Shown: positions 1 through 64,000 of the stretch, piece after piece | How the letters are laid out: every line of letters starts with the position of its first letter | Position numbering within the stretch: the stretch's first letter is position 1 | Assembly: GCA_964372875.1 (NCBI GenBank) | Contig: CAYJTB010000002.1 | Coordinates: 21,576 to 85,575 of the forward strand | DNA: 64,000 bases | Direction of reading: 5' to 3' | Source: an uncultured bacterium | GTDB taxonomy: Bacteria; Omnitrophota; Omnitrophia; Omnitrophales; JACQLI01 | Translations under genes and position numbers: made by a program | Notes under the pieces: generated by a model | Told to the model about the DNA's origin: nothing | The model's database searches: none | Seen by the model: the letters and a program-made list of their open reading frames with translations, nothing else

Positions 1-557
1 ATTCCGTCACAGATGCCACCATCGGGTACATCACTCGTTACGCGCCGTCCGTTCGTGAAAATGGCGGTCTTTACACCCACGCCGGCAATTGGGCAATTCA
101 AGCGGAGGCCATTCGCCGCGACGGCGACAAGGCCTACCAACTCTACAAGAGTTTCAGCCCGATCCTCCGCGGGCTCGATCCGGATCACTATTTCACGGAA
201 CCTTATGTGACATCCGGAAACGTGGACGGACCGGACTCCCCGCATTTCGGTCGCGGTGGTTGGAGCTGGTACACAGGATCCGCACAATGGTATTTCACTG
301 TGGTGATGAATTGGATCCTGGGTGTCCGCGCCACCAAAGAAGGTTTACTGATTGATCCGGTTATCCCAAAAAGCTGGCCGGGTTTTAGCGTGAAAAGAAA
401 ATTCAGAAATGCTATCTACCAAATCGAAGTTAAGAATCCTAAAGGGGTCAGTGAAGGCGTTAAAGAAGTCCGCGTTGACGGAAAAGTCCATGCTTCAAAC
501 GTTCTTCCTGCTTTTGGAGATGGCAAGACCCACCGGGTCGAAGTTACACTGGGTTAA
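1..557 (+). CDS. GH94-type glycoside phosphorylase (cellobiose / beta-1,2-oligoglucan phosphorylase family), C-terminal fragment; 5' end lies outside the window
   Basis: The frame starting at base 3 is open to the stop at 555-557. The translation ENGGLYTHAGNWAIQAE...EPYVTSGNVDGPDSPHFGRGGWSWYTGSAQWYF...LLIDPVIP resembles the conserved C-terminal region of GH94 phosphorylases. Confidence 0.7.
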   Translation, partial: SVTDATIGYITRYAPSVRENGGLYTHAGNWAIQAEAIRRDGDKAYQLYKSFSPILRGLDPDHYFTEPYVTSGNVDGPDSPHFGRGGWSWYTGSAQWYFTVVMNWILGVRATKEGLLIDPVIPKSWPGFSVKRKFRNAIYQIEVKNPKGVSEGVKEVRVDGKVHASNVLPAFGDGKTHRVEVTLG

Positions 558-2577
558 AACCCACTGGATTTTTCTCTCGCTGATCGGTCTATTCGCTTCG
601 TGTGCTCCCAGCACCCAGATTTTGGCCCCTCGCGAGACCAACGCTCTGTCTCCTTACAAGGAAATCCCCAAAGATAAAAGCTTGAGAGTGGTGCCGTCGA
701 TGTTGTTGATCGATGATTTTAATACCGGAGACGGAAAAAATCGTTTCGGTTCTCCTTGGAAAAGTGAAGGATTACGGCCCGCCGAATTTAAAATCGATTA
801 TCCCATGCAAGACGCGCGCCGTGGAAGGAGGGGAAAATCTCTTCTTCTTGAAGCGGTCCTCTATCCGCGCAAAAAAGGCATGGTTAAAAGTTCCCTAAAG
901 GGTCTTGATGTCAGTCAGGGCAAGGGTCTCGTATTCAAATGCCGGATAAAAACCAAAGAGAACAAACCCTTCGACGGCAAACTCCAATTAGCACTCAAAG
1001 ATCTACGAGGCAGCTCACAAACCGTTGATTTTACAGCCCCTTGCCTTCCCGACCCCGAATCGGATCCCGATAATTGGAGAGAAGTAATAATTCCCCGAGG
1101 TCTTCTGGCATCCTTAGATTGGAATCTTTTGGATGAGATTAGTTTTATTGTGAGCGCCTCAGAGACGACTTCCTTAAAAGCCCGGATCTGGATCGATGAA
1201 ATCACTTTTTTTGGCCCCGAGGAAATAGTTTTTTATTCCCAAAAAGATAATCTGGCGGGGTTTCCAACTTCCGTTGACGCAACCGCGCGGGCCAAAGCGC
1301 TTCTTGCAGAGCCTGACGATCAGAAGTTCCTTTTAGAAGTTGCGCGAGACACTTGGAAATACTTCGTCAATGCCTTGGACCGGAAAACGCATTTGCCCGT
1401 GGATCATATCCGGGTGGGTAAGCCCAACGACGTAGGTTCTTATACCACCCCGACCAACCTCGCCCTTTATTTCCTGGCCTGCGTTTCCGCAAGCGAATTG
1501 GGCATCATCTCCAAAAAAGAGGCCCGGCATCGGGCATTAGAAACTCTCCGGACCCTTAAAGAAATGAAGAGGTGGAAAGGTTTTCACTACAATTTCTACC
1601 AAACGCACTCCCTCATCGTATCGCGGCCCTATATTTCTGTAGTCGACCTTGGCTGGTTCACCGCTTCTTGGATTGTCTTGAGACAGGTTTTTTCGGAAGA
1701 CGCAGAAATTAAAGCACTCGCCAATCAGTTTTTGAAAGACGCCAAGTATCAGGAATTTTATGACTCCACCTTGGGGCAATTAAGACTTGGCTTCGACGAA
1801 GCAACAGGAAAGTATTCAGCCTTCCATTATGGACTGATTTCAACAGAGGCCCGGCTTGCGAGCTTTATAGGAATAGGAAAAGGTGATTTGCCCCTGGGGC
1901 ACTGGTGGTCCATTTACCGCGCGCCGCCCATAGATTGGGAATGGCAAATGCAAGTCCCTGAAGGCAAAAAAGTGAATATCGGAGGCTACCCTATTTTTTT
2001 AGGATTTTATAAATATGACCACATGAAGTTTATTCCTAGTTGGGGAGGGTCAGTTTTTGAATTTTTGATGCCGCCTCTTGTGATGAAAGAAAAAGAGCTG
2101 GCACCAAAATCATTTGGCATGAATAACCGGATCGCCACGCAAGTACATATTGATTATGCTATTAACCGCAAGGGTTATCCGATTTGGGGGATATCCCCAG
2201 CCTCGACCTCGAGTGGCCGGCTTTGGAAATACGGTGAATATGGCGTAAAAATACTAGGGGTTAAGGGCTACAAAGACGAAGGGATCATTGCCCCTTATGC
2301 CACCTTTTTGGCCCTGGAAACCCTACCCGAGGAGGCTATCCATAATATGCGCCGAATGCTCGAGCTTTACCCTGTCTATGGGGAGTATGGGTATTATGAC
2401 TCCGTGAATGTGAAAAATAATCATATCAACTCCCAGTATCTAGTCTTAGATCAAGGCATGATCCTAGTTGCTATCGCCAATTATCTCAGAAAAGGAGTTA
2501 TTAAAGAGTATTTTCACCGGGATGAAATTGCTAAGAAAGCGGCACCGCTTTTGGCACAAGAAGAATGGTTTAAATAG
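520..2577 (+). CDS. Secreted or lipoprotein (alpha/alpha)6 beta-glucan hydrolase-like protein (GH144 / putative-glucoamylase PF10091-like) with an N-terminal CBM-like domain
   Basis: The ORF is open from 409, but ATG 520 gives a signal peptide with a lipobox-like LFASC. The N-terminal block LLIDDFNTGDG...IWIDEITFFG is paralogous to the next gene. The C-terminal blocks DTWKYFVNALD...TTPTNLALYF and YPIWGISPAS...YGYYDSVN...LVLDQGMILVAIANYL look like the DUF3131/GH144-type glucanase fold. The start codon is uncertain (490, 520 or later). Confidence 0.6.
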   Translation: MARPTGSKLHWVKTHWIFLSLIGLFASCAPSTQILAPRETNALSPYKEIPKDKSLRVVPSMLLIDDFNTGDGKNRFGSPWKSEGLRPAEFKIDYPMQDARRGRRGKSLLLEAVLYPRKKGMVKSSLKGLDVSQGKGLVFKCRIKTKENKPFDGKLQLALKDLRGSSQTVDFTAPCLPDPESDPDNWREVIIPRGLLASLDWNLLDEISFIVSASETTSLKARIWIDEITFFGPEEIVFYSQKDNLAGFPTSVDATARAKALLAEPDDQKFLLEVARDTWKYFVNALDRKTHLPVDHIRVGKPNDVGSYTTPTNLALYFLACVSASELGIISKKEARHRALETLRTLKEMKRWKGFHYNFYQTHSLIVSRPYISVVDLGWFTASWIVLRQVFSEDAEIKALANQFLKDAKYQEFYDSTLGQLRLGFDEATGKYSAFHYGLISTEARLASFIGIGKGDLPLGHWWSIYRAPPIDWEWQMQVPEGKKVNIGGYPIFLGFYKYDHMKFIPSWGGSVFEFLMPPLVMKEKELAPKSFGMNNRIATQVHIDYAINRKGYPIWGISPASTSSGRLWKYGEYGVKILGVKGYKDEGIIAPYATFLALETLPEEAIHNMRRMLELYPVYGEYGYYDSVNVKNNHINSQYLVLDQGMILVAIANYLRKGVIKEYFHRDEIAKKAAPLLAQEEWFK

Positions 2578-2702
2578 AGTCTTTTTATCCTTTTTTAAAG
2601 ACATAAAATTTCCCTTCACAAACCCCGTTTTATTACATACAATGAAGCCCGAGTTGTACATCAATAAAAGATTCTGCATGAGTTCGAAAGGAGCTAATTC
2701 AA

Positions 2703-3317
2703 ATGAAAGCGCAACAAATCCTTATCGCTTTAGCAGGTATGACACTCATTTCAACGACCCCTCTTTTAGCTGTTGAGGAAGCAGCCTCCGCAGGTGGCGG
2801 CAGCCAATTAGTACTCGCAGATTTTGACAGCGGTGACAAGCCTAACAATATCGGCGGAGACTTTGGTTCATGGGATAAAGACCCCAACGATGAAACCCAA
2901 TTTTCCCAAATGGCATTCGAAGGTGATGATGCTGCGGGAAATGCATCCGGTTATTCCATTCGGCTTGATTATGATGTCGACAGCCCCAATCCAGCCTACA
3001 ATGGTTTTTGGATGAAGTTAAACGGCGAAGACGCAACTCCCTACAATACGGTAAGTTTCTATCTCCGTGGAGATAAGGAAAAAGGATTCACCAAACGGAT
3101 CAAAGTTGAAATGAAAGATATGTCCAACCAGCCCTCGCCTTACATCGTTACCGGGATTACGGACCAGTGGCAGAAAATTTCTGTCCCCTTTGAAAAATTC
3201 CGCAAGGTCAAAGACTGGACCGCCATGAACGAATTCGTCGTGGTTTTTGACGACATCAACTCGAATCCCAAGGCCGGAACGATCTTTATCGATCAGATCA
3301 CGTTTGAAAAGCAGTAA
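2703..3317 (+). CDS. Secreted carbohydrate-binding-module-like protein (CBM11-like / CIA30-like fold)
   Basis: AAAGGAG lies upstream of the ATG, and there is a signal peptide MKAQQILIALAGMTLISTTPLLA. The motifs LVLADFDSGDKPNNIGGDFGSW ... IFIDQITFEK parallel the N-terminal domain of the 520-2577 product. Confidence 0.55.
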   Translation: MKAQQILIALAGMTLISTTPLLAVEEAASAGGGSQLVLADFDSGDKPNNIGGDFGSWDKDPNDETQFSQMAFEGDDAAGNASGYSIRLDYDVDSPNPAYNGFWMKLNGEDATPYNTVSFYLRGDKEKGFTKRIKVEMKDMSNQPSPYIVTGITDQWQKISVPFEKFRKVKDWTAMNEFVVVFDDINSNPKAGTIFIDQITFEKQ

Positions 3318-3348
3318 GCTTTAAATAGCTTTGCACTGACGCACAACA

Positions 3349-4599
3349 ATGGATGCCCTAGCCCGGAGTAGCAGCTCAGCCATGCTAAAACAAGTCCTGC
3401 TCAAAGACCGTATCCTTACGGATAAGGAAAGAAAGAATCTGGCCATTTTGGAAGTCGTCCGGAAAAATGGCCCGATTTCCCGCACCGACATTTCCAAAGC
3501 GACCGAACTTAACATTGTGACGGTCTCCAATTACATCAATCACTACATCAAAAAAGGTTTGGTGATTGAAGGCGAACTTGACGAATCAACCGGCGGACGC
3601 AAACCCGTCTTAGTGGAACTCAATCCTAAGGCGGGTTACATTGTGGGTGTGGGTCTTAACATGCTCTCAATGGTGGGAATTATGGTCGATCTCGAGATTA
3701 ACGTATTAAAAGAAACGAAACGCGAGCGGGTTCCTGAGAATTCCGAGACCGTGATTCAGAAAATGGTGGATCTTGCAGAGGAGATCATCAGCGCCTCCGA
3801 TATCGACCGGTCAAAAATTGCGGGAGTCGGTGTCGGTGTTCCCGGCATTATTGACGAACGCGGCAGGACCATTCGTTGGCCCCAAAGCTTGGGCGACAAA
3901 GATGTTTCCATCTGCCTTTCCATTAAAGATACCTTCGAGAAAAAACTCAACATCCCAACGATCGTAGAAAATGATGCCAACTCCGCAGTGCTGGGCGAAA
4001 AATGGCTCGGTCTTGACCGCGAAGTCCGCCACATGATTTATATGTTTTCAGGCGTCGGCGTCGGTATTCTGATCAACGGCGAAATCTACCGAGGAGCAAC
4101 GGGTGCGGCCGGAGAACTCGGGGTTGCAAGTTTGAAGGAAAGTAAAGAAGAGGCCTTTGTGATTGCACCTCAACTCGGCCGTTGGGAAATGGATTTGGGG
4201 ATGGTCCGGGAAGCCCGCGAACGTCTGGAAAAAGGTGAAAAATCAGCACTTCGCGATATGGTAGAAGGCAATCTCCATAAACTTGGATTTAAAGAGTTGA
4301 TAAGAGGCGTGAAGGAAAAAGACCCCCTCACGCTTAAGATCGTCGAAGAAGGCGCAGTGCTCCTTGGAAGAAAAGTTGCTTTTCTTGTGAATCTTCTCAA
4401 TCCAGAAATTGTGGTCATCGGTGGAGGTGTAGAAGATTGCGGGGCCGGCTTTTTGGAGGCTTTAAAAAATACCGTCAAGGAATGGGCAGTGGAAGAGGCC
4501 TCAACCCGCGTCAGCATCATTCCCTCTGCCTTCGGCGAAAATGCTGTGGCCCTCGGGGCTGTTGGAATCGTAGCCCGGGAAATTTTCGCCCAGATTTAA
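3349..4599 (+). CDS. ROK-family transcriptional regulator (N-terminal wHTH plus sugar-kinase-like domain)
   Basis: The N-terminal ILEVVRKNGPISRTDISKATELNIVTVSNYINHY is a winged HTH. The ROK-like blocks are GVGVGVPGIID and ENDANSAVLGEKW. Confidence 0.85.
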   Translation: MDALARSSSSAMLKQVLLKDRILTDKERKNLAILEVVRKNGPISRTDISKATELNIVTVSNYINHYIKKGLVIEGELDESTGGRKPVLVELNPKAGYIVGVGLNMLSMVGIMVDLEINVLKETKRERVPENSETVIQKMVDLAEEIISASDIDRSKIAGVGVGVPGIIDERGRTIRWPQSLGDKDVSICLSIKDTFEKKLNIPTIVENDANSAVLGEKWLGLDREVRHMIYMFSGVGVGILINGEIYRGATGAAGELGVASLKESKEEAFVIAPQLGRWEMDLGMVREARERLEKGEKSALRDMVEGNLHKLGFKELIRGVKEKDPLTLKIVEEGAVLLGRKVAFLVNLLNPEIVVIGGGVEDCGAGFLEALKNTVKEWAVEEASTRVSIIPSAFGENAVALGAVGIVAREIFAQI

Positions 4600-4612
4600 C
4601 CCTCAACTTACT

Positions 4613-5347
4613 TTGAGAGCCAGCTTTCTCGAGCATCTGGAAGAGCTGCGCTGGCGACTTATCGCATCGATCGCCGCCATTGTCGGTTTTTCCATGGCGG
4701 CGTATTTTTTTTCCGGCCAAATCCTCGAATTTTTTCTCTCACCCCTTAAGGCTTCCGGCGGCTACACTCTTTATTTTCACTCACCTTACGAAGCCTTCCT
4801 CACGCGCTTAAAAGTCTCTCTTCTGACAGGTGTCCTTGCCGCAAGCCCCGTGCTTTTTACCGAGCTATGGCTTTTTGTGGCCCCCGGTCTTCACCGCAGC
4901 GAAAAGAAGAAAATTTTTATTTTGATTTTAAGTTCAGTCATCCTATTTTTTGCAGGTGTGGTTTTTGCTTTTATGTTCCTTATGCCCTTTGGTCTTAATT
5001 TCTTTTTAGGTTTTCAGACGGATACCCTCCGGCCGCTTTTAGGCGTCACGCCTTATTTTTCGTTTTTGGTGGGGATGATCATAGCTTGTGGAATTTTTTT
5101 CGACCTTCCGATTATCGTACTCGGCTTAGTTGCTGCCGGTGTATTGAATGTAGAGCAGTTGAAAAAGGCCCGTAAATGGGTCATCGTCTTTTTCTTTTTA
5201 GCCTCCGCCATGATTACGCCTACCACCGATCCTGTGACACAAATCCTTTTAACGGTGCCTTTGATTTTATTTTACGAAATCTGCATCTTAATCGGCGGCC
5301 GGATGAGGAAGAAAGATAAGCATGAAAATCCTCTACGCAGGAGATAG
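4613..5347 (+). CDS. tatC: Twin-arginine translocase subunit TatC
   Basis: TTG start. The N-terminus FLEHLEELRWRLI and a six-TM profile are typical of TatC. Confidence 0.85.
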   Translation: MRASFLEHLEELRWRLIASIAAIVGFSMAAYFFSGQILEFFLSPLKASGGYTLYFHSPYEAFLTRLKVSLLTGVLAASPVLFTELWLFVAPGLHRSEKKKIFILILSSVILFFAGVVFAFMFLMPFGLNFFLGFQTDTLRPLLGVTPYFSFLVGMIIACGIFFDLPIIVLGLVAAGVLNVEQLKKARKWVIVFFFLASAMITPTTDPVTQILLTVPLILFYEICILIGGRMRKKDKHENPLRRR

Positions 5348-6068
5348 CCCCGCAGGCGGACCCGCGAATTACCTTTTAGGGATTCTTAGAGCGCTCAAAG
5401 CCGATTTTTTGCATCTGGGCCCCTCCGAAATTCTGGCGCCTCATATTCTTTCACGCCGTTTCGACACAATCATTCTAAGCGATTTCTCAGCCCAAAACGT
5501 CCCACAAACGTCCCAAAAAATCATTCGCGAACAACATTTATCCGGCGCCGGATTAATCATGGTGGGAGGCTGGGGATCTTTCTCAGGGCCTTTCGGCGGG
5601 TGGCGGGGAAGCGCGATTGAAAAAATCCTTCCGGTGTCTTGTCTGGCACGAGATGACCGCACCAATTTTCCGGGCGGCGCTTTGATGACTCTGAAGGCAA
5701 AACACAGCATGTTTAATAAAATCGATTTCAAAAATCCGCCTGTCATCTGTGGTCTTAATGAAATCCGCCCGAAAAAAGAGGCCCTCACGCTTTTAAGCGC
5801 AAGAAAAGTTCAAATAAAAAAAGGCGGCTGCAATCCTCAAATTGCTCTGGATCAAAAAGAATACCCCTTGCTTGTGATTGGAAGAAATCAACACCAAAGA
5901 GTCGCCGCTCTCACCACAGACCTTGCCCCGCATTGGTGCGGAGGATTAGTTGATTGGGGAGGGAAGCGTTTGAAGCTTCGCGTAAATTCCAAAATCCAAA
6001 TTGAAGTAGGAGACTTTTACGTGAAGTTTGTTTCCGGTCTCATCCGTTGGCTCGCCAAACAAGAATAG
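5322..6068 (+). CDS. Class-I glutamine-amidotransferase-like fold protein (DUF1355-like), function unknown
   Basis: MKILYAGDSPAGGPANYL...GLIMVGGWGSFSG resembles the putative-GATase family. The start overlaps the end of tatC by 26 nt. Confidence 0.45.
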   Translation: MKILYAGDSPAGGPANYLLGILRALKADFLHLGPSEILAPHILSRRFDTIILSDFSAQNVPQTSQKIIREQHLSGAGLIMVGGWGSFSGPFGGWRGSAIEKILPVSCLARDDRTNFPGGALMTLKAKHSMFNKIDFKNPPVICGLNEIRPKKEALTLLSARKVQIKKGGCNPQIALDQKEYPLLVIGRNQHQRVAALTTDLAPHWCGGLVDWGGKRLKLRVNSKIQIEVGDFYVKFVSGLIRWLAKQE

Positions 6069-6104
6069 AAAAAATTTACGCGAAGAGGAAGCCCTGAAAT
6101 CCGA

Positions 6105-9100
6105 TTAAGCAGCGATGGCCATCTGTTTTGCGGCCTCGAAGACCTTCCAGATCGCTTCCACTAAGGCAAAAGCCGAGCTCTTTATTTTGAAACGGGATCC
6201 GTTGATCTCAAAGAGATCTTGTTTTTGTGAAAGGCTCAGAACATCTTGAGCAAGTTTGGTGGAAGCACCTGACATAATGACAAGATAAGCAGCGCGTTTA
6301 GCTTCTGGAATAGAATAGGTCACAGAACGCAGACTTTTTCCAAAGTCTTCGCCAAATTCAGCGATCTTATCAGACAGGTTTTCCGGAAGGCTCAAGACAA
6401 AATAACGTCCAAGAAACGTTTGAAATTTAACCTCACCTTCAGGAAAATATTGCTTGTGCGCTTCATGGGCTGCCTTCAAGACTTCCTTTCGTAAACCGAT
6501 CCAATCGGGCGCGTAAACAAGATTTGCCCGGCCATCGGGGACAAGCTTTGTAAGTTCATCCATTTGTTTTGTGAGTTCGTCCTGATCTTGCTGATTCTTC
6601 ACCGCCTCCGGGGTTACAAAAATACTCACTCTGGCTTTCTTATTTTCGACGAGGGGAACAATAAGGCCTCGAAGCTCTGAAGTGCTTGGAACATAATCTA
6701 AAGTCGCCACATGCACTCCGGGTTGATTCGCTCCTTTTGCCAACAATGTAAAAATGCGAGCGATTTCACTATTAAATTGAATACTCTCTGTTTCCGGTCT
6801 CTCACTTTGTTTGGAAAATTCAATTAAAGCTGGAAGAATTTCTTCATCGTCAGGACTAAAGACCCACCGCATTTGTTTGGCGATTTCCAAGATAGCCCGA
6901 ACGACCGTCTTTGGATCCATCTTAGGGTTAGAATAGGGACGATGTTTTACAGCCCTTTCCATCAAAGAGAGGGTGAGAACCTCAGTTTTGGGGGAAATTC
7001 TCATTTCCGAGCGGCCGGCTTCAGTGTCCGGCGGAGTCGGAGGCACTTGAGGAGGCTGGCGGAATAAATTCTCAAGGCTCGCCCGGTCCTGCTCTTTCAA
7101 AAGGTGAAGCGCAAAAATTCGCCCGGCAAGGGTTTCAATAAGTTCTTCCATGGCCGGCGTGAGCGGTTGCGATTTCACCCGAAACATCTTTATGTATTCA
7201 GAAGGAAGCGGAACATTATTCGCAATATCTGCAAAAGATTTGTTATCCGTTAATACAGCCACCGGGTTTTCCTTTTCATACTTACCTCCCTGAACATTTT
7301 GGAAGTAAAACTTTCGGGCGTCTTCAGGGGTGAGTTCACCTTTCAAACGGAGAAGCTTTTCAATGAGCTCAGTTCGTGGCTCAAGCGTCGTAAGAAAATC
7401 AATGAGATCTTTATAATTCCTGTCAAACCTTGCCAGCGGTTCGGTAAGACTCCAAACCTCGCTGCGCATTTCGGAGCGGTTCGGATTTTCGCCTTGACCG
7501 GGAAGGCCCTTCTCCAAAAGGTTGCGGATAAACAGAGCCGTGCTAAAAAGAAAATGTTTGGCTTCTTCATTAGGAACATCTTCCTTTTGGCTCGCTGTAT
7601 TTAAGGCGCTTGCGTAGCGCATGAGTTCGCTGCTAAAACGCGCAAGAACGCTTTGAGGATCTTTGTATTCCGGATTCGTTTCGGGATGAGTGAAGGAATA
7701 GGTTAGAGTCGATTCCCCCCCCGCCGTTTTTTCGGATTCGATCAAAGTGACTTCATTCTTATCGGGTTCAACCGTTAAATTCCAGTAAAACCCGTGCCCT
7801 TCTTCCAATTCCACGCTGTTGGACACCACGATTTTTCCGCCTTCCCCTTTATCAGACGGCAGTTGTTGCAATTGGATTTTATATTCAACGCCGTTCGCCG
7901 CCGTGAGTTGGGTTTCGTAAATATTTTTGGTATGAGTAGGCGCAATTAAAGGTATGCGCTCTGAGGTAGAAATGACTTTATGATAATAGGGAGAGGAAAT
8001 CAGTTGAGAGGGGATAGATTGGGCTTCGCCCTTAGAAGAATACAGGAGCGTCTCGGCGGGTTTTTCCGGGTTAGGTCCCAATACAAGGTAAAGCTCCGTT
8101 TCCAATTGAGTCTTGGCACCCTCGGGCACGGTGATCTCAACCTGCCCCTCTTCCGTGACCTTTTGAAGCGTCTCGACTAAATGTAAAATTCGGCCCACCA
8201 AGACATCGCCTTTTTCCGCTTTAAACAAAATGTCCTGAGGCCGAACCTCTTTTTCTGAAAAGGGCGACAGTTTGACTCGGTTGAGAAGCATTTTGACTTC
8301 ATAGCCAAAGCCGCTGGATTGTTCAGAAATGCTTTTGATTAACTCTTCACGATGGGCCAGCTCCCACAATTTGGAGAGGTATTGCTTTAATTCTTCATCA
8401 CTGGCCCGCGCCTCGGAACGGAAGTTGCGGGAGTCTGTGTGAGGATCATACATAGGTTCAAGGGCCCGACGGATGGGGTCAAAGACGAAAAAATGTTCCA
8501 GATGAAGACTGGGTTTATGGATCCCGGCATAGGCGTCCTTAACACGTGACGGTGAAAATACTATTTCCACGGCGCCAGCTATCGCGAGGATATTGCTGTA
8601 ATCTCCCGATCGAAACCAACGAATCAGCTCGTCTTTCGTGGGAGGAAATTCGAGCCTCCGATCTTCCAACGTCTTTTTCCATTCGTCAGGAAGATTTTCT
8701 TTCTTATACTGTGAAGCCATTTTTGAAAGAGTCTCCAAATCTCTTTCGTCAATCAGCCCATCCAAAACAGGATCGGCGATAAAACGTGGCGGTTTTCTCG
8801 GTTCGCGAATCTCGTAGAGCCTCCATTTCATACCGGTCGGTGAAAACTCGAGCACAAACCGCTTTAATTGTTCTTCCAGGCCCGCTTGATTTTCCGGAGA
8901 ATCTTCAGCCTGAAAAAGAAGATGATCGGGAGTCCACCGGTTTACCTTGTAGCCGCCGCCTCTAAAATATTCGGTTTCTGTTGCCTTGAGGTAGTCAAAC
9001 GCCGCCATTTTTTCTACGGGAAGCAGCTCCTTGATCCGATTTTGGAGGGCTTTAATAGCATCGCCGACGCTCATTCCTTTGCGCGCTTCGGGATCATCTG

Positions 9101-12100
9101 ATTCAAACAAGCCCGCGGGCGTAAGAAGCTTAGGAGTAGAATTCGCGACTTTGGCGGCGAAGTTGCCTTGGGGGTCAACTAATTTTTTCCTAAGAAGCGG
9201 TTGAGAAAAATCACCGGCATTCCTCAACCCTTCGATCGGGAGTTTGAGATCAAGATAGATGGGATAACGGGTCGAATCCACGATAAGAAACCGGTTCTGC
9301 CAGCCTAAGTTTGCGCGTTCTTTTAAGGAAACGATGCTGAAATTGTTAGAAATTGCCTGCTCCATGGTCGTTGTGGTGTGTCCGCCGATGGCGAAATCCA
9401 CTCCGTTTTTTTCTACATAATCAGCAATCGCACGTTCGGAGTAATCGCGGCTCCAAAGCGTTTCGAGAAGAGGGTTTGTTTGGCGCTGTTCTTTCTGCGA
9501 TCTTGGAATTCGCGTAAGGTCTCTTACTTCGGGCGTGAAGAAATTAATAACGTCTTTCAAGCTTTGAATGTTGTGAACGGCTCCCGCATGAGCTAACAGA
9601 ATTTTAGTCCGGTCATCTTCAGAATGAATTTTTAAAACAACGGGAGAGGCCTGTATGTAGTTCTTAAAACCTTCGAGGGCTTCTTCGGAAAATGGTTTTC
9701 CTTCCCCGAACACCTCTTTTTCAAAAAATGAATTTTGGGTTGTAAGACGCTTTTGTTGCCAGATAGCAAGCCCTCCCATTTCGTGAGGGAGATGAGCATA
9801 GTCATGATTGCCGGGAAGATAATGCACCTGAACAGGGAAACGGCGCTTCAACGCCAAAATTTGCAGCAAGGTTGTGAAGGAATCCGCATAAGCCTTGGGA
9901 TCTTCGAAGAGTTCGCTTCGATGAGTATGAATCGCATCGCCCGTAATCACAAGATGAGCGTTTTTATCTTTGCGGAGCGCCCGTTCGATATCGACTTCTT
10001 TTAAAATTGCCGCCAGATTTTCATAAGCGCCGTGAAGATCGCCGATCACAATCAGCCGGTCCGCGTTTTTAATTTCTACCAAAGCGCCCGGTTTTCCGTG
10101 ATCATCGAGCCACCGGACGCTGCGCTCCCGATTATTGATCTCTTCTCCCTGAGAGTGAAGCGGGTACGCATCAAGTGCCGTCACCGCCCGCGCGAAAAAT
10201 TTTTCCGCACCCTCTTTCATAAAGAATTCGTACATTTGTTCTTTATCCAAAACCGCGTCCTGCTTCGCTCGCACCTCGGCCCTCGCCCGCTCAGGCGAGG
10301 ACGGAGGAGTACCCGAATCCAACCGATTTGGGCGCACCTCGGCTCTTGCACCGGATTCTCTGAATTTTTCGGTTTCTAAAGTGAGGGATTGACCGTTCCC
10401 AGTTTGTGGATAATGACGGGCGGATTCAAGGACATTGATTTTCGAAGGACGGCTTACGATTCCGAAGTGCGTCTCGAGTTCTCCAAGGAGGCGGAAGATA
10501 ACTTCGTCTTCTTGAATGCTTGGGCTATAAGATCTCTGCTTCATGAAGTTCAGAGCTCGTTTGATCGTTCGAGTGTCGTAATTCTGAACGACGTATTGAA
10601 CGACCTCATTATCTTTACTGCGCACCTCGGCCCTCGCCCGCTCAGGCGAGGACGGAGGAGTACCCGAATCCAACCGATTCGGGTGCACCTCGGACCTTCG
10701 ACTCGGCTCCGTCCCGAGCGTAGTCGAGGGGCTCAGGTCAAAAACACTCGGCCCTGAGCGAAGCCCTTCGGACTGAGTCGAACGGGCCTCGGAGCGGGAT
10801 TGTAAGCTGGCGGGAATGGGATCGAGATCCGTTTGCTTAAGTTCTTGAATTTCTAAAGATTCATGATTCGGTGTAATTTCTCGCTCCCAAAGGATCAGAA
10901 CGCCCGGGGCTTTTAATCTTTCCCAAATCATTCTCGCTCTTTCCTTGATGGTCTCCGAAGTCCAGTGTTCTCCCATCCAGGTGTTTCTCCAAAAGAAGAT
11001 ATGAGAAGGCGCAATAAATTCTGGATGAGCGGGAAGATCAAACAGATTTCCGTAAATTCCTTTGAATTCAACATCGATTCGGGAACGGTCCGTTTTGGGT
11101 AATTCAAGAAGCCGGTCTTTGATTACTTGTTCAAGCTCCAGAAGCGCTTCTACACTTTGGTTTACCACCTGTAAAACGAGATGGATTTTTTGTCCCTTGC
11201 CTTTTAGGGTTTTTAGTTCAGCGATCACCGTTTCGACGGTCTCCATCAATTCATCCCCTTGCTTACCCGGTCCCAACGTCGTCACGACCATCCCACGCGT
11301 ACCCGCTTCCACTAAAGAATGAACGGCCGAACGCAAAGCTCTTTGCTCGTTCTCTTCTAGAGGAAAATTCGAATCCGAGATGGCTTGTCCTTGATCCAAT
11401 CCTGTTTGAACCAAACGACGAATCTCTTGTTCGTCTAAGTCGGTGTAAGGCAGGAAAAAATCTACGATTTTACCCGGCTTCCATAATTCAGGCCGGAAAG
11501 TCCCGCGCCGCATTTCCAATTGCTGCGCCACAATTTTTTCCAAACGTTCTCTTTTCGTGTCACTCCGCACCTCGGCCCTCGCCCGCTCAGGCGAGGACGG
11601 AGGAGTACCCGAATCCAACCGATTCGGGTGCACCTCGGACCTTCGACGCGGCTCCGTCCCGAGCGTAGTCGAGGGGCTCAGGTCAAAAACACTCGGCCCT
11701 AAGCGAAGCCCTTTGGGCTGAGTCGAACGGGCCTCGGAGCGGGGGGCCGTTATTTTATCTTTAATAATATTATGGTTGACTTTTAATAAATCATTTGTTA
11801 CCCTTTCCCCGTTCTGAAATGCTAAGGTATGATGAAAGGAGAACAAGCCTGAGGTGAAAATATTCTGGACTCCAAAACGGTTGGAGGCGATGTCAAAAAC
11901 TTCTTTAACGCTGTTCCAGGCATTTTTGGTGGCAGCAGTAGTTGGTGGCGTGTTAGGCAAAATTCCGAATGCCTGGCTCAAGTTGTTTTTTCTGTCGGCG
12001 ACGTTTAGCTTTTTGGTATTAGGAATTATAGTGGCCGATTGGCCTTTAATGAAAAAAGAGGAGGCCTGAAATGTTTGCTCTGATCTTTGCTTTGGTTCTG

Positions 12101-15100
12101 ATATTTGTAATTGCTGCTTGGATTGGAATCGAGCAGTACCGCCTGAAACACCGGCGTCATTAATCGTTTCCGCATTTCGCATCTCGGCCCTCGCCCGCTC
12201 AGGCGAGGACGGAGGAGTACCCGAATCCAACCGATTCGGGCGCACCTCGGAACGGGGGCCTTGGTTATCTTCAAACCCGCCGGCGATCTTCAAATCCTGA
12301 AGGCGATCATCAAGCCGCTCCACGGCGTAGTCAAGCCCCTGGAGAAGGTGGGCTTCCTTTTCCGGATCATTTTGCATGGAATTTTTTAAATCGGCGATCA
12401 GGGATTTGGCTTCACCGGCTTCACGGAAAATGGTTTCGACAATCTCCGGACTCACTCTCTGACCCGTATTATTGTGATGCTTCAACGCCTCCATCAGATT
12501 TCCGCGCAGCTTAATCAAGCTTTGATCCAGCAAACGGCGCAATTCCTCAGGCGTCTCGCCTCCTCCCTCAAGGGGCTCCGGAGTCGGTTGCGCCCGCACC
12601 TCAGCGCGGGGCAGCGCTAGAAACGTAGTTTTATTTAAATCAAATTTTTCTTGACTATAAAATATATCCTTGTTAAACTCTCCTTTAATGAAAGATCGAA
12701 CACGACGGCTTGAGTCTGGTAAAATGCTACTGGACGTCTCAAAGTATTTCTCGACAGTTACGGGCATCGGAAGCCTGGCGGGCGGTTCCGTGAATTGGCG
12801 GTTAGCCGCTGTAGGTCTATTCATGGCGTTCGTATCTTGGTTTGTCGGATTTGTGACAATTCCTAAAGATGAGGAAACCAAATGACTAATTTTGAAATCA
12901 CGGCCATTGGCATCGGGATATTCGCCCTGGCGGTGGGCCTGACGGTCTACCTCACCGAGCGCTGGGACTCGATGCGCCATAACTCCCGTAAGCCCAAACA
13001 CGCCTAATTTAACATCCCCGCTGTTTTTCTCACTCCGCACCTCGGCTCTCGCCCGCTCAGGCGAGGACGGAGGAGTCTCCGGCCGGTCAGCCGGAGGCAC
13101 CTCGGCTCTCGAGTCGGCGCGGGTGCGTTCCTGCCAACTCAAAATGATTTTTTGGATTTCTGGATGAAGTCGAAACGCCGCTGATCGAAACATTTCGAGC
13201 GGAGGCGCCTCCGACAATTGTAATTTTGAGTCGATTCCCTCTTTCCCCTGAGACTCTATCGATCTTTGGAACTCCGATAAAAAATAAAATGCGTAAATCC
13301 GCTGAGTAAGATTGTCTAACCCCGAGGCCCAGGCCCGAAAGTTGCCAAGGCCGAGCTGTATTTCCTTTTCAAGAATCCGGATAGGATCGCCCTGCGCCTT
13401 TAAAATTTCCTCATACCTTCCTTCGAACAATGCCCTTAGGCCCTGTGCGTCGCGCCCTTTCGCGGCACGTAAACTCGATTGAAAACGCTTGGGAAGAAAC
13501 AATCCTTTTTCCTTCCCCCACTTGATGGCTTCTTCCTGTCGCGATGTTTCATAAAATTCATTTGCCATAAGGATGGCAACAAAGCGTAGAATTTGTTCGT
13601 CATATTTTGATAAGAACCGGTTTACCGAGTCCCGGGGCCAAAAAGGTTGCGGGTTTCCCTCAAAAAGGGAAGCGGCCTCATTTCGGATGATGGGAATTCC
13701 TTCCTTCAATAGTTCCTTGTGTTCCGGATCACTCCACTTGAAAGCGGCACCCCCCCAAGCTTCACGGATGATGTCGGAGGCAAAGCCTAGAAAAAAATAA
13801 TCCAGAGAATCAAGATTTTGAATGGCATTCCATCTCCAATAAAGATGCGCATCATTGATGCGTATCGTCATGGTTCCTGATGGGTCATCTTTTTTCTTTG
13901 CGTAAATCATTCCTTGTCTTGCCAGTTCAGCAGGCAGCGGCTCCGCTTTCTTGACCGCTTCCTTATAGTTCTTGAGAACCTCGGGATGCGGGTATCCTTG
14001 TTCAATCAACCAATCAATCGTTGCCGAAATGGCTTGTTTGATACTTTCCAGATTGGGATCAACTTTGAAACGCAATTGTTTTGGCAATTTTGCCGGTGTG
14101 CTTTGGGTGGATGAAATACCTTTGAGGTCTCCGACGATTTTTACAATTTTTTCGAGTTGATCATTCGTCAGTCCTAGAATTCCCTTTTGATTTTTTATTT
14201 TTTCTTCAAGGATTCGCCGCAGCTCCTGCACGGTCAATGTTTCACTTCTGTAAAGAAGCCTCAAGCGATCTTCGTTTAAACGGTCATGAAATTTTTGTGG
14301 AATACCGCTCTTGGCTTTGATGTTATCCCTCAGCATCTCGAGCTTCCTTTTTTCGTCCGTTCCGTGAGAATCTGCCCGCATCTCGGCCCTCGCCCGCTCA
14401 GGCGAGGGCGGAGGAGTACCCGAATCCAACCGATTCGGGTGCACCTCGGACCTTCGACTCGGCTCCGTCCCGAGCGTAGTCGAGGGGCTCAGGTCAAAAA
14501 CACTCGGCCCTGAGCGAAGCCCTTCGGACTGAGTCGAACGGGCCTCGGAGCGTGAAGTTTGATTTTTATTATAATATTTATTGATATAAAATGAAACTCC
14601 TGCTAGACTCCCCAGCGCATAAGGAGCTCTATTCATGAAAGAAATCTTTTCACCCGATCGGCGGGAAGTTGCAGCACGAACGTTATTCGATACCTGGAAG
14701 CTATCCGTCCCCGCCGCTGTAGCAGGAGGGTTCTTCCTCCAATTCAATATTTTTGTTAAAATCGCATTTGTGGTAGGGCTTTTAGCCGGATTTGCCTTGG
14801 CATTTTTTATGTTCCCTCCGGAATCAAGGGGAAAAGGAGGTTGAGATGTTAGTTGCTGTGAGTATTTTATTGGTGTTGGTTCCCGCCGTCCTTCTTGCAG
14901 GAATGTATTTAGAACAGTACCTGAGGAAGCGTCGTCACCTACATTAGAAAGGAGCGGCTGAGATGGACGTTGCTTTGATTTCGATATTTGGGATCCTTGT
15001 AGTGATAGGGACGTGGTTTGGGATTGAGAAGTACCAGGAACGCCGGAAGAGACACCTTCATTAAACCTTCCGGTATTCTTCTCACTCCGCGCCTCGGAGC

Positions 15101-18100
15101 GGTTGGCACCTCGTGCTAGTTGGTCGGCTTTTTGAATTTTCTTTTTCAAGAGATTAAGGTTAGGAATCGCCTTTTCACTCGCGATCTTGTCTAAAGTTTC
15201 AAGAGCAAGTTTAGAAAAGCCATCTTCGGCAAGTTTTTCAAATGCGTCTTGACTTTGTGCCTGTTCTATTAAACCCTTCTTAAATTGTTCAACGATGTAA
15301 ATTGAAAAATCTTCAACCCCTTTTCTACGAAAGTTCGGAATCAACAAAGATTTCTTCGTCTCATCAAGAACGAAAAAATTGGAACTCCATTTCCTAATAA
15401 ATCGGATATGTGACGAATTGATAAATCTTCCGGTTTGTGGGTCTTTTCGGAAAAGATCTATCAAATATTCTTTCAATTTTGCGCCATTCTTCTCTTCTAT
15501 TATCGCCTCAAACAAAGCGTGATTTTTCCCAGCATCCTTCTCCGGATCCCCTAAATAACTAGCATCTTCAAACTCTTTTTGTAACGATGGAAAAATTTTC
15601 TTGAGCAGTAGCAGCTCTTCCTCAAACCTCTTCTTCAATCCTTTGGATTGGATAATGGGCAATGGAAGCTTCCGAAATGCTTCTATTTTTTCATCCCCCA
15701 TGCCGTAGGGATTTATATCTATCGAATTCCGAATAGCGTGAAGAGCCTGAACATTTTCGGGAATATCTAAATTCAATTTCTGAATCGCTTCCACAAAAGC
15801 AACGTCTTTAGTTCTTTCGCTCGCCCGCACCTCGGCCCTCGCCCGCTCAGGCGAGGACGGAGGAGTACCCGAATCCAACCGATTCGGGTGCACCTCGGAC
15901 CCTCGACGATCAGAAGTTAGAAGTCGGGAGTCAGATATCAGATTTGCCTCCGAGCGGGAAAACACTATTTCCTTATTCGTCAAAAATATATTGACTTTTA
16001 AGGAATATGGATATACACTCATTGCCGCAAAAGGAGAGTAAGTTTTGTTTACACCGCTTCGAAGATTTGAATATGGTAGGATGCTGTTGGCATTGATCCC
16101 CGTGCTTGTGGGCTCGGCAGTGGTAAGCCGTGTGTTTACAGAAGCACCGCCGTTCTTTAGAATAGGGGTGGTATTGCTGATATTAGTCATAAGCGTGCTT
16201 GGCTTTATTATTTTACCCGCATCAATGGAAACTAAAGAAGGGAGGCGTTGAAATGATAGATACCGCGACGGCAGCTCTTCTGGGTGTTTTTTTAATGTTG
16301 ATTGTGATGATGTCTTGGTTTGGGATCGAGAAATATCTGGAGCGGCGGAAGAAGACTCATTGATAACACCCGGCAGCTCAAAATCAGCGAGAATTTCTTT
16401 TTGAGTCGTCGGAGCGGAGCGGGCGTCTAGGACAGGCGTCTCAACCGTGATGGTTCCAAACGGGATCACGATCGGCGCGCCGTAGATATTACGAAGTGGT
16501 TTGTTTTCCACATTGTCCCACACGATAGCTTTCTCGCCCGTGCGGCTTAAAATAAGAACAAATCTTCGGTCAGAGGCGTAACTACTTTGATTGATAGCAC
16601 GAATAATTCGTGACGCCGCCATCCTCTCATCTTTTGCTGTCTCAATAATTGCCTGAAGAACACTTTTAATTTCTTGAATAATGATTTTGGGCCGGACGTT
16701 TTGATCACGCGTTGTCATCCGCATCCGGATGGCATTGGAGATTTCTTTGATCGCAGGCTCGAGGTAGTTTACATCAAACGAGGTTTTCTTTTCGCCGAGA
16801 AGAGACGAGATGTAATCTTGAGACGAAGTTTTTTCTGTGATGCGCGGAGAGAGGATCGTGTAAGAAATTCCTTTTTTTCGGAAGGCGCGCGAGAGTCCGT
16901 CGGCGTGGAAACCGCCGGTGATGAGGACGGTGACGCCGTTCTCCCTCATCTTGCTCTTCTCCTCCCGAGGGGGAGAAGAGACAGTTGAGGGGGGATTTAA
17001 TATTTTTTCCACCATCACATCTTCACGTTTTTTGGCAAGTTGGTAGAAACGCATTGCCTGTTGGTAAAGATATTCAATCGCCCGGATGTTCGCAGGAATG
17101 ATTTGAGACGGACCCAAGTTTGTTTTGTCATGAAGAGATTGCATATCAATAAGGTAACGGACAAGCGGGCGGTCGATCGTTTCAGCTTGCTGGATTTTGA
17201 CGTAATCTTTGGGCGTAAGTTCCAAGTCAAAGAGCCGCTCGAAAAGTCCGCCGCGCTGGGCAAGCCCGACCAGTTTTAATTCTTCCGGTTGGGCAGCAAC
17301 GGCTTGGATTAGATTTTGAAAGAGCCGCTCGATTTCACCAAAAAGCCGTTCCGCATCGAGTTCGCTTTGTAAAACAGCCGCCTCCAAATAATGTGTGAAG
17401 TAGGGATAGTGATCAAAAGAAAATCCCTTATCGACTGTGGAGACTACAAGGTATTCCGCCAAATAACGCGGCAGATCATTTTTATTAAAACCAGGATCGT
17501 AGACCATTCCCGTTTGGTAAGGGGAGAACGAGAGGTTTTCAAAGGCGTGGACAAGAACGGGATGAACCCCGATTTCTTTTAAGTCAGCGATTAATTTTTG
17601 ACGGTCCGTTTGAATTCGTTCAGGATCAAGGCCCGACTCCGCCTCCTGAAGCCTCAAGAGCCTGATCATCTGCGGCCAGTCTTTTTGGCTCTCAAAGTTT
17701 CTAAGATCCACGCCCAGAATTTGTTTGGTTCTTCGCTCGAGTTCAAAGGCATAAGAGAGAAGTTCCATCTGGCCGGCCTCAAAAGATTCATTCGTTCGGA
17801 GCAGTGTTCTCGTATGAGGCGTTAGCAGATGAGTTCCAAGCCGGTCGAGTTCGCCGTCCAGTCCTTTGGTGAAAGTATTCGTTTCATTTTGCCGGCTCAT
17901 TACAATTTGAAAACTCTCTAGGTTATCCCGGTAAAGATCAGGATCTTCAATTCCGTAGGCGGGGATTTTTTCCTGTGATTCAATGAGGAAAAGTTCCGCT
18001 CCCGTCAGTTCGCCCTTTTCAACAAGCTTTTGGGCAACCTCCACGTTCAACTGGTTTTGATCAAAAAATTTGAAGTAGTCGGGGTTGAGTTTTTCGCCGG

Positions 18101-18431
18101 CGCCTTCAATGAATAAAGCGCGAACGCCGTATTTCTCGTCCAGAAATTTTAGAAGGGCAAAAATCTTTTTCTGTGTCTCGGCGTGTGCGTGAACCGATTG
18201 GATATGAATGAGAGGAATATTTTCTGTTTTTGTGTCGGGAAGAAATGCTTCTTTAATCGAAGCAAGCTCCTGGGGAATTCCGAGGGGCATCAAAGACAAG
18301 GGAAGATTTTCTATGCCGCCTTCGGCCTTCGCGGGTGGAACGAGGATGGACGATGCAATGACACACATCGCGACCAAGAGAGATATAAACTTTTTATAAG
18401 TCTTCATTAATGTCATAAATCTAATTTTCAA
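6105..18431 (-). CDS. Giant secreted modular protein (4108 aa). It has a signal peptide, a Tiki/ChaN/TraB-like N-terminal domain, several unknown modules and a calcineurin-like metallophosphatase module. REP-encoded linkers and low-complexity linkers separate the modules.
   Basis: This is a single stop-free frame of 12,327 nt and the only minus-strand gene in the window. The N-terminus KFISLLVAMCVIASSILVPPAKA is a signal peptide. IHIQSVHAHAE...ALFIEGA...VLITGGFHADG (about 16850-18250) resembles the Tiki/ChaN fold. LIVIGDLHG...VITGDAIH...LPGNHDY...GGHTTT (about 9350-10130) are metallophosphoesterase motifs. The start could be TTG 18431, ATG 18416 or ATG 18407. Confidence 0.75.
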   Translation of the reverse strand: MKIRFMTLMKTYKKFISLLVAMCVIASSILVPPAKAEGGIENLPLSLMPLGIPQELASIKEAFLPDTKTENIPLIHIQSVHAHAETQKKIFALLKFLDEKYGVRALFIEGAGEKLNPDYFKFFDQNQLNVEVAQKLVEKGELTGAELFLIESQEKIPAYGIEDPDLYRDNLESFQIVMSRQNETNTFTKGLDGELDRLGTHLLTPHTRTLLRTNESFEAGQMELLSYAFELERRTKQILGVDLRNFESQKDWPQMIRLLRLQEAESGLDPERIQTDRQKLIADLKEIGVHPVLVHAFENLSFSPYQTGMVYDPGFNKNDLPRYLAEYLVVSTVDKGFSFDHYPYFTHYLEAAVLQSELDAERLFGEIERLFQNLIQAVAAQPEELKLVGLAQRGGLFERLFDLELTPKDYVKIQQAETIDRPLVRYLIDMQSLHDKTNLGPSQIIPANIRAIEYLYQQAMRFYQLAKKREDVMVEKILNPPSTVSSPPREEKSKMRENGVTVLITGGFHADGLSRAFRKKGISYTILSPRITEKTSSQDYISSLLGEKKTSFDVNYLEPAIKEISNAIRMRMTTRDQNVRPKIIIQEIKSVLQAIIETAKDERMAASRIIRAINQSSYASDRRFVLILSRTGEKAIVWDNVENKPLRNIYGAPIVIPFGTITVETPVLDARSAPTTQKEILADFELPGVINESSSAAPDISRSQTKTSSQSTLKKHPEELPSRYLSFQRLPSLVSIDAGKIIKPSTLMTNISNTTPILKNGGASVNTRLTTAEPTSTGINANSILPYSNLRSGVNKTYSPFAAMSVYPYSLKVNIFLTNKEIVFSRSEANLISDSRLLTSDRRGSEVHPNRLDSGTPPSSPERARAEVRASERTKDVAFVEAIQKLNLDIPENVQALHAIRNSIDINPYGMGDEKIEAFRKLPLPIIQSKGLKKRFEEELLLLKKIFPSLQKEFEDASYLGDPEKDAGKNHALFEAIIEEKNGAKLKEYLIDLFRKDPQTGRFINSSHIRFIRKWSSNFFVLDETKKSLLIPNFRRKGVEDFSIYIVEQFKKGLIEQAQSQDAFEKLAEDGFSKLALETLDKIASEKAIPNLNLLKKKIQKADQLARGANRSEARSEKNTGRFNEGVSSGVPGTSQSQTTSLSLQGSQISKSKQRPSQPLLSNVGDDASSGTVLNTFLQEGRREPTPIKYSQQLTSQPPFPLDSGGNIKNAKANPAKSPTTNAILTKILNWRKNPPATAAGTDSFQVSNNVRAATSRRSGEKISFMNRAPYALGSLAGVSFYINKYYNKNQTSRSEARSTQSEGLRSGPSVFDLSPSTTLGTEPSRRSEVHPNRLDSGTPPPSPERARAEMRADSHGTDEKRKLEMLRDNIKAKSGIPQKFHDRLNEDRLRLLYRSETLTVQELRRILEEKIKNQKGILGLTNDQLEKIVKIVGDLKGISSTQSTPAKLPKQLRFKVDPNLESIKQAISATIDWLIEQGYPHPEVLKNYKEAVKKAEPLPAELARQGMIYAKKKDDPSGTMTIRINDAHLYWRWNAIQNLDSLDYFFLGFASDIIREAWGGAAFKWSDPEHKELLKEGIPIIRNEAASLFEGNPQPFWPRDSVNRFLSKYDEQILRFVAILMANEFYETSRQEEAIKWGKEKGLFLPKRFQSSLRAAKGRDAQGLRALFEGRYEEILKAQGDPIRILEKEIQLGLGNFRAWASGLDNLTQRIYAFYFLSEFQRSIESQGKEGIDSKLQLSEAPPLEMFRSAAFRLHPEIQKIILSWQERTRADSRAEVPPADRPETPPSSPERARAEVRSEKNSGDVKLGVFGLTGVMAHRVPALGEVDRQAHRQGEYPDANGRDFKISHLVSSSLGIVTNPTNQDTNAMNRPTAANRQFTEPPARLPMPVTVEKYFETSSSILPDSSRRVRSFIKGEFNKDIFYSQEKFDLNKTTFLALPRAEVRAQPTPEPLEGGGETPEELRRLLDQSLIKLRGNLMEALKHHNNTGQRVSPEIVETIFREAGEAKSLIADLKNSMQNDPEKEAHLLQGLDYAVERLDDRLQDLKIAGGFEDNQGPRSEVRPNRLDSGTPPSSPERARAEMRNAETINDAGVSGGTARFQSKQQLQISEPKQRSEQTFQASSFFIKGQSATIIPNTKKLNVADRKNNLSQAFGILPNTPPTTAATKNAWNSVKEVFDIASNRFGVQNIFTSGLFSFHHTLAFQNGERVTNDLLKVNHNIIKDKITAPRSEARSTQPKGLRLGPSVFDLSPSTTLGTEPRRRSEVHPNRLDSGTPPSSPERARAEVRSDTKRERLEKIVAQQLEMRRGTFRPELWKPGKIVDFFLPYTDLDEQEIRRLVQTGLDQGQAISDSNFPLEENEQRALRSAVHSLVEAGTRGMVVTTLGPGKQGDELMETVETVIAELKTLKGKGQKIHLVLQVVNQSVEALLELEQVIKDRLLELPKTDRSRIDVEFKGIYGNLFDLPAHPEFIAPSHIFFWRNTWMGEHWTSETIKERARMIWERLKAPGVLILWEREITPNHESLEIQELKQTDLDPIPASLQSRSEARSTQSEGLRSGPSVFDLSPSTTLGTEPSRRSEVHPNRLDSGTPPSSPERARAEVRSKDNEVVQYVVQNYDTRTIKRALNFMKQRSYSPSIQEDEVIFRLLGELETHFGIVSRPSKINVLESARHYPQTGNGQSLTLETEKFRESGARAEVRPNRLDSGTPPSSPERARAEVRAKQDAVLDKEQMYEFFMKEGAEKFFARAVTALDAYPLHSQGEEINNRERSVRWLDDHGKPGALVEIKNADRLIVIGDLHGAYENLAAILKEVDIERALRKDKNAHLVITGDAIHTHRSELFEDPKAYADSFTTLLQILALKRRFPVQVHYLPGNHDYAHLPHEMGGLAIWQQKRLTTQNSFFEKEVFGEGKPFSEEALEGFKNYIQASPVVLKIHSEDDRTKILLAHAGAVHNIQSLKDVINFFTPEVRDLTRIPRSQKEQRQTNPLLETLWSRDYSERAIADYVEKNGVDFAIGGHTTTTMEQAISNNFSIVSLKERANLGWQNRFLIVDSTRYPIYLDLKLPIEGLRNAGDFSQPLLRKKLVDPQGNFAAKVANSTPKLLTPAGLFESDDPEARKGMSVGDAIKALQNRIKELLPVEKMAAFDYLKATETEYFRGGGYKVNRWTPDHLLFQAEDSPENQAGLEEQLKRFVLEFSPTGMKWRLYEIREPRKPPRFIADPVLDGLIDERDLETLSKMASQYKKENLPDEWKKTLEDRRLEFPPTKDELIRWFRSGDYSNILAIAGAVEIVFSPSRVKDAYAGIHKPSLHLEHFFVFDPIRRALEPMYDPHTDSRNFRSEARASDEELKQYLSKLWELAHREELIKSISEQSSGFGYEVKMLLNRVKLSPFSEKEVRPQDILFKAEKGDVLVGRILHLVETLQKVTEEGQVEITVPEGAKTQLETELYLVLGPNPEKPAETLLYSSKGEAQSIPSQLISSPYYHKVISTSERIPLIAPTHTKNIYETQLTAANGVEYKIQLQQLPSDKGEGGKIVVSNSVELEEGHGFYWNLTVEPDKNEVTLIESEKTAGGESTLTYSFTHPETNPEYKDPQSVLARFSSELMRYASALNTASQKEDVPNEEAKHFLFSTALFIRNLLEKGLPGQGENPNRSEMRSEVWSLTEPLARFDRNYKDLIDFLTTLEPRTELIEKLLRLKGELTPEDARKFYFQNVQGGKYEKENPVAVLTDNKSFADIANNVPLPSEYIKMFRVKSQPLTPAMEELIETLAGRIFALHLLKEQDRASLENLFRQPPQVPPTPPDTEAGRSEMRISPKTEVLTLSLMERAVKHRPYSNPKMDPKTVVRAILEIAKQMRWVFSPDDEEILPALIEFSKQSERPETESIQFNSEIARIFTLLAKGANQPGVHVATLDYVPSTSELRGLIVPLVENKKARVSIFVTPEAVKNQQDQDELTKQMDELTKLVPDGRANLVYAPDWIGLRKEVLKAAHEAHKQYFPEGEVKFQTFLGRYFVLSLPENLSDKIAEFGEDFGKSLRSVTYSIPEAKRAAYLVIMSGASTKLAQDVLSLSQKQDLFEINGSRFKIKSSAFALVEAIWKVFEAAKQMAIAA
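10270..10342. repeat. REP/MITE-like element, short form (two hairpins), in frame in the giant ORF
   Basis: CGCACCTCGG CCCTCGCCCGCTCAGGCGAGG ACGGAGGAGT ACCCGAATCCAACCGATTTGGG CGCACCTCGG. The element is bounded by a 10-nt direct repeat. On the minus strand it reads RAEVRPNRLDSGTPPSSPERARAEVR. Confidence 0.9.
10622..10797. repeat. REP/MITE-like element, long form (short form plus a second hairpin-rich sub-element), in frame in the giant ORF
   Basis: Nearly identical to 11566-11741 and 14377-14552. On the minus strand it reads RSEARSTQSEGLRSGPSVFDLSPSTTLGTEPSRRSEVHPNRLDSGTPPSSPERARAEVR. CCTCGG-containing 10-mers occur at both ends and at the junction of the sub-elements. Confidence 0.9.
11566..11741. 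repeat. REP/MITE-like element, long form
   Basis: Same sequence as 10622-10797 apart from a handful of substitutions. It lies immediately upstream (+ sense) of nested cassette A. Confidence 0.9.
11776..11804 (+). promoter_or_regulatory. Sigma70-like promoter of nested cassette A
   Basis: TTGACT (11776-11781), a 17-nt spacer, then TACCCT (11799-11804), with AT-rich sequence upstream. Confidence 0.5.
11854..12069 (+). CDS. Nested small two-TM membrane protein A1 (71 aa), antisense to the giant ORF
   Basis: GTG 11854 (or ATG 11890). There is a basic N-terminus, two hydrophobic helices (LTLFQAFLVAAVVGGVLG / LKLFFLSATFSFLVLGIIVA) and an acidic tail KKEEA. It is a paralog of B1, C1 and D1. Confidence 0.6.
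   Translation: MKIFWTPKRLEAMSKTSLTLFQAFLVAAVVGGVLGKIPNAWLKLFFLSATFSFLVLGIIVADWPLMKKEEA
12071..12163 (+). CDS. Nested single-TM peptide A2 (30 aa)
   Basis: The SD GAGGAGG lies 6 nt upstream of the ATG. Peptide: MFALIFALVLIFVIAAWIGIEQYRLKHRRH. Confidence 0.6.
   Translation: MFALIFALVLIFVIAAWIGIEQYRLKHRRH
12178..12250. repeat. REP/MITE-like element, short form
   Basis: CGCATCTCGG...GGGCGCACCTCGG. It lies 15 nt downstream of the stop of nested ORF A2. Confidence 0.9.
12651..12679 (+). promoter_or_regulatory. Sigma70-like promoter of nested cassette B
   Basis: TTGACT (12651-12656), a 17-nt spacer, then TAAACT (12674-12679), with AT-rich sequence upstream. ATG 12688 lies only about 9 nt downstream, so the leader may be very short. 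Confidence 0.5.
12670..12885 (+). CDS. Nested small two-TM membrane protein B1 (71 aa from TTG 12670; more likely 65 aa from ATG 12688)
   Basis: MKDRTRRLESGKMLLDVSKYFSTVTGIGSLAGG...LAAVGLFMAFVSWFVGFVTIPKDEETK, with the same architecture as A1, C1 and D1. Confidence 0.55.
   Translation: MLNSPLMKDRTRRLESGKMLLDVSKYFSTVTGIGSLAGGSVNWRLAAVGLFMAFVSWFVGFVTIPKDEETK
12882..13007 (+). CDS. Nested single-TM peptide B2 (41 aa)
   Basis: The ATG overlaps the B1 stop (ATGA), with the SD GAGGAA 5 nt upstream. Peptide: MTNFEITAIGIGIFALAVGLTVYLTERWDSMRHNSRKPKHA. Confidence 0.55.
   Translation: MTNFEITAIGIGIFALAVGLTVYLTERWDSMRHNSRKPKHA
13036..13105. repeat. REP/MITE-like element, variant short form
   Basis: It has the same ends (CGCACCTCGG / GGCACCTCGG) and the same first hairpin (CTCGCCCGCTCAGGCGAG). 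The second hairpin is replaced by a different self-complementary sequence (CTCCGGC CGGTCA GCCGGAG instead of ACCCGAATC CAACC GATTCGGGT). Confidence 0.85.
14377..14552. repeat. REP/MITE-like element, long form
   Basis: Near-identical to 10622-10797. It lies immediately upstream (+ sense) of nested cassette C. Confidence 0.9.
14581..14609 (+). promoter_or_regulatory. Sigma70-like promoter of nested cassette C
   Basis: TTGATA (14581-14586), a 17-nt spacer, then TAGACT (14604-14609), with AT-rich sequence upstream. Confidence 0.5.
14635..14844 (+). CDS. Nested small two-TM membrane protein C1 (69 aa)
   Basis: The SD AAGGAG lies 8 nt upstream of the ATG. Sequence: MKEIFSPDRREVAARTLFDTWKLSVPAAVAGGFFLQFNIFVKIAFVVGLLAGFALAFFMFPPESRGKGG. 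Confidence 0.65.
   Translation: MKEIFSPDRREVAARTLFDTWKLSVPAAVAGGFFLQFNIFVKIAFVVGLLAGFALAFFMFPPESRGKGG
14846..14947 (+). CDS. Nested single-TM peptide C2 (33 aa)
   Basis: The SD AAGGAGG lies 5 nt upstream. Peptide: MLVAVSILLVLVPAVLLAGMYLEQYLRKRRHLH. Confidence 0.6.
   Translation: MLVAVSILLVLVPAVLLAGMYLEQYLRKRRHLH
14963..15064 (+). CDS. Nested single-TM peptide C3 (33 aa)
   Basis: The SD AAAGGAG lies 8 nt upstream. Peptide: MDVALISIFGILVVIGTWFGIEKYQERRKRHLH. Confidence 0.6.
   Translation: MDVALISIFGILVVIGTWFGIEKYQERRKRHLH
15826..15898. repeat. REP/MITE-like element, short form
   Basis: CGCACCTCGGCCCTCGCCCGCTCAGGCGAGGACGGAGGAGTACCCGAATCCAACCGATTCGGGTGCACCTCGG. It lies upstream (+ sense) of nested cassette D. 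Confidence 0.9.
15991..16019 (+). promoter_or_regulatory. Sigma70-like promoter of nested cassette D
   Basis: TTGACT (15991-15996), a 17-nt spacer, then TACACT (16014-16019), with AT-rich sequence upstream. Confidence 0.5.
16045..16251 (+). CDS. Nested small two-TM membrane protein D1 (68 aa)
   Basis: TTG start with the SD AAAGGAGAG upstream. FTPLRRFEYGRMLLALIPVLVGSAVV...RIGVVLLILVISVLGFIILPASMETKEGRR. Confidence 0.6.
   Translation: MFTPLRRFEYGRMLLALIPVLVGSAVVSRVFTEAPPFFRIGVVLLILVISVLGFIILPASMETKEGRR
16253..16363 (+). CDS. Nested single-TM peptide D2 (36 aa)
   Basis: The SD GGGAGG lies 7 nt upstream. Peptide: MIDTATAALLGVFLMLIVMMSWFGIEKYLERRKKTH. Confidence 0.6.
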   Translation: MIDTATAALLGVFLMLIVMMSWFGIEKYLERRKKTH

Positions 18432-18516
18432 TCTATGTTAGGTGATTGTTCCTCCTAGAGATGGAAGCTCCTAAAATATACCCCGTGAACAGGCAGGCGT
18501 CAAACGAAGCGCCCGC

Positions 18517-18545
18517 TTGACGGGATTTAAATAAATGTGTATAGT
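18517..18545 (+). promoter_or_regulatory. Sigma70-like promoter of the sulfate-assimilation operon
   Basis: TTGACG (18517-18522), a 17-nt spacer, then TATAGT (18540-18545). It sits in the divergent region between the giant ORF and cysC. Confidence 0.55.
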
Positions 18546-18603
18546 CTTAAGTCTTTTTATAACAAGGAGATAAGCTATTAAAACCGAAGGAGGAGTTAAA
18601 GAA

Positions 18604-19158
18604 GTGGGCAATAAGAAATATACCCTGCAAAGGGGGGTTACGATTTGGTTCACCGGTCTTCCTAGTTCAGGCAAATCCACGGTCGCCCGGATCTTGGAAC
18701 GCAATTTTCGCCAATGGGGTCTCAAATGTGAACTTTTAGATGGCGATGTGATCCGTACCAACCTCAGCAAAGGTCTGGGATTTTCCCGTGAAGACCGTGA
18801 CGCCAACATTAAACGCATCGGTTTTGTGGCGCACCTTTTGACCCGTAATGACGTCATTGCGATGGGTGCTGCGATTTCACCTTTCCGCGAAGCGCGGGAT
18901 TACAATCGCAAACTCATCGGCAATTTCGTCGAAGTGTTTGTGAAATGCTCTGTTGATGAATGTGAGAAACGCGATGTGAAGGGACTTTTTAAGAAAGCCC
19001 GCGCGGGAGAAATCAAAGGTTTTACCGGCGTGGATGATCCTTACGAAGAGCCGCTTCACCCGGAACTTATCTTAGAGACGGAAAAACAATCGGCTGAAGA
19101 GTCGGCGGATATCGTCGTGAAAAAATTGGAAGAGTTAGGATATTTGAAGGCTCAATGA
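18604..19158 (+). CDS. cysC: Adenylylsulfate (APS) kinase
   Basis: GTG start after GGAGGAG. P-loop GVTIWFTGLPSSGKSTVA, and a length typical of CysC. Confidence 0.9.
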   Translation: MGNKKYTLQRGVTIWFTGLPSSGKSTVARILERNFRQWGLKCELLDGDVIRTNLSKGLGFSREDRDANIKRIGFVAHLLTRNDVIAMGAAISPFREARDYNRKLIGNFVEVFVKCSVDECEKRDVKGLFKKARAGEIKGFTGVDDPYEEPLHPELILETEKQSAEESADIVVKKLEELGYLKAQ

Positions 19159-20000
19159 ATCAGGTCGATCTTCACATGCACACCACGCATTCCGACGGCA
19201 CTTTTCTGCCCCGGGATCTTGTGAAGCACGCGAAGGAGCGGGGACTCAAATGCATTTCCGTGACCGATCACGATACCATGTCGAGTTATGAGGAATGCCT
19301 TGATGAGTCAAAAAAGTTAGGGATCGAACTGATTCCAGGAATTGAAATCAGTGCCGATTTTGAGCCGGGGACCCTTCATATTCTTGGGTATTTTCTGGAT
19401 CCCGAGCAGCCGGAGCTAAAGAAAACGCTCCTCGATATTCAAAAAGCACGGCTTGAACGAAATCCTCAGATCATCAAGAAATTAAATAACATCGGAATTG
19501 ATATCACGCTGGAAGAAGTGATTGCTGAATCGGGCGGAAAACAAGTCGGGCGTCCGCATTTCGCGCGGGTACTTTTGAAAAGAGGCTTCATCAAAAACAT
19601 GGAAGAGGCCTTCCGAAAATATTTGGCCAAAGGAAAACCGGGGTACGTGGATAAACGCAGACTTTCTTCTAAAGACGCCATCCAGAGTATTCATCAAGCA
19701 GGCGGGATTGCATCCATCGCGCACCCTAAACAGATGAAACTCCAAGAGCCCGAACTTTCTAAAGAATTCGAGCGGCTCGTGGATGAGGGATTGGGTGGTA
19801 TCGAGGCGTACAATAGTTGCCAAAGCGCTGCCGAAGCCAAGATCTACAAGCAAATCGCAAAACGTTTTAATCTCATCGTTACAGGCGGTAGTGATTTTCA
19901 TGGCGCCAACAAACCCGACGTGCAGTTAGGAAGTTTTGGCGCAGACCTGGACTACAAAGTGATTGAAGACATGAAAAAGTTTGTATGGGTGAAGAAATGA
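19155..20000 (+). CDS. PHP-domain phosphoesterase, probably a 3',5'-nucleotide bisphosphate (pAp) phosphatase
   Basis: VDLHMHTTHSDGT...ISVTDHDT...GGSDFHG are PHP motifs. The gene is translationally coupled between cysC and cysH, which fits the COG0613 pAp phosphatase family. Confidence 0.7.
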   Translation: MNQVDLHMHTTHSDGTFLPRDLVKHAKERGLKCISVTDHDTMSSYEECLDESKKLGIELIPGIEISADFEPGTLHILGYFLDPEQPELKKTLLDIQKARLERNPQIIKKLNNIGIDITLEEVIAESGGKQVGRPHFARVLLKRGFIKNMEEAFRKYLAKGKPGYVDKRRLSSKDAIQSIHQAGGIASIAHPKQMKLQEPELSKEFERLVDEGLGGIEAYNSCQSAAEAKIYKQIAKRFNLIVTGGSDFHGANKPDVQLGSFGADLDYKVIEDMKKFVWVKK

Positions 20001-20024
20001 CCGTCATGACGAATTTGAGGAGCA

Positions 20025-20804
20025 ATGGTGTTGGCAGAACACACGCTTGATCTCGCAAAATTAAATCAGGAGTTCGAAAAGAAAAAGCCGGAAGAGATTA
20101 TTGCTTGGGCGATCAAAGCATTCCCCGGCAAAATCGCAATGACCTCTTCTTTTGGTCCGGAGTCCGGCGTTTTGCTTCATATGGCAAGCCAGATCGATCC
20201 GGGCGTACCCGTTCTTTTCTTAGAAACCGGTTACCATTTTCAGGAAACCATCGTTTATAAAGAAGAGCTCGTAAAACTTTTGGGTCTGACGCGTCTCGTG
20301 GATCTAAAGGCTGAGCCCAAGAGAAAAGCGGAAGTCGTAAAACAATACGAAGGCGTTCCCTACGAAAAAAATCCGGACCTCTGCTGCCAAATCAATAAGG
20401 TCGAGCCCATGGACTTGGCGATGAAAGATTTCGACGCGTGGATGAGCGGTATTCGCCGGCACCAAACGGATTTCAGAAAATCGATTCGCGTTTTTGAAGA
20501 GTACAGGAAACCCGAAACGGGAAACCATCTCTACAAAATTAGCCCCTTAGCCAATTTCACCAGCCGGGAAATGTGGTGGTATCTGAAAGAACACAATATT
20601 CCCAAACACCCTCTCTATGACAAAGGCTATCTCAGTGTCGGCTGCTGGCCCTGCACGCGCCCCGTTCAACCGGGCGATGATGAACGCTCAGGCCGGTGGG
20701 CCGGAAAAACAAAAACAGAATGCGGTATTCACACTTTTTTAGAGATAAAAGAAGAAGAGAAAAAGGAAAAGAAAGACGGAATCAATTATTCGGGTGGAAT
20801 ATAA
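20025..20804 (+). CDS. cysH: Phosphoadenosine-phosphosulfate / adenylylsulfate reductase (thioredoxin-dependent, with Fe-S-type cysteines)
   Basis: The PP-loop-like SSFGPESGVLLH, the C-terminal KTECGIH, and the CC...CxxC cysteines (DLCCQ, GCWPC) are typical of the APS-reductase subclass. Confidence 0.88.
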   Translation: MVLAEHTLDLAKLNQEFEKKKPEEIIAWAIKAFPGKIAMTSSFGPESGVLLHMASQIDPGVPVLFLETGYHFQETIVYKEELVKLLGLTRLVDLKAEPKRKAEVVKQYEGVPYEKNPDLCCQINKVEPMDLAMKDFDAWMSGIRRHQTDFRKSIRVFEEYRKPETGNHLYKISPLANFTSREMWWYLKEHNIPKHPLYDKGYLSVGCWPCTRPVQPGDDERSGRWAGKTKTECGIHTFLEIKEEEKKEKKDGINYSGGI

Positions 20805-20828
20805 AATGAAGGAGAATGATTACATCTA

Positions 20829-22001
20829 ATGATACAGCCCCACGGCGGTAAACTCATCAATCGTGAACTTTCTGGAAACGAAAAAGAAGAGGCCAAGAAA
20901 AAAGTCACAACCCTCAAGACACTTACACTCGCACCCTGCGAAGTTTCAGACCTTGAGATGCTTGCAACAGGTGCTCTGAGTCCCTTAGAAGGATTTATGG
21001 GCCAGGCGGATTTTAATTCCGTTCTGGAAAAAATGCACCTGGCAACGGGGCCTGTGTGGACACTCCCCGTCGTAAAATCCATCTCCGCCGAAGACAAAAA
21101 CAATTTGAAAGCAGGCGAAGAGGTTGCGCTTCAAGATGAAAAAGGCGAAGCACTTGCGATTTTAAAAATCGGCGAGATTTTTCCTTATGATAAAACCAAA
21201 CATGCCCAAAAGGCCTACGGGACTTTAGAAGAAACGCACCCCGGAGTTGCGCGCGTAATGAGCGCCGGAGGATTTTTAGTTTCAGGAAAAATTTCTCTTT
21301 TCCAACGGCCCAAATACACGGATTTTCTCCAATATCGCCTTGATCCCGCAGAGACCAGAAAAACTTTTGAATCACGCGGATGGAAAACCGTGGTGGCTTT
21401 TCAAACGCGCAATCCCATTCACCGGGCCCATGAATACATTCAGAAATGCGCACTGGAAATTGTGGATGGTTTGATGATTCATCCCTTGGTGGGTGCCACC
21501 AAGGGCGACGATGTCCCGGCCGCTGTCCGGATGCGTTGTTACGAAGTCCTCATTGAAAAATATTACCAAAAATCTCGTGTCCTTCTTTCGGTTTTTCCCG
21601 CGGCCATGCGTTATGCGGGCCCCAAAGAGGCGATCTTTCACGCGATTGTGAGAAAAAATTACGGCTGCACGCATTTTATTGTGGGCCGCGACCACGCCGG
21701 AGTTTCAAGACCCGACGGAAAAGGTTTTTATGGTCCCTTCGATGCCCAGAAAATTTTTGATGAATTCAAACCGGGCGAGATCGGTGTGACGCCCTTTTTC
21801 TTCGAAAATTCTTTCTATTGCCGCGCCTGCAAATCCATGGCCACGGAAAAAATTTGTCCGCACGATGCCTCGGGACGCGTCTTTTTAAGCGGGACCAAAG
21901 TCCGCGAGATGCTCCTCAAAGGAGAAATTCCACCGGAAGAGTTTTCACGGCCCGAGGTTGCGCGCGTTTTGCTCGAAGCTTACCAAACCAAGGAGAATTG
22001 A
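20829..22001 (+). CDS. sat: Sulfate adenylyltransferase (ATP sulfurylase)
   Basis: The motifs QTRNPIHRAHE and VGRDHAG are present. Confidence 0.9.
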   Translation: MIQPHGGKLINRELSGNEKEEAKKKVTTLKTLTLAPCEVSDLEMLATGALSPLEGFMGQADFNSVLEKMHLATGPVWTLPVVKSISAEDKNNLKAGEEVALQDEKGEALAILKIGEIFPYDKTKHAQKAYGTLEETHPGVARVMSAGGFLVSGKISLFQRPKYTDFLQYRLDPAETRKTFESRGWKTVVAFQTRNPIHRAHEYIQKCALEIVDGLMIHPLVGATKGDDVPAAVRMRCYEVLIEKYYQKSRVLLSVFPAAMRYAGPKEAIFHAIVRKNYGCTHFIVGRDHAGVSRPDGKGFYGPFDAQKIFDEFKPGEIGVTPFFFENSFYCRACKSMATEKICPHDASGRVFLSGTKVREMLLKGEIPPEEFSRPEVARVLLEAYQTKEN

Positions 22002-22976
22002 TTGTCCGCACCCCAAAGGACAAAACCTGTTCTTGCTGAAGAAGCCATCGGCCTCATCGGCAACACGCCGCTCGTAAAACTTAAAAGAATGGTGAAGCCG
22101 GGCTCCGCCCAAATTTTTGCCAAAATTGAATCGATGAATCCCGGCGGAAGTGTGAAGGACCGGATTTGTCTCAGCATGATTCGTGATGCGGAAGAAAAAG
22201 GCCTCCTCAAAAAAGATTCTGTGATCATTGAAGCCACGAGTGGAAACACAGGAATCGGCCTTGCCCTTATTTCTGCGGTGAGGGGCTACAAACTGATTCT
22301 TACGATGCCCGACTCCATGAGTTATGAAAGGCAATATCTTCTAAGAAGATTTGGGGCCGAGCTTGTTCTTACTCCGGCACTTGAAGGAATGAAAGGGGCC
22401 GTTGAAAAAGCCGAAGAGCTTTCAAAGAAATACAAAAATACTTTTACACCGCAACAGTTTAGTAACCCTGCAAACCCCAAAGTTCACCGCGAGACCACCG
22501 CGGAAGAAATTTGGGAAGCGCTGGACGGAAAATTCGATGCGTTTGTGGCGGGCGTCGGCACCGGAGGAACCATCACCGGATGCGGCGAGGTCTTTAAACA
22601 AAGAAATCCAAAAATTAAAATTATTGCAGTAGAACCTAAGCGTTCGCCCGTTCTTTCAGGCGGTGAGCCTGGGTATCACCGGATCCAAGGAATTGGCGCG
22701 GGTTTTGTACCTGAGGTCTTGAACCGGCGCATCATCGATCAAATTTATCAAGCAGACGATGAAGCCTCTTGGGACATGTCACTTACCTTGGCAAAAGAAG
22801 AGGGATTGTTGGTGGGCGTCTCTTCCGGCGCGGCCTGTGTTGTGGCGCTGCAAGTGGCCAGTGAACTGGGAACTGGAAAAAGTGTGGTAGTTATTTTTCC
22901 TGACACCGGCGAGCGTTACCTTACTTCTGCCGAAGAATTCACACCGCGCGAGAGCGGCGCAAAACGCACTTCATGA
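22002..22976 (+). CDS. cysK: Cysteine synthase A (O-acetylserine sulfhydrylase)
   Basis: TTG start. The PLP lysine block NPGGSVKDR, plus TSGNTGIGLA and GTGGTITG. Confidence 0.88.
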   Translation: MSAPQRTKPVLAEEAIGLIGNTPLVKLKRMVKPGSAQIFAKIESMNPGGSVKDRICLSMIRDAEEKGLLKKDSVIIEATSGNTGIGLALISAVRGYKLILTMPDSMSYERQYLLRRFGAELVLTPALEGMKGAVEKAEELSKKYKNTFTPQQFSNPANPKVHRETTAEEIWEALDGKFDAFVAGVGTGGTITGCGEVFKQRNPKIKIIAVEPKRSPVLSGGEPGYHRIQGIGAGFVPEVLNRRIIDQIYQADDEASWDMSLTLAKEEGLLVGVSSGAACVVALQVASELGTGKSVVVIFPDTGERYLTSAEEFTPRESGAKRTS

Positions 22977-22980
22977 AGCG

Positions 22981-24255
22981 ATGTCATACGTTAAGGGATT
23001 AAAATGCAGAGAGTGCAGCCGTCTTTATCCTAAAGAAGCGATCTATGTTTGCGAATACTGTTTCGGATCGCTCGAAGTTGATTACGATTATGACGCCATC
23101 AAAAAAGTCCTGAGCCGTAAAAAAATTTCTGACGGCCCTCGAAGCCTTTGGCGGTATCGCGAACTCCTTCCCATTGACGGCGACCCAACCGTAGGACTTT
23201 GGTCGGGCTTCACGCCTTTTTTCCGCGCGAAAAATCTGGCAAAGCGTCTGGGCGTTGACGAGCTCTACATTAAAGATGATTCGTCGAGCCATCCCACCTG
23301 GTCTTTTAAAGACCGCGTTGTCTCGATTGCACTTTCCAAGGCGCGCGAACTGGGTTTTGATACAGTCTCCTGCGCTTCCACCGGAAATCTTGCCCACGCT
23401 GTTGCGGCCCACGCGGCCCAAGCCGGATTCAAATGTTATATTTTTATTCCCTCGGATCTTGAACTCGCAAAAATTGTCGGCACGCTTGTTTGCGGTCCCA
23501 CACTCGTGGCGGTCCAAGGAAATTATGATGATGTGAACCGGCTATGCGCTGAAATCGCCGCCCGGTACAAATGGGCGTTTGTGAATATCAATATCCGTCC
23601 TTATTATGCGGAAGGATCCAAGACCTTCGGTTATGAGATCGCAGAACAGCTCGGCTGGCGAACACCTGACCACGTGGTGATTCCGGCAGCAAGCGGCTCG
23701 CTTCTGACAAAAATCTGGAAGGCCTTTAAGGAATTTGAAAAACTGGGGCTTCTTGAAAATTCCGTGAAGACACGTCTTCATTGCGCCCAACCGGACGGAT
23801 GTTCTCCTATCGCCAAGGCCATCTTGGAAAAATCCGAGGTGATCCGTCCTGAAAAACCCAACACGATTGCCAAATCTCTTGCGATCGGAAATCCCGCGGA
23901 CGGTTATTATGCCCGTGATGCCGTGCTACAATCGGGCGGTACCGCCGCACGTGTGAGTGATGATGAGATTCGCGAAGGGATTAAACTTTTGGCCGAGACC
24001 GAAGGTGTTTTTACAGAGACAGCGGGCGGCGTTACGGTTGCCGCAGCGAAAAAATTAATCAACGAAGGAAAAATCAACCGGAAGGAATCGATCGTTCTTG
24101 CCATCACAGGAAACGGTCTCAAGACCCAAGAGGCGATCCAAAAATCCGTGGGTTCACCCCTAGCGATCGAGGCCCACCTTTCTTCATTTGAAGAGCGCGT
24201 GATGGGAAAGTATAATGAGCAGCGTCGCGTCATTGCGAAGGAGCGAAGCGACTGA
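22981..24255 (+). CDS. Threonine-synthase-like PLP enzyme with an N-terminal zinc ribbon (possible MetM-type O-phosphohomoserine sulfhydrylase rather than a true ThrC)
   Basis: The N-terminal CRECSRLYPKEAIYVCEYCFG, the PLP lysine block HPTWSFKDR and ASTGNLA. It is followed directly by a ThiS/MoaD-like gene inside a sulfur-assimilation cluster. Confidence 0.7.
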   Translation: MSYVKGLKCRECSRLYPKEAIYVCEYCFGSLEVDYDYDAIKKVLSRKKISDGPRSLWRYRELLPIDGDPTVGLWSGFTPFFRAKNLAKRLGVDELYIKDDSSSHPTWSFKDRVVSIALSKARELGFDTVSCASTGNLAHAVAAHAAQAGFKCYIFIPSDLELAKIVGTLVCGPTLVAVQGNYDDVNRLCAEIAARYKWAFVNINIRPYYAEGSKTFGYEIAEQLGWRTPDHVVIPAASGSLLTKIWKAFKEFEKLGLLENSVKTRLHCAQPDGCSPIAKAILEKSEVIRPEKPNTIAKSLAIGNPADGYYARDAVLQSGGTAARVSDDEIREGIKLLAETEGVFTETAGGVTVAAAKKLINEGKINRKESIVLAITGNGLKTQEAIQKSVGSPLAIEAHLSSFEERVMGKYNEQRRVIAKERSD

Positions 24256-24304
24256 AGCAATCTCTTGTTGATTGCTTCGTTGGCTAACGCCTCCTCGCAA
24301 TGAC
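24229..24304. repeat. Long imperfect inverted repeat (GTCATTGCGA...TCGCAATGAC type REP-like hairpin), a possible attenuator or RNA-stability element
   Basis: The 5' arm gtcattgcgaaggagcgaagcgactgaagcaatc pairs with the 3' arm gattgcttcgttggctaacgcctcctcgcaatgac. The outer and inner segments pair and the middle forms an internal loop. The repeat overlaps the last codons of the ThrC-like gene. No U-tract follows. Confidence 0.7.
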
Positions 24305-24322
24305 TAATAAGGAGGATTCATC

Positions 24323-24607
24323 ATGCCTGTTAAAGTAAGAATTCCAACGCCCCTTCAAAAATTGACGGCCGATCAAGCGGAAGTCGATATTACTGCCAAA
24401 ACGGTGAAAGAACTTTTAGATGCATTAGAAAAGAAATATCCCGGCATCAAAGGAAGACTTTGTGACGAATCGGGCCGCGTGCGCCGGTTTGTAAACATTT
24501 ATCTCAACGAAGAAGACATCCGGTTCCTCAACCAAGAATCCACGGCACTTAAAGAGGGCGACGAGGTTTCCATCGTTCCTGCCATTGCCGGCGGAAAAAC
24601 TCTCTAA
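24323..24607 (+). CDS. ThiS/MoaD-family sulfur-carrier protein with a C-terminal GG followed by a 3-residue extension (KTL)
   Basis: The SD AAGGAGG lies upstream. The 94-aa sequence has the beta-grasp pattern ...[10 protein letters not shown]...[17 protein letters not shown]. Confidence 0.8.
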
Positions 24608-24854
24608 GATCACCGTGGCAAAAAAAGCGCTTCACCTTATCTTTCCGCAAAATCTCATCCAAGAGCCCATCATGTTCCTGGTGGCTCGCGACAACAATTT
24701 AGTCCTCAGCATTCGACGCGCGAAGATCACAGCGACCGCTGGAGAAGCGACCATCGAACTTGAAGGAAAAGAGAGCGATTTGGTCCAGGCCGAGCGCGTT
24801 TTCAAAGAAAAAGGGGTTCAGGTGAAAAGTGTTTTAGGGGACACGGTGGAATGA
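24585..24854 (+). CDS. NIL-domain (ferredoxin-fold, MetN C-terminal-like) small protein
   Basis: [46 protein letters not shown]...[12 protein letters not shown] resembles the NIL domain. The start is either ATG 24585 (overlapping the previous gene) or GTG 24615. Confidence 0.6.
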
Positions 24855-25855
24855 AAAAAGCCGAGATCCAATCTTTAAAAGAAAAAGTTTTAGCGGGCGG
24901 TGAAATTTCTTTTGAGCAGGCTGTGGAACTTATTCAATTAAACAGCCAGGAAGAAATCCAATCCCTTTTAGAATCGGCCGACGAAATCACGCGACGGTTT
25001 AATTCCAACGAACCCGGCCTCTGTTCGCTTCTAAATGCCAAGAGTTATTTGTGCGGCGAGGACTGCGGGTTTTGCGCCCAATCCGTTCGCTTTGACACCT
25101 CGGCAGACCGGTACGGCCTGATGCATCCCGAAAAAGTTGTGGAGGCCGCAAAACGGGCGGAAAAAAATGGTGCGCAGAATTTCTGCATCGTTACAAGCGG
25201 CGCGGCACCGGGTGAAGAAGAGTTTGAAAAAATTATCGAAATTTTAAAAAAGTTATCTGAGGAATCAAAATTAAACCTTGATGCCTCGTTAGGGTTTATC
25301 ACCGAAGAACAGGCCCGGCGATTAAAAGAAGCGGGCCTCCGGCGTTTTAATCACAATCTTCAAAGCTCCCGCGAGTTTTACCCGAATATTGTTTCTACCC
25401 ATAGTTATGACACACGCATTCAAACCATTCGCGCGCTGGTCCAAGGCGGACTGGAGCTTTGTTCGGGTGGAATCCTCGGAATGGGAGAAACGCACGAAGA
25501 CCGTGTGAAGCTCGCTTTCGAATTAAAACAACACACTCCGCATTGCATCCCAGTCAACGTACTCAATCCCCGGCCCGGCACTCCGCTTGAAAACCAACCC
25601 AAGCCCGACCCGCGTGAGATTTTAAAAACCATTGCTGTCTTTCGCTTCGTCCATCCGCGCGCCAATATCAAATTAGCCGGCGGGCGTGAAATCAATCTCA
25701 CTGCGGAGGAGCAAGTCTTGGCACTGAAAGGCGGTGCCAACGGCCTCATCATGGGAGGCTACCTCACCACCGAAGGCAATCCGGTGCGGGAAGATTTTCG
25801 AATGCTGGAGGAAGCGGGCTACCAAGTTCCACAGCATGAAGCCCGTCCTTCTTAA
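24851..25855 (+). CDS. bioB: Biotin synthase (radical SAM)
   Basis: CGEDCGFCAQS is a CxxxCxxC motif, and the length and downstream blocks are typical of BioB. Confidence 0.9.
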   Translation: MKKAEIQSLKEKVLAGGEISFEQAVELIQLNSQEEIQSLLESADEITRRFNSNEPGLCSLLNAKSYLCGEDCGFCAQSVRFDTSADRYGLMHPEKVVEAAKRAEKNGAQNFCIVTSGAAPGEEEFEKIIEILKKLSEESKLNLDASLGFITEEQARRLKEAGLRRFNHNLQSSREFYPNIVSTHSYDTRIQTIRALVQGGLELCSGGILGMGETHEDRVKLAFELKQHTPHCIPVNVLNPRPGTPLENQPKPDPREILKTIAVFRFVHPRANIKLAGGREINLTAEEQVLALKGGANGLIMGGYLTTEGNPVREDFRMLEEAGYQVPQHEARPS

Positions 25856-25857
25856 GT

Positions 25858-26577
25858 TTGCTTGATCAAAAAAATATCCTCATTACCGGCGGCACCAGCG
25901 CGTTAGGAAGCGCCTTCGTCCGAAAGGCCGTTGGGGCGCACGGCCGCGTTTTTTTCACCTACCATCAGCATGAAACGCTCGCTTCCGAACTCCGCGCACT
26001 AGGCGCAGAAGGTTTTAAACTAGACCTCGCCTCTACCCCACAAATCGATGTCTTCCAAAAAGAATTCAGGGCCAAGGTCAAAATCCTTCATGTCTTAATC
26101 CACAATGCTGCGGCCACGAAAGATGCTACTGTACAAAATATGAGTGACGCCCAGTGGGATGAAGTGATGAACGTCAATCTCAAGGCACCCTATCTTTTAA
26201 CAAAAAAACTTTTGTCTCCGCTTTTTAAGGCTGATCCCGCGAAGATCTTTTTTATGATCAGCCGGGGCGCTCTTCAAGGAATCTTTGGCGCTGCTAATTA
26301 TGCGGCTTCTAAGGCAGGCCTTGTAGCGCTTACCAAATCACTGGCCCAAGAACTGGGGCGGAAAAATATTTTGGTCAATTCCGTGAACCCGGGCTTCATG
26401 AAATCGCGCATGACCGAGCCTCTCCCGCCGGAAGTTTTTGAAAAAAATATCAAAGAAAGCGTGTTGGGAAAAATCTCTAACCCCGACGAAGTCGCCGATT
26501 TTCTAATTTACCTTTCCAGTAACCACATGACCCAAGTGAGCGGCCAAATCTTCCACTTCGAGTCCCGCAAGATATGA
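25858..26577 (+). CDS. Short-chain dehydrogenase/reductase, 3-oxoacyl-ACP reductase-like (FabG-like)
   Basis: TTG start. ILITGGTSALGSAF is the Rossmann motif, and YAASKAG is the catalytic YxxxK. Confidence 0.8.
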   Translation: MLDQKNILITGGTSALGSAFVRKAVGAHGRVFFTYHQHETLASELRALGAEGFKLDLASTPQIDVFQKEFRAKVKILHVLIHNAAATKDATVQNMSDAQWDEVMNVNLKAPYLLTKKLLSPLFKADPAKIFFMISRGALQGIFGAANYAASKAGLVALTKSLAQELGRKNILVNSVNPGFMKSRMTEPLPPEVFEKNIKESVLGKISNPDEVADFLIYLSSNHMTQVSGQIFHFESRKI

Positions 26578-26582
26578 AGCGC

Positions 26583-27117
26583 GCAGAATCTCCGCCTCCG
26601 TGGGATGCTCGGTCATCAGTAAAATCTTTATCCGCTGCAGGCACGAGTCTCGTCGCCACTCGGCGGGAATCCCCCCAAGCTCCTTCGGCGCTCAATGGCT
26701 CCAGCTTTTGGAAAAGACTAAGGCTGCTTCGCCGGGGGTCCCTCGCGGTTCCGGCCTCAGAAGGCCAGCCCGCGCTTCCCCCCCGGACGAATCAGCCGAG
26801 TTTTTCCGAAAAGCCTCCGCTATTCGCGCCCTCCGGACTTGGGGAGATTCCCGAACGTATCACGGTTGCATTAGAAGCAGAATCTCCGAAACTGAGGCGG
26901 CGTAGGGGCCGTACGAGAAAAATTCGGAATCAATTTTTCTCGAGGCCCCACGAGCGGAGGACGACTCCTTGTCCGCTGACTTACCCCTCATTCATGGTTG
27001 CATCTTCCCAGAATACGTTTGCTTCCAAACCGGCCGCGTTCATTTGGCAAAATAACTTTTATGTTTTCTCATCTGTTCAATTGTCGTCCGAGCGTCCGCC
27101 GAAGGAGGAGATTCTGC
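26583..27117. other. Non-coding, GC-rich, highly self-complementary 535-nt element bounded by imperfect 18-nt terminal inverted repeats (a MITE-like insertion or a large structured RNA)
   Basis: GCAGAATCTCCGCCTCCG (26583-26600) faces CGAAGGAGGAGATTCTGC (27100-27117). There is long-range 14/15 complementarity between 26665-26679 and 26838-26852, and a hairpin at 26905-26949 with a perfect 10-bp core. No frame gives a protein-like translation. Confidence 0.6.
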
Positions 27118-27133
27118 TATCAAAGCATGTCGG

Positions 27134-28375
27134 TTGCGGAGGAGTCTCCGAAACGGCAAGGGGAGTTTGCTTGTGAATCGACGAGTTGTGATTACAGGAA
27201 TGGGGGCGGTGACGCCGGCAGGGGTGGGGATTGAGGCATTTCGAAAATCACTGCGGGAGGGCCGGTCGGGATGCGGACCCTTAACATGTTTTGACCTCAC
27301 AGGATTCAAAGTCAAAAATGCTTTCGAGATAAAAAATTTCACACCCCTTCACGGAACCCGTCTCTTGGATCCTTTTATTCAATACGCACTTTGGGCTACC
27401 AATGAAGCGGCTCAGATGGCGCAATTTGATTCTTCATCCATGGATCCTTACCGAATGGGAATTGTGGTCAGTTCCAGCAAGGGAGGGCTTCACTCTTTTG
27501 ACGCGTTTCGCCAGAGGCTTGAACGAAATCCCAGCGTCATCCTTGGCGCGCGCGTTTACTCCAACACGGTTCCGAATTTTGCCGCCCAGTGGATTGCCAG
27601 AAAATGGAAAATATCAGGACCCGCCAAATGTTATGTGACAGCTTGCGCAACGGGTACGACCTCCATTATAGAAGGCGCCCGGATGGTTCAGGAAGACCTG
27701 GTCGATTATGTTTTTGCAGGTGCAGGCGATGCCTCACTTGTTCCTTTTCTTGTGGCAGGGTATGAGCAAATGGGAGTTCTTTCACCCGAGGGAATGTACC
27801 CCTTTGACCAAAGGCGGAAAGGTTTTCTTTTAGGAGAAGGCGCGGGTGTGGTACTCCTCGAAACCCTCGAAAGCGCCGAAGCGCGCGGCGCAAAAATTTA
27901 CGGCGAGATCGCAGGCTTTGCTTACGGAAATGATTGTTACAGTCCGGTGGCCTTTGATCCCAAAGGAGATTCACTCGCCCGAACACTCAAAAAACTTTGT
28001 GATGTTTTAAAAATAAACCCTGAGGAAATCGATTATTTAAACCTTCACGGTACCGGAACCATCGATGGCGATCTTTACGAAACGAATCAAATCAAACGGG
28101 CGTTTGGAAAAAAAGCTTATGAAATTCCTACTAGCTCCACGAAGTCGATCACAGGACACATGCTTGGCGCATCCGGGGCTGTTGAAATCATCGCGTGTTG
28201 TATCGCCATGGAAGAAGGTTTTGTTCCGCCTACCGCCAATTTAGAAAAACCGGATCCCCAATGCGATTTGGATTACACACCGCTCAGGGCACGCAAGCAA
28301 AAAATCCAAACGGCGATTTCTCATTCCATGGGTTTCGGCGGACATATCGCAGCCGTTGCTCTTAGGAAAACATAA
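27134..28375 (+). CDS. Beta-ketoacyl-ACP synthase I/II-like condensing enzyme (FabF-like)
   Basis: RRVVITGMGAVTP, the active-site ACATG and the C-terminal HGTGT...GHxxGAxG blocks are present. The true start is probably TTG 27167 or GTG 27173 rather than ATG 27134. Confidence 0.85.
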   Translation: MRRSLRNGKGSLLVNRRVVITGMGAVTPAGVGIEAFRKSLREGRSGCGPLTCFDLTGFKVKNAFEIKNFTPLHGTRLLDPFIQYALWATNEAAQMAQFDSSSMDPYRMGIVVSSSKGGLHSFDAFRQRLERNPSVILGARVYSNTVPNFAAQWIARKWKISGPAKCYVTACATGTTSIIEGARMVQEDLVDYVFAGAGDASLVPFLVAGYEQMGVLSPEGMYPFDQRRKGFLLGEGAGVVLLETLESAEARGAKIYGEIAGFAYGNDCYSPVAFDPKGDSLARTLKKLCDVLKINPEEIDYLNLHGTGTIDGDLYETNQIKRAFGKKAYEIPTSSTKSITGHMLGASGAVEIIACCIAMEEGFVPPTANLEKPDPQCDLDYTPLRARKQKIQTAISHSMGFGGHIAAVALRKT

Positions 28376-29518
28376 ATGGAAAGCCTCCTTACCACAGAAT
28401 TAAAAGAAATTCGCTTGAAGGGACTCTACCGGAAATTAAAAACGCTTTCTCCCGGCCAAGGCGCCCATGCCGTTTGGCGAGGAAGAGATCTCCTTTTATT
28501 TTGCGGAAATGATTATTTGGGTTTAAGCCGGCACCCTCGTGTTATTCAAGCCGCCCAGGAAACCCTTGAAAAATATGGCATTGGCGCCGGTGCCGCTCGT
28601 TTGATCTCCGGCACAAGCGATTTGCACAGCCAATTGGAAGAGGAACTCGCCCGCTTCAAATCAAAAGAGCGAGCGCTCCTTTTCGGTTCAGGTTATCTGA
28701 CCAATCTTGGAGTCTTGAGTGCCGTTGCCGGAAAAGAAGATCTCATTGTGATGGATAAACTTTGCCACGCCTCACTCATTGACGGGGCCAGACTCTCCGG
28801 CGCCATCATCCGAGTGTTTCCTCACAGAGACTATTCAAAGTGTAAGGAGATTTTAGAAAAAAGCCCCGAGTTTCGCAGGAAAATTCTTGTCTCCGACACT
28901 ATTTTTAGTATGGAGGGTGACCAAGCAGATTTAGAAGAACTTATTCAGATCAAAAATAAGTATAAGTGCCTTCTTGTGGTTGATGATGCGCATGGCGTAG
29001 GAGTCTTCGGCCCGACGGGCAGAGGACTCACCGAGGGAAAAGAAAAAGAAATCGACGTCATTGTGGGGACGCTTTCAAAGGCCTTCGGAGTTTTTGGGGG
29101 TTTTGCCGCAGCCTCTCGAACCCTCGTCGAATATTTCATTAATTTCTCGAGGTCTTTTATTTTTGCGACCGCACCGCCGCCGCTCGTCGCGGCCGCTGGT
29201 TTAGAGGCGCTTCATCTCATTCAAGAGGATCCATCTCTGCGTCAGAAGCTTTGGCGCAATATAGAACAAGTAAAAAAATTTCTCAAACCCCGGAATTTTT
29301 CATTTGAAAAAGCATCGCCTATTTTTCCAATTGTTTTAGGAGATGAGAAAAAAGCCGTAGAAGTTTCAGAGACACTTTTGGAACATGGAATCCTCATCCC
29401 CCCCATTCGGTACCCTTCCGTTCCAAGAGGTAAAGCAAGGCTGCGATTAACGTTAAGCGTCTCCCACACGGAAGAAGATTTGGAACAACTCTTCGAAGTA
29501 CTCCATAAAGTTTTATGA
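28376..29518 (+). CDS. bioF: 8-amino-7-oxononanoate synthase
   Basis: Alpha-oxoamine synthase blocks: NDYLGL, VVDDAHG, and GTLSKAFG with the PLP lysine. Confidence 0.88.
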   Translation: MESLLTTELKEIRLKGLYRKLKTLSPGQGAHAVWRGRDLLLFCGNDYLGLSRHPRVIQAAQETLEKYGIGAGAARLISGTSDLHSQLEEELARFKSKERALLFGSGYLTNLGVLSAVAGKEDLIVMDKLCHASLIDGARLSGAIIRVFPHRDYSKCKEILEKSPEFRRKILVSDTIFSMEGDQADLEELIQIKNKYKCLLVVDDAHGVGVFGPTGRGLTEGKEKEIDVIVGTLSKAFGVFGGFAAASRTLVEYFINFSRSFIFATAPPPLVAAAGLEALHLIQEDPSLRQKLWRNIEQVKKFLKPRNFSFEKASPIFPIVLGDEKKAVEVSETLLEHGILIPPIRYPSVPRGKARLRLTLSVSHTEEDLEQLFEVLHKVL

Positions 29519-30870
29519 GAACAAGACACCTCAAGCAACTCGACAAGAAATATATTTGGCATCCCTTTACGCAAATGGCGGATTGGCAAAAAGAAGACGT
29601 CCTGATTATTGATCGGGCCAAAGGAAATTATTTGATTGATACAAAAGGCAAACGCTATTTGGACGGTGTATCCTCTCTTTGGTGCAACGTTCACGGGCAC
29701 CGGGTAAAAGAAATCGACCACGCCATCAAAAAACAATTGGAAAAAGTAGCACACAGCACTTTTCTCGGGCTTTCCAATGTCCCGGCCATTGAACTCGCCG
29801 AAAAATTAATTTTGATTGCACCGAAAGGACTCACACGGGTTTTTTATTCGGACTCGGGGTCCGAGGCCATGGAAATTGCTCTCAAGATGGCTTACCAATA
29901 TTGGCAGCAAAAAGGAAAAAAGAAGAAGACAAGGTTTCTACGCTTAAGCAATGCTTATCATGGAGACACATTGGGTGCGGTGAGTGTGGGAGGGATCGAA
30001 CTCTTTCATCAAACTTATCGCCCGCTTCTTTTTAAAACCTTCGAGGCGCCGAGTCCCTATGTTTACCGCTGGCCCGCGAAAGGCCGCACAGGGTCGCGCG
30101 AAGAAGTGATGGAAGAGTCTCTAGCCGCACTCGAATCTATCCTGAAAAAACATTCTTCAGAAATCGCCGCACTGGTGATGGAGCCTTTGATACAGGGAGC
30201 GGCCGGCATGATCGATCAACCGAGGGGTTATATTTCAGGAGCGCGAAAACTGACCTTGAGGTACAATACCCTCTTGATTTTTGACGAAGTAGCCACAGGA
30301 TTTGGTCGTACAGGACGGATGTTTGCGTCAGATCACGAAAGGGTGACTCCGGACATTATGGCCGTTGCCAAAGGGCTCACAGGAGGTTATCTCCCACTTG
30401 CGGCAACTCTAACCAAGGAAAACGTTTACAAGGAATTTCTTGGCGACTACTCCGAATTCAAAACTTTCTTTCACGGCCACACTTATACGGCCAATCCGCT
30501 TGCTTGCCGGGCGGCCCTCGCCAACCTCAAAATTTTCCGCACGAAAAAAACGCTTGAGAAATTGCAGGATAAGATCGATCTCTTAAGGAACAGATTGAGT
30601 AGCTTTTCAAATCTCGAACACGTCGGAGACATTCGCCAAACAGGCTTTATGGCCGGAATCGAACTCGTAGAAGATCGCGCTACAAAAAAATCATATCCTG
30701 CGGAACAAAAAATAGGCATCCGTGTGACCCGCGAAGCGCGCAGACGCGGGGTGATTTTACGGCCCTTAGGAAATGTCATCGCCCTCATGCCGCCTCTTGC
30801 GATTACAACCAAGGAACTTCATCAATTGCTAGACGTTACCTGCGAATCCATTAAAACGGTAACCCAATGA
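29515..30870 (+). CDS. bioA: Adenosylmethionine-8-amino-7-oxononanoate aminotransferase
   Basis: Class-III aminotransferase blocks: YSDSGSEAME, IFDEVATGFGRTG and AKGLTGGY. The start overlaps bioF by 4 nt. Confidence 0.9.
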   Translation: MRTRHLKQLDKKYIWHPFTQMADWQKEDVLIIDRAKGNYLIDTKGKRYLDGVSSLWCNVHGHRVKEIDHAIKKQLEKVAHSTFLGLSNVPAIELAEKLILIAPKGLTRVFYSDSGSEAMEIALKMAYQYWQQKGKKKKTRFLRLSNAYHGDTLGAVSVGGIELFHQTYRPLLFKTFEAPSPYVYRWPAKGRTGSREEVMEESLAALESILKKHSSEIAALVMEPLIQGAAGMIDQPRGYISGARKLTLRYNTLLIFDEVATGFGRTGRMFASDHERVTPDIMAVAKGLTGGYLPLAATLTKENVYKEFLGDYSEFKTFFHGHTYTANPLACRAALANLKIFRTKKTLEKLQDKIDLLRNRLSSFSNLEHVGDIRQTGFMAGIELVEDRATKKSYPAEQKIGIRVTREARRRGVILRPLGNVIALMPPLAITTKELHQLLDVTCESIKTVTQ

Positions 30871-31598
30871 AAAAAGCCGCCGGAATTTTTATTATAGGAA
30901 CGGACACAGGCGTCGGAAAAACCGTGGTGGCCGCAGGACTTGCCCTTGTCTTGAAGGAACGCGGCATGCGGGTCGGTGTGATGAAACCCGTAGCGACCGG
31001 ATGTTTTGGAGAGGGGAAGCGGCTTATTTCAGGAGATGCGGTTTATTTATTAGAAGCCGCTGAAAACGAGCGCCCTTATCTTGCCAATCCGCTTCGTTTT
31101 AGAAATCTGCTGGCCCCCAGCGTTGCCAGCGTCATTGAAAAAAAAGAAGTGCCGATTGAAAAAATCTTGAAGGCCTACCGGGAGCTGCAGCGTCATTATG
31201 ATTTTATTATTGTCGAAGGAATCGGCGGACTTTTAGTTCCGCTCACAAAAGATTATTTTGTGGCCAATCTCATTCACGAATTTGGTCTTCCTTTGATGGT
31301 GGTTGCCCGGGGGGGGCTCGGAACTATTAATCACACGCTTCTTACAATAGATGCAGCAATCATTCGGGGGTTTGAAATCCGGGGTATCATTTTTAACCGG
31401 ATGCCGCGTGTCAATTTCTCCATAGCGGAGATCACGAATCCTAAAGTGATCCACGACATCACAGGCATTCCCGTGCTCGGGACGTTGCCGGAACTGGATG
31501 ATGTGGACGTAGAAACCTGCCGCTTTGGGAATCTCAAAGAAGTCTTCCGCGAACGGATTGATCTGGACCAGCTTTTCCGGTTCGAGACCATTTCTTAG
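30867..31598 (+). CDS. bioD: Dethiobiotin synthetase
   Basis: The P-loop GTDTGVGKT and VEGIGGLLVP. The start overlaps bioA by 4 nt. Confidence 0.9.
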   Translation: MKKAAGIFIIGTDTGVGKTVVAAGLALVLKERGMRVGVMKPVATGCFGEGKRLISGDAVYLLEAAENERPYLANPLRFRNLLAPSVASVIEKKEVPIEKILKAYRELQRHYDFIIVEGIGGLLVPLTKDYFVANLIHEFGLPLMVVARGGLGTINHTLLTIDAAIIRGFEIRGIIFNRMPRVNFSIAEITNPKVIHDITGIPVLGTLPELDDVDVETCRFGNLKEVFRERIDLDQLFRFETIS

Positions 31599-31676
31599 AC
31601 CGGCCCCAGAAGCCCAGGTTTAAAGGGCTTCATTCCTTCTTCAATCTTTGATAGAATCTCTCCAAATTTCCCACCT

Positions 31677-32762
31677 ATGAAACCAGTGCTTAGGAATCAA
31701 AAAATCCTTGTCGCAATGTCCGGGGGAGTGGACTCGAGTGTGGCGGCCGCTTTGCTTGTGGAGGCGGGCCATGAAGTCGCCGGGGCCACCATTAGGACAT
31801 GGGCGAGCAGCACGTGTGTGGACCGGAACACGCGCTCCTGCTGTGGTCTGACCGGAGTCGAGGATGCGCGAAGCGTGGCCGAGCGGATCGGCATCCGTTA
31901 TTGGGTTTTTAATTTTGAAGAAGAGTTTAAACGCCACGTCGTCGATTATTTCGCCAGCGAATATTTCAAAGGCCGAACCCCCAACCCCTGTATTGCCTGT
32001 AATGAACATATCAAGTTTCGCCTTTTCTTAAAACGCGCCCGCCAACTCGGTTTTGACGCCATCGCCACAGGCCATTATGCGAAGCTCCAAGAAGATCACG
32101 CGGGCAATTGTTATATCGAAGAAGGTGCAGATCCCGCCAAAGATCAATCTTATGTTCTTTTTCCTCTCGATCAAGATGTCTTAACGAATCTTTATCTGCC
32201 GCTGGGAGGTTATCAAAAATCGGAAATCCGTCAGAAGGCGCGCGATCTGGGTCTCAGTGCTGTGATGGAAAAACCGGATTCCCAGGAGATTTGTTTTATC
32301 CCAAGCAATAACCACGGGATTTTTTTACAAAAAGAATTCGATGCCCCTCAACAGGAAGGCGTCATCCGGACAAGAGAAGGAAAGATCCTTGGAAAACACA
32401 CGGGTTATTATCAATATACAAGAGGCCAGCGCCGGGGCCTTGGTGTTGCCTTTACTGAAAAACTTTATGTCCTCGAAACGATCCCCGAAACCAACGAAGT
32501 GATTGTCGGGACCAAAGACGAAGTGCTGGATGTGGAGTTTTGCGTTGCGCGGGTCAATTGGTTTTTAAGGCCTCAAGAAAAAAATTTCAAGGCCCTTGTG
32601 AAAATCCGGTCTCAGCATGTGAAGGCCCCTGCTCAAATCGAGATTCTGAAAGATCAGGAAGTCCGGGTCCATTTTGAAGAGCCCCAAGAAGCCGTCACAG
32701 CAGGTCAGGCCGCCGTTTTTTATGACGGCACCAAAGTTTTAGGTGGCGGGTGGATTGCGTAG
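31677..32762 (+). CDS. mnmA: tRNA-specific 2-thiouridylase
   Basis: The PP-loop VAMSGGVDSSVAA and the blocks ATGHYA and KDQSYVLF. Confidence 0.9.
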   Translation: MKPVLRNQKILVAMSGGVDSSVAAALLVEAGHEVAGATIRTWASSTCVDRNTRSCCGLTGVEDARSVAERIGIRYWVFNFEEEFKRHVVDYFASEYFKGRTPNPCIACNEHIKFRLFLKRARQLGFDAIATGHYAKLQEDHAGNCYIEEGADPAKDQSYVLFPLDQDVLTNLYLPLGGYQKSEIRQKARDLGLSAVMEKPDSQEICFIPSNNHGIFLQKEFDAPQQEGVIRTREGKILGKHTGYYQYTRGQRRGLGVAFTEKLYVLETIPETNEVIVGTKDEVLDVEFCVARVNWFLRPQEKNFKALVKIRSQHVKAPAQIEILKDQEVRVHFEEPQEAVTAGQAAVFYDGTKVLGGGWIA

Positions 32763-33640
32763 ACAAACTCCAGCTTCTTAGGGAGGTCACACTCTCCTAT
32801 AAGAAAGTTCTCGTGGCCTTTTCGGGCGGCGCGGATTCTGCTTTCGTTTTAAAAATTGCCCGCGATGTCCTGGGAAAAGAAAATGTCCTTGGCGTGATTG
32901 CCAAAAGCCCTTCACTTCCCGCGGCTGAACTCGAAGCCGCCAAAAAAATTGCCGAGGAAATTGATGCCCCGCTTCAAGTGATAGAAACGAATGAGCTCGA
33001 AAATTCTTCCTACACCTCCAACTCCATTAACCGCTGTTACTTTTGCAAAACCGAACTTTATTCCCACATGATTCCCTTAGCCCAAAAATTGGGATACCCC
33101 TTTATTTTGAATGGCACGAATCAAGATGACTTAGGGGATTGGCGCCCCGGCCTTAAGGCCGCTGCCGAATACGAAATTAAAAGTCCGTTGGTCGAAGCTG
33201 GTTTTACTAAATCAGAAATCCGCGAGACCTCTCAGTCGCTCGGGCTTTCCACTTGGTCCAAGCCCCAGGCCGCTTGTCTTTCCAGCCGCATTCCTTTTGG
33301 GACTTCGATTACGCCGGAAAGACTCAGCCAAGTCGAAGTCGGAGAAAGCATCCTTAAAGAGCTTGGATTTGAAATCGTGCGCCTTCGCTGGCTCCAAGAA
33401 ACAGCGGTGATTGAAGTCGGCTCTGACGAAACCGGAACTTTTTTTCAAAACCAACACGTGCGCGAAGAATCTCTAGCGAGACTCAAAGCCCTTGGCTTTC
33501 AAAGGATTCAACTTGATCTTCTTGGCTACCGCTCCGGCCGTTTCAATCCAGCGAAATCTTTCTCGCGACCTCTCTTGCCTTCGCCGGACGCTCAGGCGAC
33601 AATCGAGAATACAGAATCAAAACTGGAATATTCCAAATGA
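32750..33640 (+). CDS. PP-loop ATP-utilising enzyme of the LarE / TIGR00268 family (possible sacrificial sulfur transferase)
   Basis: GTG start. The PP-loop VAFSGGADSAFV, CYFCK, and AACLSSRIPFG, which resembles the LarE cysteine motif. No larB or larC is present in the window. Confidence 0.7.
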   Translation: MDCVDKLQLLREVTLSYKKVLVAFSGGADSAFVLKIARDVLGKENVLGVIAKSPSLPAAELEAAKKIAEEIDAPLQVIETNELENSSYTSNSINRCYFCKTELYSHMIPLAQKLGYPFILNGTNQDDLGDWRPGLKAAAEYEIKSPLVEAGFTKSEIRETSQSLGLSTWSKPQAACLSSRIPFGTSITPERLSQVEVGESILKELGFEIVRLRWLQETAVIEVGSDETGTFFQNQHVREESLARLKALGFQRIQLDLLGYRSGRFNPAKSFSRPLLPSPDAQATIENTESKLEYSK

Positions 33641-33998
33641 GGCGAGAGAACGAGAAAGCAAAACTTATTTGTGAAGATGCAGAATCCAAGATTAAAACGG
33701 ATAAGGTGTCGCCTTCGTTCGATGGACCTGGCGAAAAATCTTTTCCGGATTTTTCGCCGACGGTCCAACGCCGACTCCGGCTAATGAGAGGTCGCTTAAA
33801 AAATGGTTTCTCTTGCGGAAGGACACGGCCTGGGCGCGCTCGGAAGGCCGAGCGGGCATGGACTGGCCACCCAATCACTGTCTCTTATTTCTCTTATGGC
33901 CAGGAGCGAGGCCGGACGCGCGGGCGAAACACGCCTCGCTGAGGCGTGTTGAGCGGCGAACGGGACGTTGTACTTCCGCTTGTGGAACTAATCCTGTC

Positions 33999-35270
33999 AT
34001 GAAAGCACTCAAAGGCGGAATTAAGCTTGAAGGAAAAAAAGAGGCGACGACGATGCCATGGACGATCGCAAAGCCTTGGGCATCCAAACGCGTCCGGATT
34101 CCGCTTTGCGGATCCGCTCCGGTAAGTCTTCGCTCCCTTGTTAAAGAAGGCGAGCGAGTTCTGCGGGGTCAAAAAATCGCGGAACCCGAGGATGAAAACT
34201 CTACCGCGGCGCATGCTTCCCTGTCCGGAAAAGTAAATCAGATCGCATCTTTCCCGCACCCCCTTTTTGAAAATTTCGAAGCCATTGAAATTTTATCTGA
34301 CGGAAAAGATGAACCTGCCCAAGGAGTAGGACAAGAGCGCGCGGGATGGGAATCCCTGGAACCGCGTAACATCGTAGGAATTCTCCGTGACTTGGGAGTC
34401 ATCTCGCTTCTTCCCGCCCTTTCTCACCCTATCGACACTCTTATTATCAACGGCTGCGAATCCGAGCCGTATCTTACGTCAGAATATTGTCTGATGATGA
34501 GTCATCCTTCGGAAATCTTAAAGGGCGCGGAAATTTTAAGACGCGCTTTAGGGGCCCAAGATGTGATCTTGGCCGTGGAGGATAATAAAGAAGACGCCGC
34601 GGAACTATTCAAAAGCAAAATTTTTTTGGCCCGCTCCAACGTGCGGGTAAAGATGCCGCCTGCGCGTTATCCCCAAGGCAATGAAAAAATTCTCATCCGT
34701 GAAATTTTGGGAAGAAGAATTCATCACGGAGATCACCCGGCAAAATCCGGAGTGGTTGTTTTTGATATCGCAACCGCCCACGCCGCGTTTGAAGCCGTCG
34801 TGTTGCAAAAACCATTTTATGAAACGGTGGTCACGATCGGCGGCGAGTGTGTCGCCCAGCCGAAGAATTTTTGGCTTCGCGCGGGGACCTTGGTGGAAGA
34901 TGCGATCAAGCACTCCAAAGGTTTCCTAAGAAAACCGGCCAAGACGATTCTGGGAGGGCCGATGAGCGGTACTGAACTTTTAACGTTGGATGTTCCCGTC
35001 CTTAAAAGATCGGCCGCGATTCTGGGTCTTCCGCCTGAAGTGGCGAAACCGGAATCGATCGAGCCTTGCATCCGCTGCGGGCTCTGTGTGGATAATTGCC
35101 CGGCTTATATTTCTCCCGTGATGATTACACTGGCCGCCGAAAAAGATCTTTTCGATGTCGCCCAAGAGTATGATGCCCGCCTTTGTATTGAATGCGGAAA
35201 CTGCTCCTACGTTTGTCCCTCCAAACGTCCGATGGTGGAACTGATTCAATACGCGAATGCCAATTCCTAA
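33999..35270 (+). CDS. rnfC: RnfC-like electron-transport subunit (two 4Fe-4S ferredoxin motifs)
   Basis: The ORF is open from 33813, but ATG 33999 (MKALKGGIKLEG) is the plausible start. INGCESEPYLTSEY, CIRCGLCVDNCP and CIECGNCSYVCP are present. Confidence 0.75.
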   Translation: MKALKGGIKLEGKKEATTMPWTIAKPWASKRVRIPLCGSAPVSLRSLVKEGERVLRGQKIAEPEDENSTAAHASLSGKVNQIASFPHPLFENFEAIEILSDGKDEPAQGVGQERAGWESLEPRNIVGILRDLGVISLLPALSHPIDTLIINGCESEPYLTSEYCLMMSHPSEILKGAEILRRALGAQDVILAVEDNKEDAAELFKSKIFLARSNVRVKMPPARYPQGNEKILIREILGRRIHHGDHPAKSGVVVFDIATAHAAFEAVVLQKPFYETVVTIGGECVAQPKNFWLRAGTLVEDAIKHSKGFLRKPAKTILGGPMSGTELLTLDVPVLKRSAAILGLPPEVAKPESIEPCIRCGLCVDNCPAYISPVMITLAAEKDLFDVAQEYDARLCIECGNCSYVCPSKRPMVELIQYANANS

Positions 35271-36090
35271 AGGCAAAGCGCCTCATATCCGGTCGAGCAA
35301 TTCTGTCCCTCGGATCATGTGGACTTTTATCCTTGCCCTTTTTCCCCTGGTCTTCGTGTTTTTGTGGACTGAAAAATTTGACGCGTTCCGCACGCTTGCC
35401 ATCTCTTCCGCCTCGGGTCTTTTAAGTGAAATGGGAATGCAGAAAATTTTAAGAAAGCGCGTGAGTCTTTACGATGGAAGCGCTCTTCTCGCTTCACTTC
35501 TCTTTGCTTTATTTATCCCTGTGCATTTAGCGTCCTGGCAGGTTGCCCTGGGCGCGGCCTTTGGAATGATCTTTGGAAAACAAATTTTTGGAGGCCTTGG
35601 CCAGAATCCGTTTCATCCCGCGGTCGTTGGCTGCGCGTTTATTTTCGTAGCCTTTGCACAGTCCTTAAATTTTGGAATTCCTTTAATAGGCGTCGAATCC
35701 TACAGTTTGATCACAGCAACAGCCCTTGGAGGACTTGTTCTGCTTTTTTCTAAAATTATCCGCTGGGAAGCGCCTCTTCTTTATTTAACAGGTTATGTTC
35801 TCTTTTCTCTCGCTTTAGGCAACCCCGGCGGCAATTTTGATTGGCTGCTTCTTATCGCCGCATTTTTTCTGGTGACCGATCCGGTCACAACCCCGCTTAC
35901 CCGGATGGGGCAACAATGGTTTGCCTTGGGGGCCGGGATTTTAAGCGCGCTTTTTTCAAAGCCTCTTCCTTTCTTTCAAGGAATCATCTACGCCATTTTG
36001 TGGATGAATGCCTTAAACCCTTGGTTTGACCAGCTCTTTCGTCCCGCCGGTACGCGAAAAGTTTACGGATTCAACCTCGCCCCGAAATGA
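35257..36090 (+). CDS. rnfD: RnfD/NqrB-like polytopic membrane subunit
   Basis: It is multi-TM, and the blocks GKQIFGGLGQNPFHPA and FFLVTDPVTTP are typical of the RnfD/NqrB family. The start overlaps rnfC. Confidence 0.7.
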   Translation: MPIPKGKAPHIRSSNSVPRIMWTFILALFPLVFVFLWTEKFDAFRTLAISSASGLLSEMGMQKILRKRVSLYDGSALLASLLFALFIPVHLASWQVALGAAFGMIFGKQIFGGLGQNPFHPAVVGCAFIFVAFAQSLNFGIPLIGVESYSLITATALGGLVLLFSKIIRWEAPLLYLTGYVLFSLALGNPGGNFDWLLLIAAFFLVTDPVTTPLTRMGQQWFALGAGILSALFSKPLPFFQGIIYAILWMNALNPWFDQLFRPAGTRKVYGFNLAPK

Positions 36091-36575
36091 ATTCTCTTTT
36101 CCTTCGCGCCCTTCTGGCGTCTTTGCCCGTCCTCGGATTTACCCTCCAAATGGAAAACGGATTTATTTATGCGGTCGTCGGTTCTGCAATATTTCTTTTA
36201 GCCGGTTTAGGATTTTTCCTGATTCAGGCGGTCCTGCACCGGTCCATCGAGCGTTTAGGATATTTCTTTCTTCTTTTAGTGTTTGTTGTCATCGCAGAAA
36301 AGTTTTTTTCCGTTTCCATTCTTCTTTTGGCAAGTGTGCTTATCCTGAGTCCGCCGGACCTTTTCAAAAAAAGGAAGAACAAGAAACCTATCCTCACCAA
36401 AATTATTTTTACTTCGTTTTTCTTTTTTATGATCCTCGCTTTTCACGGTGCGTTGGCCGAATGCCTGGGTGTGCGGGCCGGGATTTTATTTTTCCAGCAT
36501 CCTAGCGGCAGTTATTTTTTGGCGGGACTCACGCTCACCGTCTTATCCAAAAAAAGGAATCGAAATAATGATTGA
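36087..36575 (+). CDS. Polytopic membrane protein (possibly a very divergent RnfA/E-like subunit)
   Basis: 162 aa, with about 4 hydrophobic helices. It is translationally coupled to rnfD (ATGA overlap). I recognise no diagnostic motif. Confidence 0.45.
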   Translation: MNSLFLRALLASLPVLGFTLQMENGFIYAVVGSAIFLLAGLGFFLIQAVLHRSIERLGYFFLLLVFVVIAEKFFSVSILLLASVLILSPPDLFKKRKNKKPILTKIIFTSFFFFMILAFHGALAECLGVRAGILFFQHPSGSYFLAGLTLTVLSKKRNRNND

Positions 36576-37104
36576 GTGGCTTTATTTGCTTCTTGGCTTT
36601 TCAAGCCTTTTCGCTCTTCAAAAAGGCCAGGCGCGGACCGCCGACGCAGGCAGGCTTGCAAAATTTTATCTCCGGCTTTTTGGAGCTGTCGCGGTGCTTG
36701 TCGTCATTCATAATATTTGTAACATTTTTGCGTGGAGTCCCAGCGGGTATCAAGAATTGGGAACGGCCAGCATTTTTCTTTGGGCGATCCTTCTGGACTG
36801 GGCGGTTAATGGAATAAAGAAAAAAGAAGAAGGCAGGGGAGAAGCCGCTCTTGCGATCAGCCGGTTTGCCCTGGCGCTCTTTGCCTTCTCTGCCTGGACC
36901 TTAGAAGATGGCGCTATCCCAGCTTCCACGATGAGGTTCTTTTTGGGCTTGTCCCTGCCCCTTGTGACCGGGTTTTTAGAATGGGTATTAATAGGTTTAT
37001 GGAATAGGCTTAGGCTTTCAGACGTGCCTGAAAGGGTTCAAGGTAATCCCGCGCTCTTTTGGATCGCCATGATTCTTGTGCTCGGAATTTGTAAATTGGG
37101 ATAA
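36568..37104 (+). CDS. Polytopic membrane protein, unknown function
   Basis: ATG 36568 overlaps the previous stop. MIEWLYLLLGFSSLFAL..., with about 5 hydrophobic helices. The longer ORF from 36448 overlaps the upstream gene and is less likely. Confidence 0.45.
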   Translation: MIEWLYLLLGFSSLFALQKGQARTADAGRLAKFYLRLFGAVAVLVVIHNICNIFAWSPSGYQELGTASIFLWAILLDWAVNGIKKKEEGRGEAALAISRFALALFAFSAWTLEDGAIPASTMRFFLGLSLPLVTGFLEWVLIGLWNRLRLSDVPERVQGNPALFWIAMILVLGICKLG

Positions 37105-37146
37105 ATCGGCTACACTTTCATAGGAAATGATCGCAAGAGATAAAAC

Positions 37147-38226
37147 ATGATTAATTTACTCATTCAAGCAGCCCTCGAAAAAGGCGCCTCAGACCTTCAC
37201 CTCTCGGTGGGCCGCGGACCCACTTACCGTATTCATGGCGACCTCATTTCCTTTGACCCCAAACCTTTAACTCCCCAAGACCTGGAAACGATGACTCGTG
37301 AAATCACCACCGAAGAACATCGAAAAAAAATTGCTGAGGTAGGAGGTGTAGATTTTGGGTTCTCTTTCAACGAGCAAGCACGGATTCGTGCGTCGGTTTT
37401 TAAAGAAAAGGGAAATTTTGGAATCGCACTGCGCCCATTGCCCAACCGTTTTTTTAAATTCGAAGAGATTGGACTGTCAGAAAAAGTTATCGAGCTTTTG
37501 AACCGGCCTCGCGGCATGATCCTTGTCACAGGTCCGACGGGTTCCGGAAAAACGACCACCTTGGCGTCCATGCTCAATTACATCAATGAAAACCTCCCCA
37601 AACATATTATTACGGTTGAGGATCCAATCGAATTCATGCACCCTCACAAAAAAGCCTTGATTACGCAGCGTGAAGTGGGCGAGGACGTCTCTGATTTTTC
37701 TGAAGCCGTGGTCAAGGCCCTTCGCCAGGATCCGGACGTTATTCTTATCGGTGAAATGCGCGATCTTGCAACGATGGAATCCGCCATTCGTGCAGCAGAA
37801 ACCGGACACCTGGTTTTTGCGACCTTGCACACGACAGGCGCGGCCAGAACCGTCGACCGTATTATTGATGTCTTTCCATCGCACCAACAGGCACAAGTTC
37901 GCGTTCAGCTTTCTGCAACCCTTATTGCCGTTGTCTCGCAGACCCTCTTGCCTAAAGCGGACGGAAAAGGCCGTGTGGGCGCCTTCGAAATCATGATTGC
38001 AACACCCGCTATCCGGAATCTGATCCGGGAAGGAAAGACTTATCAGATTACCTCTGAGATCCAGACCGGGGCCCGGTACGGAATGAAACTCTTGGATGAT
38101 CACTTACGCGAGCTTTATGAAGCCAATCTCGTCTCTTTTGATTCTGCTATGCAGGCCGCTTACGAACCTAAAGAACTCTCCGAGAAAATTGTTCGGACCG
38201 TAGGTGCGGGCAAGGCGAAAAAATAA
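37147..38226 (+). CDS. pilT: Type IV pilus retraction ATPase PilT
   Basis: Walker A GPTGSGKTTT, the block DPDVILIGEMRD and the PilT signature AIRNLIREGK. Confidence 0.88.
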   Translation: MINLLIQAALEKGASDLHLSVGRGPTYRIHGDLISFDPKPLTPQDLETMTREITTEEHRKKIAEVGGVDFGFSFNEQARIRASVFKEKGNFGIALRPLPNRFFKFEEIGLSEKVIELLNRPRGMILVTGPTGSGKTTTLASMLNYINENLPKHIITVEDPIEFMHPHKKALITQREVGEDVSDFSEAVVKALRQDPDVILIGEMRDLATMESAIRAAETGHLVFATLHTTGAARTVDRIIDVFPSHQQAQVRVQLSATLIAVVSQTLLPKADGKGRVGAFEIMIATPAIRNLIREGKTYQITSEIQTGARYGMKLLDDHLRELYEANLVSFDSAMQAAYEPKELSEKIVRTVGAGKAKK

Positions 38227-38425
38227 GGCAAAGACAGCCTCGGATTTTGAGGTTGCAAGGGGCGAAAGTTTTAGTTATCATAGCGCAGCCTCAGGGATTA
38301 AAGGTTACGCGTGGGACTACCCCTTCCAATCTCCTCCCAGGCTCCGAATCTTAAATAATAGAGTAAATTGTAAGCGAGTAAAAACGTTCTTTCTGGCTAT
38401 TGACTCACCTTAAGCATGAAACCCT

Positions 38426-41110
38426 ATGTCTAAACGTCTGTTTCTCATTGACGGACATTCTTTTTGTTACCGGGCGTTTTACGCCATTAGGTCTCTTTCA
38501 ACGTCGCGCGGCGAGGCCACAAATGCCATTTATGGATTTGTGACCATGCTGAGAAAGCTCGTGAATGAAGAGAAACCGGATTACCTTGCAATCTGTTTTG
38601 ACCGTAAGGAACCCACGTTTCGTCATGAGCGGTACAAAGAGTACAAAGCGCACCGCAAACCCATGCCCGATGACCTCATCGAACAGATGCCGGCCATTAA
38701 GGAACTGGTGACCGAGGCCTACCGGATTTGCCTTTTTGAGATGCCGGGTTATGAGGCGGACGATCTCATCGGGACCATTGCGCGGCGGGCGGAAAAAGAA
38801 GGCTTTGAGGTTTTTATTGTCACAGGCGACAAAGATGCGCTGCAGCTGGTGGATGACAAAATCAGAATTTATAACACTCACAAAGAGGGACTCATTTACG
38901 ACTCAAAAAAAGTCATGGAACGATTTGAAGGTTTAGGCCCAGAAAAAGTGGTAGAGGTGATGGCGCTTATGGGAGATTCCTCCGACAATATCCCGGGCGT
39001 TCCGGGCATTGGAGAAAAAACCGCCATTCGTCTCATTCAAGAATACGGCTCCGTCGACAGTCTCTATAAAAATATTAATGGTTTGAAATTAAAAGCCTTG
39101 GTTCAAACACTGCGTGAGAATGAACAAATCGCCCGGCTCTCCAAAGACCTGGCGCAAATTGACGTTCAAGTTCCTCTTGAAATCCATTGGGATGACCTTC
39201 GAATGAAGCCTGCGGACGAAGAAAAACTCGGCCAGCTTTTCAAGCGTTACGAATTCCGCACTCTTTTAAAAGAGCTCACTCCTACCGGTGAGGAAAAAAG
39301 CGCCGCGCGGTGTTACCAATCGATTACCCATGAGAAAGACCTAACCGCTTTGGTGAAGGATCTAGAGAAAGTGGATTTTTTTAGCTTTGACACTGAAACG
39401 ACGTCAGCCGATCCCATGCGGGCCTGTCTGGTGGGGATGAGTTTTTCATGGAAGCATTACAAGGCGGCTTATATTCCTACTTCCTCAGACCGGCACAAAG
39501 GCCCGGGCATTCCCGAAAAGCGCGCGTTGGAGATCGTCAAACCCCTTTTAGAAAATCCAAAATACAAAAAAGCCGGGCAAAACATTAAATATGATTCCAT
39601 CGTCATGCGCCGTCACGGGGTTCATTTGCAGGGAATTTGTTTTGATACGATGATCGCCAGTTACCTCGCCAACCCCATTAAGCTCAACCACAATCTCGAT
39701 GACATCTCTTTTGAATTTCTCCATGTCAAAAAAATTACCACGAAATCGCTTCTTGAAGGCGAAGGCAAAACCAAACTTCAATCCATGGATCTAGTCGCAC
39801 TGGAAAAAATCAGCGAATACGCCTGTGAAGATGCGGACTGCGTTTACCGGCTGATTCCCATCTTAAAAGATAAATTGGCGGCGCTGGAGCTGACGGAATT
39901 TTACGAGACCCTCGAACTTCCTCTCTCTGAAGTCCTGGCCCAAATGGAAATGAACGGTGTCAAAATTGACCTTAAGTTTCTGGCCAAACTTTCCGAAAAG
40001 ATGGCAGGCGATCTTGAACGTCTTACCCGCGACATTTACCGCGGAGCGGGTGAAGAATTTAACATCAATTCCACCAAACAGCTCGCCGAAATCCTTTTCG
40101 TTAAATTGAAATTTCCCGTGATCAGACGAACCAAAACAGGTTTTTCCACCGATGTCAGCGTGCTCGAAAAGCTCGCGGAAAGTTATCCGCTTCCGAAGCT
40201 GCTTCTTGAATACCGCGAGAAGGCAAAACTCAAATCCACTTATTTTGACGCGCTGCCCGAGATGGTGAATCCCGAGACCGGTTTAATCCATACTTCTTAT
40301 CACCAGACCGTCACTGCCACAGGCAGGCTTTCAAGTTCTGAGCCCAATCTTCAAAATATTCCGATTAAAACCGAAACCGGCCGCGAGATCAGGAAGGCCT
40401 TTGTCGCACGCGCCAAAGACCGCAAGATCCTTTCTGCCGATTATTCACAGATTGAGCTCCGGATCCTGGCGCACCTGTCTGAAGATGAAAATTTGATCCA
40501 GGCCTTTTTGGAAGACCGCGACATTCATAGTTTTACAGCCACCCTTCTTTACGGCCTCGAAGAAAAAGATGTGACGTATGAAATGCGCAATGCCTCAAAG
40601 ACCATTAATTTCAGCATCATTTATGGAAAAACAGCCTTTGGTCTATCGCAAGATCTTGGGATTTCGGTCTCAGAAGCTGATGATTTTATCAAAGCCTATT
40701 TCCTTCGTTATCCGGGAGTCTCAGAATACCTAGAAGCTCAAAAAGAAAAAGCGCGTAAAGACGGATACCTCACCACTTTTCTAGGCCGGCGTTCTTATTT
40801 TCCTGAGATCGGAGCAAAAAATATGCAGCTTCGGGCGATGGCGGAGCGCGCAGCGATCAACGCGCCTATTCAAGGGGCGGCCGCCGATTTGATCAAACTC
40901 GCCATGATCTCGGTTCATAAAGAGCTCGAACGCCAAGAGCTCAAGAGTTTGATGATCATGCAAGTCCACGACGAACTTGTCTTTGATATTTTGAATTCCG
41001 AAGAAGCGGCCATAAAAAAACTTATTATCCGGGAAATGGAATCGGCCGGTAAACTCCGGGTTCCCTTAAAGGTTAAGGTTAATGTCAGTGAAACGTGGTT
41101 CAGGGAATAA
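38426..41110 (+). CDS. polA: DNA polymerase I (5'-3' exonuclease, 3'-5' exonuclease and polymerase domains)
   Basis: The 894-aa product has the N-terminal LFLIDGHSFCYRAFYA, the exonuclease block FDTETTS and the polymerase motifs DYSQIELRILAH and QVHDELVF. Confidence 0.95.
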   Translation: MSKRLFLIDGHSFCYRAFYAIRSLSTSRGEATNAIYGFVTMLRKLVNEEKPDYLAICFDRKEPTFRHERYKEYKAHRKPMPDDLIEQMPAIKELVTEAYRICLFEMPGYEADDLIGTIARRAEKEGFEVFIVTGDKDALQLVDDKIRIYNTHKEGLIYDSKKVMERFEGLGPEKVVEVMALMGDSSDNIPGVPGIGEKTAIRLIQEYGSVDSLYKNINGLKLKALVQTLRENEQIARLSKDLAQIDVQVPLEIHWDDLRMKPADEEKLGQLFKRYEFRTLLKELTPTGEEKSAARCYQSITHEKDLTALVKDLEKVDFFSFDTETTSADPMRACLVGMSFSWKHYKAAYIPTSSDRHKGPGIPEKRALEIVKPLLENPKYKKAGQNIKYDSIVMRRHGVHLQGICFDTMIASYLANPIKLNHNLDDISFEFLHVKKITTKSLLEGEGKTKLQSMDLVALEKISEYACEDADCVYRLIPILKDKLAALELTEFYETLELPLSEVLAQMEMNGVKIDLKFLAKLSEKMAGDLERLTRDIYRGAGEEFNINSTKQLAEILFVKLKFPVIRRTKTGFSTDVSVLEKLAESYPLPKLLLEYREKAKLKSTYFDALPEMVNPETGLIHTSYHQTVTATGRLSSSEPNLQNIPIKTETGREIRKAFVARAKDRKILSADYSQIELRILAHLSEDENLIQAFLEDRDIHSFTATLLYGLEEKDVTYEMRNASKTINFSIIYGKTAFGLSQDLGISVSEADDFIKAYFLRYPGVSEYLEAQKEKARKDGYLTTFLGRRSYFPEIGAKNMQLRAMAERAAINAPIQGAAADLIKLAMISVHKELERQELKSLMIMQVHDELVFDILNSEEAAIKKLIIREMESAGKLRVPLKVKVNVSETWFRE

Positions 41111-41708
41111 AAAAAAGAGGCCGCTTCGGGTGGGACTTACCGGCAGTTTTGGAGCCGGCAAGAGCACCGTGGCGGGACTTTTTAAAAAAAACGGGGCGCA
41201 TGTGATCAGCGCCGACCGGCTGGCTCATGAAGTGTTCCATAAAACCAATCCGGTTTCTAGAAAGATCCGGTCGCTTTTTCCGGAAATCAAAGGAAGTTTG
41301 ACCCGGGCCAAGGTCGCCCAAATCATTTTTCAAGATCCCTCGAGGCGTTTAGTTCTCGAGTCCGTCATTCATCCTTATGTTTTTCAGCGCATCGAAGAGG
41401 ATCTGGCGAAAAAAAGAAAAGGGATTTCACTGATGGAAATCCCGCTGCTTTTTGAAACAGGTTTTGACCGCCGGTGCGACAAAACGATTGTCGTCAAAGC
41501 CCCGCGCGAAAAAGTATTGAAGCGTCTCCGGGCGAAAGGTTTCGGAAAAAGCGAGATCGAAAAACGCCGGCTTGCCCAAATGAGCGATCAGGAAAAAAAC
41601 AGACGGGCGGATTATCTCATTGATAATTCGAATGGCCTCGAAAAAACCAAAGAACAAGTTAAGACAATTTGGAGTGAACTTTTAAATATTCAGAAAGGAG
41701 CCAATTGA
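41082..41708 (+). CDS. coaE: Dephospho-CoA kinase
   Basis: The P-loop VGLTGSFGAGKSTVA. The start is uncertain, because this ORF start overlaps the polA end by 29 nt. Confidence 0.85.
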   Translation: MSVKRGSGNKKKRPLRVGLTGSFGAGKSTVAGLFKKNGAHVISADRLAHEVFHKTNPVSRKIRSLFPEIKGSLTRAKVAQIIFQDPSRRLVLESVIHPYVFQRIEEDLAKKRKGISLMEIPLLFETGFDRRCDKTIVVKAPREKVLKRLRAKGFGKSEIEKRRLAQMSDQEKNRRADYLIDNSNGLEKTKEQVKTIWSELLNIQKGAN

Positions 41709-41714
41709 AAAACA

Positions 41715-43136
41715 ATGGCTAGAGAAAGAGAAAGAGAACGAGAAAGAACAAGTAACCCAGCAGGAAGAAGAACCAACGATGTCCCCAAACCGGTTTCGGT
41801 GGAAGAGACGGAGTCCCGGCCCCCGATCCAAAGACAGGAGCCGCCGCCTACTACTTTTACGCGGCCCGATGGAGACAGGGGGCTTGATGTTGCCAGCCTC
41901 AAGAAGATGAAGATCAATGATCTTCATGACTTGGCGAGGAAATTCAAAGTCGAGCTTCCCACCGGCATCAAAAAACAGGATTTGATTTTTAAAATCTTGG
42001 AGGCGAAGGCCAAAGAATCCGGGCTCATGTATGGGGAAGGCGTCCTTGAAATCCTCCAAGACGGATTTGGATTCCTGCGCTCTCCCAATTACAATTATCT
42101 TCCTTCGCCGGATGATATTTATTGCAGCCCAAGCCAAATCCGGAAATTTAATTTAAGAACCGGTGACACGATAAGCGGACAAATTCGCTCCCCTAAAGAG
42201 GGCGAGCGTTATTTTGCGCTGCTGAAAGTGGAAGCGGTCAATTATGAGGATCCCGAAGCCATCAGGGACAAGATTCCTTTTGATAACCTGACGCCTCTTT
42301 ACCCGGAAGAAAAAATTCGTCTGGAAACTGCGCCCAACGAAATTTCGATGCGGGTTATGGATCTTCTGACACCCATCGGAAAAGGGCAACGCGGATTGAT
42401 TGTAGCCGCACCTTACAGCGGCAAGACAGTCCTCCTGCAAAAAATCGCCAATAGTGTTACGCAAAATCATCCGGAGGTTTATCTGATCGTCCTTTTGATC
42501 GATGAGCGTCCGGAAGAAGTGACAGACATGCAGCGTTCGGTGAAAGGCGAAGTCATTTCTTCCACCTTTGACGAACCGGCTGAGCGGCATGTGCAGGTGG
42601 CGGAGATCGTTTTGGAGAAAGCGAAGCGGCTGGTGGAACACAAACGCGACGTCTTGATCCTTCTTGATTCGATCACACGTCTTGCGCGGGCGTACAACAC
42701 GGTCGTGCCGCATTCAGGAAAGATTCTCTCAGGCGGTATCGATTCCAACGCGCTCCACAAGCCCAAGCGTTTCTTCGGTTCCGCAAGAAACGTCGAAGAG
42801 GGCGGAAGCCTTACGATCATTGCGACAGCTTTGGTCGACACGGGTTCGCGCATGGACGATGTCATCTTTGAAGAATTCAAAGGAACCGGCAACATGGAAC
42901 TTCAGCTCGACCGGAACCTTTTCCAGCGGAGAATTTATCCCGCCATCGATGTCAAAAAATCCAACACTAGAAAAGAGGAGCTTCTGCTTCCCTCGGATGA
43001 ACTTCAACGGGTTTGGATCCTCCGGAAAGTTCTCAATGAACTGAATCCGACCGAGGCGATGGAACTTTTGGTGAACCGTTTGGCAAAAACCAAAAGCAAC
43101 AGCGAATTTCTCTCTAACATGAATAAAATGGAGTAA
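41715..43136 (+). CDS. rho: Transcription termination factor Rho, with an arginine/glutamate-rich N-terminal extension
   Basis: The Rho N-terminal and RNA-binding blocks ([19 protein letters not shown]), Walker A APYSGKT and the C-terminal RIYPAIDV. The N-terminus begins [19 protein letters not shown]. Confidence 0.93.
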
Positions 43137-43372
43137 TGAAAATGAAAGAAGGAATACACCCCAGCTACGGACCCTCGGTGGTCCAATGCGCTTGCGGCAA
43201 CATGATCGAGACGCGCGGTACGAAATCCCGCGTGTCGGTGGATATCTGTTCCAGCTGCCATCCGTTTTATACGGGCCAACAAAAGCTCGTGGATACGGCA
43301 GGACGCATTGACCGGTTTCAGAAAAAGTATGCGGGAAAGGTTACTTCCGGCAAAAAGAGCAGTAAGAAGTAA
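43136..43372 (+). CDS. rpmE: 50S ribosomal protein L31
   Basis: MKEGIHPSY...[10 protein letters not shown]. The start is ATG 43136 or 43142. Confidence 0.9.
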
Positions 43373-43392
43373 ACCCGGAGTAAAACCCTTTT

Positions 43393-44481
43393 GTGCTCCC
43401 CCGGCTCCGTCTCGAAAAAATTCTGAAAAGGTCCGAGGAAATTGAAAACCTCTTGGGCCAGATTGAAATCGCCCGAGATCCTTCCAAAACTCAGACGCTT
43501 TCTAAAGAACTGGCCGGGCTTTTGATCGTCCTCAAACCTTTCAAAGAATTTTTGAAGATTGAAAAAGAAGCCGCGGAGATCGAGTCTTTTTTAAAAGAGG
43601 CGGGCCACGAAGCCGAGCTGAAACGTCTCTATGAAGAAGAGAAAACAAAACTTCTTCAAACAAAAGATCAGTTAGAACGCGACATAGAAGACCAGATCCT
43701 GCGGGAAGATGACCCCGATGCCGCTAGAAACGCGATCGTAGAAATCAGGGCGGGTACCGGGGGCGAGGAGGCCGCACTTTTTGCGAGCGATCTTTTTAGG
43801 ATGTACAGCCGTTACGCCCAAGACCGCGGTTTAAAAGTGGAAGTGATGGATACGAGCCTTGCGGGCAAAGGTGGTTTTAAAGAAATTATTTTTGGAGTTT
43901 CAGGTCCGGATGCCTATCGCCGGTTTAAATATGAAAGCGGGATCCACCGCGTGCAGCGCGTTCCGGAGACTGAGGCAAGCGGAAGGATTCATACCTCGGC
44001 CGTCACGGTGGCGGTACTTCCTGAGGCGGAAGAGGTGGATGTAGCGATCCAGCCTACAGAAGTTAGGATTGAGACCTTTAGGTCTTCAGGCCCGGGCGGA
44101 CAGCACGTCAATAAGACCGATTCCGCGGTCCGGCTCATTCATATTCCGAGCGGGCTTGTGGTCAGTTGTCAGGACGAAAAGTCGCAGTATAAAAATAAGA
44201 CCAAGGCCTTCCGGATTTTAAGAACGCGGCTTCTGGAATTGAAGCGCAAGGAGCAAGACGAAAAAATCCGGGCTGCCCGCAGAAAGCAAGTGGGCTCAGG
44301 CGACCGCTCCGGAAAAATACGAACTTATAACTTTCATGATAGCCGGGTGAGTGACCACCGGGTAGGTTTGACTTTGCATAACCTCGATGATATTTTAAAC
44401 GGAAATTTGGAAGAATTATTCCAAGCTTTGGAAAAAAAAGAAAGGACTCGGCGCCTCGCCGGGGAAAACGATGGCGAGTAA
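43393..44481 (+). CDS. prfA: Peptide chain release factor 1
   Basis: GTG start. The GGQ motif SGPGGQHVNKTDSAVR, and an RF1-type tripeptide region RVQRVPETE. Confidence 0.9.
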   Translation: MLPRLRLEKILKRSEEIENLLGQIEIARDPSKTQTLSKELAGLLIVLKPFKEFLKIEKEAAEIESFLKEAGHEAELKRLYEEEKTKLLQTKDQLERDIEDQILREDDPDAARNAIVEIRAGTGGEEAALFASDLFRMYSRYAQDRGLKVEVMDTSLAGKGGFKEIIFGVSGPDAYRRFKYESGIHRVQRVPETEASGRIHTSAVTVAVLPEAEEVDVAIQPTEVRIETFRSSGPGGQHVNKTDSAVRLIHIPSGLVVSCQDEKSQYKNKTKAFRILRTRLLELKRKEQDEKIRAARRKQVGSGDRSGKIRTYNFHDSRVSDHRVGLTLHNLDDILNGNLEELFQALEKKERTRRLAGENDGE

Positions 44482-45340
44482 CGTTTTAGTGCACGCTAAG
44501 GATCTTCGGTCGTCTGTCGAGTGGGGGCAAAAAGAGCTTTCATTTTTAAGCCCTGAAGAGGCCCAAGAAGAATGCGAAATTATTTTCTCAACACTCTTGG
44601 GTGTTTCCCGATCAGGAATTTATTTCGAGACAGATTTTAATCAGGAGCTCTGCCAAGAATTTTCTCGTTTGGTCAGGAACCGAAAACATAGAATTCCTCT
44701 CGCTTATCTTCTTAAGCGAGCCCCTTTTTGGGAAGACGAGCTTGAGGCGGAAGAAGGGGTTCTGATTCCAAGGCCCGAGACAGAGATTTTGATCGGGGCC
44801 TTTACTCAATTGTCCGGTTTTTCTAGCAAGGATTCATTCCGGTTTTTGGATTTAGGATCAGGTTCCGGGAATATTGCGGTTACGATTGCGAAATTGTTTC
44901 CCGGGTCCAAGGGCGTGGGTTCGGATATTTCGGCCCCAGCGATTTCACTTGGACAGAGAAATGCCGAGCGTCTTGGGGTCAGCAATCGGCTTGAATGGAT
45001 TCAAGCAGATGGCCTCAGTTTTTTTAGTGATAAAAAATTTGACGTTATTTTTTCCAATCCTCCTTATATAAAGACAAAGGATTGTAAGCGTCTTCAACCG
45101 GAAGTTTGCAAAGAGCCCGGGCTTGCCCTGGACGGCGGAGAAGACGGGCTTCATTTTTACCGGATGATTTTTCAAAATCTTCGTTGCCTTAAACCCAACG
45201 GAAGTCTTTGGGTTGAAATGGGCTGGGACCAAAGCAAGGCCGTGCAATCTTTTTTTAAAGGAAATTTTCAACAAGTGAATGTTTTCAAAGATTTTAATCA
45301 GATCGACCGGATTGTCGGCGGATTAGGATTGAATGGATAA
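44471..45340 (+). CDS. prmC: Release-factor glutamine N5-methyltransferase
   Basis: The SAM motif LDLGSGSGNIA and the catalytic NPPY (FSNPPYI). It lies immediately after prfA. Confidence 0.88.
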   Translation: MASNVLVHAKDLRSSVEWGQKELSFLSPEEAQEECEIIFSTLLGVSRSGIYFETDFNQELCQEFSRLVRNRKHRIPLAYLLKRAPFWEDELEAEEGVLIPRPETEILIGAFTQLSGFSSKDSFRFLDLGSGSGNIAVTIAKLFPGSKGVGSDISAPAISLGQRNAERLGVSNRLEWIQADGLSFFSDKKFDVIFSNPPYIKTKDCKRLQPEVCKEPGLALDGGEDGLHFYRMIFQNLRCLKPNGSLWVEMGWDQSKAVQSFFKGNFQQVNVFKDFNQIDRIVGGLGLNG

Positions 45341-46598
45341 GCTCGTTATCCACGGCGGCCGAAGGCTGAAAGGCGAAGTCGAGGTTTCGGGGGCTAAGAA
45401 CTCAGCGCTTCCTATTATGGCGGCAGCACTTCTGAGCGATGAAGAATCCATTTTGGAAAATGTCCCGTATCTTCGGGACATCTCTACCATGATGAAGCTT
45501 CTTCATTCTTTGGGGGCCAAGGTTCACTATGAAGCAGGAACTTTGGTGATTAAGCCCGGGAAAAATCTAAGACCCGTTGCTCCTTATAAATTAGTCAGTA
45601 CGATGCGTGCCTCCGTTTGTGTGTTGGGTCCTTTGCTTGCACGGCTTGGATATGCGGAAGTTTCACTTCCCGGAGGGTGCGTGATTGGGCCCCGGCCTAT
45701 TGATCTTCATTTAAAAGGCCTCCGCGGCCTGGGCGCTCAAATTGATATCGAACATGGTTACGTGAAAGCGCGGGCAAAGCGGAAACTTCGCGGAAACGAA
45801 ATTTTTCTGGGAGGATCTTTTGGCTCCTCCGTTCTTGCTACGGGAAATGTGATGATGGCGGCCACGCTTACTTCAGGGACGACGGTCATTGAAAATGCAG
45901 CCTGCGAGCCCGAAGTAGTGGATCTTGCAGCGTGCCTCAAAAAAATGGGGGCAAAGATTCACGGTGAAGGATCCCCGCGCGTCCAAATTGAAGGCGTGAA
46001 ACATCTGAGAGGAATGCGGCATCAAGTCATCCCGGACCGTATCGAGACAGGGACTTATATGGTAGCGGCTGCGATCACAGGCGGTGATGTTCTTGTGAAG
46101 AAGGCAATCCCCGAACATCAAAATGCTTTGATGGATAAACTCCTCCAAAGCGGGGTCAAAATAGAAAGAAAAGGAAATGGGATCCACATCAAGCGGAATG
46201 GAAAACTCCAACCCGTGGACCTCGCGACGCATCCTTATCCTGGATTTCCGACAGATCTGCAGGCCCAGATCATGGCTTTGATGACGGTGGCCCCGGGGAT
46301 CAGTGTCATCACAGAAAAAATTTATCCGGACCGGTTCATTCACGTCGCTGAACTGAATCGTATGGGATCGCGGATTTTTCTTGAGGGCAATAGCGCGATT
46401 GTCCACGGGGTAAAACAATTGAGCGGGGCGCCCGTCACGGCATCCGATTTGCGGGCAAGCGCAGCACTTCTTTTGGCGGGTCTGGTGGCGGAAGGAAAAA
46501 CCGAGGTCCACCGTGTGTATCACTTAGACCGCGGGTATGAACAAATCGAAGAGAAATTTTCAAAACTAGGGGCTCGGGTAACCCGAGAGAAAGAATAA
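45333..46598 (+). CDS. murA: UDP-N-acetylglucosamine 1-carboxyvinyltransferase
   Basis: The N-terminal GEVEVSGAKNSALPIMAAALL, and a length and block pattern typical of MurA. Confidence 0.93.
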   Translation: MDKLVIHGGRRLKGEVEVSGAKNSALPIMAAALLSDEESILENVPYLRDISTMMKLLHSLGAKVHYEAGTLVIKPGKNLRPVAPYKLVSTMRASVCVLGPLLARLGYAEVSLPGGCVIGPRPIDLHLKGLRGLGAQIDIEHGYVKARAKRKLRGNEIFLGGSFGSSVLATGNVMMAATLTSGTTVIENAACEPEVVDLAACLKKMGAKIHGEGSPRVQIEGVKHLRGMRHQVIPDRIETGTYMVAAAITGGDVLVKKAIPEHQNALMDKLLQSGVKIERKGNGIHIKRNGKLQPVDLATHPYPGFPTDLQAQIMALMTVAPGISVITEKIYPDRFIHVAELNRMGSRIFLEGNSAIVHGVKQLSGAPVTASDLRASAALLLAGLVAEGKTEVHRVYHLDRGYEQIEEKFSKLGARVTREKE

Positions 46599-46613
46599 AG
46601 GGGAACAATCACC

Positions 46614-46859
46614 ATGAATGTAATACGACTGAAAAAAGTGGGAACAAAAAATTTAAAAAAGTGGCGCGTGATTGTGACTGATCGTACTGCGCCGCGTAAC
46701 GGACGCCTCTTGGAAGAGCTGGGCTCTTACAACTCACTTGTCAATCCGCCTGAAATCCGGATCCGGCTTGATCAATATGAGACCTGGGTGAAAAATGGCG
46801 CTAAACCAAGTGCCACGGTTGCGAATCTGGTTAAGGAACAGAAAAAATCGAAGGCATAA
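46614..46859 (+). CDS. rpsP: 30S ribosomal protein S16
   Basis: MNVIRLKKVGTKNLKKWRVIVTD..., with conserved rpsP-trmD-rplS gene order. Confidence 0.9.
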   Translation: MNVIRLKKVGTKNLKKWRVIVTDRTAPRNGRLLEELGSYNSLVNPPEIRIRLDQYETWVKNGAKPSATVANLVKEQKKSKA

Positions 46860-46870
46860 GCTGATTAAAA

Positions 46871-47584
46871 ATGCGCATCGATCTGGTTACGCTTTTTCCT
46901 GATTTTTTTGATTGGCCCTTTTCAAATTCTATTTTTAAACGGGCCCAGTCCGAGGGAAAAGTTGAATTTCACGTTCATAACCCCCGCGATTTTACGGACG
47001 ACCGGCACCAAACCGTGGATGAAAAACCCTTCGGCGGTGGCGCGGGGATGGTGATGAAACCCGAGCCTGTGTTCCGATGTGTGGAATCGATTCCCGGAAA
47101 GGGCTGGGTGATTCTCTTGACGCCCCGGGGGCGGCCCTTAACGCAGGACCTTGCGCAAAAGCTGTCAAAAAAGAAGCATTTGATTTTATTGTGCGGTCAT
47201 TATGAAGGGATCGATGAAAGGGTCTCTGAGGGCTTGGCCGACCAGGAAATTTCGATTGGTGATTTTATTATGATGGGTGGTGAGGCCCCGGCTTTATGTT
47301 TGATCGAAAGTGTGGTTCGTCTGGGGCCCGGAATTTTAGGAAACCCAGAGTCTATCAAAGAAGAAAGTTTTAGCGAAGCGGGCCTGGAATTTCCACAATA
47401 CACAAAACCCCGAAGTTTTCGGGGAATGAAAGTACCGGAGGTTCTTCTTTCCGGCAATCATCAAGCAATTGAAGGATGGAGAAAAATGGAAGCGCTGCGT
47501 CAAACTCAAAAAAACCGCCCGGATCTTTTGGCGGTTTCTCATAACGGACGCGGGCCTAAGAATGGAAAGAGGAAATCAAAATGA
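46871..47584 (+). CDS. trmD: tRNA (guanine37-N1)-methyltransferase
   Basis: MRIDLVTLFPDFF..., CGHYEGIDERV and IGDFIMMGGE. Confidence 0.92.
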   Translation: MRIDLVTLFPDFFDWPFSNSIFKRAQSEGKVEFHVHNPRDFTDDRHQTVDEKPFGGGAGMVMKPEPVFRCVESIPGKGWVILLTPRGRPLTQDLAQKLSKKKHLILLCGHYEGIDERVSEGLADQEISIGDFIMMGGEAPALCLIESVVRLGPGILGNPESIKEESFSEAGLEFPQYTKPRSFRGMKVPEVLLSGNHQAIEGWRKMEALRQTQKNRPDLLAVSHNGRGPKNGKRKSK

Positions 47585-47859
47585 ATCTCATAGAAAAAAC
47601 AGAAGCTCCTTTTATGAAAAAAGACTTACCCGCTTTTCGCATCGGGGATACCTTAAAAGTTTATTTCCGCGTGAAGGAAGGAGAAAAAACAAGAACCCAA
47701 CTTTTTGAGGGAACTTGTACGGCAAGGCGGGGACGCGGACTGGGCGTCACTTGCACTGTGGTCAAAGAGGCTTACGGAGACAAAGTGGAAAAGACTTTTC
47801 CTTTGCATTCTCCGACCGTTGAAAAAATCTTTGTTGTTCAAAGCAAAACGAAAAAATAA
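47581..47859 (+). CDS. rplS: 50S ribosomal protein L19 (short, 92 aa)
   Basis: The blocks FRIGDTLKV and FEGTCTARRGRGL...FPLHSP match L19. The usual basic C-terminal tail is absent. Confidence 0.85.
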   Translation: MNLIEKTEAPFMKKDLPAFRIGDTLKVYFRVKEGEKTRTQLFEGTCTARRGRGLGVTCTVVKEAYGDKVEKTFPLHSPTVEKIFVVQSKTKK

Positions 47860-47865
47860 TCCGCC

Positions 47866-48504
47866 TTGTTGAAACTAGATCGCGAGCGATCGCTCTTTCG
47901 ATTTGACCAACGTTTTGAGAAGGAAACTGCGGAAGTCATTGCAGGAGTTGATGAGGTAGGCCGTGGGCCGTTGGCCGGCCCGGTGGTAGCCGCCGCGGTG
48001 ATTCTGAGAAAAAAAATCTCTCTCCCCGGGCTTAACGATTCCAAAAAAGTTTCTGCCGAGACACGAAAAGAACTTTTTTTTCAAATCATCAGGCAGGCAG
48101 TGATCGGCATCGGAGCGGTAAGCGAAACGATCATCGACCAAATTAATATTTTGCAAGCCACGCGAGTGGCCATGAGGCAGGCTGTCCTGGCACTTTCTAG
48201 AACTCCAACCCTTCTTCTTATTGATGGCCAAATCCGGCTTGACCTGCCCCTGAAACAAATCGCAATCATCCAAGGAGACGGCCAGTCTGCAGCCATTGCC
48301 GCCGCTTCCATCGTGGCAAAAGTTTATCGTGATTCTTTGATGGAATCTCTTGATCGAGATTATCCGGAATACGGGTTTGCCCAGCACAAGGGTTACCCCA
48401 CGCCGGAACATCTGGAAGTGCTCCGCAAAAAAGGCCCCGCCAAAATTCACCGCCGAACCTTCGCGCCGGTTCACAAGTGCCTGCAAAGCATTTCTTATGA
48501 GTGA
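47866..48504 (+). CDS. rnhB: Ribonuclease HII
   Basis: IAGVDEVGRGPLAGPVV and the block DSKK. TTG start; the true start may lie further downstream. Confidence 0.9.
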   Translation: MLKLDRERSLFRFDQRFEKETAEVIAGVDEVGRGPLAGPVVAAAVILRKKISLPGLNDSKKVSAETRKELFFQIIRQAVIGIGAVSETIIDQINILQATRVAMRQAVLALSRTPTLLLIDGQIRLDLPLKQIAIIQGDGQSAAIAAASIVAKVYRDSLMESLDRDYPEYGFAQHKGYPTPEHLEVLRKKGPAKIHRRTFAPVHKCLQSISYE

Positions 48505-48865
48505 TTTTCTTGGATTGGGCGGACGCGGGGAGGGTCTGGCCTGGGGTTTTTTGAAAAAACAAGGTTACAAGATCCTCGAAAAAAACTACCGCACCAAACT
48601 TGGCGAAATTGATGTGATCGCTTCAAAAAAGCGTACCCTCGTATTTATCGAAATCAAAACAAGACGCAATCATAATTTCGGCCTGCCTGAAGAGGCGATC
48701 GATTGGAAAAAACGCCGGAAAATGATCCGTGCGGCGGAAATTTATCTCCAGTCAAAACGGCTAGAGAATAAAGAGGCGAGATTTGATATTCTTGCCATCA
48801 CATGGAACGGCGAAGAAGAGCCGCATTTTAATCTCTTGGAAAACGCTTTCGAAATAGAGGCCTGA
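48497..48865 (+). CDS. yraN: YraN-family (UPF0102) endonuclease-like protein
   Basis: ATG 48497 overlaps the rnhB stop. GEGLAWGFLKKQGYKILEKNYRTKLGEIDVIA...VFIEIKTR is the typical YraN pattern. Confidence 0.85.
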   Translation: MSDFLGLGGRGEGLAWGFLKKQGYKILEKNYRTKLGEIDVIASKKRTLVFIEIKTRRNHNFGLPEEAIDWKKRRKMIRAAEIYLQSKRLENKEARFDILAITWNGEEEPHFNLLENAFEIEA

Positions 48866-51192
48866 TGAATTTTTTTAATCCGCTCGATATCCGCAAAGGC
48901 GAGGGCAGAAAAGCCCTCCTCATGTTCCTTTATTTTTTTATCACCATCACGGTCCTCTATGTTTTGAAACCGGTAAGAAGTTCTTTATTCCTGGAAGAGC
49001 TGGGAAGCCAAAAGCTCCGCTATGTCTATTTAGGCGAGGGAGTTTTTCTCCTTTTTGTGACGTGGATTTATGTGCAGCTTGCCAAACGGGTGCAGCGGAA
49101 AACTTTTTTTACGGGCGTCCTGGCGATCTTTATCTCGAACTTAATTATATTCTGGTGGCTTTTTCATCTCAAGGTTCCTTACTTGAGTGCCTTCTTTTAT
49201 ATTTGGGTTGCGTGTTTTTCGATTGTAAGCGTCACACAATTTTGGACCCTTGCCAACGATATTTTTAATCCGCAAGAAGCGAAACGCCTCTTCGGTTTGA
49301 TCATCAGCGGCGGAAGTGCCGGGGGAGTGATCGGAGGTCTTTTAACTAACCGCGCCGTCCGTTGGGTTCACACCGAAGACTTGCTGCTTCTTTCCAGCGT
49401 TCTTTTATCAAGCTGCATTGTCCTGGTGGGATTTCTTTGGCAATACCTCCCGGAAGGGTCGCCGGGTTTTGGAAAAGAAAGGGCCACGATCGAAGTCCAA
49501 TCCACACGGAAGCTTTTTATGACCTCAAAATACCTTTGGATGCTTGCCGGCATTGTCATGTTCGCCAAAGTTGCGTCCACCGTCGTGGATAACCAATTCA
49601 ACGCAATTGTGGAACTTCACTTGGTAGGTAAGCAAGCCAAAACAGCCTTCTTCGGGGCCTTCAGCGCCGGGCTTAATGTGATTTCTTTCTTGATGCAAAT
49701 TTATGCGACGAGCATGTCGCTTCGCCTCTTGGGGATCGGAATTTCACTCGCCCTTCTTCCTGTGGGTTTGTCTGGAGCGTTTCTTTTCACGGTTCTTATC
49801 CCAGCTTTGGGGACCGCTACCTTCCTTAAAATTTTTGATGGAAGCATTAATTATTCCATTCAGCAGGCTTCCAAAGAAGTGCTCTACTTGCCGCTTTCCT
49901 CCAGTGTCCGCTACCGCGCCAAACCGGTGATCGACATGCTGATTTACCGCGTCTCAAAAAGTTTGGGGGGGCTTCTGATCATTATTTCCGCAACCCTTTT
50001 TGCGATTCCCAACGACCGGACCGGGATTTTGATTTTTTTCTTAGCGCCGTTTTGGCTTTTTTTGGTTTGGAAAATGAAATCGTCCTACCTTCATTTATTA
50101 CGTGAAAGGCTTTGGACGGACAAAGGCAAGGGCTCCATTTCAAAACCTCGCCGGGTCACGGAAGTGCTGAGTTTCCTTTACGATGAAAAAACCGTAGGTG
50201 AATTAAAGACTTTTTTGAAAGAAGAGTCGACCTTGGCCCGAAAGATGGCGGCCGCTGCATGCCTTCTTTATCACAGGGCAGGCAAGGATCTGGAGGCCAC
50301 CCGGAGACTGGTCAATGATATGATTCGCTGGGAAGCTCTGGAGACGCCTTCTAAGGATTCTGCCGAAAATGGCATGGGCCAAGAACGGGAATTCTTAGAT
50401 GAACTTCTCTTGCGGCAAGCCGAGAAGGAAGTTTCGAATCAACCAACTTCATTGTCGCAGGAGGATGCGCCTGCCGTTTTAAAAAGGCTCGAGACCCTTT
50501 TGGAAGATCCCAAGCAGGGGATGGGCATCAAACGCTCTGCGTGCGAATTTCTGGAACACCAGGCCGGCCAAAAAACAGCCGACGCCCTTTTTAAAATTCT
50601 CTCCCAAACCCAAGGTCATGCGCTCCGGTTTCTTTTAATCCAGACTCTTTCAAAGGTACAGGAACGCAATCCCTCGATTCGCTGGAACCAGGCGCTCGTT
50701 AAAAAAGAAATTTTCAGGGAAACCGAGCTTTATTTTAAAATCGGAAAACTCTCGAATTTTTATCAAGAAAGCCCCGTCAAAAAAGAAGAATTCTTGGAAG
50801 TAGCCCTCGGCGCACTCTCAGATGAAAGCCTTGAACGTTTGTTTCGCTGTTTCGGATTGCTCTATCCCGGAGAGGCGATGCGGATCATCTATGAGCGTCT
50901 TTTAGAACACCCTCATCCCGACGCTGTTCGCTCCCACGCCCTGGAGCTTTTGCATAACCTGGTGGGTCCAGAATTTTACGGGCTTTTGGAAAAACTCTTT
51001 GATCAAAAACCTTTGAGCAAGATTTCAGAGCAAGAGGCCGTCTCTATCCTTGAAGGAATGCTGAATTCTTCCGACAGGTGGCTTTCTCTTGTTGCAAGAT
51101 TTTTAGTGGGCGAGACAGACTTGAAAGGCCGATGGCCTAAATTGGGTGGTTCGGTTTCTGATTATTTGAAATTTGAATCTTTGGATGTTTAG
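48865..51192 (+). CDS. Npt/TLC-type nucleotide (ATP/ADP) transporter-like membrane domain fused to a C-terminal HEAT-repeat domain
   Basis: The N-terminal RKALLMFLYFFITITVLYVLKPVRSSLFL and about 12 TM helices resemble the PF03219-type NTT/MFS family. The roughly 330-aa C-terminal part is alpha-helical and repeat-like. Confidence 0.55.
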   Translation: MNFFNPLDIRKGEGRKALLMFLYFFITITVLYVLKPVRSSLFLEELGSQKLRYVYLGEGVFLLFVTWIYVQLAKRVQRKTFFTGVLAIFISNLIIFWWLFHLKVPYLSAFFYIWVACFSIVSVTQFWTLANDIFNPQEAKRLFGLIISGGSAGGVIGGLLTNRAVRWVHTEDLLLLSSVLLSSCIVLVGFLWQYLPEGSPGFGKERATIEVQSTRKLFMTSKYLWMLAGIVMFAKVASTVVDNQFNAIVELHLVGKQAKTAFFGAFSAGLNVISFLMQIYATSMSLRLLGIGISLALLPVGLSGAFLFTVLIPALGTATFLKIFDGSINYSIQQASKEVLYLPLSSSVRYRAKPVIDMLIYRVSKSLGGLLIIISATLFAIPNDRTGILIFFLAPFWLFLVWKMKSSYLHLLRERLWTDKGKGSISKPRRVTEVLSFLYDEKTVGELKTFLKEESTLARKMAAAACLLYHRAGKDLEATRRLVNDMIRWEALETPSKDSAENGMGQEREFLDELLLRQAEKEVSNQPTSLSQEDAPAVLKRLETLLEDPKQGMGIKRSACEFLEHQAGQKTADALFKILSQTQGHALRFLLIQTLSKVQERNPSIRWNQALVKKEIFRETELYFKIGKLSNFYQESPVKKEEFLEVALGALSDESLERLFRCFGLLYPGEAMRIIYERLLEHPHPDAVRSHALELLHNLVGPEFYGLLEKLFDQKPLSKISEQEAVSILEGMLNSSDRWLSLVARFLVGETDLKGRWPKLGGSVSDYLKFESLDV

Positions 51193-51202
51193 AAATTGAC
51201 CG

Positions 51203-51670
51203 ATGATTCTTTGGATCACCCTTCTGCTTTTTTTATTTTCGGGATGCAGCACTTCGAAGTCTAGCCCTCCTTTGGAGATACCTCTTGTTCCCTCCGCTTC
51301 CGTGGAGGAAAGCACTACCTTTGAAAAAGCCCTGGCCTCACCGCCCGCCTCTAAAGAAGTCGAAAGGGCGAGAATCGAGTATCTCCTTGAACGGATCGCC
51401 AAGTCTCCTTATAATTTCATTCGTAATGGAACTCAACATAGCGGAAAGCGCGCTGAAATTCATTTAAGATGGAAATATCTGCGCAATCAAAAAAAAGCTG
51501 CGGCCGCCGAACAATTTATCAACGACGTCGCCACCCGTTCAAAAATTTCCGGGGAGAAATATCTCGTGGTGCTTCCGGACAAACGCCGCATTCCTCTCCG
51601 GAATTTTTTAGTTCATGAACTCCATTCCTTTGATAAAAGCCTTGAAGAAAAACACCGCGAAAATCTTTAG
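51203..51670 (+). CDS. Small lipoprotein (DUF5329-like)
   Basis: The lipobox LFLFSGC, and RIEYLLERIAKSPYNFIRNGTQHSGKRAEIHLRWKY. Confidence 0.5.
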   Translation: MILWITLLLFLFSGCSTSKSSPPLEIPLVPSASVEESTTFEKALASPPASKEVERARIEYLLERIAKSPYNFIRNGTQHSGKRAEIHLRWKYLRNQKKAAAAEQFINDVATRSKISGEKYLVVLPDKRRIPLRNFLVHELHSFDKSLEEKHRENL

Positions 51671-53006
51671 ACTTTTTTCTTCTTTGGCGATCTTTTTAGC
51701 CCTCGCCCTTTTTCCATCCTTTTCACTTTGGGCCCAAGAAGATTCTTATGACCGTTACGGCGCTGTCTGGCCCGAGGGCTCAGAATCTCCAAAATCAGCC
51801 GCAGGCATGCAAAATTTCAGGGATCGTTTTTTAACCTATCCCTTTGAAGTCATCAGATGGCCGTTCAATAAGACCCTTGTCTATGTGGAAGAAACTCACT
51901 TGAAAGACAAGGCGGATTGGATTTACGAACGCATGAAAGATTTCGGGATCACGCCCCGTGTCCACAAAGGAACCAGCGTTCGAGACGGGTTTGGCGGCGG
52001 TCTTAATCTGGAGTTTGTTAAATTTCTCCACTTAAAAGAATATTTTCCTGATCTGAGCGTTGAAGCTTCAGGGTTATGGACTGTTGATCCTATCGTTGCC
52101 TATGAACTTAAAGTAAGACAAGATAGAATCTTAGAATCAGGATTTTTTACGGGCGGGAATTTTAAATATGAAAACCGGGGAGATGAGCACTTTTATGGAA
52201 TGGGGCCTCATACGAGCCTGGGCGACGGCACCTCCTATAAATTGGAAAGAACCACTCTCGACGGCTTCTTGGGTTATGAGTTTTTAAATACCTGGAATGT
52301 CAAACAAACTTTTAGTTACCGCAACGTCAATATCTCGAACGGCCGAAAAGGGGGAAGGGGCGTCATTGATTCTATTTTTGTCGCAACAGGACGTCAGGAC
52401 ATTCCTGGCCTTGCGGGGGATCGGATCCTGAGTTGGGATATGAATCTTGAGCACGACAACCGCGATAGTAAAGATGCGCCCACCGAAGGAGGGTATGAAA
52501 GGTTACATTTTGGTGTCAATAAAGGAACAGAAAACAACACCGGTTATCTTAAATACCGCGCGGAAGCTGGACATTTCTTTAAATTATTTTCAGACCCTAG
52601 AGTCTTTGCTGTTCGTGGGTTAGCAGAACAAAATAATGGTTTTGGTGACCGCAATGTTCCTTTTTTCGAAATGGCGCGCCTGGGAGGCTACGGGGCCTAC
52701 CCCCGTTTCGGCGAGGCCCACCGCGGCTACATGCGCGACCGTTTTTATGACCAAGACCTTATTTTATTCAATATGGAATACCGGTGGGTCGCTTGGGAAT
52801 ACCGGAGCTGGACGATGGATTCGGTCCTTTTTTCTGACATCGGTCAGGTGTTTGACCGGTGGAGAGATTTTTCACTCGGTGATTTTCGAGTCTCTTATGG
52901 CATGGGATTCCGGCTTAATTTTGAAAAAACTCAGCTGATAGGTTTTGAAATTGCCCGGGCAAATGAAGGAATAGAACTTTATGTTACAACTAAAGCGCCG
53001 TTTTAA
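51615..53006 (+). CDS. Outer-membrane beta-barrel protein (Omp85/surface-antigen-like C-terminal barrel)
   Basis: It has a signal peptide, an alternating aromatic beta-strand pattern and a C-terminal ...ELYVTTKAPF with a terminal Phe. Confidence 0.55.
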   Translation: MNSIPLIKALKKNTAKIFRLFSSLAIFLALALFPSFSLWAQEDSYDRYGAVWPEGSESPKSAAGMQNFRDRFLTYPFEVIRWPFNKTLVYVEETHLKDKADWIYERMKDFGITPRVHKGTSVRDGFGGGLNLEFVKFLHLKEYFPDLSVEASGLWTVDPIVAYELKVRQDRILESGFFTGGNFKYENRGDEHFYGMGPHTSLGDGTSYKLERTTLDGFLGYEFLNTWNVKQTFSYRNVNISNGRKGGRGVIDSIFVATGRQDIPGLAGDRILSWDMNLEHDNRDSKDAPTEGGYERLHFGVNKGTENNTGYLKYRAEAGHFFKLFSDPRVFAVRGLAEQNNGFGDRNVPFFEMARLGGYGAYPRFGEAHRGYMRDRFYDQDLILFNMEYRWVAWEYRSWTMDSVLFSDIGQVFDRWRDFSLGDFRVSYGMGFRLNFEKTQLIGFEIARANEGIELYVTTKAPF

Positions 53007-54645
53007 GGTCTTCGGCCTTTTTATCTTGCTGGTTTTTTTGGCGACGGGTGTTTGTGCTGAGACCGCCTCAACAAAAACTTCTTATTCCAAAAGACAAGCC
53101 GGACTCTACCGTGATGTGTCAGACCAAAACATTTATTATGAAGGTATTCAATACCTTCGTCTGGATAGATTTTATCGCCTTCTTGGCCGGGAAAAACGTG
53201 CGTTGGACATTAATGTTTTCGATGAAGTTCCGGACTCAAATTTCTTCATCAATCGTCATGGCCGTTCCCGGATGTCTTTAGAGGAATTAAAAAAAGGCCC
53301 CGGGGTAACTGACGGTCCCGATACCTCGGGTCTTTGGACGATCACCAAAGGCAAATTTGACGGTATTACCCCCGGCTTTTTCATTGAGGATGCCAAAGGC
53401 GATAAGTATCTTTTGAAATTTGATCCTGTGGATTCGCTGGAGCTGGGAACGGGGGCAGAGGCCATCGCAAGCCGGTTTCTCTATGCCATGGGCTACAATA
53501 TTCCTCAATACACCATCGTTGAATTCAACAAGGATCAGCTCGCGATCAGCGAAGGGGCGAAGGTTTTTGACGAGACCGGTTTCCGGGTGCACCTCACCCC
53601 GGAAAAACTGGATCAGTTTTTGCTTTTTGTTCCTCAAACCAAAGACGGATCCTACCGTGCTTCAGCAAGCCGCATCATCAAGGGAGAAATTTTAGGTCCT
53701 ATGAAATTTCAAGGCAGGCGGGAAAAAGATCCGCAGGACCCCATCAATCACGAAGACCGGCGCGTGATTCGGGCTCTTCAAGTATTTAACGCATGGATCA
53801 ATAATAATGATGTGAGGGAAAGTAATTCTCTGGATGTCGTCCAGGAAAAGGACGGCAAGGAAGAAATTGTGCATTACCTTATCGATTTCAATTCAAGCCT
53901 TGGGGCTACTCCGCGGGGAGCTAAGTCTCCGCAATTCGGGCATGAACACATGCTGGATTACGGTGAAACGGCCAAAGCAGTTTTGACGCTCGGCCTTCGG
54001 GACAAGCCCTGGCAGAAACGTTGGGATGAAGCCAATAGAGAAGTAGCTTCGCCCGCCGTGGGTTATTTCGATAACAGCCACTTTGATCCTGGAAAATTCA
54101 AGACCCAACTTCCTTACTATGCCTTTAAAGATTTAACCCGAGCGGACGCCTTTTGGGCGGCCAAAATCATCATGAGTTTTACAAATGAAGAAATCCAGGA
54201 AATTGTTTCGCAGGGAAAATTTTCCGATCCAAAGACCGCGGAAGAAATCGTAAAAATTCTTATCCAGCGCCGGGATCTGATGGGCCGGTATTGGTTTTCA
54301 CAGGCAAACCCGTTTGATCATTTTGAACTTGCCCCATCCGGCGATTCCTACGAGCTCCATTTTGACAATCTGGCTGTCAAATACGGCTTTGTCGATGCTG
54401 GTAAAAGCCTTTACCGTTTTGAAGTCTTCGCCCCAAAAGGGAAAAAAGAAAAAAGAATCGCCAAAGAAGAAACGACCGAGCCCGTTTTTAAGATCAACTC
54501 ACATCTTTTCAGCGAGCATCCCTCCTTGGACGTTGCGATCAGAACCCGCAGGCCCGAGGCCAAAGAATGGAGTCCCTTTGTGCGTGTTCGGATTCGTAAC
54601 GATGCCGGGGGCCCGCAAATTGCCGGCATCGCTCACGAAGACTGA
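52981..54645 (+). CDS. Secreted protein of unknown function (possible kinase-like fold)
   Basis: The signal peptide FGLFILLVFLATGVCAE. NAWINNNDVRESN...HYLIDFNSSLG loosely resembles a catalytic-loop / DFG-like pair. This call is weak. Confidence 0.35.
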   Translation: MLQLKRRFKVFGLFILLVFLATGVCAETASTKTSYSKRQAGLYRDVSDQNIYYEGIQYLRLDRFYRLLGREKRALDINVFDEVPDSNFFINRHGRSRMSLEELKKGPGVTDGPDTSGLWTITKGKFDGITPGFFIEDAKGDKYLLKFDPVDSLELGTGAEAIASRFLYAMGYNIPQYTIVEFNKDQLAISEGAKVFDETGFRVHLTPEKLDQFLLFVPQTKDGSYRASASRIIKGEILGPMKFQGRREKDPQDPINHEDRRVIRALQVFNAWINNNDVRESNSLDVVQEKDGKEEIVHYLIDFNSSLGATPRGAKSPQFGHEHMLDYGETAKAVLTLGLRDKPWQKRWDEANREVASPAVGYFDNSHFDPGKFKTQLPYYAFKDLTRADAFWAAKIIMSFTNEEIQEIVSQGKFSDPKTAEEIVKILIQRRDLMGRYWFSQANPFDHFELAPSGDSYELHFDNLAVKYGFVDAGKSLYRFEVFAPKGKKEKRIAKEETTEPVFKINSHLFSEHPSLDVAIRTRRPEAKEWSPFVRVRIRNDAGGPQIAGIAHED

Positions 54646-54658
54646 AAAACCGAGTTCT

Positions 54659-55558
54659 ATGTTTTCTATTCTAAACCGTATTGGTCAAACCCCTCTGGTT
54701 CGTCTCAAAAAAATTCTCCCTCAAGGAACACCCTCTTCCGTTGAAGTGTACGCGAAGGCGGAATTGTTTAATCCTGGCGGTTCGGTCAAGGACCGGGCTG
54801 CCTGGAAAATGATCCAACAAGGAGAGGCAAAAGGGGAGTTTCGAGCAGGTAAAATTCTTATCGATTCAACCTCCGGCAATACGGGGATTGCCTATGCATG
54901 GATCGGGGCAGCCAGGGGTTTTCCCGTTGAGCTCGTGGTTCCAAAGAATGTGAGCGAAGAACGCAAAAAAATTATGAGCGGATTCGGAGCGAAGATTATT
55001 TACTCAGATCCTTTATTGGGTTCTGACGGTGCGCGGGAACTCGTAGAAGAAATCATAAAAAAAGATTCGAGCAAATATTTTTTCCCGGATCAATACAGCA
55101 ACGCCTGTAATTGGAAGGCTCATTATGAAACCACGGGGCCGGAGATTTGGGAACAGACCCAAAGAAAGGTCACCCATTTTGTCGCGGGTCTTGGCACCAG
55201 CGGGACCATGATGGGGACCAGCCGGTTTCTTAAAGAAAAAAATCCCAAGGTTTTTGCCTTGGCCGTTCAGCCGGAATCTTTTCACGGCTTGGAAGGGCTT
55301 AAAAATATGGAGTCCGCCCTCCCGGTTCCTATTTATGAACCGAAGCGCCACGACGCAAAAATTACTGTAGAAACTGAACCCGCCTATGAACTCACACGCC
55401 GCCTTGCCCGGGAAGAAGGGTTATGGGTCGGACCTTCTTCGGGGGCAGCGCTTTTGGGCGTCTTCGAACTTCTCAAGACCGTCAAAGAAGGAGTGATCGT
55501 CGCTCTCTTTCCAGACGGAGGAGATACCTATTTGAGTACCCAGCTTTGGGAAGTCTAG
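54659..55558 (+). CDS. cysM: Cysteine synthase B-like PLP enzyme (CysM-type)
   Basis: The ORF is open from 54314, but ATG 54659 (MFSILNRIGQTPLVRL) is the plausible start. NPGGSVKDR and STSGNTGIAYA are present. A JAMM protease gene follows immediately. Confidence 0.8.
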   Translation: MFSILNRIGQTPLVRLKKILPQGTPSSVEVYAKAELFNPGGSVKDRAAWKMIQQGEAKGEFRAGKILIDSTSGNTGIAYAWIGAARGFPVELVVPKNVSEERKKIMSGFGAKIIYSDPLLGSDGARELVEEIIKKDSSKYFFPDQYSNACNWKAHYETTGPEIWEQTQRKVTHFVAGLGTSGTMMGTSRFLKEKNPKVFALAVQPESFHGLEGLKNMESALPVPIYEPKRHDAKITVETEPAYELTRRLAREEGLWVGPSSGAALLGVFELLKTVKEGVIVALFPDGGDTYLSTQLWEV

Positions 55559-56016
55559 TGAATGTGATTATTCCCTCCGAATATCTCCAAGAAATCCGCC
55601 TTCAGGCAGAAGCCGATTATCCTAACGAAACTTGCGGAATCTTGTTGAGTCCTAAAAATCAAAAAGACCAATTATCCGCTATTTTCCCCTGCCGCAATGT
55701 CCAAGATGAGTATCATGCCCAAGACCCCGTAAGCTTTCCTAGAACCGCTCGTACCGCCTACTTTATTGATCCCAAGGACCTTTTGAAAATCCAGAGGGCG
55801 GCCCGGGAAACAAATACTGAGATGCGGGTCATTTATCATTCCCATGTCGAGGCAGGGGCTTATTTTTCCGACGAGGACCAGCGGATTGCCATTTCAGAAG
55901 GCCGGCCCGCTTACCCCGGCGTTACTTACTTGGTGGTATCGGTGTGCGAAAAAAAGGTTCAAGAAACAGCCCTTTTTGACTGGGATGATCAATCAAAATC
56001 TTATAAAAAAATTTAA
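55558..56016 (+). CDS. JAMM/MPN+ metalloprotease (Mec / CysO-hydrolase-like)
   Basis: GTG 55558 overlaps the cysM stop. The motifs are PNETCGIL (Glu) and HSHVEAGAYFSDED (HxHx7Sx2D). Confidence 0.8.
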   Translation: MNVIIPSEYLQEIRLQAEADYPNETCGILLSPKNQKDQLSAIFPCRNVQDEYHAQDPVSFPRTARTAYFIDPKDLLKIQRAARETNTEMRVIYHSHVEAGAYFSDEDQRIAISEGRPAYPGVTYLVVSVCEKKVQETALFDWDDQSKSYKKI

Positions 56017-56056
56017 GATAAAACCGTCTTCGCCGATATAATGGAGTAATTATAAT

Positions 56057-57787
56057 ATGTCTCAATCTACCCGAACACTCTTTATAGGTTTTGTCGTTGG
56101 GTTCCTCTTTGGACTCGTACTCATCGGCGTCATCAGGCCTCGTGGCATTCGTCCCTCCGATCGAGTCATAGCTAAGTTTGGTGGTGTCGAGCTCAAAGAG
56201 AATGAACTCAGAGAACGAATTGCAGAGCAGCTTGCACCCGCTGAAAATGAAGAATATCGAAGTCTCCAGGCGGGCGCCCAAGATTGGATCAATACCGGGC
56301 TTTTAGAAAAGGAAGCCAAAGCCCGAGGCGTTGATATCAAAGAAATCTATAAAGATGTCTGGAACCGCGTGCATGTCGGCTATGAGGATATGCTGCAAGT
56401 CTATAAGCAAAACAAGGAAAGTTATGGCAATCAGCCCTTTGAGCAGGCAAGCGGTTTGATCGCCTCGCAGTTGCGTACCATCAAATATGGCGAAGCGAAG
56501 AAAGCTTATGTCCAAGAACTTCATAAAAAATATCACGCCGAGATTTTCTTAGAAAAACCAAAAATTCTTATCGAGGGTTCAGCCCTGCCAATCCAACTTA
56601 AAATAGGCGAATCGGCCGCGGTGCAGGTAGAGGGAGACAAGATTCAGCCGGAAGCCCCCTCGGTTAAAACAGGAGCCGCCCCCGAGGTTGGGGTCGGCGC
56701 AAAGGGTGCTCCTGCCAAGGGATCGCCTAGTGCGCCTATCAAGATGGTTGAATTTGCAGATTTTCACTGTCATTTTTGCAGAAAAGTTGCCGCGACTTTG
56801 GAAAAAGTTGTGCAAAATTATCCTGACAAGGTTCAGTTAATCTTTCGGCATTACCCTCTTTCGCCTTCTCCTGGGAGCGAGTCCTTTTTAACCCATGAGG
56901 CGTCCGCTTGCGCAAATGAGCAAGGTAAATTTTGGGAATTTTACGATGAAATTTATAAAACCGAATCTTCTCCAAAGCCTGATGATTTGGAAGGTCTGGC
57001 CTCCAACGTTGGTCTGGATATGGGAAAATATAAAGAATGCATGCAGAGCCACCGTTATCAAAGCGCTATTCAAAATGATATTGCCGCAGGAAAAGCAAAA
57101 GGGGTCCAAGGTACACCCACGATTTTTGTCAATGAGGAAACCGTCAACGGCGCTTATCCTTATGAATATTTTGTGGATCTAGTTAATAACATTCTCACCC
57201 CGGGAAAAGTTAAGCCCACCCAAAAACCTGCCCAGCCCTCACCGGCCGCGGAAGGCCCCGTTCAATTTAATAACGATGACTTAAAAGGCAGACCCAGCAT
57301 AGGACCTGACAATGCACCCATCACGATCGTAGAATTCAGCGATTTTCATTGTCCTTTCTGTAAACGCGTGGGCCCCACCTTGGAACAAGTCATGAAAAAC
57401 TACAAAGGCAAAGTCCGGAGGGTTTGGCGTCATTATCCTCTTCCCATGCATGCCGGAGCCGACCGCACCCATCAAGCCTCGGAATGCGCCCATGAACAAG
57501 GCAAATTCTGGCAATACCACGACAAAATTTTTGAGACCCAAGGTCCGAAGCATGACCAGTTACTTACGGAAATTTCGAAACAAGTAGGACTCGATCAAAA
57601 GAAATTTGAGAAATGTCTCTCCCAAGGCAAATACAAAAATCTTATTCAACAGGAAATTGCCGAAGGCAGCAAAGTGGGAGTCCGGGGTACGCCTACTCTT
57701 TTTGTCAACGGTCAAAGACTTCCCGGAGCCGTACCTTATGAAAGTTTCGACTCAATTATCAAGAGCGAATTAGCAAAAAAATCTTAA
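56057..57787 (+). CDS. Membrane-anchored protein with a SurA-N-like region and two tandem DsbA-like thioredoxin domains
   Basis: An N-terminal TM helix and two CxxC sites (FADFHCHFCRK, FSDFHCPFCKR). Each site is followed by a QG(T/V)PT block. Confidence 0.75.
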   Translation: MSQSTRTLFIGFVVGFLFGLVLIGVIRPRGIRPSDRVIAKFGGVELKENELRERIAEQLAPAENEEYRSLQAGAQDWINTGLLEKEAKARGVDIKEIYKDVWNRVHVGYEDMLQVYKQNKESYGNQPFEQASGLIASQLRTIKYGEAKKAYVQELHKKYHAEIFLEKPKILIEGSALPIQLKIGESAAVQVEGDKIQPEAPSVKTGAAPEVGVGAKGAPAKGSPSAPIKMVEFADFHCHFCRKVAATLEKVVQNYPDKVQLIFRHYPLSPSPGSESFLTHEASACANEQGKFWEFYDEIYKTESSPKPDDLEGLASNVGLDMGKYKECMQSHRYQSAIQNDIAAGKAKGVQGTPTIFVNEETVNGAYPYEYFVDLVNNILTPGKVKPTQKPAQPSPAAEGPVQFNNDDLKGRPSIGPDNAPITIVEFSDFHCPFCKRVGPTLEQVMKNYKGKVRRVWRHYPLPMHAGADRTHQASECAHEQGKFWQYHDKIFETQGPKHDQLLTEISKQVGLDQKKFEKCLSQGKYKNLIQQEIAEGSKVGVRGTPTLFVNGQRLPGAVPYESFDSIIKSELAKKS

Positions 57788-57825
57788 TCCTCTAACGAGA
57801 TTTCTCGTTCTATGAGGGCCTTGCA

Positions 57826-58335
57826 ATGAAGCAAATTGTCCAGCGGCTTCTAAGACTACTTCCCATCTTATTTATGTGTGCGGGGGTGAATGTTTACGCC
57901 GAGGAAATCGTTCAGCTCGAGATTATTTCCCAAACCGCGGGTTCTTTCACTGCAAACCAATCTTCCTTTACTTTAACGTTCCCTGATTTTAAAAAAAATG
58001 CGGTGACAAATTCTGTAAGCGTCGGTTATTCCATCCAGGGTAATGAGGTCTTACGTACGGATGACGTGGTGATGGCAAGACTTGACGCCTCCTTTGATAA
58101 TATTGCTTTTGAAGCCCTTTTTGCCTCTTATACTGCAAATGGCGGGGACGCTACCTTGGCTGCTTCACAATCCGATTTCATCGCCGTCGGCACCAACGAG
58201 GTAGGGATTGTCCGAAAAGAAGGCGGGCAAATGCTCGACGGAAGCTTTGTCGTTACCTATCGGGCCCAGGCCCTTGAAGATCAGCCTGCGGGAGAAGAAG
58301 TTAGGACCTTAACGGTAACTTTCGCGCCGACTTAA
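57826..58335 (+). CDS. Secreted fibre-subunit candidate P1 (169 aa), a paralog of 63338-63886
   Basis: The signal peptide LLPILFMCAGVNVYA. SSFTLTFPDF...LDASFDNIAFEA...DATLAASQSDFIAVGTNEV...GSFVVTYRAQA aligns with P6. Confidence 0.6.
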   Translation: MKQIVQRLLRLLPILFMCAGVNVYAEEIVQLEIISQTAGSFTANQSSFTLTFPDFKKNAVTNSVSVGYSIQGNEVLRTDDVVMARLDASFDNIAFEALFASYTANGGDATLAASQSDFIAVGTNEVGIVRKEGGQMLDGSFVVTYRAQALEDQPAGEEVRTLTVTFAPT

Positions 58336-58343
58336 AGAAAACG

Positions 58344-58871
58344 ATGATACAAAAAAAAGCATTTTTTCTTATGGGGATATTCGGTACCCTGCTTTTTCTT
58401 CCCCTCAATGGGTTGTGGGCGGATACCGAGATAAAGATTGTCAGAATTTTATTTGAAATCGAACCGGTGACCGCCATGAAAGTCGCTTCCGATACCGGCG
58501 TCAAGGCGGTTCAGTTGGGCCCCCTTTCTCCTCACGCGGAAGTGCCCGCTCAATCGCTTGAGGTCTCCATTTTGTCGAACATCCGTCAATCCTATCAAAT
58601 CTATCACCGCCTGGAGGAAGATGTCACGAATGCCAGGGGAACAAAATTTCCTCATGAAAAATTACTTTTTATGGTGGCAGGAGGAAAAGAAGGAGGGACG
58701 AGTGCGTTTTCCGGTTTGTCCAGCATCCCTTCGGGCGAGACTTTAATTTTCCGTTCAAAACCGGATGGCGGTTCGGATGTTTTTCGCATTTTATATTCGG
58801 TAGAAAATACGAAACTTTTCGAGGCGGGTCTCTACTATGGTAATATTTATCTCGATATTCGAACAGAATAA
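58344..58871 (+). CDS. Secreted fibre-subunit candidate P2 (175 aa)
   Basis: It has a signal peptide and the C-terminal pattern FRSKPDGGSDVFRILYSV...EAGLYYGNIYLDIRTE, which is shared with P3 and resembles SCPU/DUF4402-type subunits. Confidence 0.55.
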   Translation: MIQKKAFFLMGIFGTLLFLPLNGLWADTEIKIVRILFEIEPVTAMKVASDTGVKAVQLGPLSPHAEVPAQSLEVSILSNIRQSYQIYHRLEEDVTNARGTKFPHEKLLFMVAGGKEGGTSAFSGLSSIPSGETLIFRSKPDGGSDVFRILYSVENTKLFEAGLYYGNIYLDIRTE

Positions 58872-59376
58872 GAAAATTTTAGCGTTGTCTTGGCTCCTCC
58901 TTTTAGGGGCTGGGTTTTTTGTCCCTAGGGCGTGGGCCGCGGATGAGATCAACCTTCAAGTTACCTTTATTGAAGGTGGAGATTCACTCGATTTTGGCCG
59001 ATTAAGAAATTTAGAAACTGACGGCACGCCTACCACCGAGGCGGCCACTCGTCAAGTGAGACTAAACATTGATCCTGTGGGGGGAAGCTTGAAGTCCTAT
59101 ATCGTTACTCAAATTGTCCAAGAAACTCCGGCCAATCAAGTCGGTACTCCCGTTCCGCTCGATACCGTTTTATATCGTGTTCAAGAAGAAGTTGGATCTG
59201 GAGTCGTAAGAGTCCCCAACCAAACTCCTTTGGTTTCCGGAGAGGAAGAAATTTATCGCTCCAGCCCCACGGGGGGATCCTCTCAACTCCTTGTAATCTA
59301 TGATCTTGCAGCATCTCCGCAGCAGGAAGCAGGCAGTTATTCGGGAAGCATTGCCTATAGGGTTTCTGCGGTATGA
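58837..59376 (+). CDS. Secreted fibre-subunit candidate P3 (179 aa)
   Basis: The signal peptide LALSWLLLLGAGFFVPRAWA, and the C-terminal YRSSPTGGSSQLLVIYDL...EAGSYSGSIAYRVSAV, paralogous to P2. Confidence 0.55.
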   Translation: MVIFISIFEQNKKILALSWLLLLGAGFFVPRAWAADEINLQVTFIEGGDSLDFGRLRNLETDGTPTTEAATRQVRLNIDPVGGSLKSYIVTQIVQETPANQVGTPVPLDTVLYRVQEEVGSGVVRVPNQTPLVSGEEEIYRSSPTGGSSQLLVIYDLAASPQQEAGSYSGSIAYRVSAV

Positions 59377-60227
59377 AGAAAATATTTCTTGTTATATTTT
59401 TTCTCTGCCTTGGAAGCTTGTCTCTTTTTGCTGAAGAGGCCGCTGCGCCCGCTAAAAAAGGATTCGGTGTTTCTATTTCACCTTCGCTGATTCGTCTGAC
59501 CGGTAAACCTGGGCAGGCCCAAAATGCTACGGTTCGGGTATTGAATAATGGAGTAAGCCCTACGCAAGTCATTACGGATATGAGCGATGTAGGCAACATG
59601 GTCGACAAAGAAGGAAGATTGACCCGCCAATTTCCCCCCGCAGGAACCACTCCATTTTCCTGCGCGAAGTGGACGCTTCTACGAGAAAATCAATTTATGC
59701 TCGGGCCCAAACAATTCAAAGATGTCACCTTTGTCATTTCTCCTCCCGCGGACAGTGTGGGAGGTTCGGCATGCGTTGTTTTTTTTAAAGGGATTCCTCC
59801 GCCCGAAGACAGTACAGGCGAGGCCGGCAAATACGCGCAGGCAACGATACAAATCCAACCGCGTCTCGGAGCCATGGTTTTTTATGAGATCGAAGGCACC
59901 GTCCGGCGGACCGCCAAACTCCTTGATATCAAATCCGATCCCCCCACCGCAGACACTCCTTTAAAAATTCACTATACTTTTAAGAACACGGGCAACACGG
60001 ATGTTCTGATCTCGGGCACGTTTTATATTTTGGATTCCAACAAAACTTTGGTCACCAAAGGAGATTTAAAAACCATCCGGATGTTTCCCGGCGATGAAGG
60101 CGCGAGCGAGACAGAGTCCACCGTCAGTTCCCTTTCATCCGGAAAATATCAATTGGTGGTAAGTTTTGAGTTGGGGCCCAATGTCCGGGAGGTGATTGTT
60201 AAGGAGCTTGAATTTTCAATTCCCTAG
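59373..60227 (+). CDS. Periplasmic two-Ig-domain chaperone-like protein P4 (284 aa)
   Basis: It has a signal peptide, the PapD-like opening VSISPSLIRLTGKPGQAQNATVRVLNNG, and a second beta-sandwich-like half. The start overlaps P3 by 4 nt. Confidence 0.5.
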   Translation: MKKIFLVIFFLCLGSLSLFAEEAAAPAKKGFGVSISPSLIRLTGKPGQAQNATVRVLNNGVSPTQVITDMSDVGNMVDKEGRLTRQFPPAGTTPFSCAKWTLLRENQFMLGPKQFKDVTFVISPPADSVGGSACVVFFKGIPPPEDSTGEAGKYAQATIQIQPRLGAMVFYEIEGTVRRTAKLLDIKSDPPTADTPLKIHYTFKNTGNTDVLISGTFYILDSNKTLVTKGDLKTIRMFPGDEGASETESTVSSLSSGKYQLVVSFELGPNVREVIVKELEFSIP

Positions 60228-63125
60228 GTGTCTTACCCCCGCTTAGGAAAATGGAAAAATGTTTTTTTCTGCCTTCTATTTGCCTTCGCGATTTCTAAAA
60301 CCTCTTCTGCTGAGACGTCGCCCTCAATCGAATTGGCAGTTCATTCCCCCGAAAATCTCGCGGTTCAGTCTTACAGTGTGGAAATAGGAAAGTCTCTTGC
60401 CCTTCCTGCCCGCAATCCATCGCGTTATTTAGTTTCTTCTCCCGAGGTGATTCGAATCACACAGGTGAGACCGGATGCCATTGATCTGGTCGGCCAGAAG
60501 TTGGGATCGACCCTCATCCTGGTGTGGGAAGAGACGGGGATCAGGAGTATTCAAATCACCGTAACGCGTGAGATGAAAGAAATAGAGAAAATACAGCAGA
60601 TCAAACAAGGGTCTTCCAAACTTTATCAGTCCCGGAAAAGCAGGTCCTTTAAGACAACCTACGAATCCGGCTATTCCATTCTCGAACAAGGCAAGATTTT
60701 AAACCGGGTCAGCGAGGTGCGTAAAATTTATAATCACGCCGTGAGCTTGAAGGGCAATACCCCCTTGGGTGATCTTGCGGGAAGCTTCTTCTATGAATAC
60801 CGCAAAGAACAAAGCATGAGAAAATCCGTGGCCCTTCCAAGAAACGCCTGGATAGGATTCTTTGATACGGATTTGCCCGGGAAAATTTTGGACCACTATG
60901 ACATGATCGGAGGAGAACAATATCTCAGTTTAAGTGAGTTTGGGTTTCCCGGCGCAAGATACTCGGGCTTTACCCTGTTACCTACAGAAAAAAGAGCAGA
61001 GAAGCCGGAAAAGGGACGTTTGGACTTGTCTTTTTTTGTCGGTCGCGAAGAGCGCGGCGCTTTTTTAGATAACCCCGCCAATACCAACCAGAGAGATATT
61101 AAACTCAATAACCGATTCACCGGTGAGAAGGTGGATTATCATCTATGGGAGCGCGGAAAAATTTCCCTGGGTACTTATCAAAAATGGGGCGGCCCCACCG
61201 CAGCCAATCAGGCGGAAAAAAATTACGACACAGGGTTTGATTTTGGCTTTCCTTATGTGCGTTTCAAAGGGCAAACGGGTTTGGACAACCGAAGACACAC
61301 GGCCATGCGGTACCACGCCCTATTTGAAAACAGCTGGACCCACACCGAGAATATTTTTCTGTACGTCGATCCAAATTACCGCACGATTACGGGAACCACA
61401 TTAGATCAGGGCCGCCGCGGCTGGCAGCTGCATTCAAGATTTCTCCCTTTGATGCCTTGGATAAAATCCGACGCCGTGGAATTAAAATTTGACGCCGACA
61501 TCACCCGGGATCTTTTGTCAGTCAATCCCAAACACCCGCACGATTACAACAAGTACTTTAAAGCGGGTGCGGGAACCCGCCTTCCTTTTAAATTAAAAAA
61601 TGAGGTGTCCTTTGAATATCGCAATCGTTTAGCGACTTCTTTCCCCTACACGCGCAAAAGAATCCACGAGCGGCTGAGTAGGGAAATCTCATTTAATTCG
61701 AGATGGATTAGACGCATGCGCCTTTACGGTCTTTCCACCCTTGAGCGTTATGGAGATGCGGAAAATACACCGGGTTTTAATGCCATCCGGTACGAAGTGG
61801 GCGGAGGAAATTACGTTTATTTGTTAGGAGGAATCTGGCTTTCCGGACAATATCTTTGGGACCGATTGGATGAGAAGGAAGCAAATCTGCATCCGGATAA
61901 AAGGACAAACCCCGGGCAGCTCACTTTAGCGGGAGGGGTCAATCATTCTTTCCGCAGGCTTCCTATCAGTGTGGGGACAAGCTTTCGCTACACCGATGAA
62001 AGGAAAACCATCCCCAAGCTTCACGACCCTTTCATTAATGAAGATCGATTTGAGGTGCGGGGTTCTGTCAATGTGAGGCTTCCTGATAACAGCACCTTTT
62101 ATGTCGAAACAAGGGCCACAAGAATAGAGTCTTTGGTGGGCAATCCCAAACGCATGGAGCTTACACTCGCCTTCGGGACACGTTTAAATTTTGATACCCA
62201 TTTTTATTTTCCCCAAAAGGCAACCATCGAAGGGTGCTTTTTTTTAGATAAGAATGCCAACGGACTCAAGGATGCCGAAGAAGAAGGCCTTCCGGGTATG
62301 GAAGTGGGAGTGGAAAGGGGGCCCAAAACCAAATCCGGCCACTTGGGTTTTTACCGGCTCAGACTTTGGGAAGGACTTGTTGTTTTTAAAGCTACTGACA
62401 AAATTCCCGAGGGATACTTCTTTACCACGCCTAGCGAACACGAACTTGAAATGTTGCCTAAAATGAAAACCCGCGTTGATTTCGGAATTGTTCCGCAAAC
62501 CCAAGTAAAAGGAAGGGCTTATGTGGATATCAATGAAAATTTTATTTTTGATAAAGACGATGTGCCAGTTCCAGCATTACAAGCGGTTCTTGATTCGGGG
62601 GAGTTTGCAGTGACTTCGTCGCAGGGACTTTATTCGATCCTTCAAATCAAACCGGGAGCTAACCGAATCCGTCTTTACATTCCTAGCATCCCCACAGGTT
62701 ACCGAACCATCACTCCGATTGAAGAGAAGTTTGAAGGCAAGCCCGGTGAACTTACGGTTTTTGATATCGTGATGACGATTGAGAGACACGTAGGCGGAAG
62801 CGTTTTTCTCGATACTAATAAAGATGGACGCCGGGCGCTGGATGAGCCGGGCATCGCTAATGTCTCGCTTTCTATCGACGCTCAAAAAGCAACAACGGAT
62901 AAGAGTGGAAAATACTCATTCAAAGACTTAAAGCCGGGGATAAAAAAGATAAGAATAGAAAAGTCGAGTTTAAGGTCGGATTACACCCCATCACTCGATA
63001 CGCTGGAGATTGAAATACCAGCAGGTTTCATAGCCCAAACCGACCTTAACTTTCCCGTCCAAGAAAAAGATGTACCCATGCCGGCATTGGAAGAGTCTCA
63101 AATTGACCCGCCAGGCACGAATTAA
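60228..63125 (+). CDS. Large outer-membrane assembly protein P5 (965 aa). It has a secretin/pilus-formation N-terminal-like domain, a predicted barrel and C-terminal SdrD-B / CarboxypepD_reg-like repeats.
   Basis: The GTG start abuts the P4 stop, and there is a signal peptide. VIRITQVRPDAIDLVGQKLGSTLILVWEE resembles the pilus-formation N-terminal region. The C-terminal repeats are FLDKNANGLKDAEEEGLPGMEV, YVDINENFIFDKDD and FLDTNKDGRRALDEPGIANVSL...TTDKSGKYSFKDLKPG. Confidence 0.55.
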   Translation: MSYPRLGKWKNVFFCLLFAFAISKTSSAETSPSIELAVHSPENLAVQSYSVEIGKSLALPARNPSRYLVSSPEVIRITQVRPDAIDLVGQKLGSTLILVWEETGIRSIQITVTREMKEIEKIQQIKQGSSKLYQSRKSRSFKTTYESGYSILEQGKILNRVSEVRKIYNHAVSLKGNTPLGDLAGSFFYEYRKEQSMRKSVALPRNAWIGFFDTDLPGKILDHYDMIGGEQYLSLSEFGFPGARYSGFTLLPTEKRAEKPEKGRLDLSFFVGREERGAFLDNPANTNQRDIKLNNRFTGEKVDYHLWERGKISLGTYQKWGGPTAANQAEKNYDTGFDFGFPYVRFKGQTGLDNRRHTAMRYHALFENSWTHTENIFLYVDPNYRTITGTTLDQGRRGWQLHSRFLPLMPWIKSDAVELKFDADITRDLLSVNPKHPHDYNKYFKAGAGTRLPFKLKNEVSFEYRNRLATSFPYTRKRIHERLSREISFNSRWIRRMRLYGLSTLERYGDAENTPGFNAIRYEVGGGNYVYLLGGIWLSGQYLWDRLDEKEANLHPDKRTNPGQLTLAGGVNHSFRRLPISVGTSFRYTDERKTIPKLHDPFINEDRFEVRGSVNVRLPDNSTFYVETRATRIESLVGNPKRMELTLAFGTRLNFDTHFYFPQKATIEGCFFLDKNANGLKDAEEEGLPGMEVGVERGPKTKSGHLGFYRLRLWEGLVVFKATDKIPEGYFFTTPSEHELEMLPKMKTRVDFGIVPQTQVKGRAYVDINENFIFDKDDVPVPALQAVLDSGEFAVTSSQGLYSILQIKPGANRIRLYIPSIPTGYRTITPIEEKFEGKPGELTVFDIVMTIERHVGGSVFLDTNKDGRRALDEPGIANVSLSIDAQKATTDKSGKYSFKDLKPGIKKIRIEKSSLRSDYTPSLDTLEIEIPAGFIAQTDLNFPVQEKDVPMPALEESQIDPPGTN

Positions 63126-63248
63126 GCTGTCCTTATTTCAAGACTAAAAAAAGTTTAATCCTTTACTCTTATTCTATAACCCAAAATGAAAACACAAGTT
63201 ACAGCATAGACGTTTTATTAAATACTATATAAATTTATTTACAAAGAC

Positions 63249-63277
63249 TTGACAAAATGTTTTTTATTGGGTAAGGT
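63249..63277 (+). promoter_or_regulatory. Sigma70-like promoter of P6
   Basis: TTGACA (63249-63254), a 17-nt spacer, then TAAGGT (63272-63277), in a 210-nt AT-rich intergenic region. Confidence 0.5.
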
Positions 63278-63337
63278 TCTGACATTCATGGGAGCTAAGC
63301 CACATTCCCAGAAGAATCTAAAAAGGAGACAACTCAG

Positions 63338-63886
63338 ATGAAAACAACGTTGAAAAAAGTAAATGTAGTTGTACTAACCGTATTGTTAGGTTTAGGCACA
63401 GCTACTATGGGTTTTGCAGCTGATTGGGTAACCACCAACCACGCTGTGACAGTTCAAATTCCGGAAGTATTGTCGATTTCCGCCGATGCCTCAAGCTTTA
63501 CCCTCGCGTTTCAGGATTTTATAACCACAGGGGAAGAGTCTTGGGCGCAGACTGTGACGTATACAATGCAAAGCAACAACATGCGTCAAGCGGATGGATC
63601 ACCGGCAATCAATGCGAATCTGGATTTTGCGTATGATCGTTTGGATCTGAAGGCTCAAGTAGGAAACTATACGAAGACCTCAGGCAATACGGAACTCGCA
63701 GCCCAGCAAGCCGGATATGTGACCATCGGTACCGAAAACGTCACTTTGGCTAAAAAGACAAATTCGTTAGGAGATGGAAAATTGTTGAATGGTTCCATTC
63801 CCATTACGTATAAAGCCGTTGCCACAAGCGATGTCCCGTCGGGTGACCAGACTCACATCTTGAACATTACGTTAACTACGATCTAA
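63338..63886 (+). CDS. Secreted fibre-subunit candidate P6 (182 aa), a paralog of P1
   Basis: The SD AAAGGAG, and the signal peptide VVLTVLLGLGTATMGFA. SSFTLAFQDF...NLDFAYDRLDLKA...NTELAAQQAGYVTIGTENV...GSIPITYKAVA aligns with P1. Confidence 0.65.
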   Translation: MKTTLKKVNVVVLTVLLGLGTATMGFAADWVTTNHAVTVQIPEVLSISADASSFTLAFQDFITTGEESWAQTVTYTMQSNNMRQADGSPAINANLDFAYDRLDLKAQVGNYTKTSGNTELAAQQAGYVTIGTENVTLAKKTNSLGDGKLLNGSIPITYKAVATSDVPSGDQTHILNITLTTI

Positions 63887-63911
63887 GCCAAGAATCAAAC
63901 TGGCTACAAAT

Positions 63912-63953
63912 AAACAGCCATCTCGCAGAGATAACGCGAGATGGCTGTTTTTA
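63912..63953 (+). terminator. Rho-independent terminator after P6
   Basis: AAACAGCCATCTCGC - agagataac - GCGAGATGGCTGTTT, followed by a T-run (TTTTTAT). Confidence 0.8.
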
Positions 63954-64000
63954 TACATAAAACCTCTCTTCTTAAGCCTCAAAAGCATCTTACTTACTAA

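Follow-up and report, generated by a model that had tools for sequence, protein, structure and literature searches.

In many anaerobes the way in which the pimelate moiety of biotin is made is still an open question, and the locus described here bears on it. Among the four established pimelate routes, BioI and BioE need oxygen, BioC/BioH depends on a methyl-ester disguise, and one is restricted to alpha-proteobacteria (PMC12704756). The analysed stretch of DNA (64,000 nt, referred to as the window) carries a biotin cluster that runs exactly from the start codon of bioB to the stop codon of bioD (24851-31598), with all genes on the plus strand; its source lineage is probably Omnitrophota. ORF calls and family assignments bore out the gene order given in a preliminary description of this DNA (bioB, a short-chain dehydrogenase/reductase (SDR), a structured element, a ketoacyl synthase (KAS), bioF, bioA, bioD), with a 595-nt non-coding spacer in the place of the structured element. 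The features are as follows:

24851..25855, plus strand: bioB, biotin synthase, with Radical_SAM and BATS domains (TIGR00433, 376.5 bits; cut-off 225)
25858..26577, plus strand: SDR, a FabG-like 3-oxoacyl reductase paralogue of 239 aa, with adh_short and KR domains
26578..27172, no strand: non-coding spacer of 595 nt between SDR and KAS, without Pfam or Rfam match
27173..28375, plus strand: KAS I/II-type (KAS II-type) ketosynthase of 400 aa with a GTG start, ketoacyl-synt N and C domains
28376..29518, plus strand: bioF, 8-amino-7-oxononanoate synthase, the enzyme that uses the pimeloyl thioester (TIGR00858, 435 bits; cut-off 426)
29515..30870, plus strand: bioA (TIGR00508, 559 bits; cut-off 405)
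30867..31598, plus strand: bioD (TIGR00347, 153 bits; cut-off 83)

BioB, BioF, BioA and BioD all pass the NCBIfam equivalog cut-offs, so the late biotin pathway is present. Upstream, the ATG of bioB overlaps the stop codon of a NIL-domain gene (ATGA), and the biotin cluster is joined to a sulfur-assimilation/ThiS operon, giving a mosaic arrangement.

Of the window's 52 ORFs with 80 aa or more, all but a giant one of 4108 aa (6105-18431) were scanned with Pfam for genes of the early part of the pathway. Among these 51 ORFs of the 64-kb window there was no BioC-type methyltransferase, alpha/beta-hydrolase esterase (BioH), BioW, P450 (BioI) or KAS III (BioZ), and the earlier remark that BioC, a BioH/G/K esterase, BioW, BioI and BioZ are missing from view thus holds for the window. 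The only methyltransferases in the scanned ORFs are TrmD (tRNA methyltransferase, 46871-47584) and PrmC, the latter adjoining RF1. The same scan gave no PP-binding ACP, no FabZ/FabA/MaoC dehydratase and no enoyl reductase in the cluster or in the window, and phmmer searches with three ACP queries, FabH and FabD returned no match in the window's complete set of stop-to-stop ORFs of 40 aa or more. An ACP gene was likewise not found in the clusters of ten relatives (L001-L008, L014, L015).

We consider it probable that both the SDR and the KAS are dedicated to biotin synthesis and build a pimeloyl (C7 dicarboxylate) thioester for BioF with the far carboxyl left free and not methyl-esterified. The observations behind this reading are gene content, conservation, a separate clade, residue replacements and purifying selection. 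The order bioB-SDR-KAS-bioF-bioA-bioD is shared by some ten divergent loci (KAS identities of 44-90%), several of them from named Omnitrophota. This agrees with the view of the locus as a compact two-enzyme version, and smaller, KAS-only forms occur as well: in L013 a KAS with a lysine at its gate (see below), a Rossmann protein, bioF and bioD stand together, and L097 has bioB-KAS. The KAS proteins of these two loci are more distant members of the Lys-gate type. The best 120 matches in both protein searches were at least 56% identical to the query, and every named match among them was from Omnitrophota/Omnitrophica; a representative search with the KAS was dominated by multi-KS polyketide synthases.

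KAS/SDR pairs are found in many secondary pathways and sulfur-assimilation genes already make the operon a mosaic, which would fit a pair that serves another pathway (lipid, polyketide or lipoate precursor) and stands among the bio genes by chance or through shared regulation. We regard this as highly improbable, as the position between bioB and bioF is kept over the whole 44-90% range of KAS identity, three other architectures all include bio genes, and the pair comes without an ACP, thioesterase or tailoring gene.

The KAS shares its fold and catalytic residues with housekeeping FabF (KAS II). Its best PDB matches are FabF structures (E = 1e-85), and the AlphaFold model (pLDDT 94) superimposes on them with a TM score of 0.96 and an rmsd of 1.7-1.9 Å. 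The catalytic residues C158, H292, H329, K324 and F388, which correspond to the Cys-His-His triad, Lys335 and the Phe400 gate of FabF, are present and invariant in the clade. An ACP_syn_III domain, as in enzymes of the KAS III/FabH type, was not detected in the KAS, which has the FabF fold and a Cys-His-His instead of a Cys-His-Asn triad. At the same time, the protein scores below the cut-offs of both the FabF equivalog TIGR03150 (380 vs. 494 bits) and the subfamily model NF005589 (357 vs. 387 bits). In neighbor-joining trees the bio-linked KAS proteins formed a clade that excluded 79 housekeeping FabF proteins in 60 of 60 bootstraps; the FabF sequences, four of them from Omnitrophota, were drawn from the matches listed in an alignment-based genome scan. 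The KAS gene also lies in the bio operon and not in a fab cluster beside acpP, and a separate plsX-fabH-fabD-fabG-acpP-fabF cluster is present in other Omnitrophota genomes. Between the window and L009 the dN/dS of the KAS is 0.068. Omnitrophota proteins labelled 'KAS II' that resemble P0298 were considered as housekeeping FabF and rejected: their close relative P0433 is in a bio cluster, and P0298-like proteins therefore belong to the bio clade.

The replacements in the KAS are concentrated in two regions. The first is the back gate of the acyl pocket, where I108 and F202 (E. coli FabF numbering) are replaced by K103 (codon 27479-27481) and Y197 (codon 27761-27763), the lysine being part of the motif S100-S101-S102-K103-G-G. 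All 23 family members have Lys at the I108 position, at which none of 78 housekeeping FabF proteins has Lys or Arg, and 22 of the 23 have Tyr at the F202 position. Further pocket changes in the clade are G105S, G107S, V134 to Y/F, G198 to L/M/F and P272 to F. In FabF the I108-F202 gate is located at C7-C8 of the bound chain, and the I108F substitution limits chain length (PMC9006962); the distance of K103 and Y197 from C158 is presumed by homology to FabF. A concrete structural hypothesis follows, in which an invariant Lys/Tyr pair takes the place of the hydrophobic gate, the point at which E. coli FabF would accommodate the methyl ester.

The second region is the basic surface for AcpP docking. 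Of the six FabF residues of the FabF-AcpP interface (K65, R68, K69, R127, K128, R206; taken from PMC7138838), the clade retains a mean of 0.8, compared with 4.8 in housekeeping FabF, and the KAS from the window keeps R68 alone. Since the docking residues are lost, the product of the KAS may not be an ACP thioester. The 'dedicated pimeloyl-ACP route' of the preliminary description is thus kept in one half, the genes being dedicated and travelling with bio genes, and put in doubt in the other, the ACP carrier.

The SDR, in turn, has the fold and catalytic residues of FabG, with the tetrad N107, S135, Y148 and K152 intact, yet it scores below the FabG equivalog TIGR01830 (176 bits, cut-off 298) and is 28-31% identical to FabG of E. 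coli and Omnitrophota. Two arginines are specific to its clade, R136 (codon 26263-26265; 20 of 22 proteins) and R237 (codon 26566-26568; 22 of 22), and stand in place of Val and Gly of FabG, respectively; the predicted structure is weak at both positions (pLDDT < 50). The position of FabG R15 is Ser in 19 of the 22 SDRs, that of R129 is variable, and that of R172 is Lys in 19. We take FabG Arg15 to be a contact to the NADPH phosphate and Arg129/Arg172 to be ACP-docking residues. For the SDR, comparison of the window with L009 gives a dN/dS of 0.059. Single-domain FabG structures are near the top of its PDB matches (E = 1e-34); a yeast (3R)-hydroxyacyl-CoA dehydrogenase that appeared as the best match was dismissed as an artefact of summing two domains, single-domain FabG scoring higher.

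Placement against FabF and FabG was a check proposed in the preliminary description: it is provided for the KAS by the tree, in which it forms a separate clade, and for the SDR by score and identity, with no tree. These data support the earlier claim of dedicated, not housekeeping, FAS-like genes. The grounds on which that claim was to be given up had included clustering of the two genes with the housekeeping enzymes; as the KAS and the SDR lie outside FabF and FabG, such clustering was not observed.

For the substrates, the role of the Lys, Tyr and Arg residues and the borrowed steps we infer the following scheme. The KAS retains the decarboxylating Cys-His-His-Lys-Phe machinery known from FabF in full, and its hydrophobic gate, some 7-8 carbons into the acyl pocket, has become Lys103/Tyr197 flanked by serines and bulkier residues. 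With such a gate the pocket would be shorter, and a short dicarboxylic primer would be clamped at its terminal carboxylate by polar, cationic groups; glutaryl (C5) is the best-fitting candidate. The KAS would join the glutaryl primer and a malonyl thioester to 3-oxopimeloyl thioester, and the SDR, with its two clade-specific arginines, would reduce the 3-oxo group. Dehydration and enoyl reduction, which are not encoded in the cluster, would presumably be borrowed from the housekeeping FAS II. The same KAS/SDR pair might also make glutaryl from two malonyl units, and the carrier could be ACP or CoA.

This scheme resembles that of BioZ, the alpha-proteobacterial KAS III-type glutaryl-CoA:malonyl-ACP enzyme, in having a condensing enzyme among the bio genes and a proposed bypass of BioC/BioH through a free-carboxyl primer; polar residues at the pocket bottom would anchor the carboxyl in both, and later reductive steps would be borrowed from FAS II. 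In BioZ two serines anchor the C5 carboxyl of glutaryl-CoA (PMC12625853). BioZ has the FabH fold, unlike the KAS described here, which moreover comes with a dedicated reductase, and the resemblance would be convergent and not a matter of family membership. A single step of the BioZ kind, in which the KAS joins catabolic glutaryl-CoA and one malonyl unit and is the sole essential dedicated enzyme, with the SDR as an accessory, is a possible but somewhat doubtful alternative. It would account for the KAS-only architectures beside bio genes (L013, L097) and for the gate position, which suits a C5 better than a C3 primer, and loss of the ACP-docking patch is expected with a CoA primer. Housekeeping FabG, FabA and FabI could complete the remaining steps: those of E. 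coli turn the BioZ product, with its carboxyl free, into pimeloyl-ACP (PMC7645780). The latter also counts against our preferred reading of two dedicated enzymes: if housekeeping FabG reduces 3-oxopimeloyl-ACP, as in E. coli, a dedicated SDR is left unexplained. Conversely, the conservation of the SDR and the strong purifying selection on it in the core architecture are hard to explain if FabG sufficed, and the window shows no source of glutaryl-CoA.

The closest parallel by gene content is the extended bio cluster of the Desulfovibrio type, that is, DVU2558-DVU2565 and DVU1220 of D. vulgaris (Rodionov 2004, Lin and Cronan 2011, Trotter 2023, PMC10102598), and the comparison made in the preliminary description proved apt. 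In D. vulgaris Hildenborough, which lacks bioC and bioH, growth without biotin depends on the FAS-like genes in its bio cluster; the support is purely genetic and the chemistry unresolved (PMC10102598). Both clusters come from anaerobes and have FabF-like and FabG-like genes between bioB and bioF/A/D, and the proposed logic is the same, with dedicated FAS-like enzymes leading to a pimeloyl thioester without methyl esters. In Desulfovibrio the cluster also includes genes for two FabZ-like proteins and a specialised ACP, and a nitroreductase-like protein is required as well; the cluster and the window analysed here have none of these. The phylum also differs, with Omnitrophota and relatives here, as does the junction with the sulfur-assimilation/ThiS operon. 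The locus is thus a much smaller version of the Desulfovibrio-type cluster, with one condensing enzyme and one reductase, in a largely uncultured group.

As in the E. coli BioC-BioH route, FAS-type chemistry would lead to a pimeloyl thioester for BioF as the end product. The operon has no methyltransferase or esterase, and the KAS appears adapted to the charge, whereas in E. coli the charge is masked. It is nonetheless conceivable that the pair consists of biotin-dedicated FabF/FabG copies that act on methyl-ester intermediates of a conventional BioC/BioH pathway encoded elsewhere, given that the view is limited to 64 kb of the genome and that duplicated pathway-specific FAS enzymes are common; BioW, a second ACP or a supply of glutaryl-CoA may likewise be encoded outside these 64 kb. 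We find a role in a methyl-ester pathway unlikely: a methyl ester resembles a hydrophobic chain, for which an invariant Lys/Tyr/Ser gate cluster would not be needed, and D. vulgaris, with its analogous cluster, does without bioC and bioH (PMC10102598). In addition, a survey that covered 176 complete Omnitrophota genomes scores the biotin pathway as only partial, though its list does not include bioC and bioH, and these two genes are not reported in the text of Omnitrophota genome surveys.

A free-carboxyl route through the KAS and SDR would correct reconstructions that, as in that survey, score the Omnitrophota pathway as partial, and suggests an oxygen-free way to the seven-carbon precursor of biotin without a methyl ester. 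Going further, we tentatively propose the Lys-gated KAS II as the core of a fifth, O2-independent pimelate route next to BioC-BioH, BioI-BioW, BioZ and BioE, in which a Lys/Tyr/Ser clamp would hold the carboxylate, ACP docking would have been given up in favour of malonate and glutarate thioesters of CoA or a non-canonical carrier, and the KAS would be the sole dedicated enzyme in some lineages. An old proposal, in which malonates are condensed with a free carboxyl, had been dismissed on structural grounds; if a fifth route of this kind exists, that proposal would be realised.

The spacer between SDR and KAS is a lineage-specific, recent insertion of two head-to-head copies of a MITE-like mobile inverted-repeat element; it is not a regulator and has no part in the conserved cluster. 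The 'structured element' noticed earlier is thus real (folding z = -8.65 on the plus strand and -6.26 on the minus strand) but extraneous to the biotin genes. Terminal inverted repeats of 30 nt with 83% complementarity are located at 26583-26612 and 27088-27117, and two copies of the unit can be recognised:

26878..27128, plus strand: intact unit copy of about 240 nt with the ends GCAGAATCTCC...GGAGATTCTGC (nhmmer E = 1e-75)
26583..26623, minus strand: recognisable end of a degenerate, inverted second copy, which matches the unit's 3' end (nhmmer E = 8e-4) and supplies the left arm of the 30-nt repeat pair

No obvious target-site duplication was seen on reading the element ends, and no transposase in the window. 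The insertion is absent from relatives with KAS identities of 77% or less, in which the SDR stop codon abuts or overlaps the KAS start; it is present, and diverging, in L009 and L011.

Other interpretations of the spacer were rejected. A 200-aa ORF (26574-27176) is a low-complexity read-through that is not conserved as a protein in the closest relative (L009). Rfam was empty at gathering thresholds for the whole window, and a permissive search of 26400-27400 gave only chance-level matches (E > 1). A decayed ACP/FabZ gene was considered because in Desulfovibrio an ACP gene stands between those for FabG and FabF; the 200-aa ORF matches nothing in Pfam and is unlike the ORF in the L009 spacer, and the spacer has no ACP-like ORF. 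A biotin-specific regulator would not be missing from most relatives or have copies in unrelated contexts.

The wide separation of SDR and KAS in this genome, the very stable fold of the spacer and the GTG start of the KAS could also mean that the cluster is crippled, the insertion uncoupling or terminating expression of KAS-bioF-bioA-bioD. There is very little likelihood of this: all ORFs are intact, no terminator-like site was found in the spacer, and two lineages with the insertion show dN/dS values of 0.06-0.15 for SDR, KAS and BioF. The KAS has its own ribosome-binding site, AAGGGGAG, in front of the GTG, which aligns with the ATG of L009 and L011. Further copies of the unit are present in the window at 33577-33783 on the minus strand (E = 1e-37) and in L096 beside an aldo/keto reductase (E = 5e-79).

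The biotin genes of the window extend exactly from the bioB start through the bioD stop at positions 24851–31598. The bioB, bioF, bioA and bioD products pass the NCBI equivalog cut-offs, and the two genes embedded among them, encoding a FabG-like short-chain dehydrogenase/reductase (SDR) and a FabF-like ketosynthase (KAS), were assigned with Pfam.

Features of the biotin operon and the associated repeat element
24851–25855, + strand: bioB
25858–26577, + strand: SDR
26578–27172: 595-nt spacer without a credible gene
26878–27128: intact element unit of approximately 240 nt within the spacer, accompanied by a degenerate second copy in inverted orientation
27173–28375, + strand: KAS I/II-type ketosynthase
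28376–29518, + strand: bioF
29515–30870, + strand: bioA
30867–31598, + strand: bioD
33577–33783, − strand: further element copy (nhmmer E = 1e-37), at the LarE-like gene's end and in the gap before rnfC

The KAS gene starts with GTG, with AAGGGGAG just 5′ of it, and this position equals that of the KAS ATG in the two closest relatives (loci L009 and L011). Pfam analysis of 51 of the 52 ORFs of at least 80 aa in the 64-kb window (all but a 4108-aa ORF) revealed no BioC-type methyltransferase, esterase, BioW or P450, and no KAS III, ACP, FabZ or enoyl reductase; queries with ACP, FabH and FabD gave no match to any window ORF of at least 40 aa. The only methyltransferases in the window are TrmD (tRNA methyltransferase) and PrmC, adjoining RF1. 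ORF coordinates, Pfam and equivalog scores thus confirm, for the 64-kb window, the gene content and order given in the preliminary description and the absence of the pimelate genes that it reported missing.

A sulfur-themed block, conserved in relatives, surrounds the bio genes (18604–24854 on the 5′ side and 31677–33640 on the 3′ side). Upstream of bioB it encodes APS kinase, a PHP phosphoesterase, PAPS reductase, ATP sulfurylase, CysK-like and ThrC-like proteins, a ThiS/MoaD-like carrier and a NIL-domain protein, the stop of the last gene overlapping the bioB start. The genes on the 3′ side encode MnmA and a sacrificial sulfur transferase resembling LarE. The ThiS/NIL pair may act in making cysteine or homocysteine, or may provide sulfur for BioB.

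In relatives with KAS identity of at most 77%, the SDR stop adjoins or overlaps the KAS start, indicating that the 595 nt between them in the window are an insertion. The spacers of L009 and L011 are homologous to that of the window and fast-diverging. The window spacer ends in 30-nt terminal inverted repeats, and its extreme fold energy is explained by the intact unit facing an inverted degenerate copy. The copy at 33577–33783 shows that the element has spread within this genome, and an unrelated metagenome contig also carries a copy of the unit, next to an aldo/keto reductase. No Rfam match, conserved ORF, or terminator-like or promoter-like site was found in the spacer. The structured element of the preliminary description is real, but with its absence from the above relatives and its copies elsewhere it is a MITE-like mobile element outside the biotin system. 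Next to the second copy, the rnfC ORF (33813–35270, 485 aa, TTG start) is approximately 40–90 aa longer than its homologues (394–443 aa); since its 5′ portion extends through non-coding DNA adjoining the element copy, the true rnfC start probably lies near 34000–34100.

The closest KAS and SDR homologues among the matches listed share up to 90–91% identity and come from groundwater metagenomes; all named matches among those listed belong to Candidatus Omnitrophota. The order bioB-SDR-KAS-bioF-bioA-bioD was found in the relatives' loci L001–L011, L014 and L015 (KAS identity 44–90%; L014 and L015 with local departures), usually 3′ of the same sulfur-assimilation/ThiS/NIL block, and the bio clusters of relatives in this identity range contain no ACP or dehydratase. 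Values of dN/dS between two lineages (window vs. L009) were 0.06–0.07 for SDR and KAS, showing that both are strongly constrained. More distant KAS relatives are found in L097 (bioB-KAS) and in L013 (8001–12138), where the genes are a Lys-gate KAS, one for a 327-aa protein (its sole match being a weak N-terminal Rossmann hit), bioF and bioD, without bioA or SDR; the 327-aa product may substitute for BioA in a BioU-like way.

Several loci carry local variations. The Omnitrophota locus L014 (3120–9218) has four genes between SDR and KAS, encoding PAPS reductase, a CysN/CysC-like GTPase-kinase and two small unknown ORFs, at the same junction as the mobile element of the window. L015 (8377–15363) reads ThiS, NIL, SDR, KAS, bioF, bioA, bioD and lacks bioB at the NIL–SDR junction, so bioB must be elsewhere in that genome or missing. 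Between bioF and bioA, L007 (11242–12366) has an extra gene for a 374-aa protein that matches TPR weakly, and L005 (10425–11201) has one for a GGDEF-domain protein.

Both enzymes score below the equivalog cut-offs of their housekeeping counterparts (KAS vs. FabF, 380 bits against 494; SDR vs. FabG, 176 bits against 298). As an outgroup we used 79 housekeeping FabF from a genome scan that yielded mostly ordinary FabF; most adjoin FabG and ACP, and 4 are from Omnitrophota, including the fully annotated locus L028 (plsX-fabH-fabD-fabG-acpP-fabF), while L057 reads fabG-acpP-fabF. In a neighbour-joining tree the bio-linked KAS formed an exclusive clade, with no housekeeping FabF inside, in 60 of 60 bootstraps. 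When the KAS was queried against a representative library of 1.8 billion proteins, scores fell from 519 bits to 375 for the best single-domain match outside its own cluster. The SDR shares 28–31% identity with FabG of E. coli and of Omnitrophota, and bio-linked SDRs scored 219–476 bits against it vs. 90–137 bits for FabGs. Given the sub-cut-off scores, the exclusive KAS clade and the low SDR identity, the two proteins are distinct from housekeeping FabF and FabG and do not cluster with them; together with the conserved bio linkage, this separation supports the earlier reading of a KAS/SDR pair dedicated to the pimelate moiety.

The AlphaFold model of the KAS (pLDDT 94) superposes on FabF structures with a TM of 0.96 and rmsd of 1.7–1.9 Å, which makes residue mapping onto FabF safe. 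The catalytic Cys-His-His triad, Lys335 and the Phe400 gate (E. coli FabF numbering) are invariant in the clade, and its sharpest specific changes map to the acyl pocket. All 20 clade members and 3 further relatives have Lys at the Ile108 position, whereas none of 78 housekeeping FabF has Lys or Arg; the Phe202 position is Tyr in 22 of 23. Gly105 and Gly107 are replaced by Ser (motif SSSKGG vs. GxGIGG), and bulkier residues occupy the Val134, Gly198 and Pro272 positions. In E. coli FabF, the 'back gate' formed by I108 and F202 lies at approximately C7–C8 of the bound chain, I108F restricts the enzyme to short-chain elongation, and glutaryl-ACP methyl ester on the active-site cysteine has a C7-equivalent length (PMC9006962). 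Six basic FabF residues dock acidic AcpP (PMC7138838); the window KAS lacks five of these, and the clade retains a mean of 0.8 of 6, compared with 4.8 of 6 for housekeeping FabF. In the searchable literature, the coverage of which is incomplete, neither the Lys/Tyr gate nor the loss of the docking patch was found described.

The SDR retains the Asn-Ser-Tyr-Lys tetrad and has lost FabG Arg15 and Asn145. Its clade-specific residues are R136, directly after the catalytic Ser (Val in FabG), and R237 near the C-terminus (Gly in FabG); as the structure model is unreliable at the loops carrying them, we can only infer their role.

An old objection to making pimelate from malonate units is that hydrophobic FAS active sites refuse a free carboxyl, to which the BioC/BioH answer is methylation (PMC7645780). 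Judged from its sequence, the condensing enzyme itself seems altered here, with a cationic, polar clamp at the expected chain end of a C5 dicarboxylate. BioZ, which uses polar side chains to hold the C5 carboxyl (PMC12625853), is a precedent for such anchoring. From a KAS that appears changed to take a free carboxyl, we propose a route in which it would condense glutaryl and malonyl thioesters to a 3-oxopimeloyl thioester, which the SDR would reduce; housekeeping FabZ and enoyl reductase would complete the chain, and BioF would consume the pimeloyl thioester. E. coli FabG, FabA and FabI complete the BioZ product (PMC7645780). The dedicated SDR hints that the same pair may also build glutaryl from two malonyl units, and the carrier may be CoA or an unusual one rather than the usual ACP, as the missing docking patch hints. 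The Lys/Tyr gate gives a specific, testable structural rationale for the compact two-gene variant.

By gene content and description, the system nearest to this one in the literature is the extended Desulfovibrio bio cluster, whose FabF-like, FabG-like, ACP, two FabZ-like and nitroreductase-like genes are needed for biotin-free growth through an unsolved chemistry (PMC10102598). In contrast, the present version has neither ACP nor dehydratases; its range is Omnitrophota and neighbours, whereas Desulfovibrio-type clusters were reported only from Desulfobacterota and Chrysiogenota (PMC10102598). A December 2025 PNAS paper describes four established pimeloyl routes, none of this type (PMC12704756). 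Surveys of Omnitrophota describe a biotin pathway that is partial or not universally present and leave the bio-cluster SDR and KAS unmentioned. The compact variant of a bio-linked FAS-like system is new; the general kind is already known.

Elsewhere in the window, the 4108-aa product is encoded by a single ORF (6105–18431, − strand), in which an 84–182-nt DNA repeat occurs in six to seven dispersed copies at 10255–15908. The repeats are protein-level, and the ORF is consistent with reports of 'very long proteins' in Omnitrophota.

Follow-up and report, generated by a model that had tools for sequence, protein, structure and literature searches.

What occupies the long gap between the fabG-like and fabF-like genes in the bio operon of the 64-kb stretch of Omnitrophota DNA analysed here (the window), where the remaining bio genes overlap or abut each other? 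The first-pass annotation of this DNA had set the start of the fabF-like gene at TTG 27134 and reported a gap of 556 nt. The gap is indeed present, but about 120 homologues, which are ~400 aa long and carry the N-terminus M-N/T-R-R-V-V-I-T-G-M-G, place the fabF start at GTG 27173, such that the non-fabF stretch between the two genes spans 26578-27172 and measures 595 nt. We consider it likely that this stretch is a compound copy of a non-autonomous, hairpin-structured interspersed family bounded by inverted repeats, representing MITE-like selfish DNA across which the neighbouring genes would remain translationally coupled. So far, the family is confined to Omnitrophota.

The element is GC-rich (56% GC with a peak of 63%, compared with 47.9% for the window) and highly structured, both as described in the first-pass annotation, with an MFE of -242 kcal/mol as against -187 +/- 7 kcal/mol for dinucleotide shuffles (z = -7.7) and with the two termini pairing with each other in the predicted MFE structure. 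The inverted 18-mers noted at 26583 and 27100 match at 16/18 positions and extend into a terminal inverted repeat of 30 nt with 83% complementarity (26583-26612 with 27088-27117). By chance, 0.05 matches per window are expected for an 18-mer with <=3 mismatches, and two matches were found in 0/100 shuffles. The third copy of GCAGAATCTCCG at 26877 was likewise recovered, together with the long-range complementarity, which comprises 16 nt at 94% (26664-26679 with 26838-26853), a hairpin with perfect 11-nt arms (26914-26924 and 26932-26942) within GGGGCC/GGCCCC, and the GGCC-tcagaa-GGCC hairpin at about 26752-26765. Direct tandem repeats are absent from the element.

The conserved repeat unit, which we term the R module, is located at 26875-27118 on the forward strand, as defined by alignments, structure counts and an nhmmer match (E = 1.8e-51). 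The predicted fold is a single long, irregular hairpin whose core is invariant, in which P1 pairs AAGCAGAATCTCC (26875-26887) with GGAGATTCTGCT (27107-27118), the P2 hairpin spans 26905-26949, and the core sets CGAGCGGAG and GGACGAC (26951-26965) against TGTCGTCC and GAGCGTCC (27082-27097), with helix P3 (26959-26965 with 27083-27089) lying inside it. The right terminal inverted repeat (27088-27117, not assigned to a strand) coincides with the R-module 3' end and can partner both the left repeat over 30 nt and 26875-26887 over 12-13 nt. The left repeat (26583-26612, likewise without assigned strand) is an inverted partial copy of the same R-module 3' end (GCAGAATCTCCGCCTCCGTGGGATGCTCGG), and nhmmer reports a fragment match on the minus strand at 26583-26613; its terminus is also found after the purN stop at another locus (L020). 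Between the two lies the L' module (26664-26853, forward strand), a long imperfect hairpin that is closed by CGGGAATCCCCCCAAG and CTTGGGGAGATTCCCG, carries the GGCC-tcagaa-GGCC apex and has collinear homologues at other loci. The fabF-proximal spacer (27119-27172, forward strand) contains what is left of an earlier R-module 3' end (GAGTCTCCGAAACGGCAAGGGGAGTTTGCTT, 27142-27172), which supplies the fabF Shine-Dalgarno sequence (AAGGGGAG, 27158-27165); in agreement with this, 27144-27249 aligns to positions 1691-1799 of the relative L001, where an intact R module extends to the fabF start. Across the family, R modules are either long (~240 nt) or short (~150 nt), with units spanning 150-250 nt and composites 410-600 nt.

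Searches for further copies, proposed in the first-pass annotation and run here with blastn and nhmmer profiles, located a second copy within the window (copy B, 33566-33981, reverse strand) as well as others at unrelated loci. Copy B is flanked by a PP-loop/LarE-like gene and by rnfC (start 33999) and comprises an R module (33566-33814) and an L-type hairpin (about 33806-33981), both on the reverse strand (nhmmer E = 3.7e-53). Window positions 26894-27111 match 33777-33571 of copy B (68.5% over 222 nt, E = 2e-17), and nucleotides 8-187 of the L001 insert match 33979-33783 (E = 2e-21). In total, ~20 copies were found in Omnitrophota in at least 10 unrelated gene contexts, those seen being fabG/fabF, purN/fabF, PP-loop/rnfC, nuoG/nuoH, lptG/ahcY and hemC/TP_methylase, after a leuA/cimA-like gene, after trpS/tyrS, after anmK and upstream of a putative coxB (read from its translation alone). 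With respect to the genes on either side, copies point both ways, head-to-head pairs recur, and identity among copies is 56-70%, which marks them as old and gives no evidence of recent mobility. A strict two-motif pattern scanned against 185,579 genomes gave 11 matches, of which the five in Omnitrophota are family members by blastn and nhmmer (three being contigs of one MAG, JACQLI01) and the six outside the phylum display no similarity beyond the motifs. The motif regex gave zero stray matches in about 250 kb, and neither the long-form nor the short-form pattern matched viral contigs (0 matches each).

No consistent target-site duplication was seen at the ends of ~10 copies, whose flanks, compared by eye, show an occasional TA or TTA and whose ends are blurred by age and nested insertions. 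The 64-kb window encodes housekeeping genes only, with no transposase, recombinase, invertase or integrase among them, and on unsystematic reading no transposase or recombinase was noticed in the retrieved loci of other copies. With no transposase or recombinase in the window, we refer to the element as MITE-like, a strict-sense MITE being unproven.

At the fabG/fabF junction itself, relatives with FabF 70-77% identical have an empty, directly overlapping junction (TAAATG, TAATG or ATGA), and empty junctions were found at five loci (L005, L010, L012, L014 and L015). The junction is filled in the window and in L001, L003, L004, L008, L011, L016 and L020, where the inserts range from 97 to >1200 nt. 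Thus, of a scenario raised in the first-pass annotation, namely absence from relatives coupled with a lack of other copies, the first part holds for some relatives but the second does not, and absence from some relatives together with copies elsewhere is the pattern expected of a mobile repeat. In L004, the whole element is inverted compared with the window, and in L020 positions 1099-1246 are inverted compared with window positions 26877-27119. The fabG/fabF copies could be partly orthologous and rearranged later. As sole origin of the L004 arrangement, a simple flip between the 30-nt repeats was rejected, since L004 lacks the left inverted-repeat copy.

Inversion of the element between relatives at the same junction, together with the recurrent head-to-head copy pairs and inverted repeats of typical inverton size and spacing, would be consistent with an inverton, in which the 30-nt repeats are recombinase sites and the segment flips to switch expression of fabF-bioFAD on and off. 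However, a locus-specific switch does not predict an element carried at ~10 unrelated loci, and a simple flip would leave beside fabF the left repeat that L004 lacks. A promoter and terminator scan detected no promoter-like or terminator-like site within the element, the single sigma-70-like promoter site of the scan falling inside fabF, and, as mentioned above, no invertase or integrase is encoded in the window. In addition, inversion is seen between different organisms only, whereas L008 and L009, which are 99% identical, are collinear. Taken with the dispersal of the family, these observations make an inverton improbable.

The base-paired structure of the element is conserved among copies. 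In 12 copies of the R module, 90.4% of cells are paired, compared with 73% in shuffles and 36-57% in slid controls, and compensatory change is observed in 21/29 of the R-module pairs (12 copies), with any of these measures being reached by 0/500 shuffles. Within helix P3, 100% of cells are paired and a Y-R pair covaries, appearing as U-A in six copies, C-G in five and U-G in one. The consensus fold of the L' module, built from six copies (the window, L004 as reverse complement, and L053-L056), contains 62 pairs, 14 of them with compensatory change. The invariant core of the R module consists of CGAG-Y-GAG and C-GA-R-CGTCC, which lie on either side of the covarying 7-bp helix and are able to form tandem G.A pairs. 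P1 (AAGCAGAATCTCC / GGAGATTCTGCTT) is found in most of the 12 aligned R copies, but the best-conserved part is this subterminal covarying helix with its tandem G.A flanks, the termini being less conserved. No strand asymmetry of structure was found by consensus energies (-16.1 kcal/mol for one strand, -15.3 kcal/mol for the other) or by counts of G.U and A.C, which are roughly balanced (10-copy fold), and single-sequence MFEs of the two strands are similar.

Strong covariation and invariant internal-loop sequences are also what a cis-regulatory structured RNA would display, and a leader of this kind was one of the three options given in the first-pass annotation, whether a riboswitch-like leader or a processing or stability element dedicated to fabF-bioF-bioA-bioD. 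In L001, L020, L011 and L053, the GGAG that serves the downstream gene as Shine-Dalgarno sequence falls within the 3' strand of P1, such that the closing helix could mask it, and in L020 the element heads fabF and follows an unrelated gene (purN). The covariation analysis suggested at the outset did reveal conserved pairing, but copies also sit at many non-bio loci and antisense to host genes, and both strands fold equally well, with no sign of a single functional RNA strand. Moreover, relatives with intact bio clusters are devoid of the element, and the proposed Rfam scan (Rfam 15) returned best matches to the element with E = 1.1 and 2.3, far under the gathering scores, with nothing near threshold for five other copies. 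We therefore regard a dedicated cis-regulatory RNA as very unlikely. In this respect the gap is no candidate for a biotin riboswitch; to our knowledge, no biotin riboswitch has been described so far, so such a claim would have drawn attention.

As stated in the first-pass annotation, a 200-aa ORF is open across the element (26574-27176, forward strand). At its 5' end, ATGA (26574-26577) combines its start codon with the fabG stop, and at its 3' end GTGA (27173-27176) combines the fabF GTG with its own TGA. If the bio cluster contained a true small protein gene that evolves fast, this would account for 200 open codons with coupled start and stop, as well as for four ORFs elsewhere that are 33-53% identical to it, yet those four lie at unrelated loci, each filling the space between its flanking called genes, while the ORFs at the fabG/fabF junction of L001 and L004 are unrelated to it in sequence. 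Between homologous copies, substitutions are spread evenly over the three codon positions (66/65/68, 76/70/71 and 61/53/58), and many indels are not multiples of three and shift the frame. The composition of the ORF is low-complexity and R/S/P-rich, and the DNA shows hairpin covariation instead. Consistent with the earlier view that no frame looks protein-like, no Pfam family is matched, even at E <= 1, either by the ORF or, in the other frames, by the ten longest stretches free of stops. A word-indexed search of 5.8 billion proteins returned only the ORF itself, marking it as an orphan; phmmer (full HMMER) against 1.84 billion representatives matched only ORFs that read through homologous repeat copies, and a protein-homology search of the copy-B ORF found nothing. 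A small protein gene thus seems a most unlikely explanation. On the evidence of these comparisons, the 200-aa ORF is not a conserved gene or protein, and its peptide is probably junk. The chance that the stretch is a decayed remnant of the ACP or dehydratase genes of Desulfovibrio-type bio clusters, also suggested in the first-pass annotation, is negligible, because nothing but its position between fab-like genes of a bio cluster speaks for it, whereas Pfam is empty, phmmer finds repeat copies only, repeats homologous to the stretch occur at unrelated loci, and fabG and fabF overlap directly in relatives, this stop/start overlap being the ancestral junction.

The geometry of the ORF recurs at other loci. 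The window, L001 and L053 have ATGA, GTGA or TAATG overlaps at either end, L054 has the same geometry, and in L004 and L011 such an overlap marks the downstream end. Comparison of the longest host-direction open frame with dinucleotide shuffles at nine loci gave p = 0.025, 0.029, 0.033, 0.087, 0.58, 0.07, 0.05, 0.88 and 0.001, which by Fisher combination amounts to about 3e-5, or about 1e-3 without L050, for a statistic that draws on few loci with shared ancestry. For the antisense frames of the same sequences, the combined p is about 0.24. L020 and L011 have no excess openness, and L054-L056 were left out of this evidence because they had been found through the ORF search. The R module alone has a stop-free frame in 8/11 copies in the host direction and in 4/11 in the antisense direction, a weak contrast. 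The ORF may be kept open so that the downstream genes stay translated.

Returning to the MITE-like repeat, we suggest that one element, or successive elements, landed in an originally overlapping junction between the fabG stop and the fabF start. The insert would be co-transcribed with the operon and would have retained a stop-free frame in the host direction, joined to both neighbours by the ATGA and GTGA overlaps. After leaving fabG, ribosomes would read on through the insert, melting its hairpins, which would avoid Rho-dependent polarity (the window contains a rho gene at 41715-43133) and allow re-initiation at fabF. This proposal follows the logic put forward for mycobacterial MIRUs. Indeed, MIRUs are located between operon genes, with ORF ends that overlap the flanking stop and start (-4 spacing), and the ORF is thought to preserve translational coupling after insertion, as described in PMC12548453 and in PMC3184786, the latter citing Supply et al. 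1997. The intercistronic position and the ORF overlapping both the flanking stop and start (ATGA 26574, GTGA 27173) are shared by the element. By contrast, MIRU units measure 40-100 bp, frequently form direct tandem arrays and are restricted to mycobacteria, whereas the element is a non-tandem hairpin of 0.25-0.6 kb that has inverted-repeat ends, occurs in both orientations and resides in Omnitrophota. The resemblance concerns how the element may work rather than membership.

Of the three options in the first-pass annotation, the MITE is the one that stands in substance, given the dispersed copies in both orientations, the empty sites, the terminal inverted repeats and the lack of conserved coding, although neither a target-site duplication nor a cognate transposase was found. 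Bacterial MITEs, such as Correia/NEMIS of Neisseria, ERIC of enterobacteria, RUP and Nezha, are likewise small and non-coding, with terminal inverted repeats and long hairpins, and have many dispersed intergenic copies, also inside operons, in either orientation and with presence or absence between relatives. The Omnitrophota element differs in being larger and compound (240-nt modules, 410-600-nt composites), in having no TA or other visible target-site duplication and no known partner IS, and in being best conserved in a subterminal helix rather than at its termini. Similarity also extends to REP/BIME/REPIN sequences, which are GC-rich, structure-conserving extragenic palindromes that lie inside transcription units and commonly form head-to-head inverted pairs. 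REPs measure 20-40 nt, are marked by a conserved GTAG end and rely on a RAYT transposase, whereas the units described here are 150-250 nt and have no GTAG-type end evident in the aligned copies. Rickettsia palindromic elements (RPEs) are similar as palindromic selfish DNA compatible with translation in the host frame, but insert in-frame within genes, whereas the element forms a separate coupled ORF between genes (copy B supplies ~25 codons). Our literature search found no paper connecting Omnitrophota with MITEs or such repeats, and the present account of an interspersed, structured repeat family is a first for the phylum. From bacterial MITE-like repeats, neighbouring genes can acquire promoter or ribosome-binding sequences (PMC3184786).

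The greater conservation of the invariant subterminal core relative to the termini is unlike the prediction for a classical DDE-mobilised MITE, and the core could owe its conservation to a role at the level of RNA or of single-stranded DNA. We tentatively entertain, as the less probable view, that the family is more than inert selfish DNA. It could be an operon-compatible mobile element, in which inserts of either orientation are selected for a stop-free host frame and -4/-1 overlaps, representing a MIRU-like strategy that arose independently in a far larger hairpin element and in an uncultivated phylum. Alternatively, the tandem G.A core could be the recognition site of a hitherto unrecognised enzyme for single-stranded-DNA mobilisation, or a site of RNA binding or processing, in which case copies would modulate expression within operons such as bio, nuo, rnf and hem. 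If retention of the open frame is real, the MIRU idea of selfish DNA that preserves coupling would extend to another phylum and to a very different architecture.

For annotation, it is relevant that the 200-aa 'hypothetical protein' and its look-alikes are read-throughs of repeats, not genes. Omnitrophota are known almost solely from metagenomes, and the repeat family may help to explain assembly breaks at such loci. The family also provides a natural test of how well tightly coupled operons tolerate long, highly structured insertions. Lastly, we note that ORFs chain through copy B (32750-33640, 33637-33942 and from 33813 onwards) and that the repeat provides the upstream PP-loop gene with its final ~25 codons.

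Gene order in the biotin region runs from a ThiS-like gene (24323-24607) and a NIL-domain gene (24585-24854) through bioB (24851-25855), a fabG-like gene (25858-26577) and a fabF-like gene (27173-28375) to bioF (28376-29518), bioA (29515-30870) and bioD (30867-31598). The gap between the fabG-like and fabF-like genes (26578-27172) is occupied by an insert that is most likely a non-autonomous structured repeat, inserted into a formerly overlapping junction. The first-pass annotation gave this gap as 556 nt; the gap exists, but because FabF homologues are about 400 aa long and begin MNRRVVITGMG, the fabF start lies at GTG 27173 rather than TTG 27134, and the insert is therefore 595 nt long. The features first listed for it are all present. 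The terminal inverted 18-mers, for which the chance expectation is 0.05 matches per window, form part of a 30-nt inverted repeat at 83% (26583-26612 with 27088-27117), with a third copy of GCAGAATCTCCG at 26877. In addition, 26664-26679 is 94% complementary over 16 nt to 26838-26853, and the hairpin at 26914-26942 has perfect arms of 11 nt each. The insert is GC-rich (56%, compared with 47.9% window-wide) and folds far more stably than shuffled sequence (z = -7.7).

For comparison, fabG-to-fabF spacing was measured on the contigs of FabF homologues annotated as Candidatus Omnitrophica or Omnitrophota. Five relatives with FabF 61-77% identical (L005, L010, L012, L014 and L015) carry no insert, and the two genes overlap directly in three (TAAATG, TAATG or ATGA) and are separated by a spacer of about 10-15 nt in two. 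The remaining junctions hold inserts of 97 nt (L016, L018), about 180 nt (L011), 400 nt (L001), 656 nt (L004) or more than 1200 nt (L008, L009). Between collinear flanking genes, the insert of L004 matches that of the window in reverse complement, and a 148-nt segment of L020 (FabF 89% identical) is inverted relative to 26877-27119. In L020, fabF is preceded not by fabG but by purN (read from translation), and the left terminus AAGCAGAATCTCCGCCTACGTGG known from the window comes after the purN stop codon. At 511-1531 of that contig, purN and two head-to-head repeat copies replace bioB-fabG, and the copies are located at the point where gene order changes. The 97-nt mini-element fills the gap in L016 (2701-2797) and L018 (2580-2676); it begins with the family terminus AAGCAGAATTTCTCC and contains the GCCTGCCGGCAGGC hairpin, the hairpin part being 90% identical to L053 4667-4717, just past nuoG. 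A distinct GC-rich palindromic insert with the ends GTCATTGCGAG and CTCGCAACGAC lies between bioF and bioA on the 1.1-Mb contig L011 (5300-5540); this insert and L004 4854-4936 have a hairpin repeat in common, CCGCC-AGAGGCGGA-CCGCC. Bio operon junctions seem to accumulate small repeats of several kinds.

The element is missing from some relatives, but other copies exist at unrelated loci, as a mobile repeat predicts. The search for multiple copies suggested at first pass for a MITE, performed by sensitive blastn of all inserts, revealed a second copy in the window (about 33566-33981, termed window B, the fabG/fabF copy being window A), located on the other strand and flanked by a PP-loop (LarE-like) gene and rnfC. 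Over about 410 nt it is collinear with the entire insert of L001, found at another locus in another genome. We note that the upstream PP-loop ORF (32750-33640) has its last 25 or so codons and its stop inside this repeat, and that a 101-aa ORF (33637-33942) follows via an ATGA overlap. Across the window, nhmmer recovers A, B and an inverted fragment of the 3' end (26583-26613) and no further copy. A regular expression for two core motifs of the repeat gave no stray match in about 250 kb and 11 matches in 185,579 species genomes, where about 9 are expected by chance from its information content. Five of the 11, all in Omnitrophota, are confirmed by blastn and nhmmer as true members of the family, three of them on separate contigs of one MAG (JACQLI01), and the six in other phyla show no further similarity to the family. 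Copies are located between nuoG and nuoH (L053), between lptG and a convergent ahcY (L050), after a leuA/cimA-like gene (L045) and upstream of a putative coxB, read as such from its translation (L043). None of these settings has to do with biotin.

A full HMMER search of the 200-codon ORF spanning the insert (ORF200) against 1.84 billion representatives returned four ORFs at 33-53% identity. Examined as DNA, three are read-throughs of homologous composites at further loci, namely after trpS/tyrS (L054), between hemC and a tetrapyrrole methylase gene (L055) and after anmK (L056); the fourth, a protein-level match, likewise lies between two co-directional genes. Altogether the family numbers about 20 copies, spread over at least 10 contexts and lying in both orientations relative to host genes, with head-to-head pairs recurring in L020, L044, L008 and L050.

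The composites combine two modules, L' and R. Alignment of copies defines R by helix P1 (AAGCAnAnTCTCC ... GGAGAnnnTGCTT), a variable hairpin P2 and the invariant core CGAG-Y-GAG + NNCGAC ... GTCGNN + C-GA-R-CGTCC, whose halves are spaced by about 110 nt (long form) or 19 nt (short form). By RNAalifold and explicit pair counting over 12 copies, 90.4% of cells are paired, compared with 73% for shuffled sequences and 36-57% for slid partners; both partners have changed in 21 of 29 pairs, and none of 500 shuffles reaches any of the structure measures. In helix P3 every cell is paired (100%) and four of the seven pairs covary; the adjoining Y-R pair is U-A in six copies, C-G in five and U-G in one. 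The invariant GA/GA dinucleotides between them would, by established nucleic-acid chemistry, be able to pair as tandem sheared G.A in the context 5'-Y-GA-R-3'. L' likewise folds as a long hairpin; its consensus over six copies has 62 pairs.

A structured RNA or leader for the bio genes, as also proposed at first pass, would account for this fold. However, neither strand folds better than the other (consensus energies of -16.1 and -15.3 kcal/mol) and, in a 10-copy fold, G.U and A.C counts are roughly balanced, so that the structure may matter in RNA, in single-stranded DNA or in both. The proposed Rfam scan of the insert returned noise only (E = 1.1 and 2.3), and the gap is not to be pursued as a biotin-responsive RNA. 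Nor is ORF200 a conserved protein. Its product is low-complexity and rich in R, S and P, has no Pfam family and matches only itself among 5.8 billion clustered proteins. Substitutions between the window element and L054, L055 and L056 are spread evenly over its codon positions (66/65/68, 76/70/71 and 61/53/58), 1- or 2-nt indels are numerous, and the junction ORFs of L001, L004, L008 and L011 are unrelated or read common DNA motifs in other frames. An annotated 200-aa hypothetical protein here is a read-through of a repeat. The decayed ACP/dehydratase (FabZ) remnant is excluded by the absence of Pfam matches for ORF200 and for the ten longest runs without a stop in the remaining frames, the latter even at E <= 1.

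As a repeat, window A reads as a compound copy, comprising an inverted 3'-end fragment (26583-26612), L' (26664-26853), R (26875-27118) and, at 27142-27172, the remains of an earlier R 3' end, which still supply the fabF Shine-Dalgarno and can be aligned to the complete R of L001. More than one insertion event may have occurred at this junction, and the opposite orientation of L004, which lacks the left repeat, is more in keeping with an independent or a nested insertion than with simple inversion. No consistent target-site duplication, but only an occasional TA or TTA, was seen in flanks of about 10 copies compared by eye, the ends being blurred by age or nesting; the window holds no transposase or recombinase, and no copies were found on viral contigs. 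We speculate that the subterminal structure-conserving core hints at folded-strand recognition, by analogy with REP/RAYT or IS200/IS605-type systems. The element behaves like the MITE-type palindromic repeats Correia and ERIC and resembles MIRUs in its ORF geometry, but belongs to none of these by sequence, size or host, and Rfam and literature searches gave no description of such repeats in Omnitrophota.

ORF200 (26574-27176) exactly spans the insert, with ATGA on the fabG stop and GTGA on the fabF start. The frames are unusually open in the direction of the host genes: the probability of a dinucleotide shuffle equalling the observed longest run without a stop, in any one of the three host-strand frames, is 0.025 for window A, 0.029 (L001), 0.033 (L004), 0.087 (L053), 0.58 (L011), 0.07 (window B), 0.05 (L008), 0.88 (L020) and 0.001 (L050). 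By our Fisher calculation these nine loci, few and partly related, combine to about 3 × 10^-5, or about 1 × 10^-3 without L050; antisense frames of the same sequences give about 0.24. Openness tracks host direction for both sense (window A, L001, L053) and antisense (L004, window B, L050) elements, and the open frame is the one joined to the neighbours by ATGA, GTGA or TAATG overlaps. The contrast is weaker for R alone (a stop-free frame in 8/11 copies in the host direction versus 4/11 in antisense). Rho is encoded at 41715-43133, and polarity would therefore be expected from an untranslated, highly structured 0.6-kb spacer. Translational coupling through the insert, as these overlaps suggest, is an evenly balanced proposition.

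Upstream of bioB, 18604-24854 holds a sulfur-assimilation run (APS kinase, a PAPS reductase-family protein, ATP sulfurylase and two PALP enzymes) that leads into the ThiS-like and NIL-domain genes. The order PALP-PALP-ThiS-NIL-bioB recurs in L004, and in L005 and L006 also with ATP sulfurylase upstream; these genes may constitute a dedicated sulfur-donor route for biotin synthase. Elsewhere, 6108-18431 on the minus strand is one giant ORF of about 4,108 aa; reports of very large proteins exist for Omnitrophota. A 554-aa ORF without a Pfam family (52981-54642) overlaps the start of a PALP-enzyme ORF (54314-55555) and may be a real orphan gene or a further read-through region.

Follow-up and report, generated by a model that had tools for sequence, protein, structure and literature searches.

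To our knowledge, all chaperone-usher pili known to date rely on one homologous family of ushers. In the cleft of their chaperones, a conserved pair of basic residues (PapD Arg8 and Lys112) anchors the C-terminus of the subunit. Chaperone-usher pili of the alternate (CFA/I, CfaA-CfaC) and archaic (Csu, CsuC-CsuD) types offer the nearest comparison for the locus reported here, and three other systems share individual features with it. In the WxL/WxLIP clusters of Firmicutes, one WxLIP protein (DUF916-DUF3324, PDB 9i1y and 9i25) is encoded with several small clients, and a flexible hairpin of this protein is predicted to donate the strand that makes the client beta-sandwich complete (PMC10599100). 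WxLIP carries a C-terminal transmembrane helix and acts on peptidoglycan in monoderms, and its clients contain WxL domains. The system includes no outer-membrane barrel and is not known to form a polymer. The Tad/Flp secretin CpaC/RcpA contains an N-terminal domain annotated as "pilus formation protein N-terminal region" (PF13629). Finally, type V pili of Bacteroidia, TasA and archaeal bundling pili join beta-sandwich subunits by a donated strand, the same principle that we propose below, but they depend on lipoprotein sorting and proteolysis, or on a SipW-type peptidase, and use no PapD-fold chaperone. Here we describe a six-gene locus of Candidatus Omnitrophota. It is a real chaperone-usher-like system that has so far gone without annotation, and its outer-membrane component is non-canonical.

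The locus lies within a 64,000-nucleotide stretch of DNA (the window) and its features are collected in Table 1. The six open reading frames of the original prediction are all present with the expected positions and lengths, and the first five are indeed tightly packed: P2 and P3 overlap by 35 nt, P3 and P4 by 4 nt, and P4 and P5 abut. Sec-type signal peptides were found in 6/6 products. All six currently lack annotation and stand as hypothetical proteins, so annotations for the six protein families are supplied here. Direct reading bore out a promoter-like site and the terminator suggested for P6; the -10 hexamer shares just three of its six positions with TATAAT, which is why the site was missing from a consensus scan. 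A strong ribosome-binding site (AAGGAG, 63323-63328) is located 9 nt 5' of the P6 ATG. A search of the loci for sigma-54 promoters returned a single match, in locus L006 only, which is about the chance expectation. The pilT gene described about 20 kb upstream corresponds to a PilT-like ATPase at 37147-38226 (T2SSE, E=6e-50). A DsbA-like (double-DsbA) gene ends 38 nt before the start of P1; we rejected it as part of the system because it adjoins the locus in close relatives only and the mature subunits lack cysteine.

Table 1. Features of the locus (window coordinates) with proposed annotations
Feature	Coordinates	Strand	Description
P1	57826..58335	+	A-type small secreted subunit, 169 aa, Sec signal peptide (ORF list)
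P2	58344..58871	+	B-type subunit, 175 aa (ORF list)
P3	58837..59376	+	C-type subunit, 179 aa (ORF list)
P4	59373..60227	+	Predicted periplasmic two-domain PapD/WxLIP-fold chaperone, 284 aa
P5	60228..63125	+	965-aa outer-membrane protein, GTG start, proposed export/assembly platform ("usher analogue")
P5 N-terminal periplasmic beta-domain	60366..60566	+	T2SS-T3SS_pil_N (PF13629), aa 47-113
P5 central beta-barrel-type domain	60645..62207	+	About aa 140-660; no Pfam family
P5 C-terminal repeats	62217..63077	+	Three SdrD_B/CarboxypepD_reg-like (prealbumin-fold) repeats
Promoter-like site upstream of P6	63249..63277	+	TTGACA (63249-63254), 17-nt spacer, TAAGGT (63272-63277); weak -10; read directly
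P6	63338..63886	+	A-type subunit, 182 aa, candidate major shaft subunit
Intrinsic terminator 3' of P6	63915..63952	+	Perfect 12-bp stem (63915-63926/63936-63947), 9-nt loop, TTTTT (63948-63952); read directly

The gene set is co-inherited, with chaperone, outer-membrane protein and subunit genes co-located. Writing A, B and C for the three subunit families defined below, the order A(n)-B-C-chaperone-barrel-A(n) was found in every complete locus of the Omnitrophota type, with differing flanks, in agreement with the conserved neighborhood that had been anticipated. The number of A-type genes varies among relatives on both sides of the set. A metagenome scan with the P4 profile yielded five further loci only, and in four much more distant loci a chaperone gene lies directly upstream of the barrel gene with a B/C-type gene nearby. 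A barrel protein of about 940 residues is encoded next to the chaperone in all loci examined.

The small secreted proteins form one superfamily comprising three families, A (P1 and P6), B (P2) and C (P3). Both proposed paralogies were recovered, P1 with P6 (33% identity, E=5e-23) and P2 with P3 (31% identity, E=2e-11). Profile comparison by hhalign joined families B and C with a probability of 98.9% and families A and B with 66.7% over 152 columns, and cross-matches were seen as well. P1 is a divergent paralogue of P6 (family A HMM match, E=6e-55); P6 is the best conserved A-type gene, with orthologues 54-58% identical where P5 retains only about 40-52%. Cysteine is absent from mature P1, P2, P3 and P6. 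The mature proteins differ at their N-termini. P2 carries an extra strand ("VRILFEIEP", beta0-Pro) ahead of the first core strand and P6 starts with "...HAVTVQIP-EVLSISAD", whereas P3 has no beta0 strand and leads directly into "...GGDSLDFG". This distinction holds across the families: the beta0-Pro strand, which resembles the chaperone motif, is present in families A and B and not in C, and in all members of family C the LDFG motif lies about 12 residues closer to the mature N-terminus than in A and B. Natural three-domain tandem fusions also exist (for example L020:103-1497 and L022:5069-6451), and in these beta0-Pro occurs only between domains. At the opposite end, the C-terminal strand of the subunits extends to the last 1-3 residues.

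None of these proteins could be placed in a known pilin family. The "SCPU/DUF4402-like" label originally given to P2 and P3 did not hold, as 26 family members produced no Pfam match, and neither Fimbrial (PF00419), SCPU (PF05229) nor DUF4402 (PF14352) was matched by the window proteins or by 49 family members. P1 matched no Pfam or NCBIfam family, the NCBIfam scan returned nothing and scanning the subunits one by one against Pfam gave noise only. Profile searches of PDB sequences with both subunit superfamilies and with single distant subunits found nothing meaningful, and with the E. coli Fim pilins hhalign gave no more than short alignments, most of them in the N-terminal leader region, at a probability below 15%. 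Sub-threshold, near-full-length matches were seen in very distant subunits only (Fimbrial, 0.016; DUF4402, 0.057 and 0.2).

P4 shows the two-domain chaperone fold of the PapD type that had been expected of it. Its best structural match is WxLIP, slightly closer than the pilus chaperones, with CfaA and CsuC among the best chaperone matches, and the fold includes a hairpin at a position equivalent to that of the strand-donating one in WxLIP. The F1-G1 loop (142-156) is variable and is followed by an invariant alternating strand, (A/T)x(I/V)QIQPRLG. Two arginines are invariant in the family: R41 belongs to the first strand, and R164 opens the strand in the G1 position. The sole stretch that hhalign aligned between P4 and FimC places R41 opposite FimC Arg8, a weak match (E=0.05, probability 1%). 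Sequence-level membership in the known families was not apparent: PapD_N (PF00345) appeared only below threshold in 7 of 31 members of the P4 family (best E=0.013), PapD_C (PF02753) in none, and the P4 profile matched no PDB sequence at E<=10.

WxLIP, the slightly closer structural match, is regarded as a stable anchor and not as a transient chaperone, which weighs against the fiber reading favored below. A different reading of the locus is a diderm counterpart of the Gram-positive WxL/WxLIP clusters. P4 would then be a permanent partner that stabilizes small, non-polymerizing beta-sandwich proteins and anchors them on the surface or within the envelope; P5 would serve as their export pore or anchor, and there would be no fiber. 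We consider this unlikely: P4 lacks any C-terminal membrane anchor, including the transmembrane helix of WxLIP, and ends in a beta-strand ("...KELEFSIP"), the small proteins have neither a Pfam WxL domain nor W-x-L motifs, the barrel protein is always adjacent, and both the beta0 pattern and the three-domain tandem fusions point to head-to-tail linkage.

The outer-membrane protein P5 was proposed as a non-canonical usher candidate, and we found a beta-barrel-type outer-membrane protein with no detectable homology to PF00577. The secretin/CpaC-type N-terminal domain was identified as T2SS-T3SS_pil_N (Pfam match at residues 47-112, 29.6 bits against a cut-off of 23), which is kept in 36/39 family members and modeled with a pLDDT of about 70-85. 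The three C-terminal repeats were likewise recognized by SdrD_B and CarboxypepD_reg matches in Pfam, and by direct reading they start with "G-x-V/Y-F/V-x-D-x-N" near residues 669, 762 and 857. Between these lies a stretch of about 520 residues, for which about 21 long strands are predicted. The model is of low confidence (pLDDT 45.9) and does not establish the 24 strands and plug asked for at the outset, but in it the region matches generic outer-membrane beta-barrels; a highly conserved insert (aa 274-330) is left unmodeled. A crude amphipathic-strand scan agreed loosely with the model and carries little weight. The barrel family is very rare, with only 50 cluster representatives among 1.84 billion. 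Secretin and TonB-dependent-receptor identities were rejected because the defining domains are absent from 39 members (PF00263 in the first case, receptor and plug domains in the second), and only the N-terminal PF13629 connects P5 to secretins.

Could P5 instead act as an adhesin on the cell surface, or be a porin-type or inverse-autotransporter-like outer-membrane protein, and display its SdrD_B repeats outside, with P4 and the small proteins as accessory envelope proteins in an unrelated role such as a coat or S-layer-like sheet without strand exchange? We regard this as improbable. IAT_beta is absent from the 39 members, as are the receptor and plug domains, the central region with its 21 or more strands is far larger than the 12-strand barrel of inverse autotransporters, and strict adjacency to a PapD-fold chaperone would be hard to explain.

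A further reading treats the locus as a genuine member of the canonical chaperone-usher superfamily that has diverged extremely far, only a distant archaic-type operon in which P5 is homologous to PF00577 and the subunits to SCPU/DUF4402 pilins. The succession of N-domain, barrel and C-terminal beta-sandwiches in P5 parallels that of ushers, one P5 family member gave a weak CooC_C match (0.0069), and the sub-threshold DUF4402 and Fimbrial matches of distant subunits and the CfaA and CsuC matches of P4 speak in the same direction. Against it, Usher (PF00577), PapC_N and PapC_C had no Pfam match in 39 family members, the barrel profile found nothing at E<=10 among PDB sequences including the FimD, PapC and Caf1A entries, and hhalign of P5 with FimD gave a probability of 0.2%. 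In addition, the N-domain of P5 belongs to a different family (PF13629) and its C-terminal domains are SdrD_B repeats and not usher CTDs. Such an origin appears quite improbable.

Compared with alternate and archaic chaperone-usher pili, the locus combines parallels with differences. The operon logic is the same, and so are the two-domain PapD-like fold, long F1-G1 loop and alternating hydrophobic G1 strand of P4 and the division of P5 into a periplasmic N-domain, a barrel and beta-sandwich domains at the C-terminal end. In the subunits, the last strand likewise reaches the C-terminus, and an N-terminal extension-like strand is missing in one type. In contrast, the proteins do not belong to PapD_N/PapD_C, Usher, Fimbrial or SCPU, P5 has a T2SS-T3SS_pil_N N-domain, SdrD_B C-domains and a barrel family of its own, the mature subunits are free of cysteine and no two-domain adhesin is encoded. 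The claimed Csu gene order was only partly upheld. Several subunits, a chaperone, a large outer-membrane protein and a further subunit do follow one another, but P6, with 182 aa, has a single domain and is paralogous to P1, unlike the two-domain tip adhesin CsuE, and relatives carry P1/P6-type genes in variable number on both sides. P5 shares PF13629 with the Tad/Flp secretins, yet the remainder is a monomer-type beta-barrel region with SdrD_B repeats and no Tad genes adjoin the locus. None of the lipoprotein-sorting, proteolysis or SipW-type components of the type V, TasA and archaeal systems is present.

We favor, with a probability of roughly 60%, a reading in which the locus builds a pilus-like surface fiber on the chaperone-usher principle with a different outer-membrane machine. 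In the periplasm, P4 would capture each small subunit by inserting its G1 strand TIQIQPRLG, located after the flexible loop, into a putative open groove of the subunit, and the invariant R41 and R164 would grip the C-terminal strand of that subunit. The complexes would dock on the T2SS-T3SS_pil_N domain of P5, where the beta0 strand of an incoming subunit (pattern h-x-h-x-h-x-Pro, seen in P6 as AVTVQIP) may displace the chaperone strand, joining subunits head to tail as the fiber exits through the P5 barrel. P3, which lacks beta0, would be incorporated first and form the tip, P2 would act as adaptor, and the A-type proteins would make up the shaft; P6, probably transcribed separately, would be its main component. 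More tentatively, and at somewhat less than even odds, the locus may represent a separate, undescribed class of donor-strand fibers, combining a PapD/WxLIP-fold chaperone, a new cysteine-free subunit superfamily and a pore that arose independently of the PF00577 ushers (PF13629 N-domain, new barrel family and SdrD_B repeats). The possibility of an undescribed variant had been raised at the outset, and our literature search turned up no account of a system of this kind for Omnitrophota.

Omnitrophota are ultra-small, uncultured bacteria for which predatory or parasitic lifestyles are suspected, and in such probably host-dependent cells the fiber would most likely serve attachment. Earlier surveys of surface pili in Candidatus Omnitrophota took in type-4a and Tad pili only (PMC10066038), and the locus would add a third candidate attachment organelle to these. 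If the separate class is real, the usher function has evolved at least twice, and the chaperone would stand between the WxLIP proteins of Gram-positive bacteria and the pilus chaperones of Gram-negative bacteria, providing a structural bridge from Firmicutes to diderms. A PapD-fold chaperone working with an unrelated outer-membrane platform and unrecognizable subunits would show that the building of donor-strand fibers is a more modular process, and perhaps an older one, than has been assumed.

ORF calling returned the six genes of the original prediction with exactly the coordinates and lengths listed there. P1 and P6 are paralogous (33% identity, E=5e-23), as are P2 and P3 (31% identity, E=2e-11), and the predicted tight packing is evident from overlaps of 35 nt between P2 and P3 and 4 nt between P3 and P4, with P4 and P5 abutting. 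By direct reading, all six products carry Sec-type N-terminal signal peptides and none contains a lipobox. The same approach recovered the promoter-like site ascribed to P6 (its -10 element matching at only 3/6 positions), a ribosome-binding site (AAGGAG, 9 nt 5' of the ATG) and the terminator 3' of the stop. A consensus scanner listed neither promoter-like site nor terminator, because of the partial -10 match and the 9-nt hairpin loop. The P2 start is uncertain: a public gene call on an identical sequence (related locus L016) begins 27 nt downstream, giving 166 aa, whereas the signal peptide of the longer product has a better n-region (KK), and either may be the true one. No further copies of the P1 to P6 families were found elsewhere in the window, which stops 114 nt past P6 (63887-64000). 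Since a second gene of the P1/P6 type follows the P6 orthologue in relatives (L001, 11765-12358; L009, 13887-14468), a seventh cluster gene may lie just beyond.

Features of the fibre locus and other genes in the window
Feature	Position	Strand	Remarks
Giant 4108-aa ORF	6105-18431	-	Sole Pfam match calcineurin-like phosphoesterase, residues 2792-3019
PilT-like T2SSE ATPase	37147-38226	+	E=6e-50; polA, rho, prfA downstream
775-aa protein, TLC ATP/ADP-translocase domain	48865-51192	+	E=4e-13
576-aa membrane-anchored protein, two DsbA/thioredoxin domains	56057-57787	+	Small hairpin in gap before P1
P1	57826-58335	+	
P2	58344-58871	+	
P3	58837-59376	+	
P4	59373-60227	+	
P5	60228-63125	+	
P6 promoter-like site	63249-63277		TTGACA-17-TAAGGT
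P6	63338-63886	+	
P6 terminator	63915-63952		Perfect 12-bp hairpin + T5

The cluster is co-conserved in relatives, as anticipated. With A denoting P1/P6-type, B P2-type and C P3-type subunits, D the P4 family and E the P5 family, the order A(n)-B-C-D-E-A(n) is kept, wherever the contig is complete, in loci whose P5 is 26-57% identical and whose flanks differ, such as cysteine/methionine metabolism genes (L009) or a sensor kinase and NtrC-type regulator (L006). Genes B to E are always single-copy and adjacent, preceded by 1 to 3 A-type genes and followed by 0 to 2. In the loci of four far more distant members of the barrel family (profile E 1.5e-11 to 2.2e-5), the gene immediately upstream likewise encodes a P4-family chaperone (E 1e-45 to 1e-60), with a third domain in two of the four, and a B/C-type gene is nearby in every case. 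If P5 were an adhesin or porin and its partners unrelated, this constant neighbourhood would have to be accommodated; we hold this reading of P5 to be unlikely, and the least probable of the alternatives. In relatives with ~40-52% identity to P5, the P6 orthologues reach 54-58%, which, together with the gene's own expression signals, would fit P6 as a major structural subunit. In L006, the sensor kinase and NtrC-type sigma-54 activator lie directly upstream of the cluster (2860-7412), and a TGGCAT-N5-TTGCA site (position 6808) precedes an A-type gene by 62 nt; chance alone would give ~0.7 such matches over the DNA searched.

Neither Pfam nor NCBIfam recognised a family in P4, for which 34 cluster representatives were found. 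Its confident AlphaFold2 model (32-sequence alignment; pLDDT 87.4, pTM 0.76) has two domains, both beta-sandwiches, at 33-173 and 181-283; disorder in the mature protein is confined to a loop at ~142-163. Foldseek against the PDB returned first the Enterococcus faecium WxLIP (3e-14), a Firmicutes surface-protein partner, and then the pilus chaperones CfaA (1e-10), Caf1M, CsuC, YadV and FimC (~1e-8). Sequence does not place P4 in the PapD family, PapD_N matches being sub-threshold in 7/31 members, as are WxLIP_PGBD matches in 15/31, and a profile search of PDB sequences gave no match. The F1-G1 region holds a variable loop of ~15 residues followed by a near-invariant (A/T)x(I/V)QIQPRLGxxxF. In chaperone-usher chaperones, the donor strand sits at this place with the same alternating pattern. 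R41 and R164 are invariant in the family, and hhalign with FimC aligned one short stretch ('IRLTGKPGQ...VRVLNNG' on 'TRVIYPAGQ...LAVTNND'), putting R41 on FimC Arg8, at a level that is not statistically significant. The conserved strand also takes the position of the WxLIP hairpin, predicted by AlphaFold to complete the WxL sandwich (PMC10599100). One alternative is a WxL-like anchoring system that does not polymerise; P4 itself has no C-terminal membrane anchor, and we consider this explanation unlikely, if the foremost of the alternatives. Chaperone-family proteins of ~370 aa with a third, C-terminal Ig-like domain were seen in L020 (2571-3683) and L021 (7883-9001).

In P5, the only families recognised were T2SS-T3SS_pil_N (residues 47-112, above the curated cut-off) and C-terminal SdrD_B/CarboxypepD_reg repeats. 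Word search gave only nine close homologues, and a profile of the central region (115-662) found 50 proteins at E<=0.001 among 1.84 billion cluster representatives (full-length ones ~740-1140 aa), a rarity that limits the analysis. The claim of a non-canonical usher candidate held up: among 39 family members, T2SS-T3SS_pil_N occurs in 36 and SdrD_B in 38, and Usher, PapC_N, PapC_C, Secretin, TonB_dep_Rec and IAT_beta in none. Isolated matches to SlpA_C, Porin_4 and CooC_C came from single members. The AlphaFold2 model (9 sequences) is poor (pLDDT 45.9), although its N-terminal beta-domain and last repeat are confident; ~21 long hairpin strands span residues 208 to 652. From this and the family's domain content, P5 is predicted to be an outer-membrane beta-barrel-type protein. 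Its domain order parallels that of ushers (soluble N-domain, barrel, beta-sandwich C-domains), but homology to them was not detected by Pfam, by a profile search of PDB sequences (no match at E<=10) or by hhalign with FimD (probability 0.2%). An extremely diverged canonical chaperone-usher operon, which could share that layout, is given a small chance, slightly below that of WxL-like anchoring. The L008 homologue of P5 (65-2754) is broken up into separate ORFs, 65-1261 and 1285-2754, through either pseudogenisation or misassembly.

No Pfam or NCBIfam family was recognised in P1, P2, P3 or P6. Families B and C are homologous (hhalign probability 98.9%), A aligns with B end to end at low confidence (66.7%, 152 columns), and A-family HMMs cross-match B/C-like proteins in distant loci; on these grounds we treat all three as one putative superfamily. 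The suggested SCPU/DUF4402 resemblance of P2 and P3 did not survive, as Pfam and PDB sequence searches gave nothing meaningful for any of 49 subunit-family members, and only in very distant relatives were Fimbrial (0.016) and DUF4402 (0.057, 0.2) matched, over nearly the full length but below threshold. The last beta-strand extends to 1-3 residues from the C-terminal end. In mature A and B proteins there is an extra short N-terminal strand ending in a conserved proline (P6 'AVTVQIP', P2 'ILFEIEP'), its h-x-h-x-h-x-P pattern similar to the invariant chaperone motif TIQIQP; C proteins are without it and ~12 residues shorter ahead of the shared LDFG/LGP/FTLxF motif. Two natural proteins of ~460 aa (L020, 103-1497; L022, 5069-6451) contain three tandem B/C domains, with the extra strand between domains 1/2 and 2/3 and none ahead of domain 1, and look like 'pre-linked' subunits. 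Such a layout would be expected under donor-strand complementation and exchange, the C type then being a putative non-donating first subunit.

P5 relatives in named genomes are nearly all from Candidatus Omnitrophota MAGs, one being labelled Planctomycetia. The window carries two traits described for the phylum (PMC10066038): an ATP/ADP-translocase-like gene, a marker of energy parasitism reported in host-dependent Omnitrophota, and a 4108-aa ORF similar to their 'big ORFs'. The pilT-type gene noted upstream is present, has no pilus genes in the ~9 kb scanned downstream and is unrelated to the fibre locus. P1 begins only 38 nt past the double-DsbA gene, with which P1-P5 may therefore share a transcript. 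A functional link to the subunits is unlikely, because the adjacency is limited to close relatives and mature subunits are cysteine-free.

Strand donation by a PapD-fold chaperone is a known mechanism class; what appears new here is an outer-membrane component and subunits that lie outside every described family. The literature searched yielded no description of such a system, and the main survey of Omnitrophota names no pili other than the type-4a and Tad kinds (PMC10066038). The locus as a whole is best read, at a probability of roughly 0.6, as a fibre system of chaperone-usher-like type. P4 would act as the periplasmic strand-donating chaperone and P5 as the platform for assembly and export at the outer membrane, P3 would form the tip and P2 the adaptor, and P1 and P6, with further paralogues in relatives, would build the shaft.
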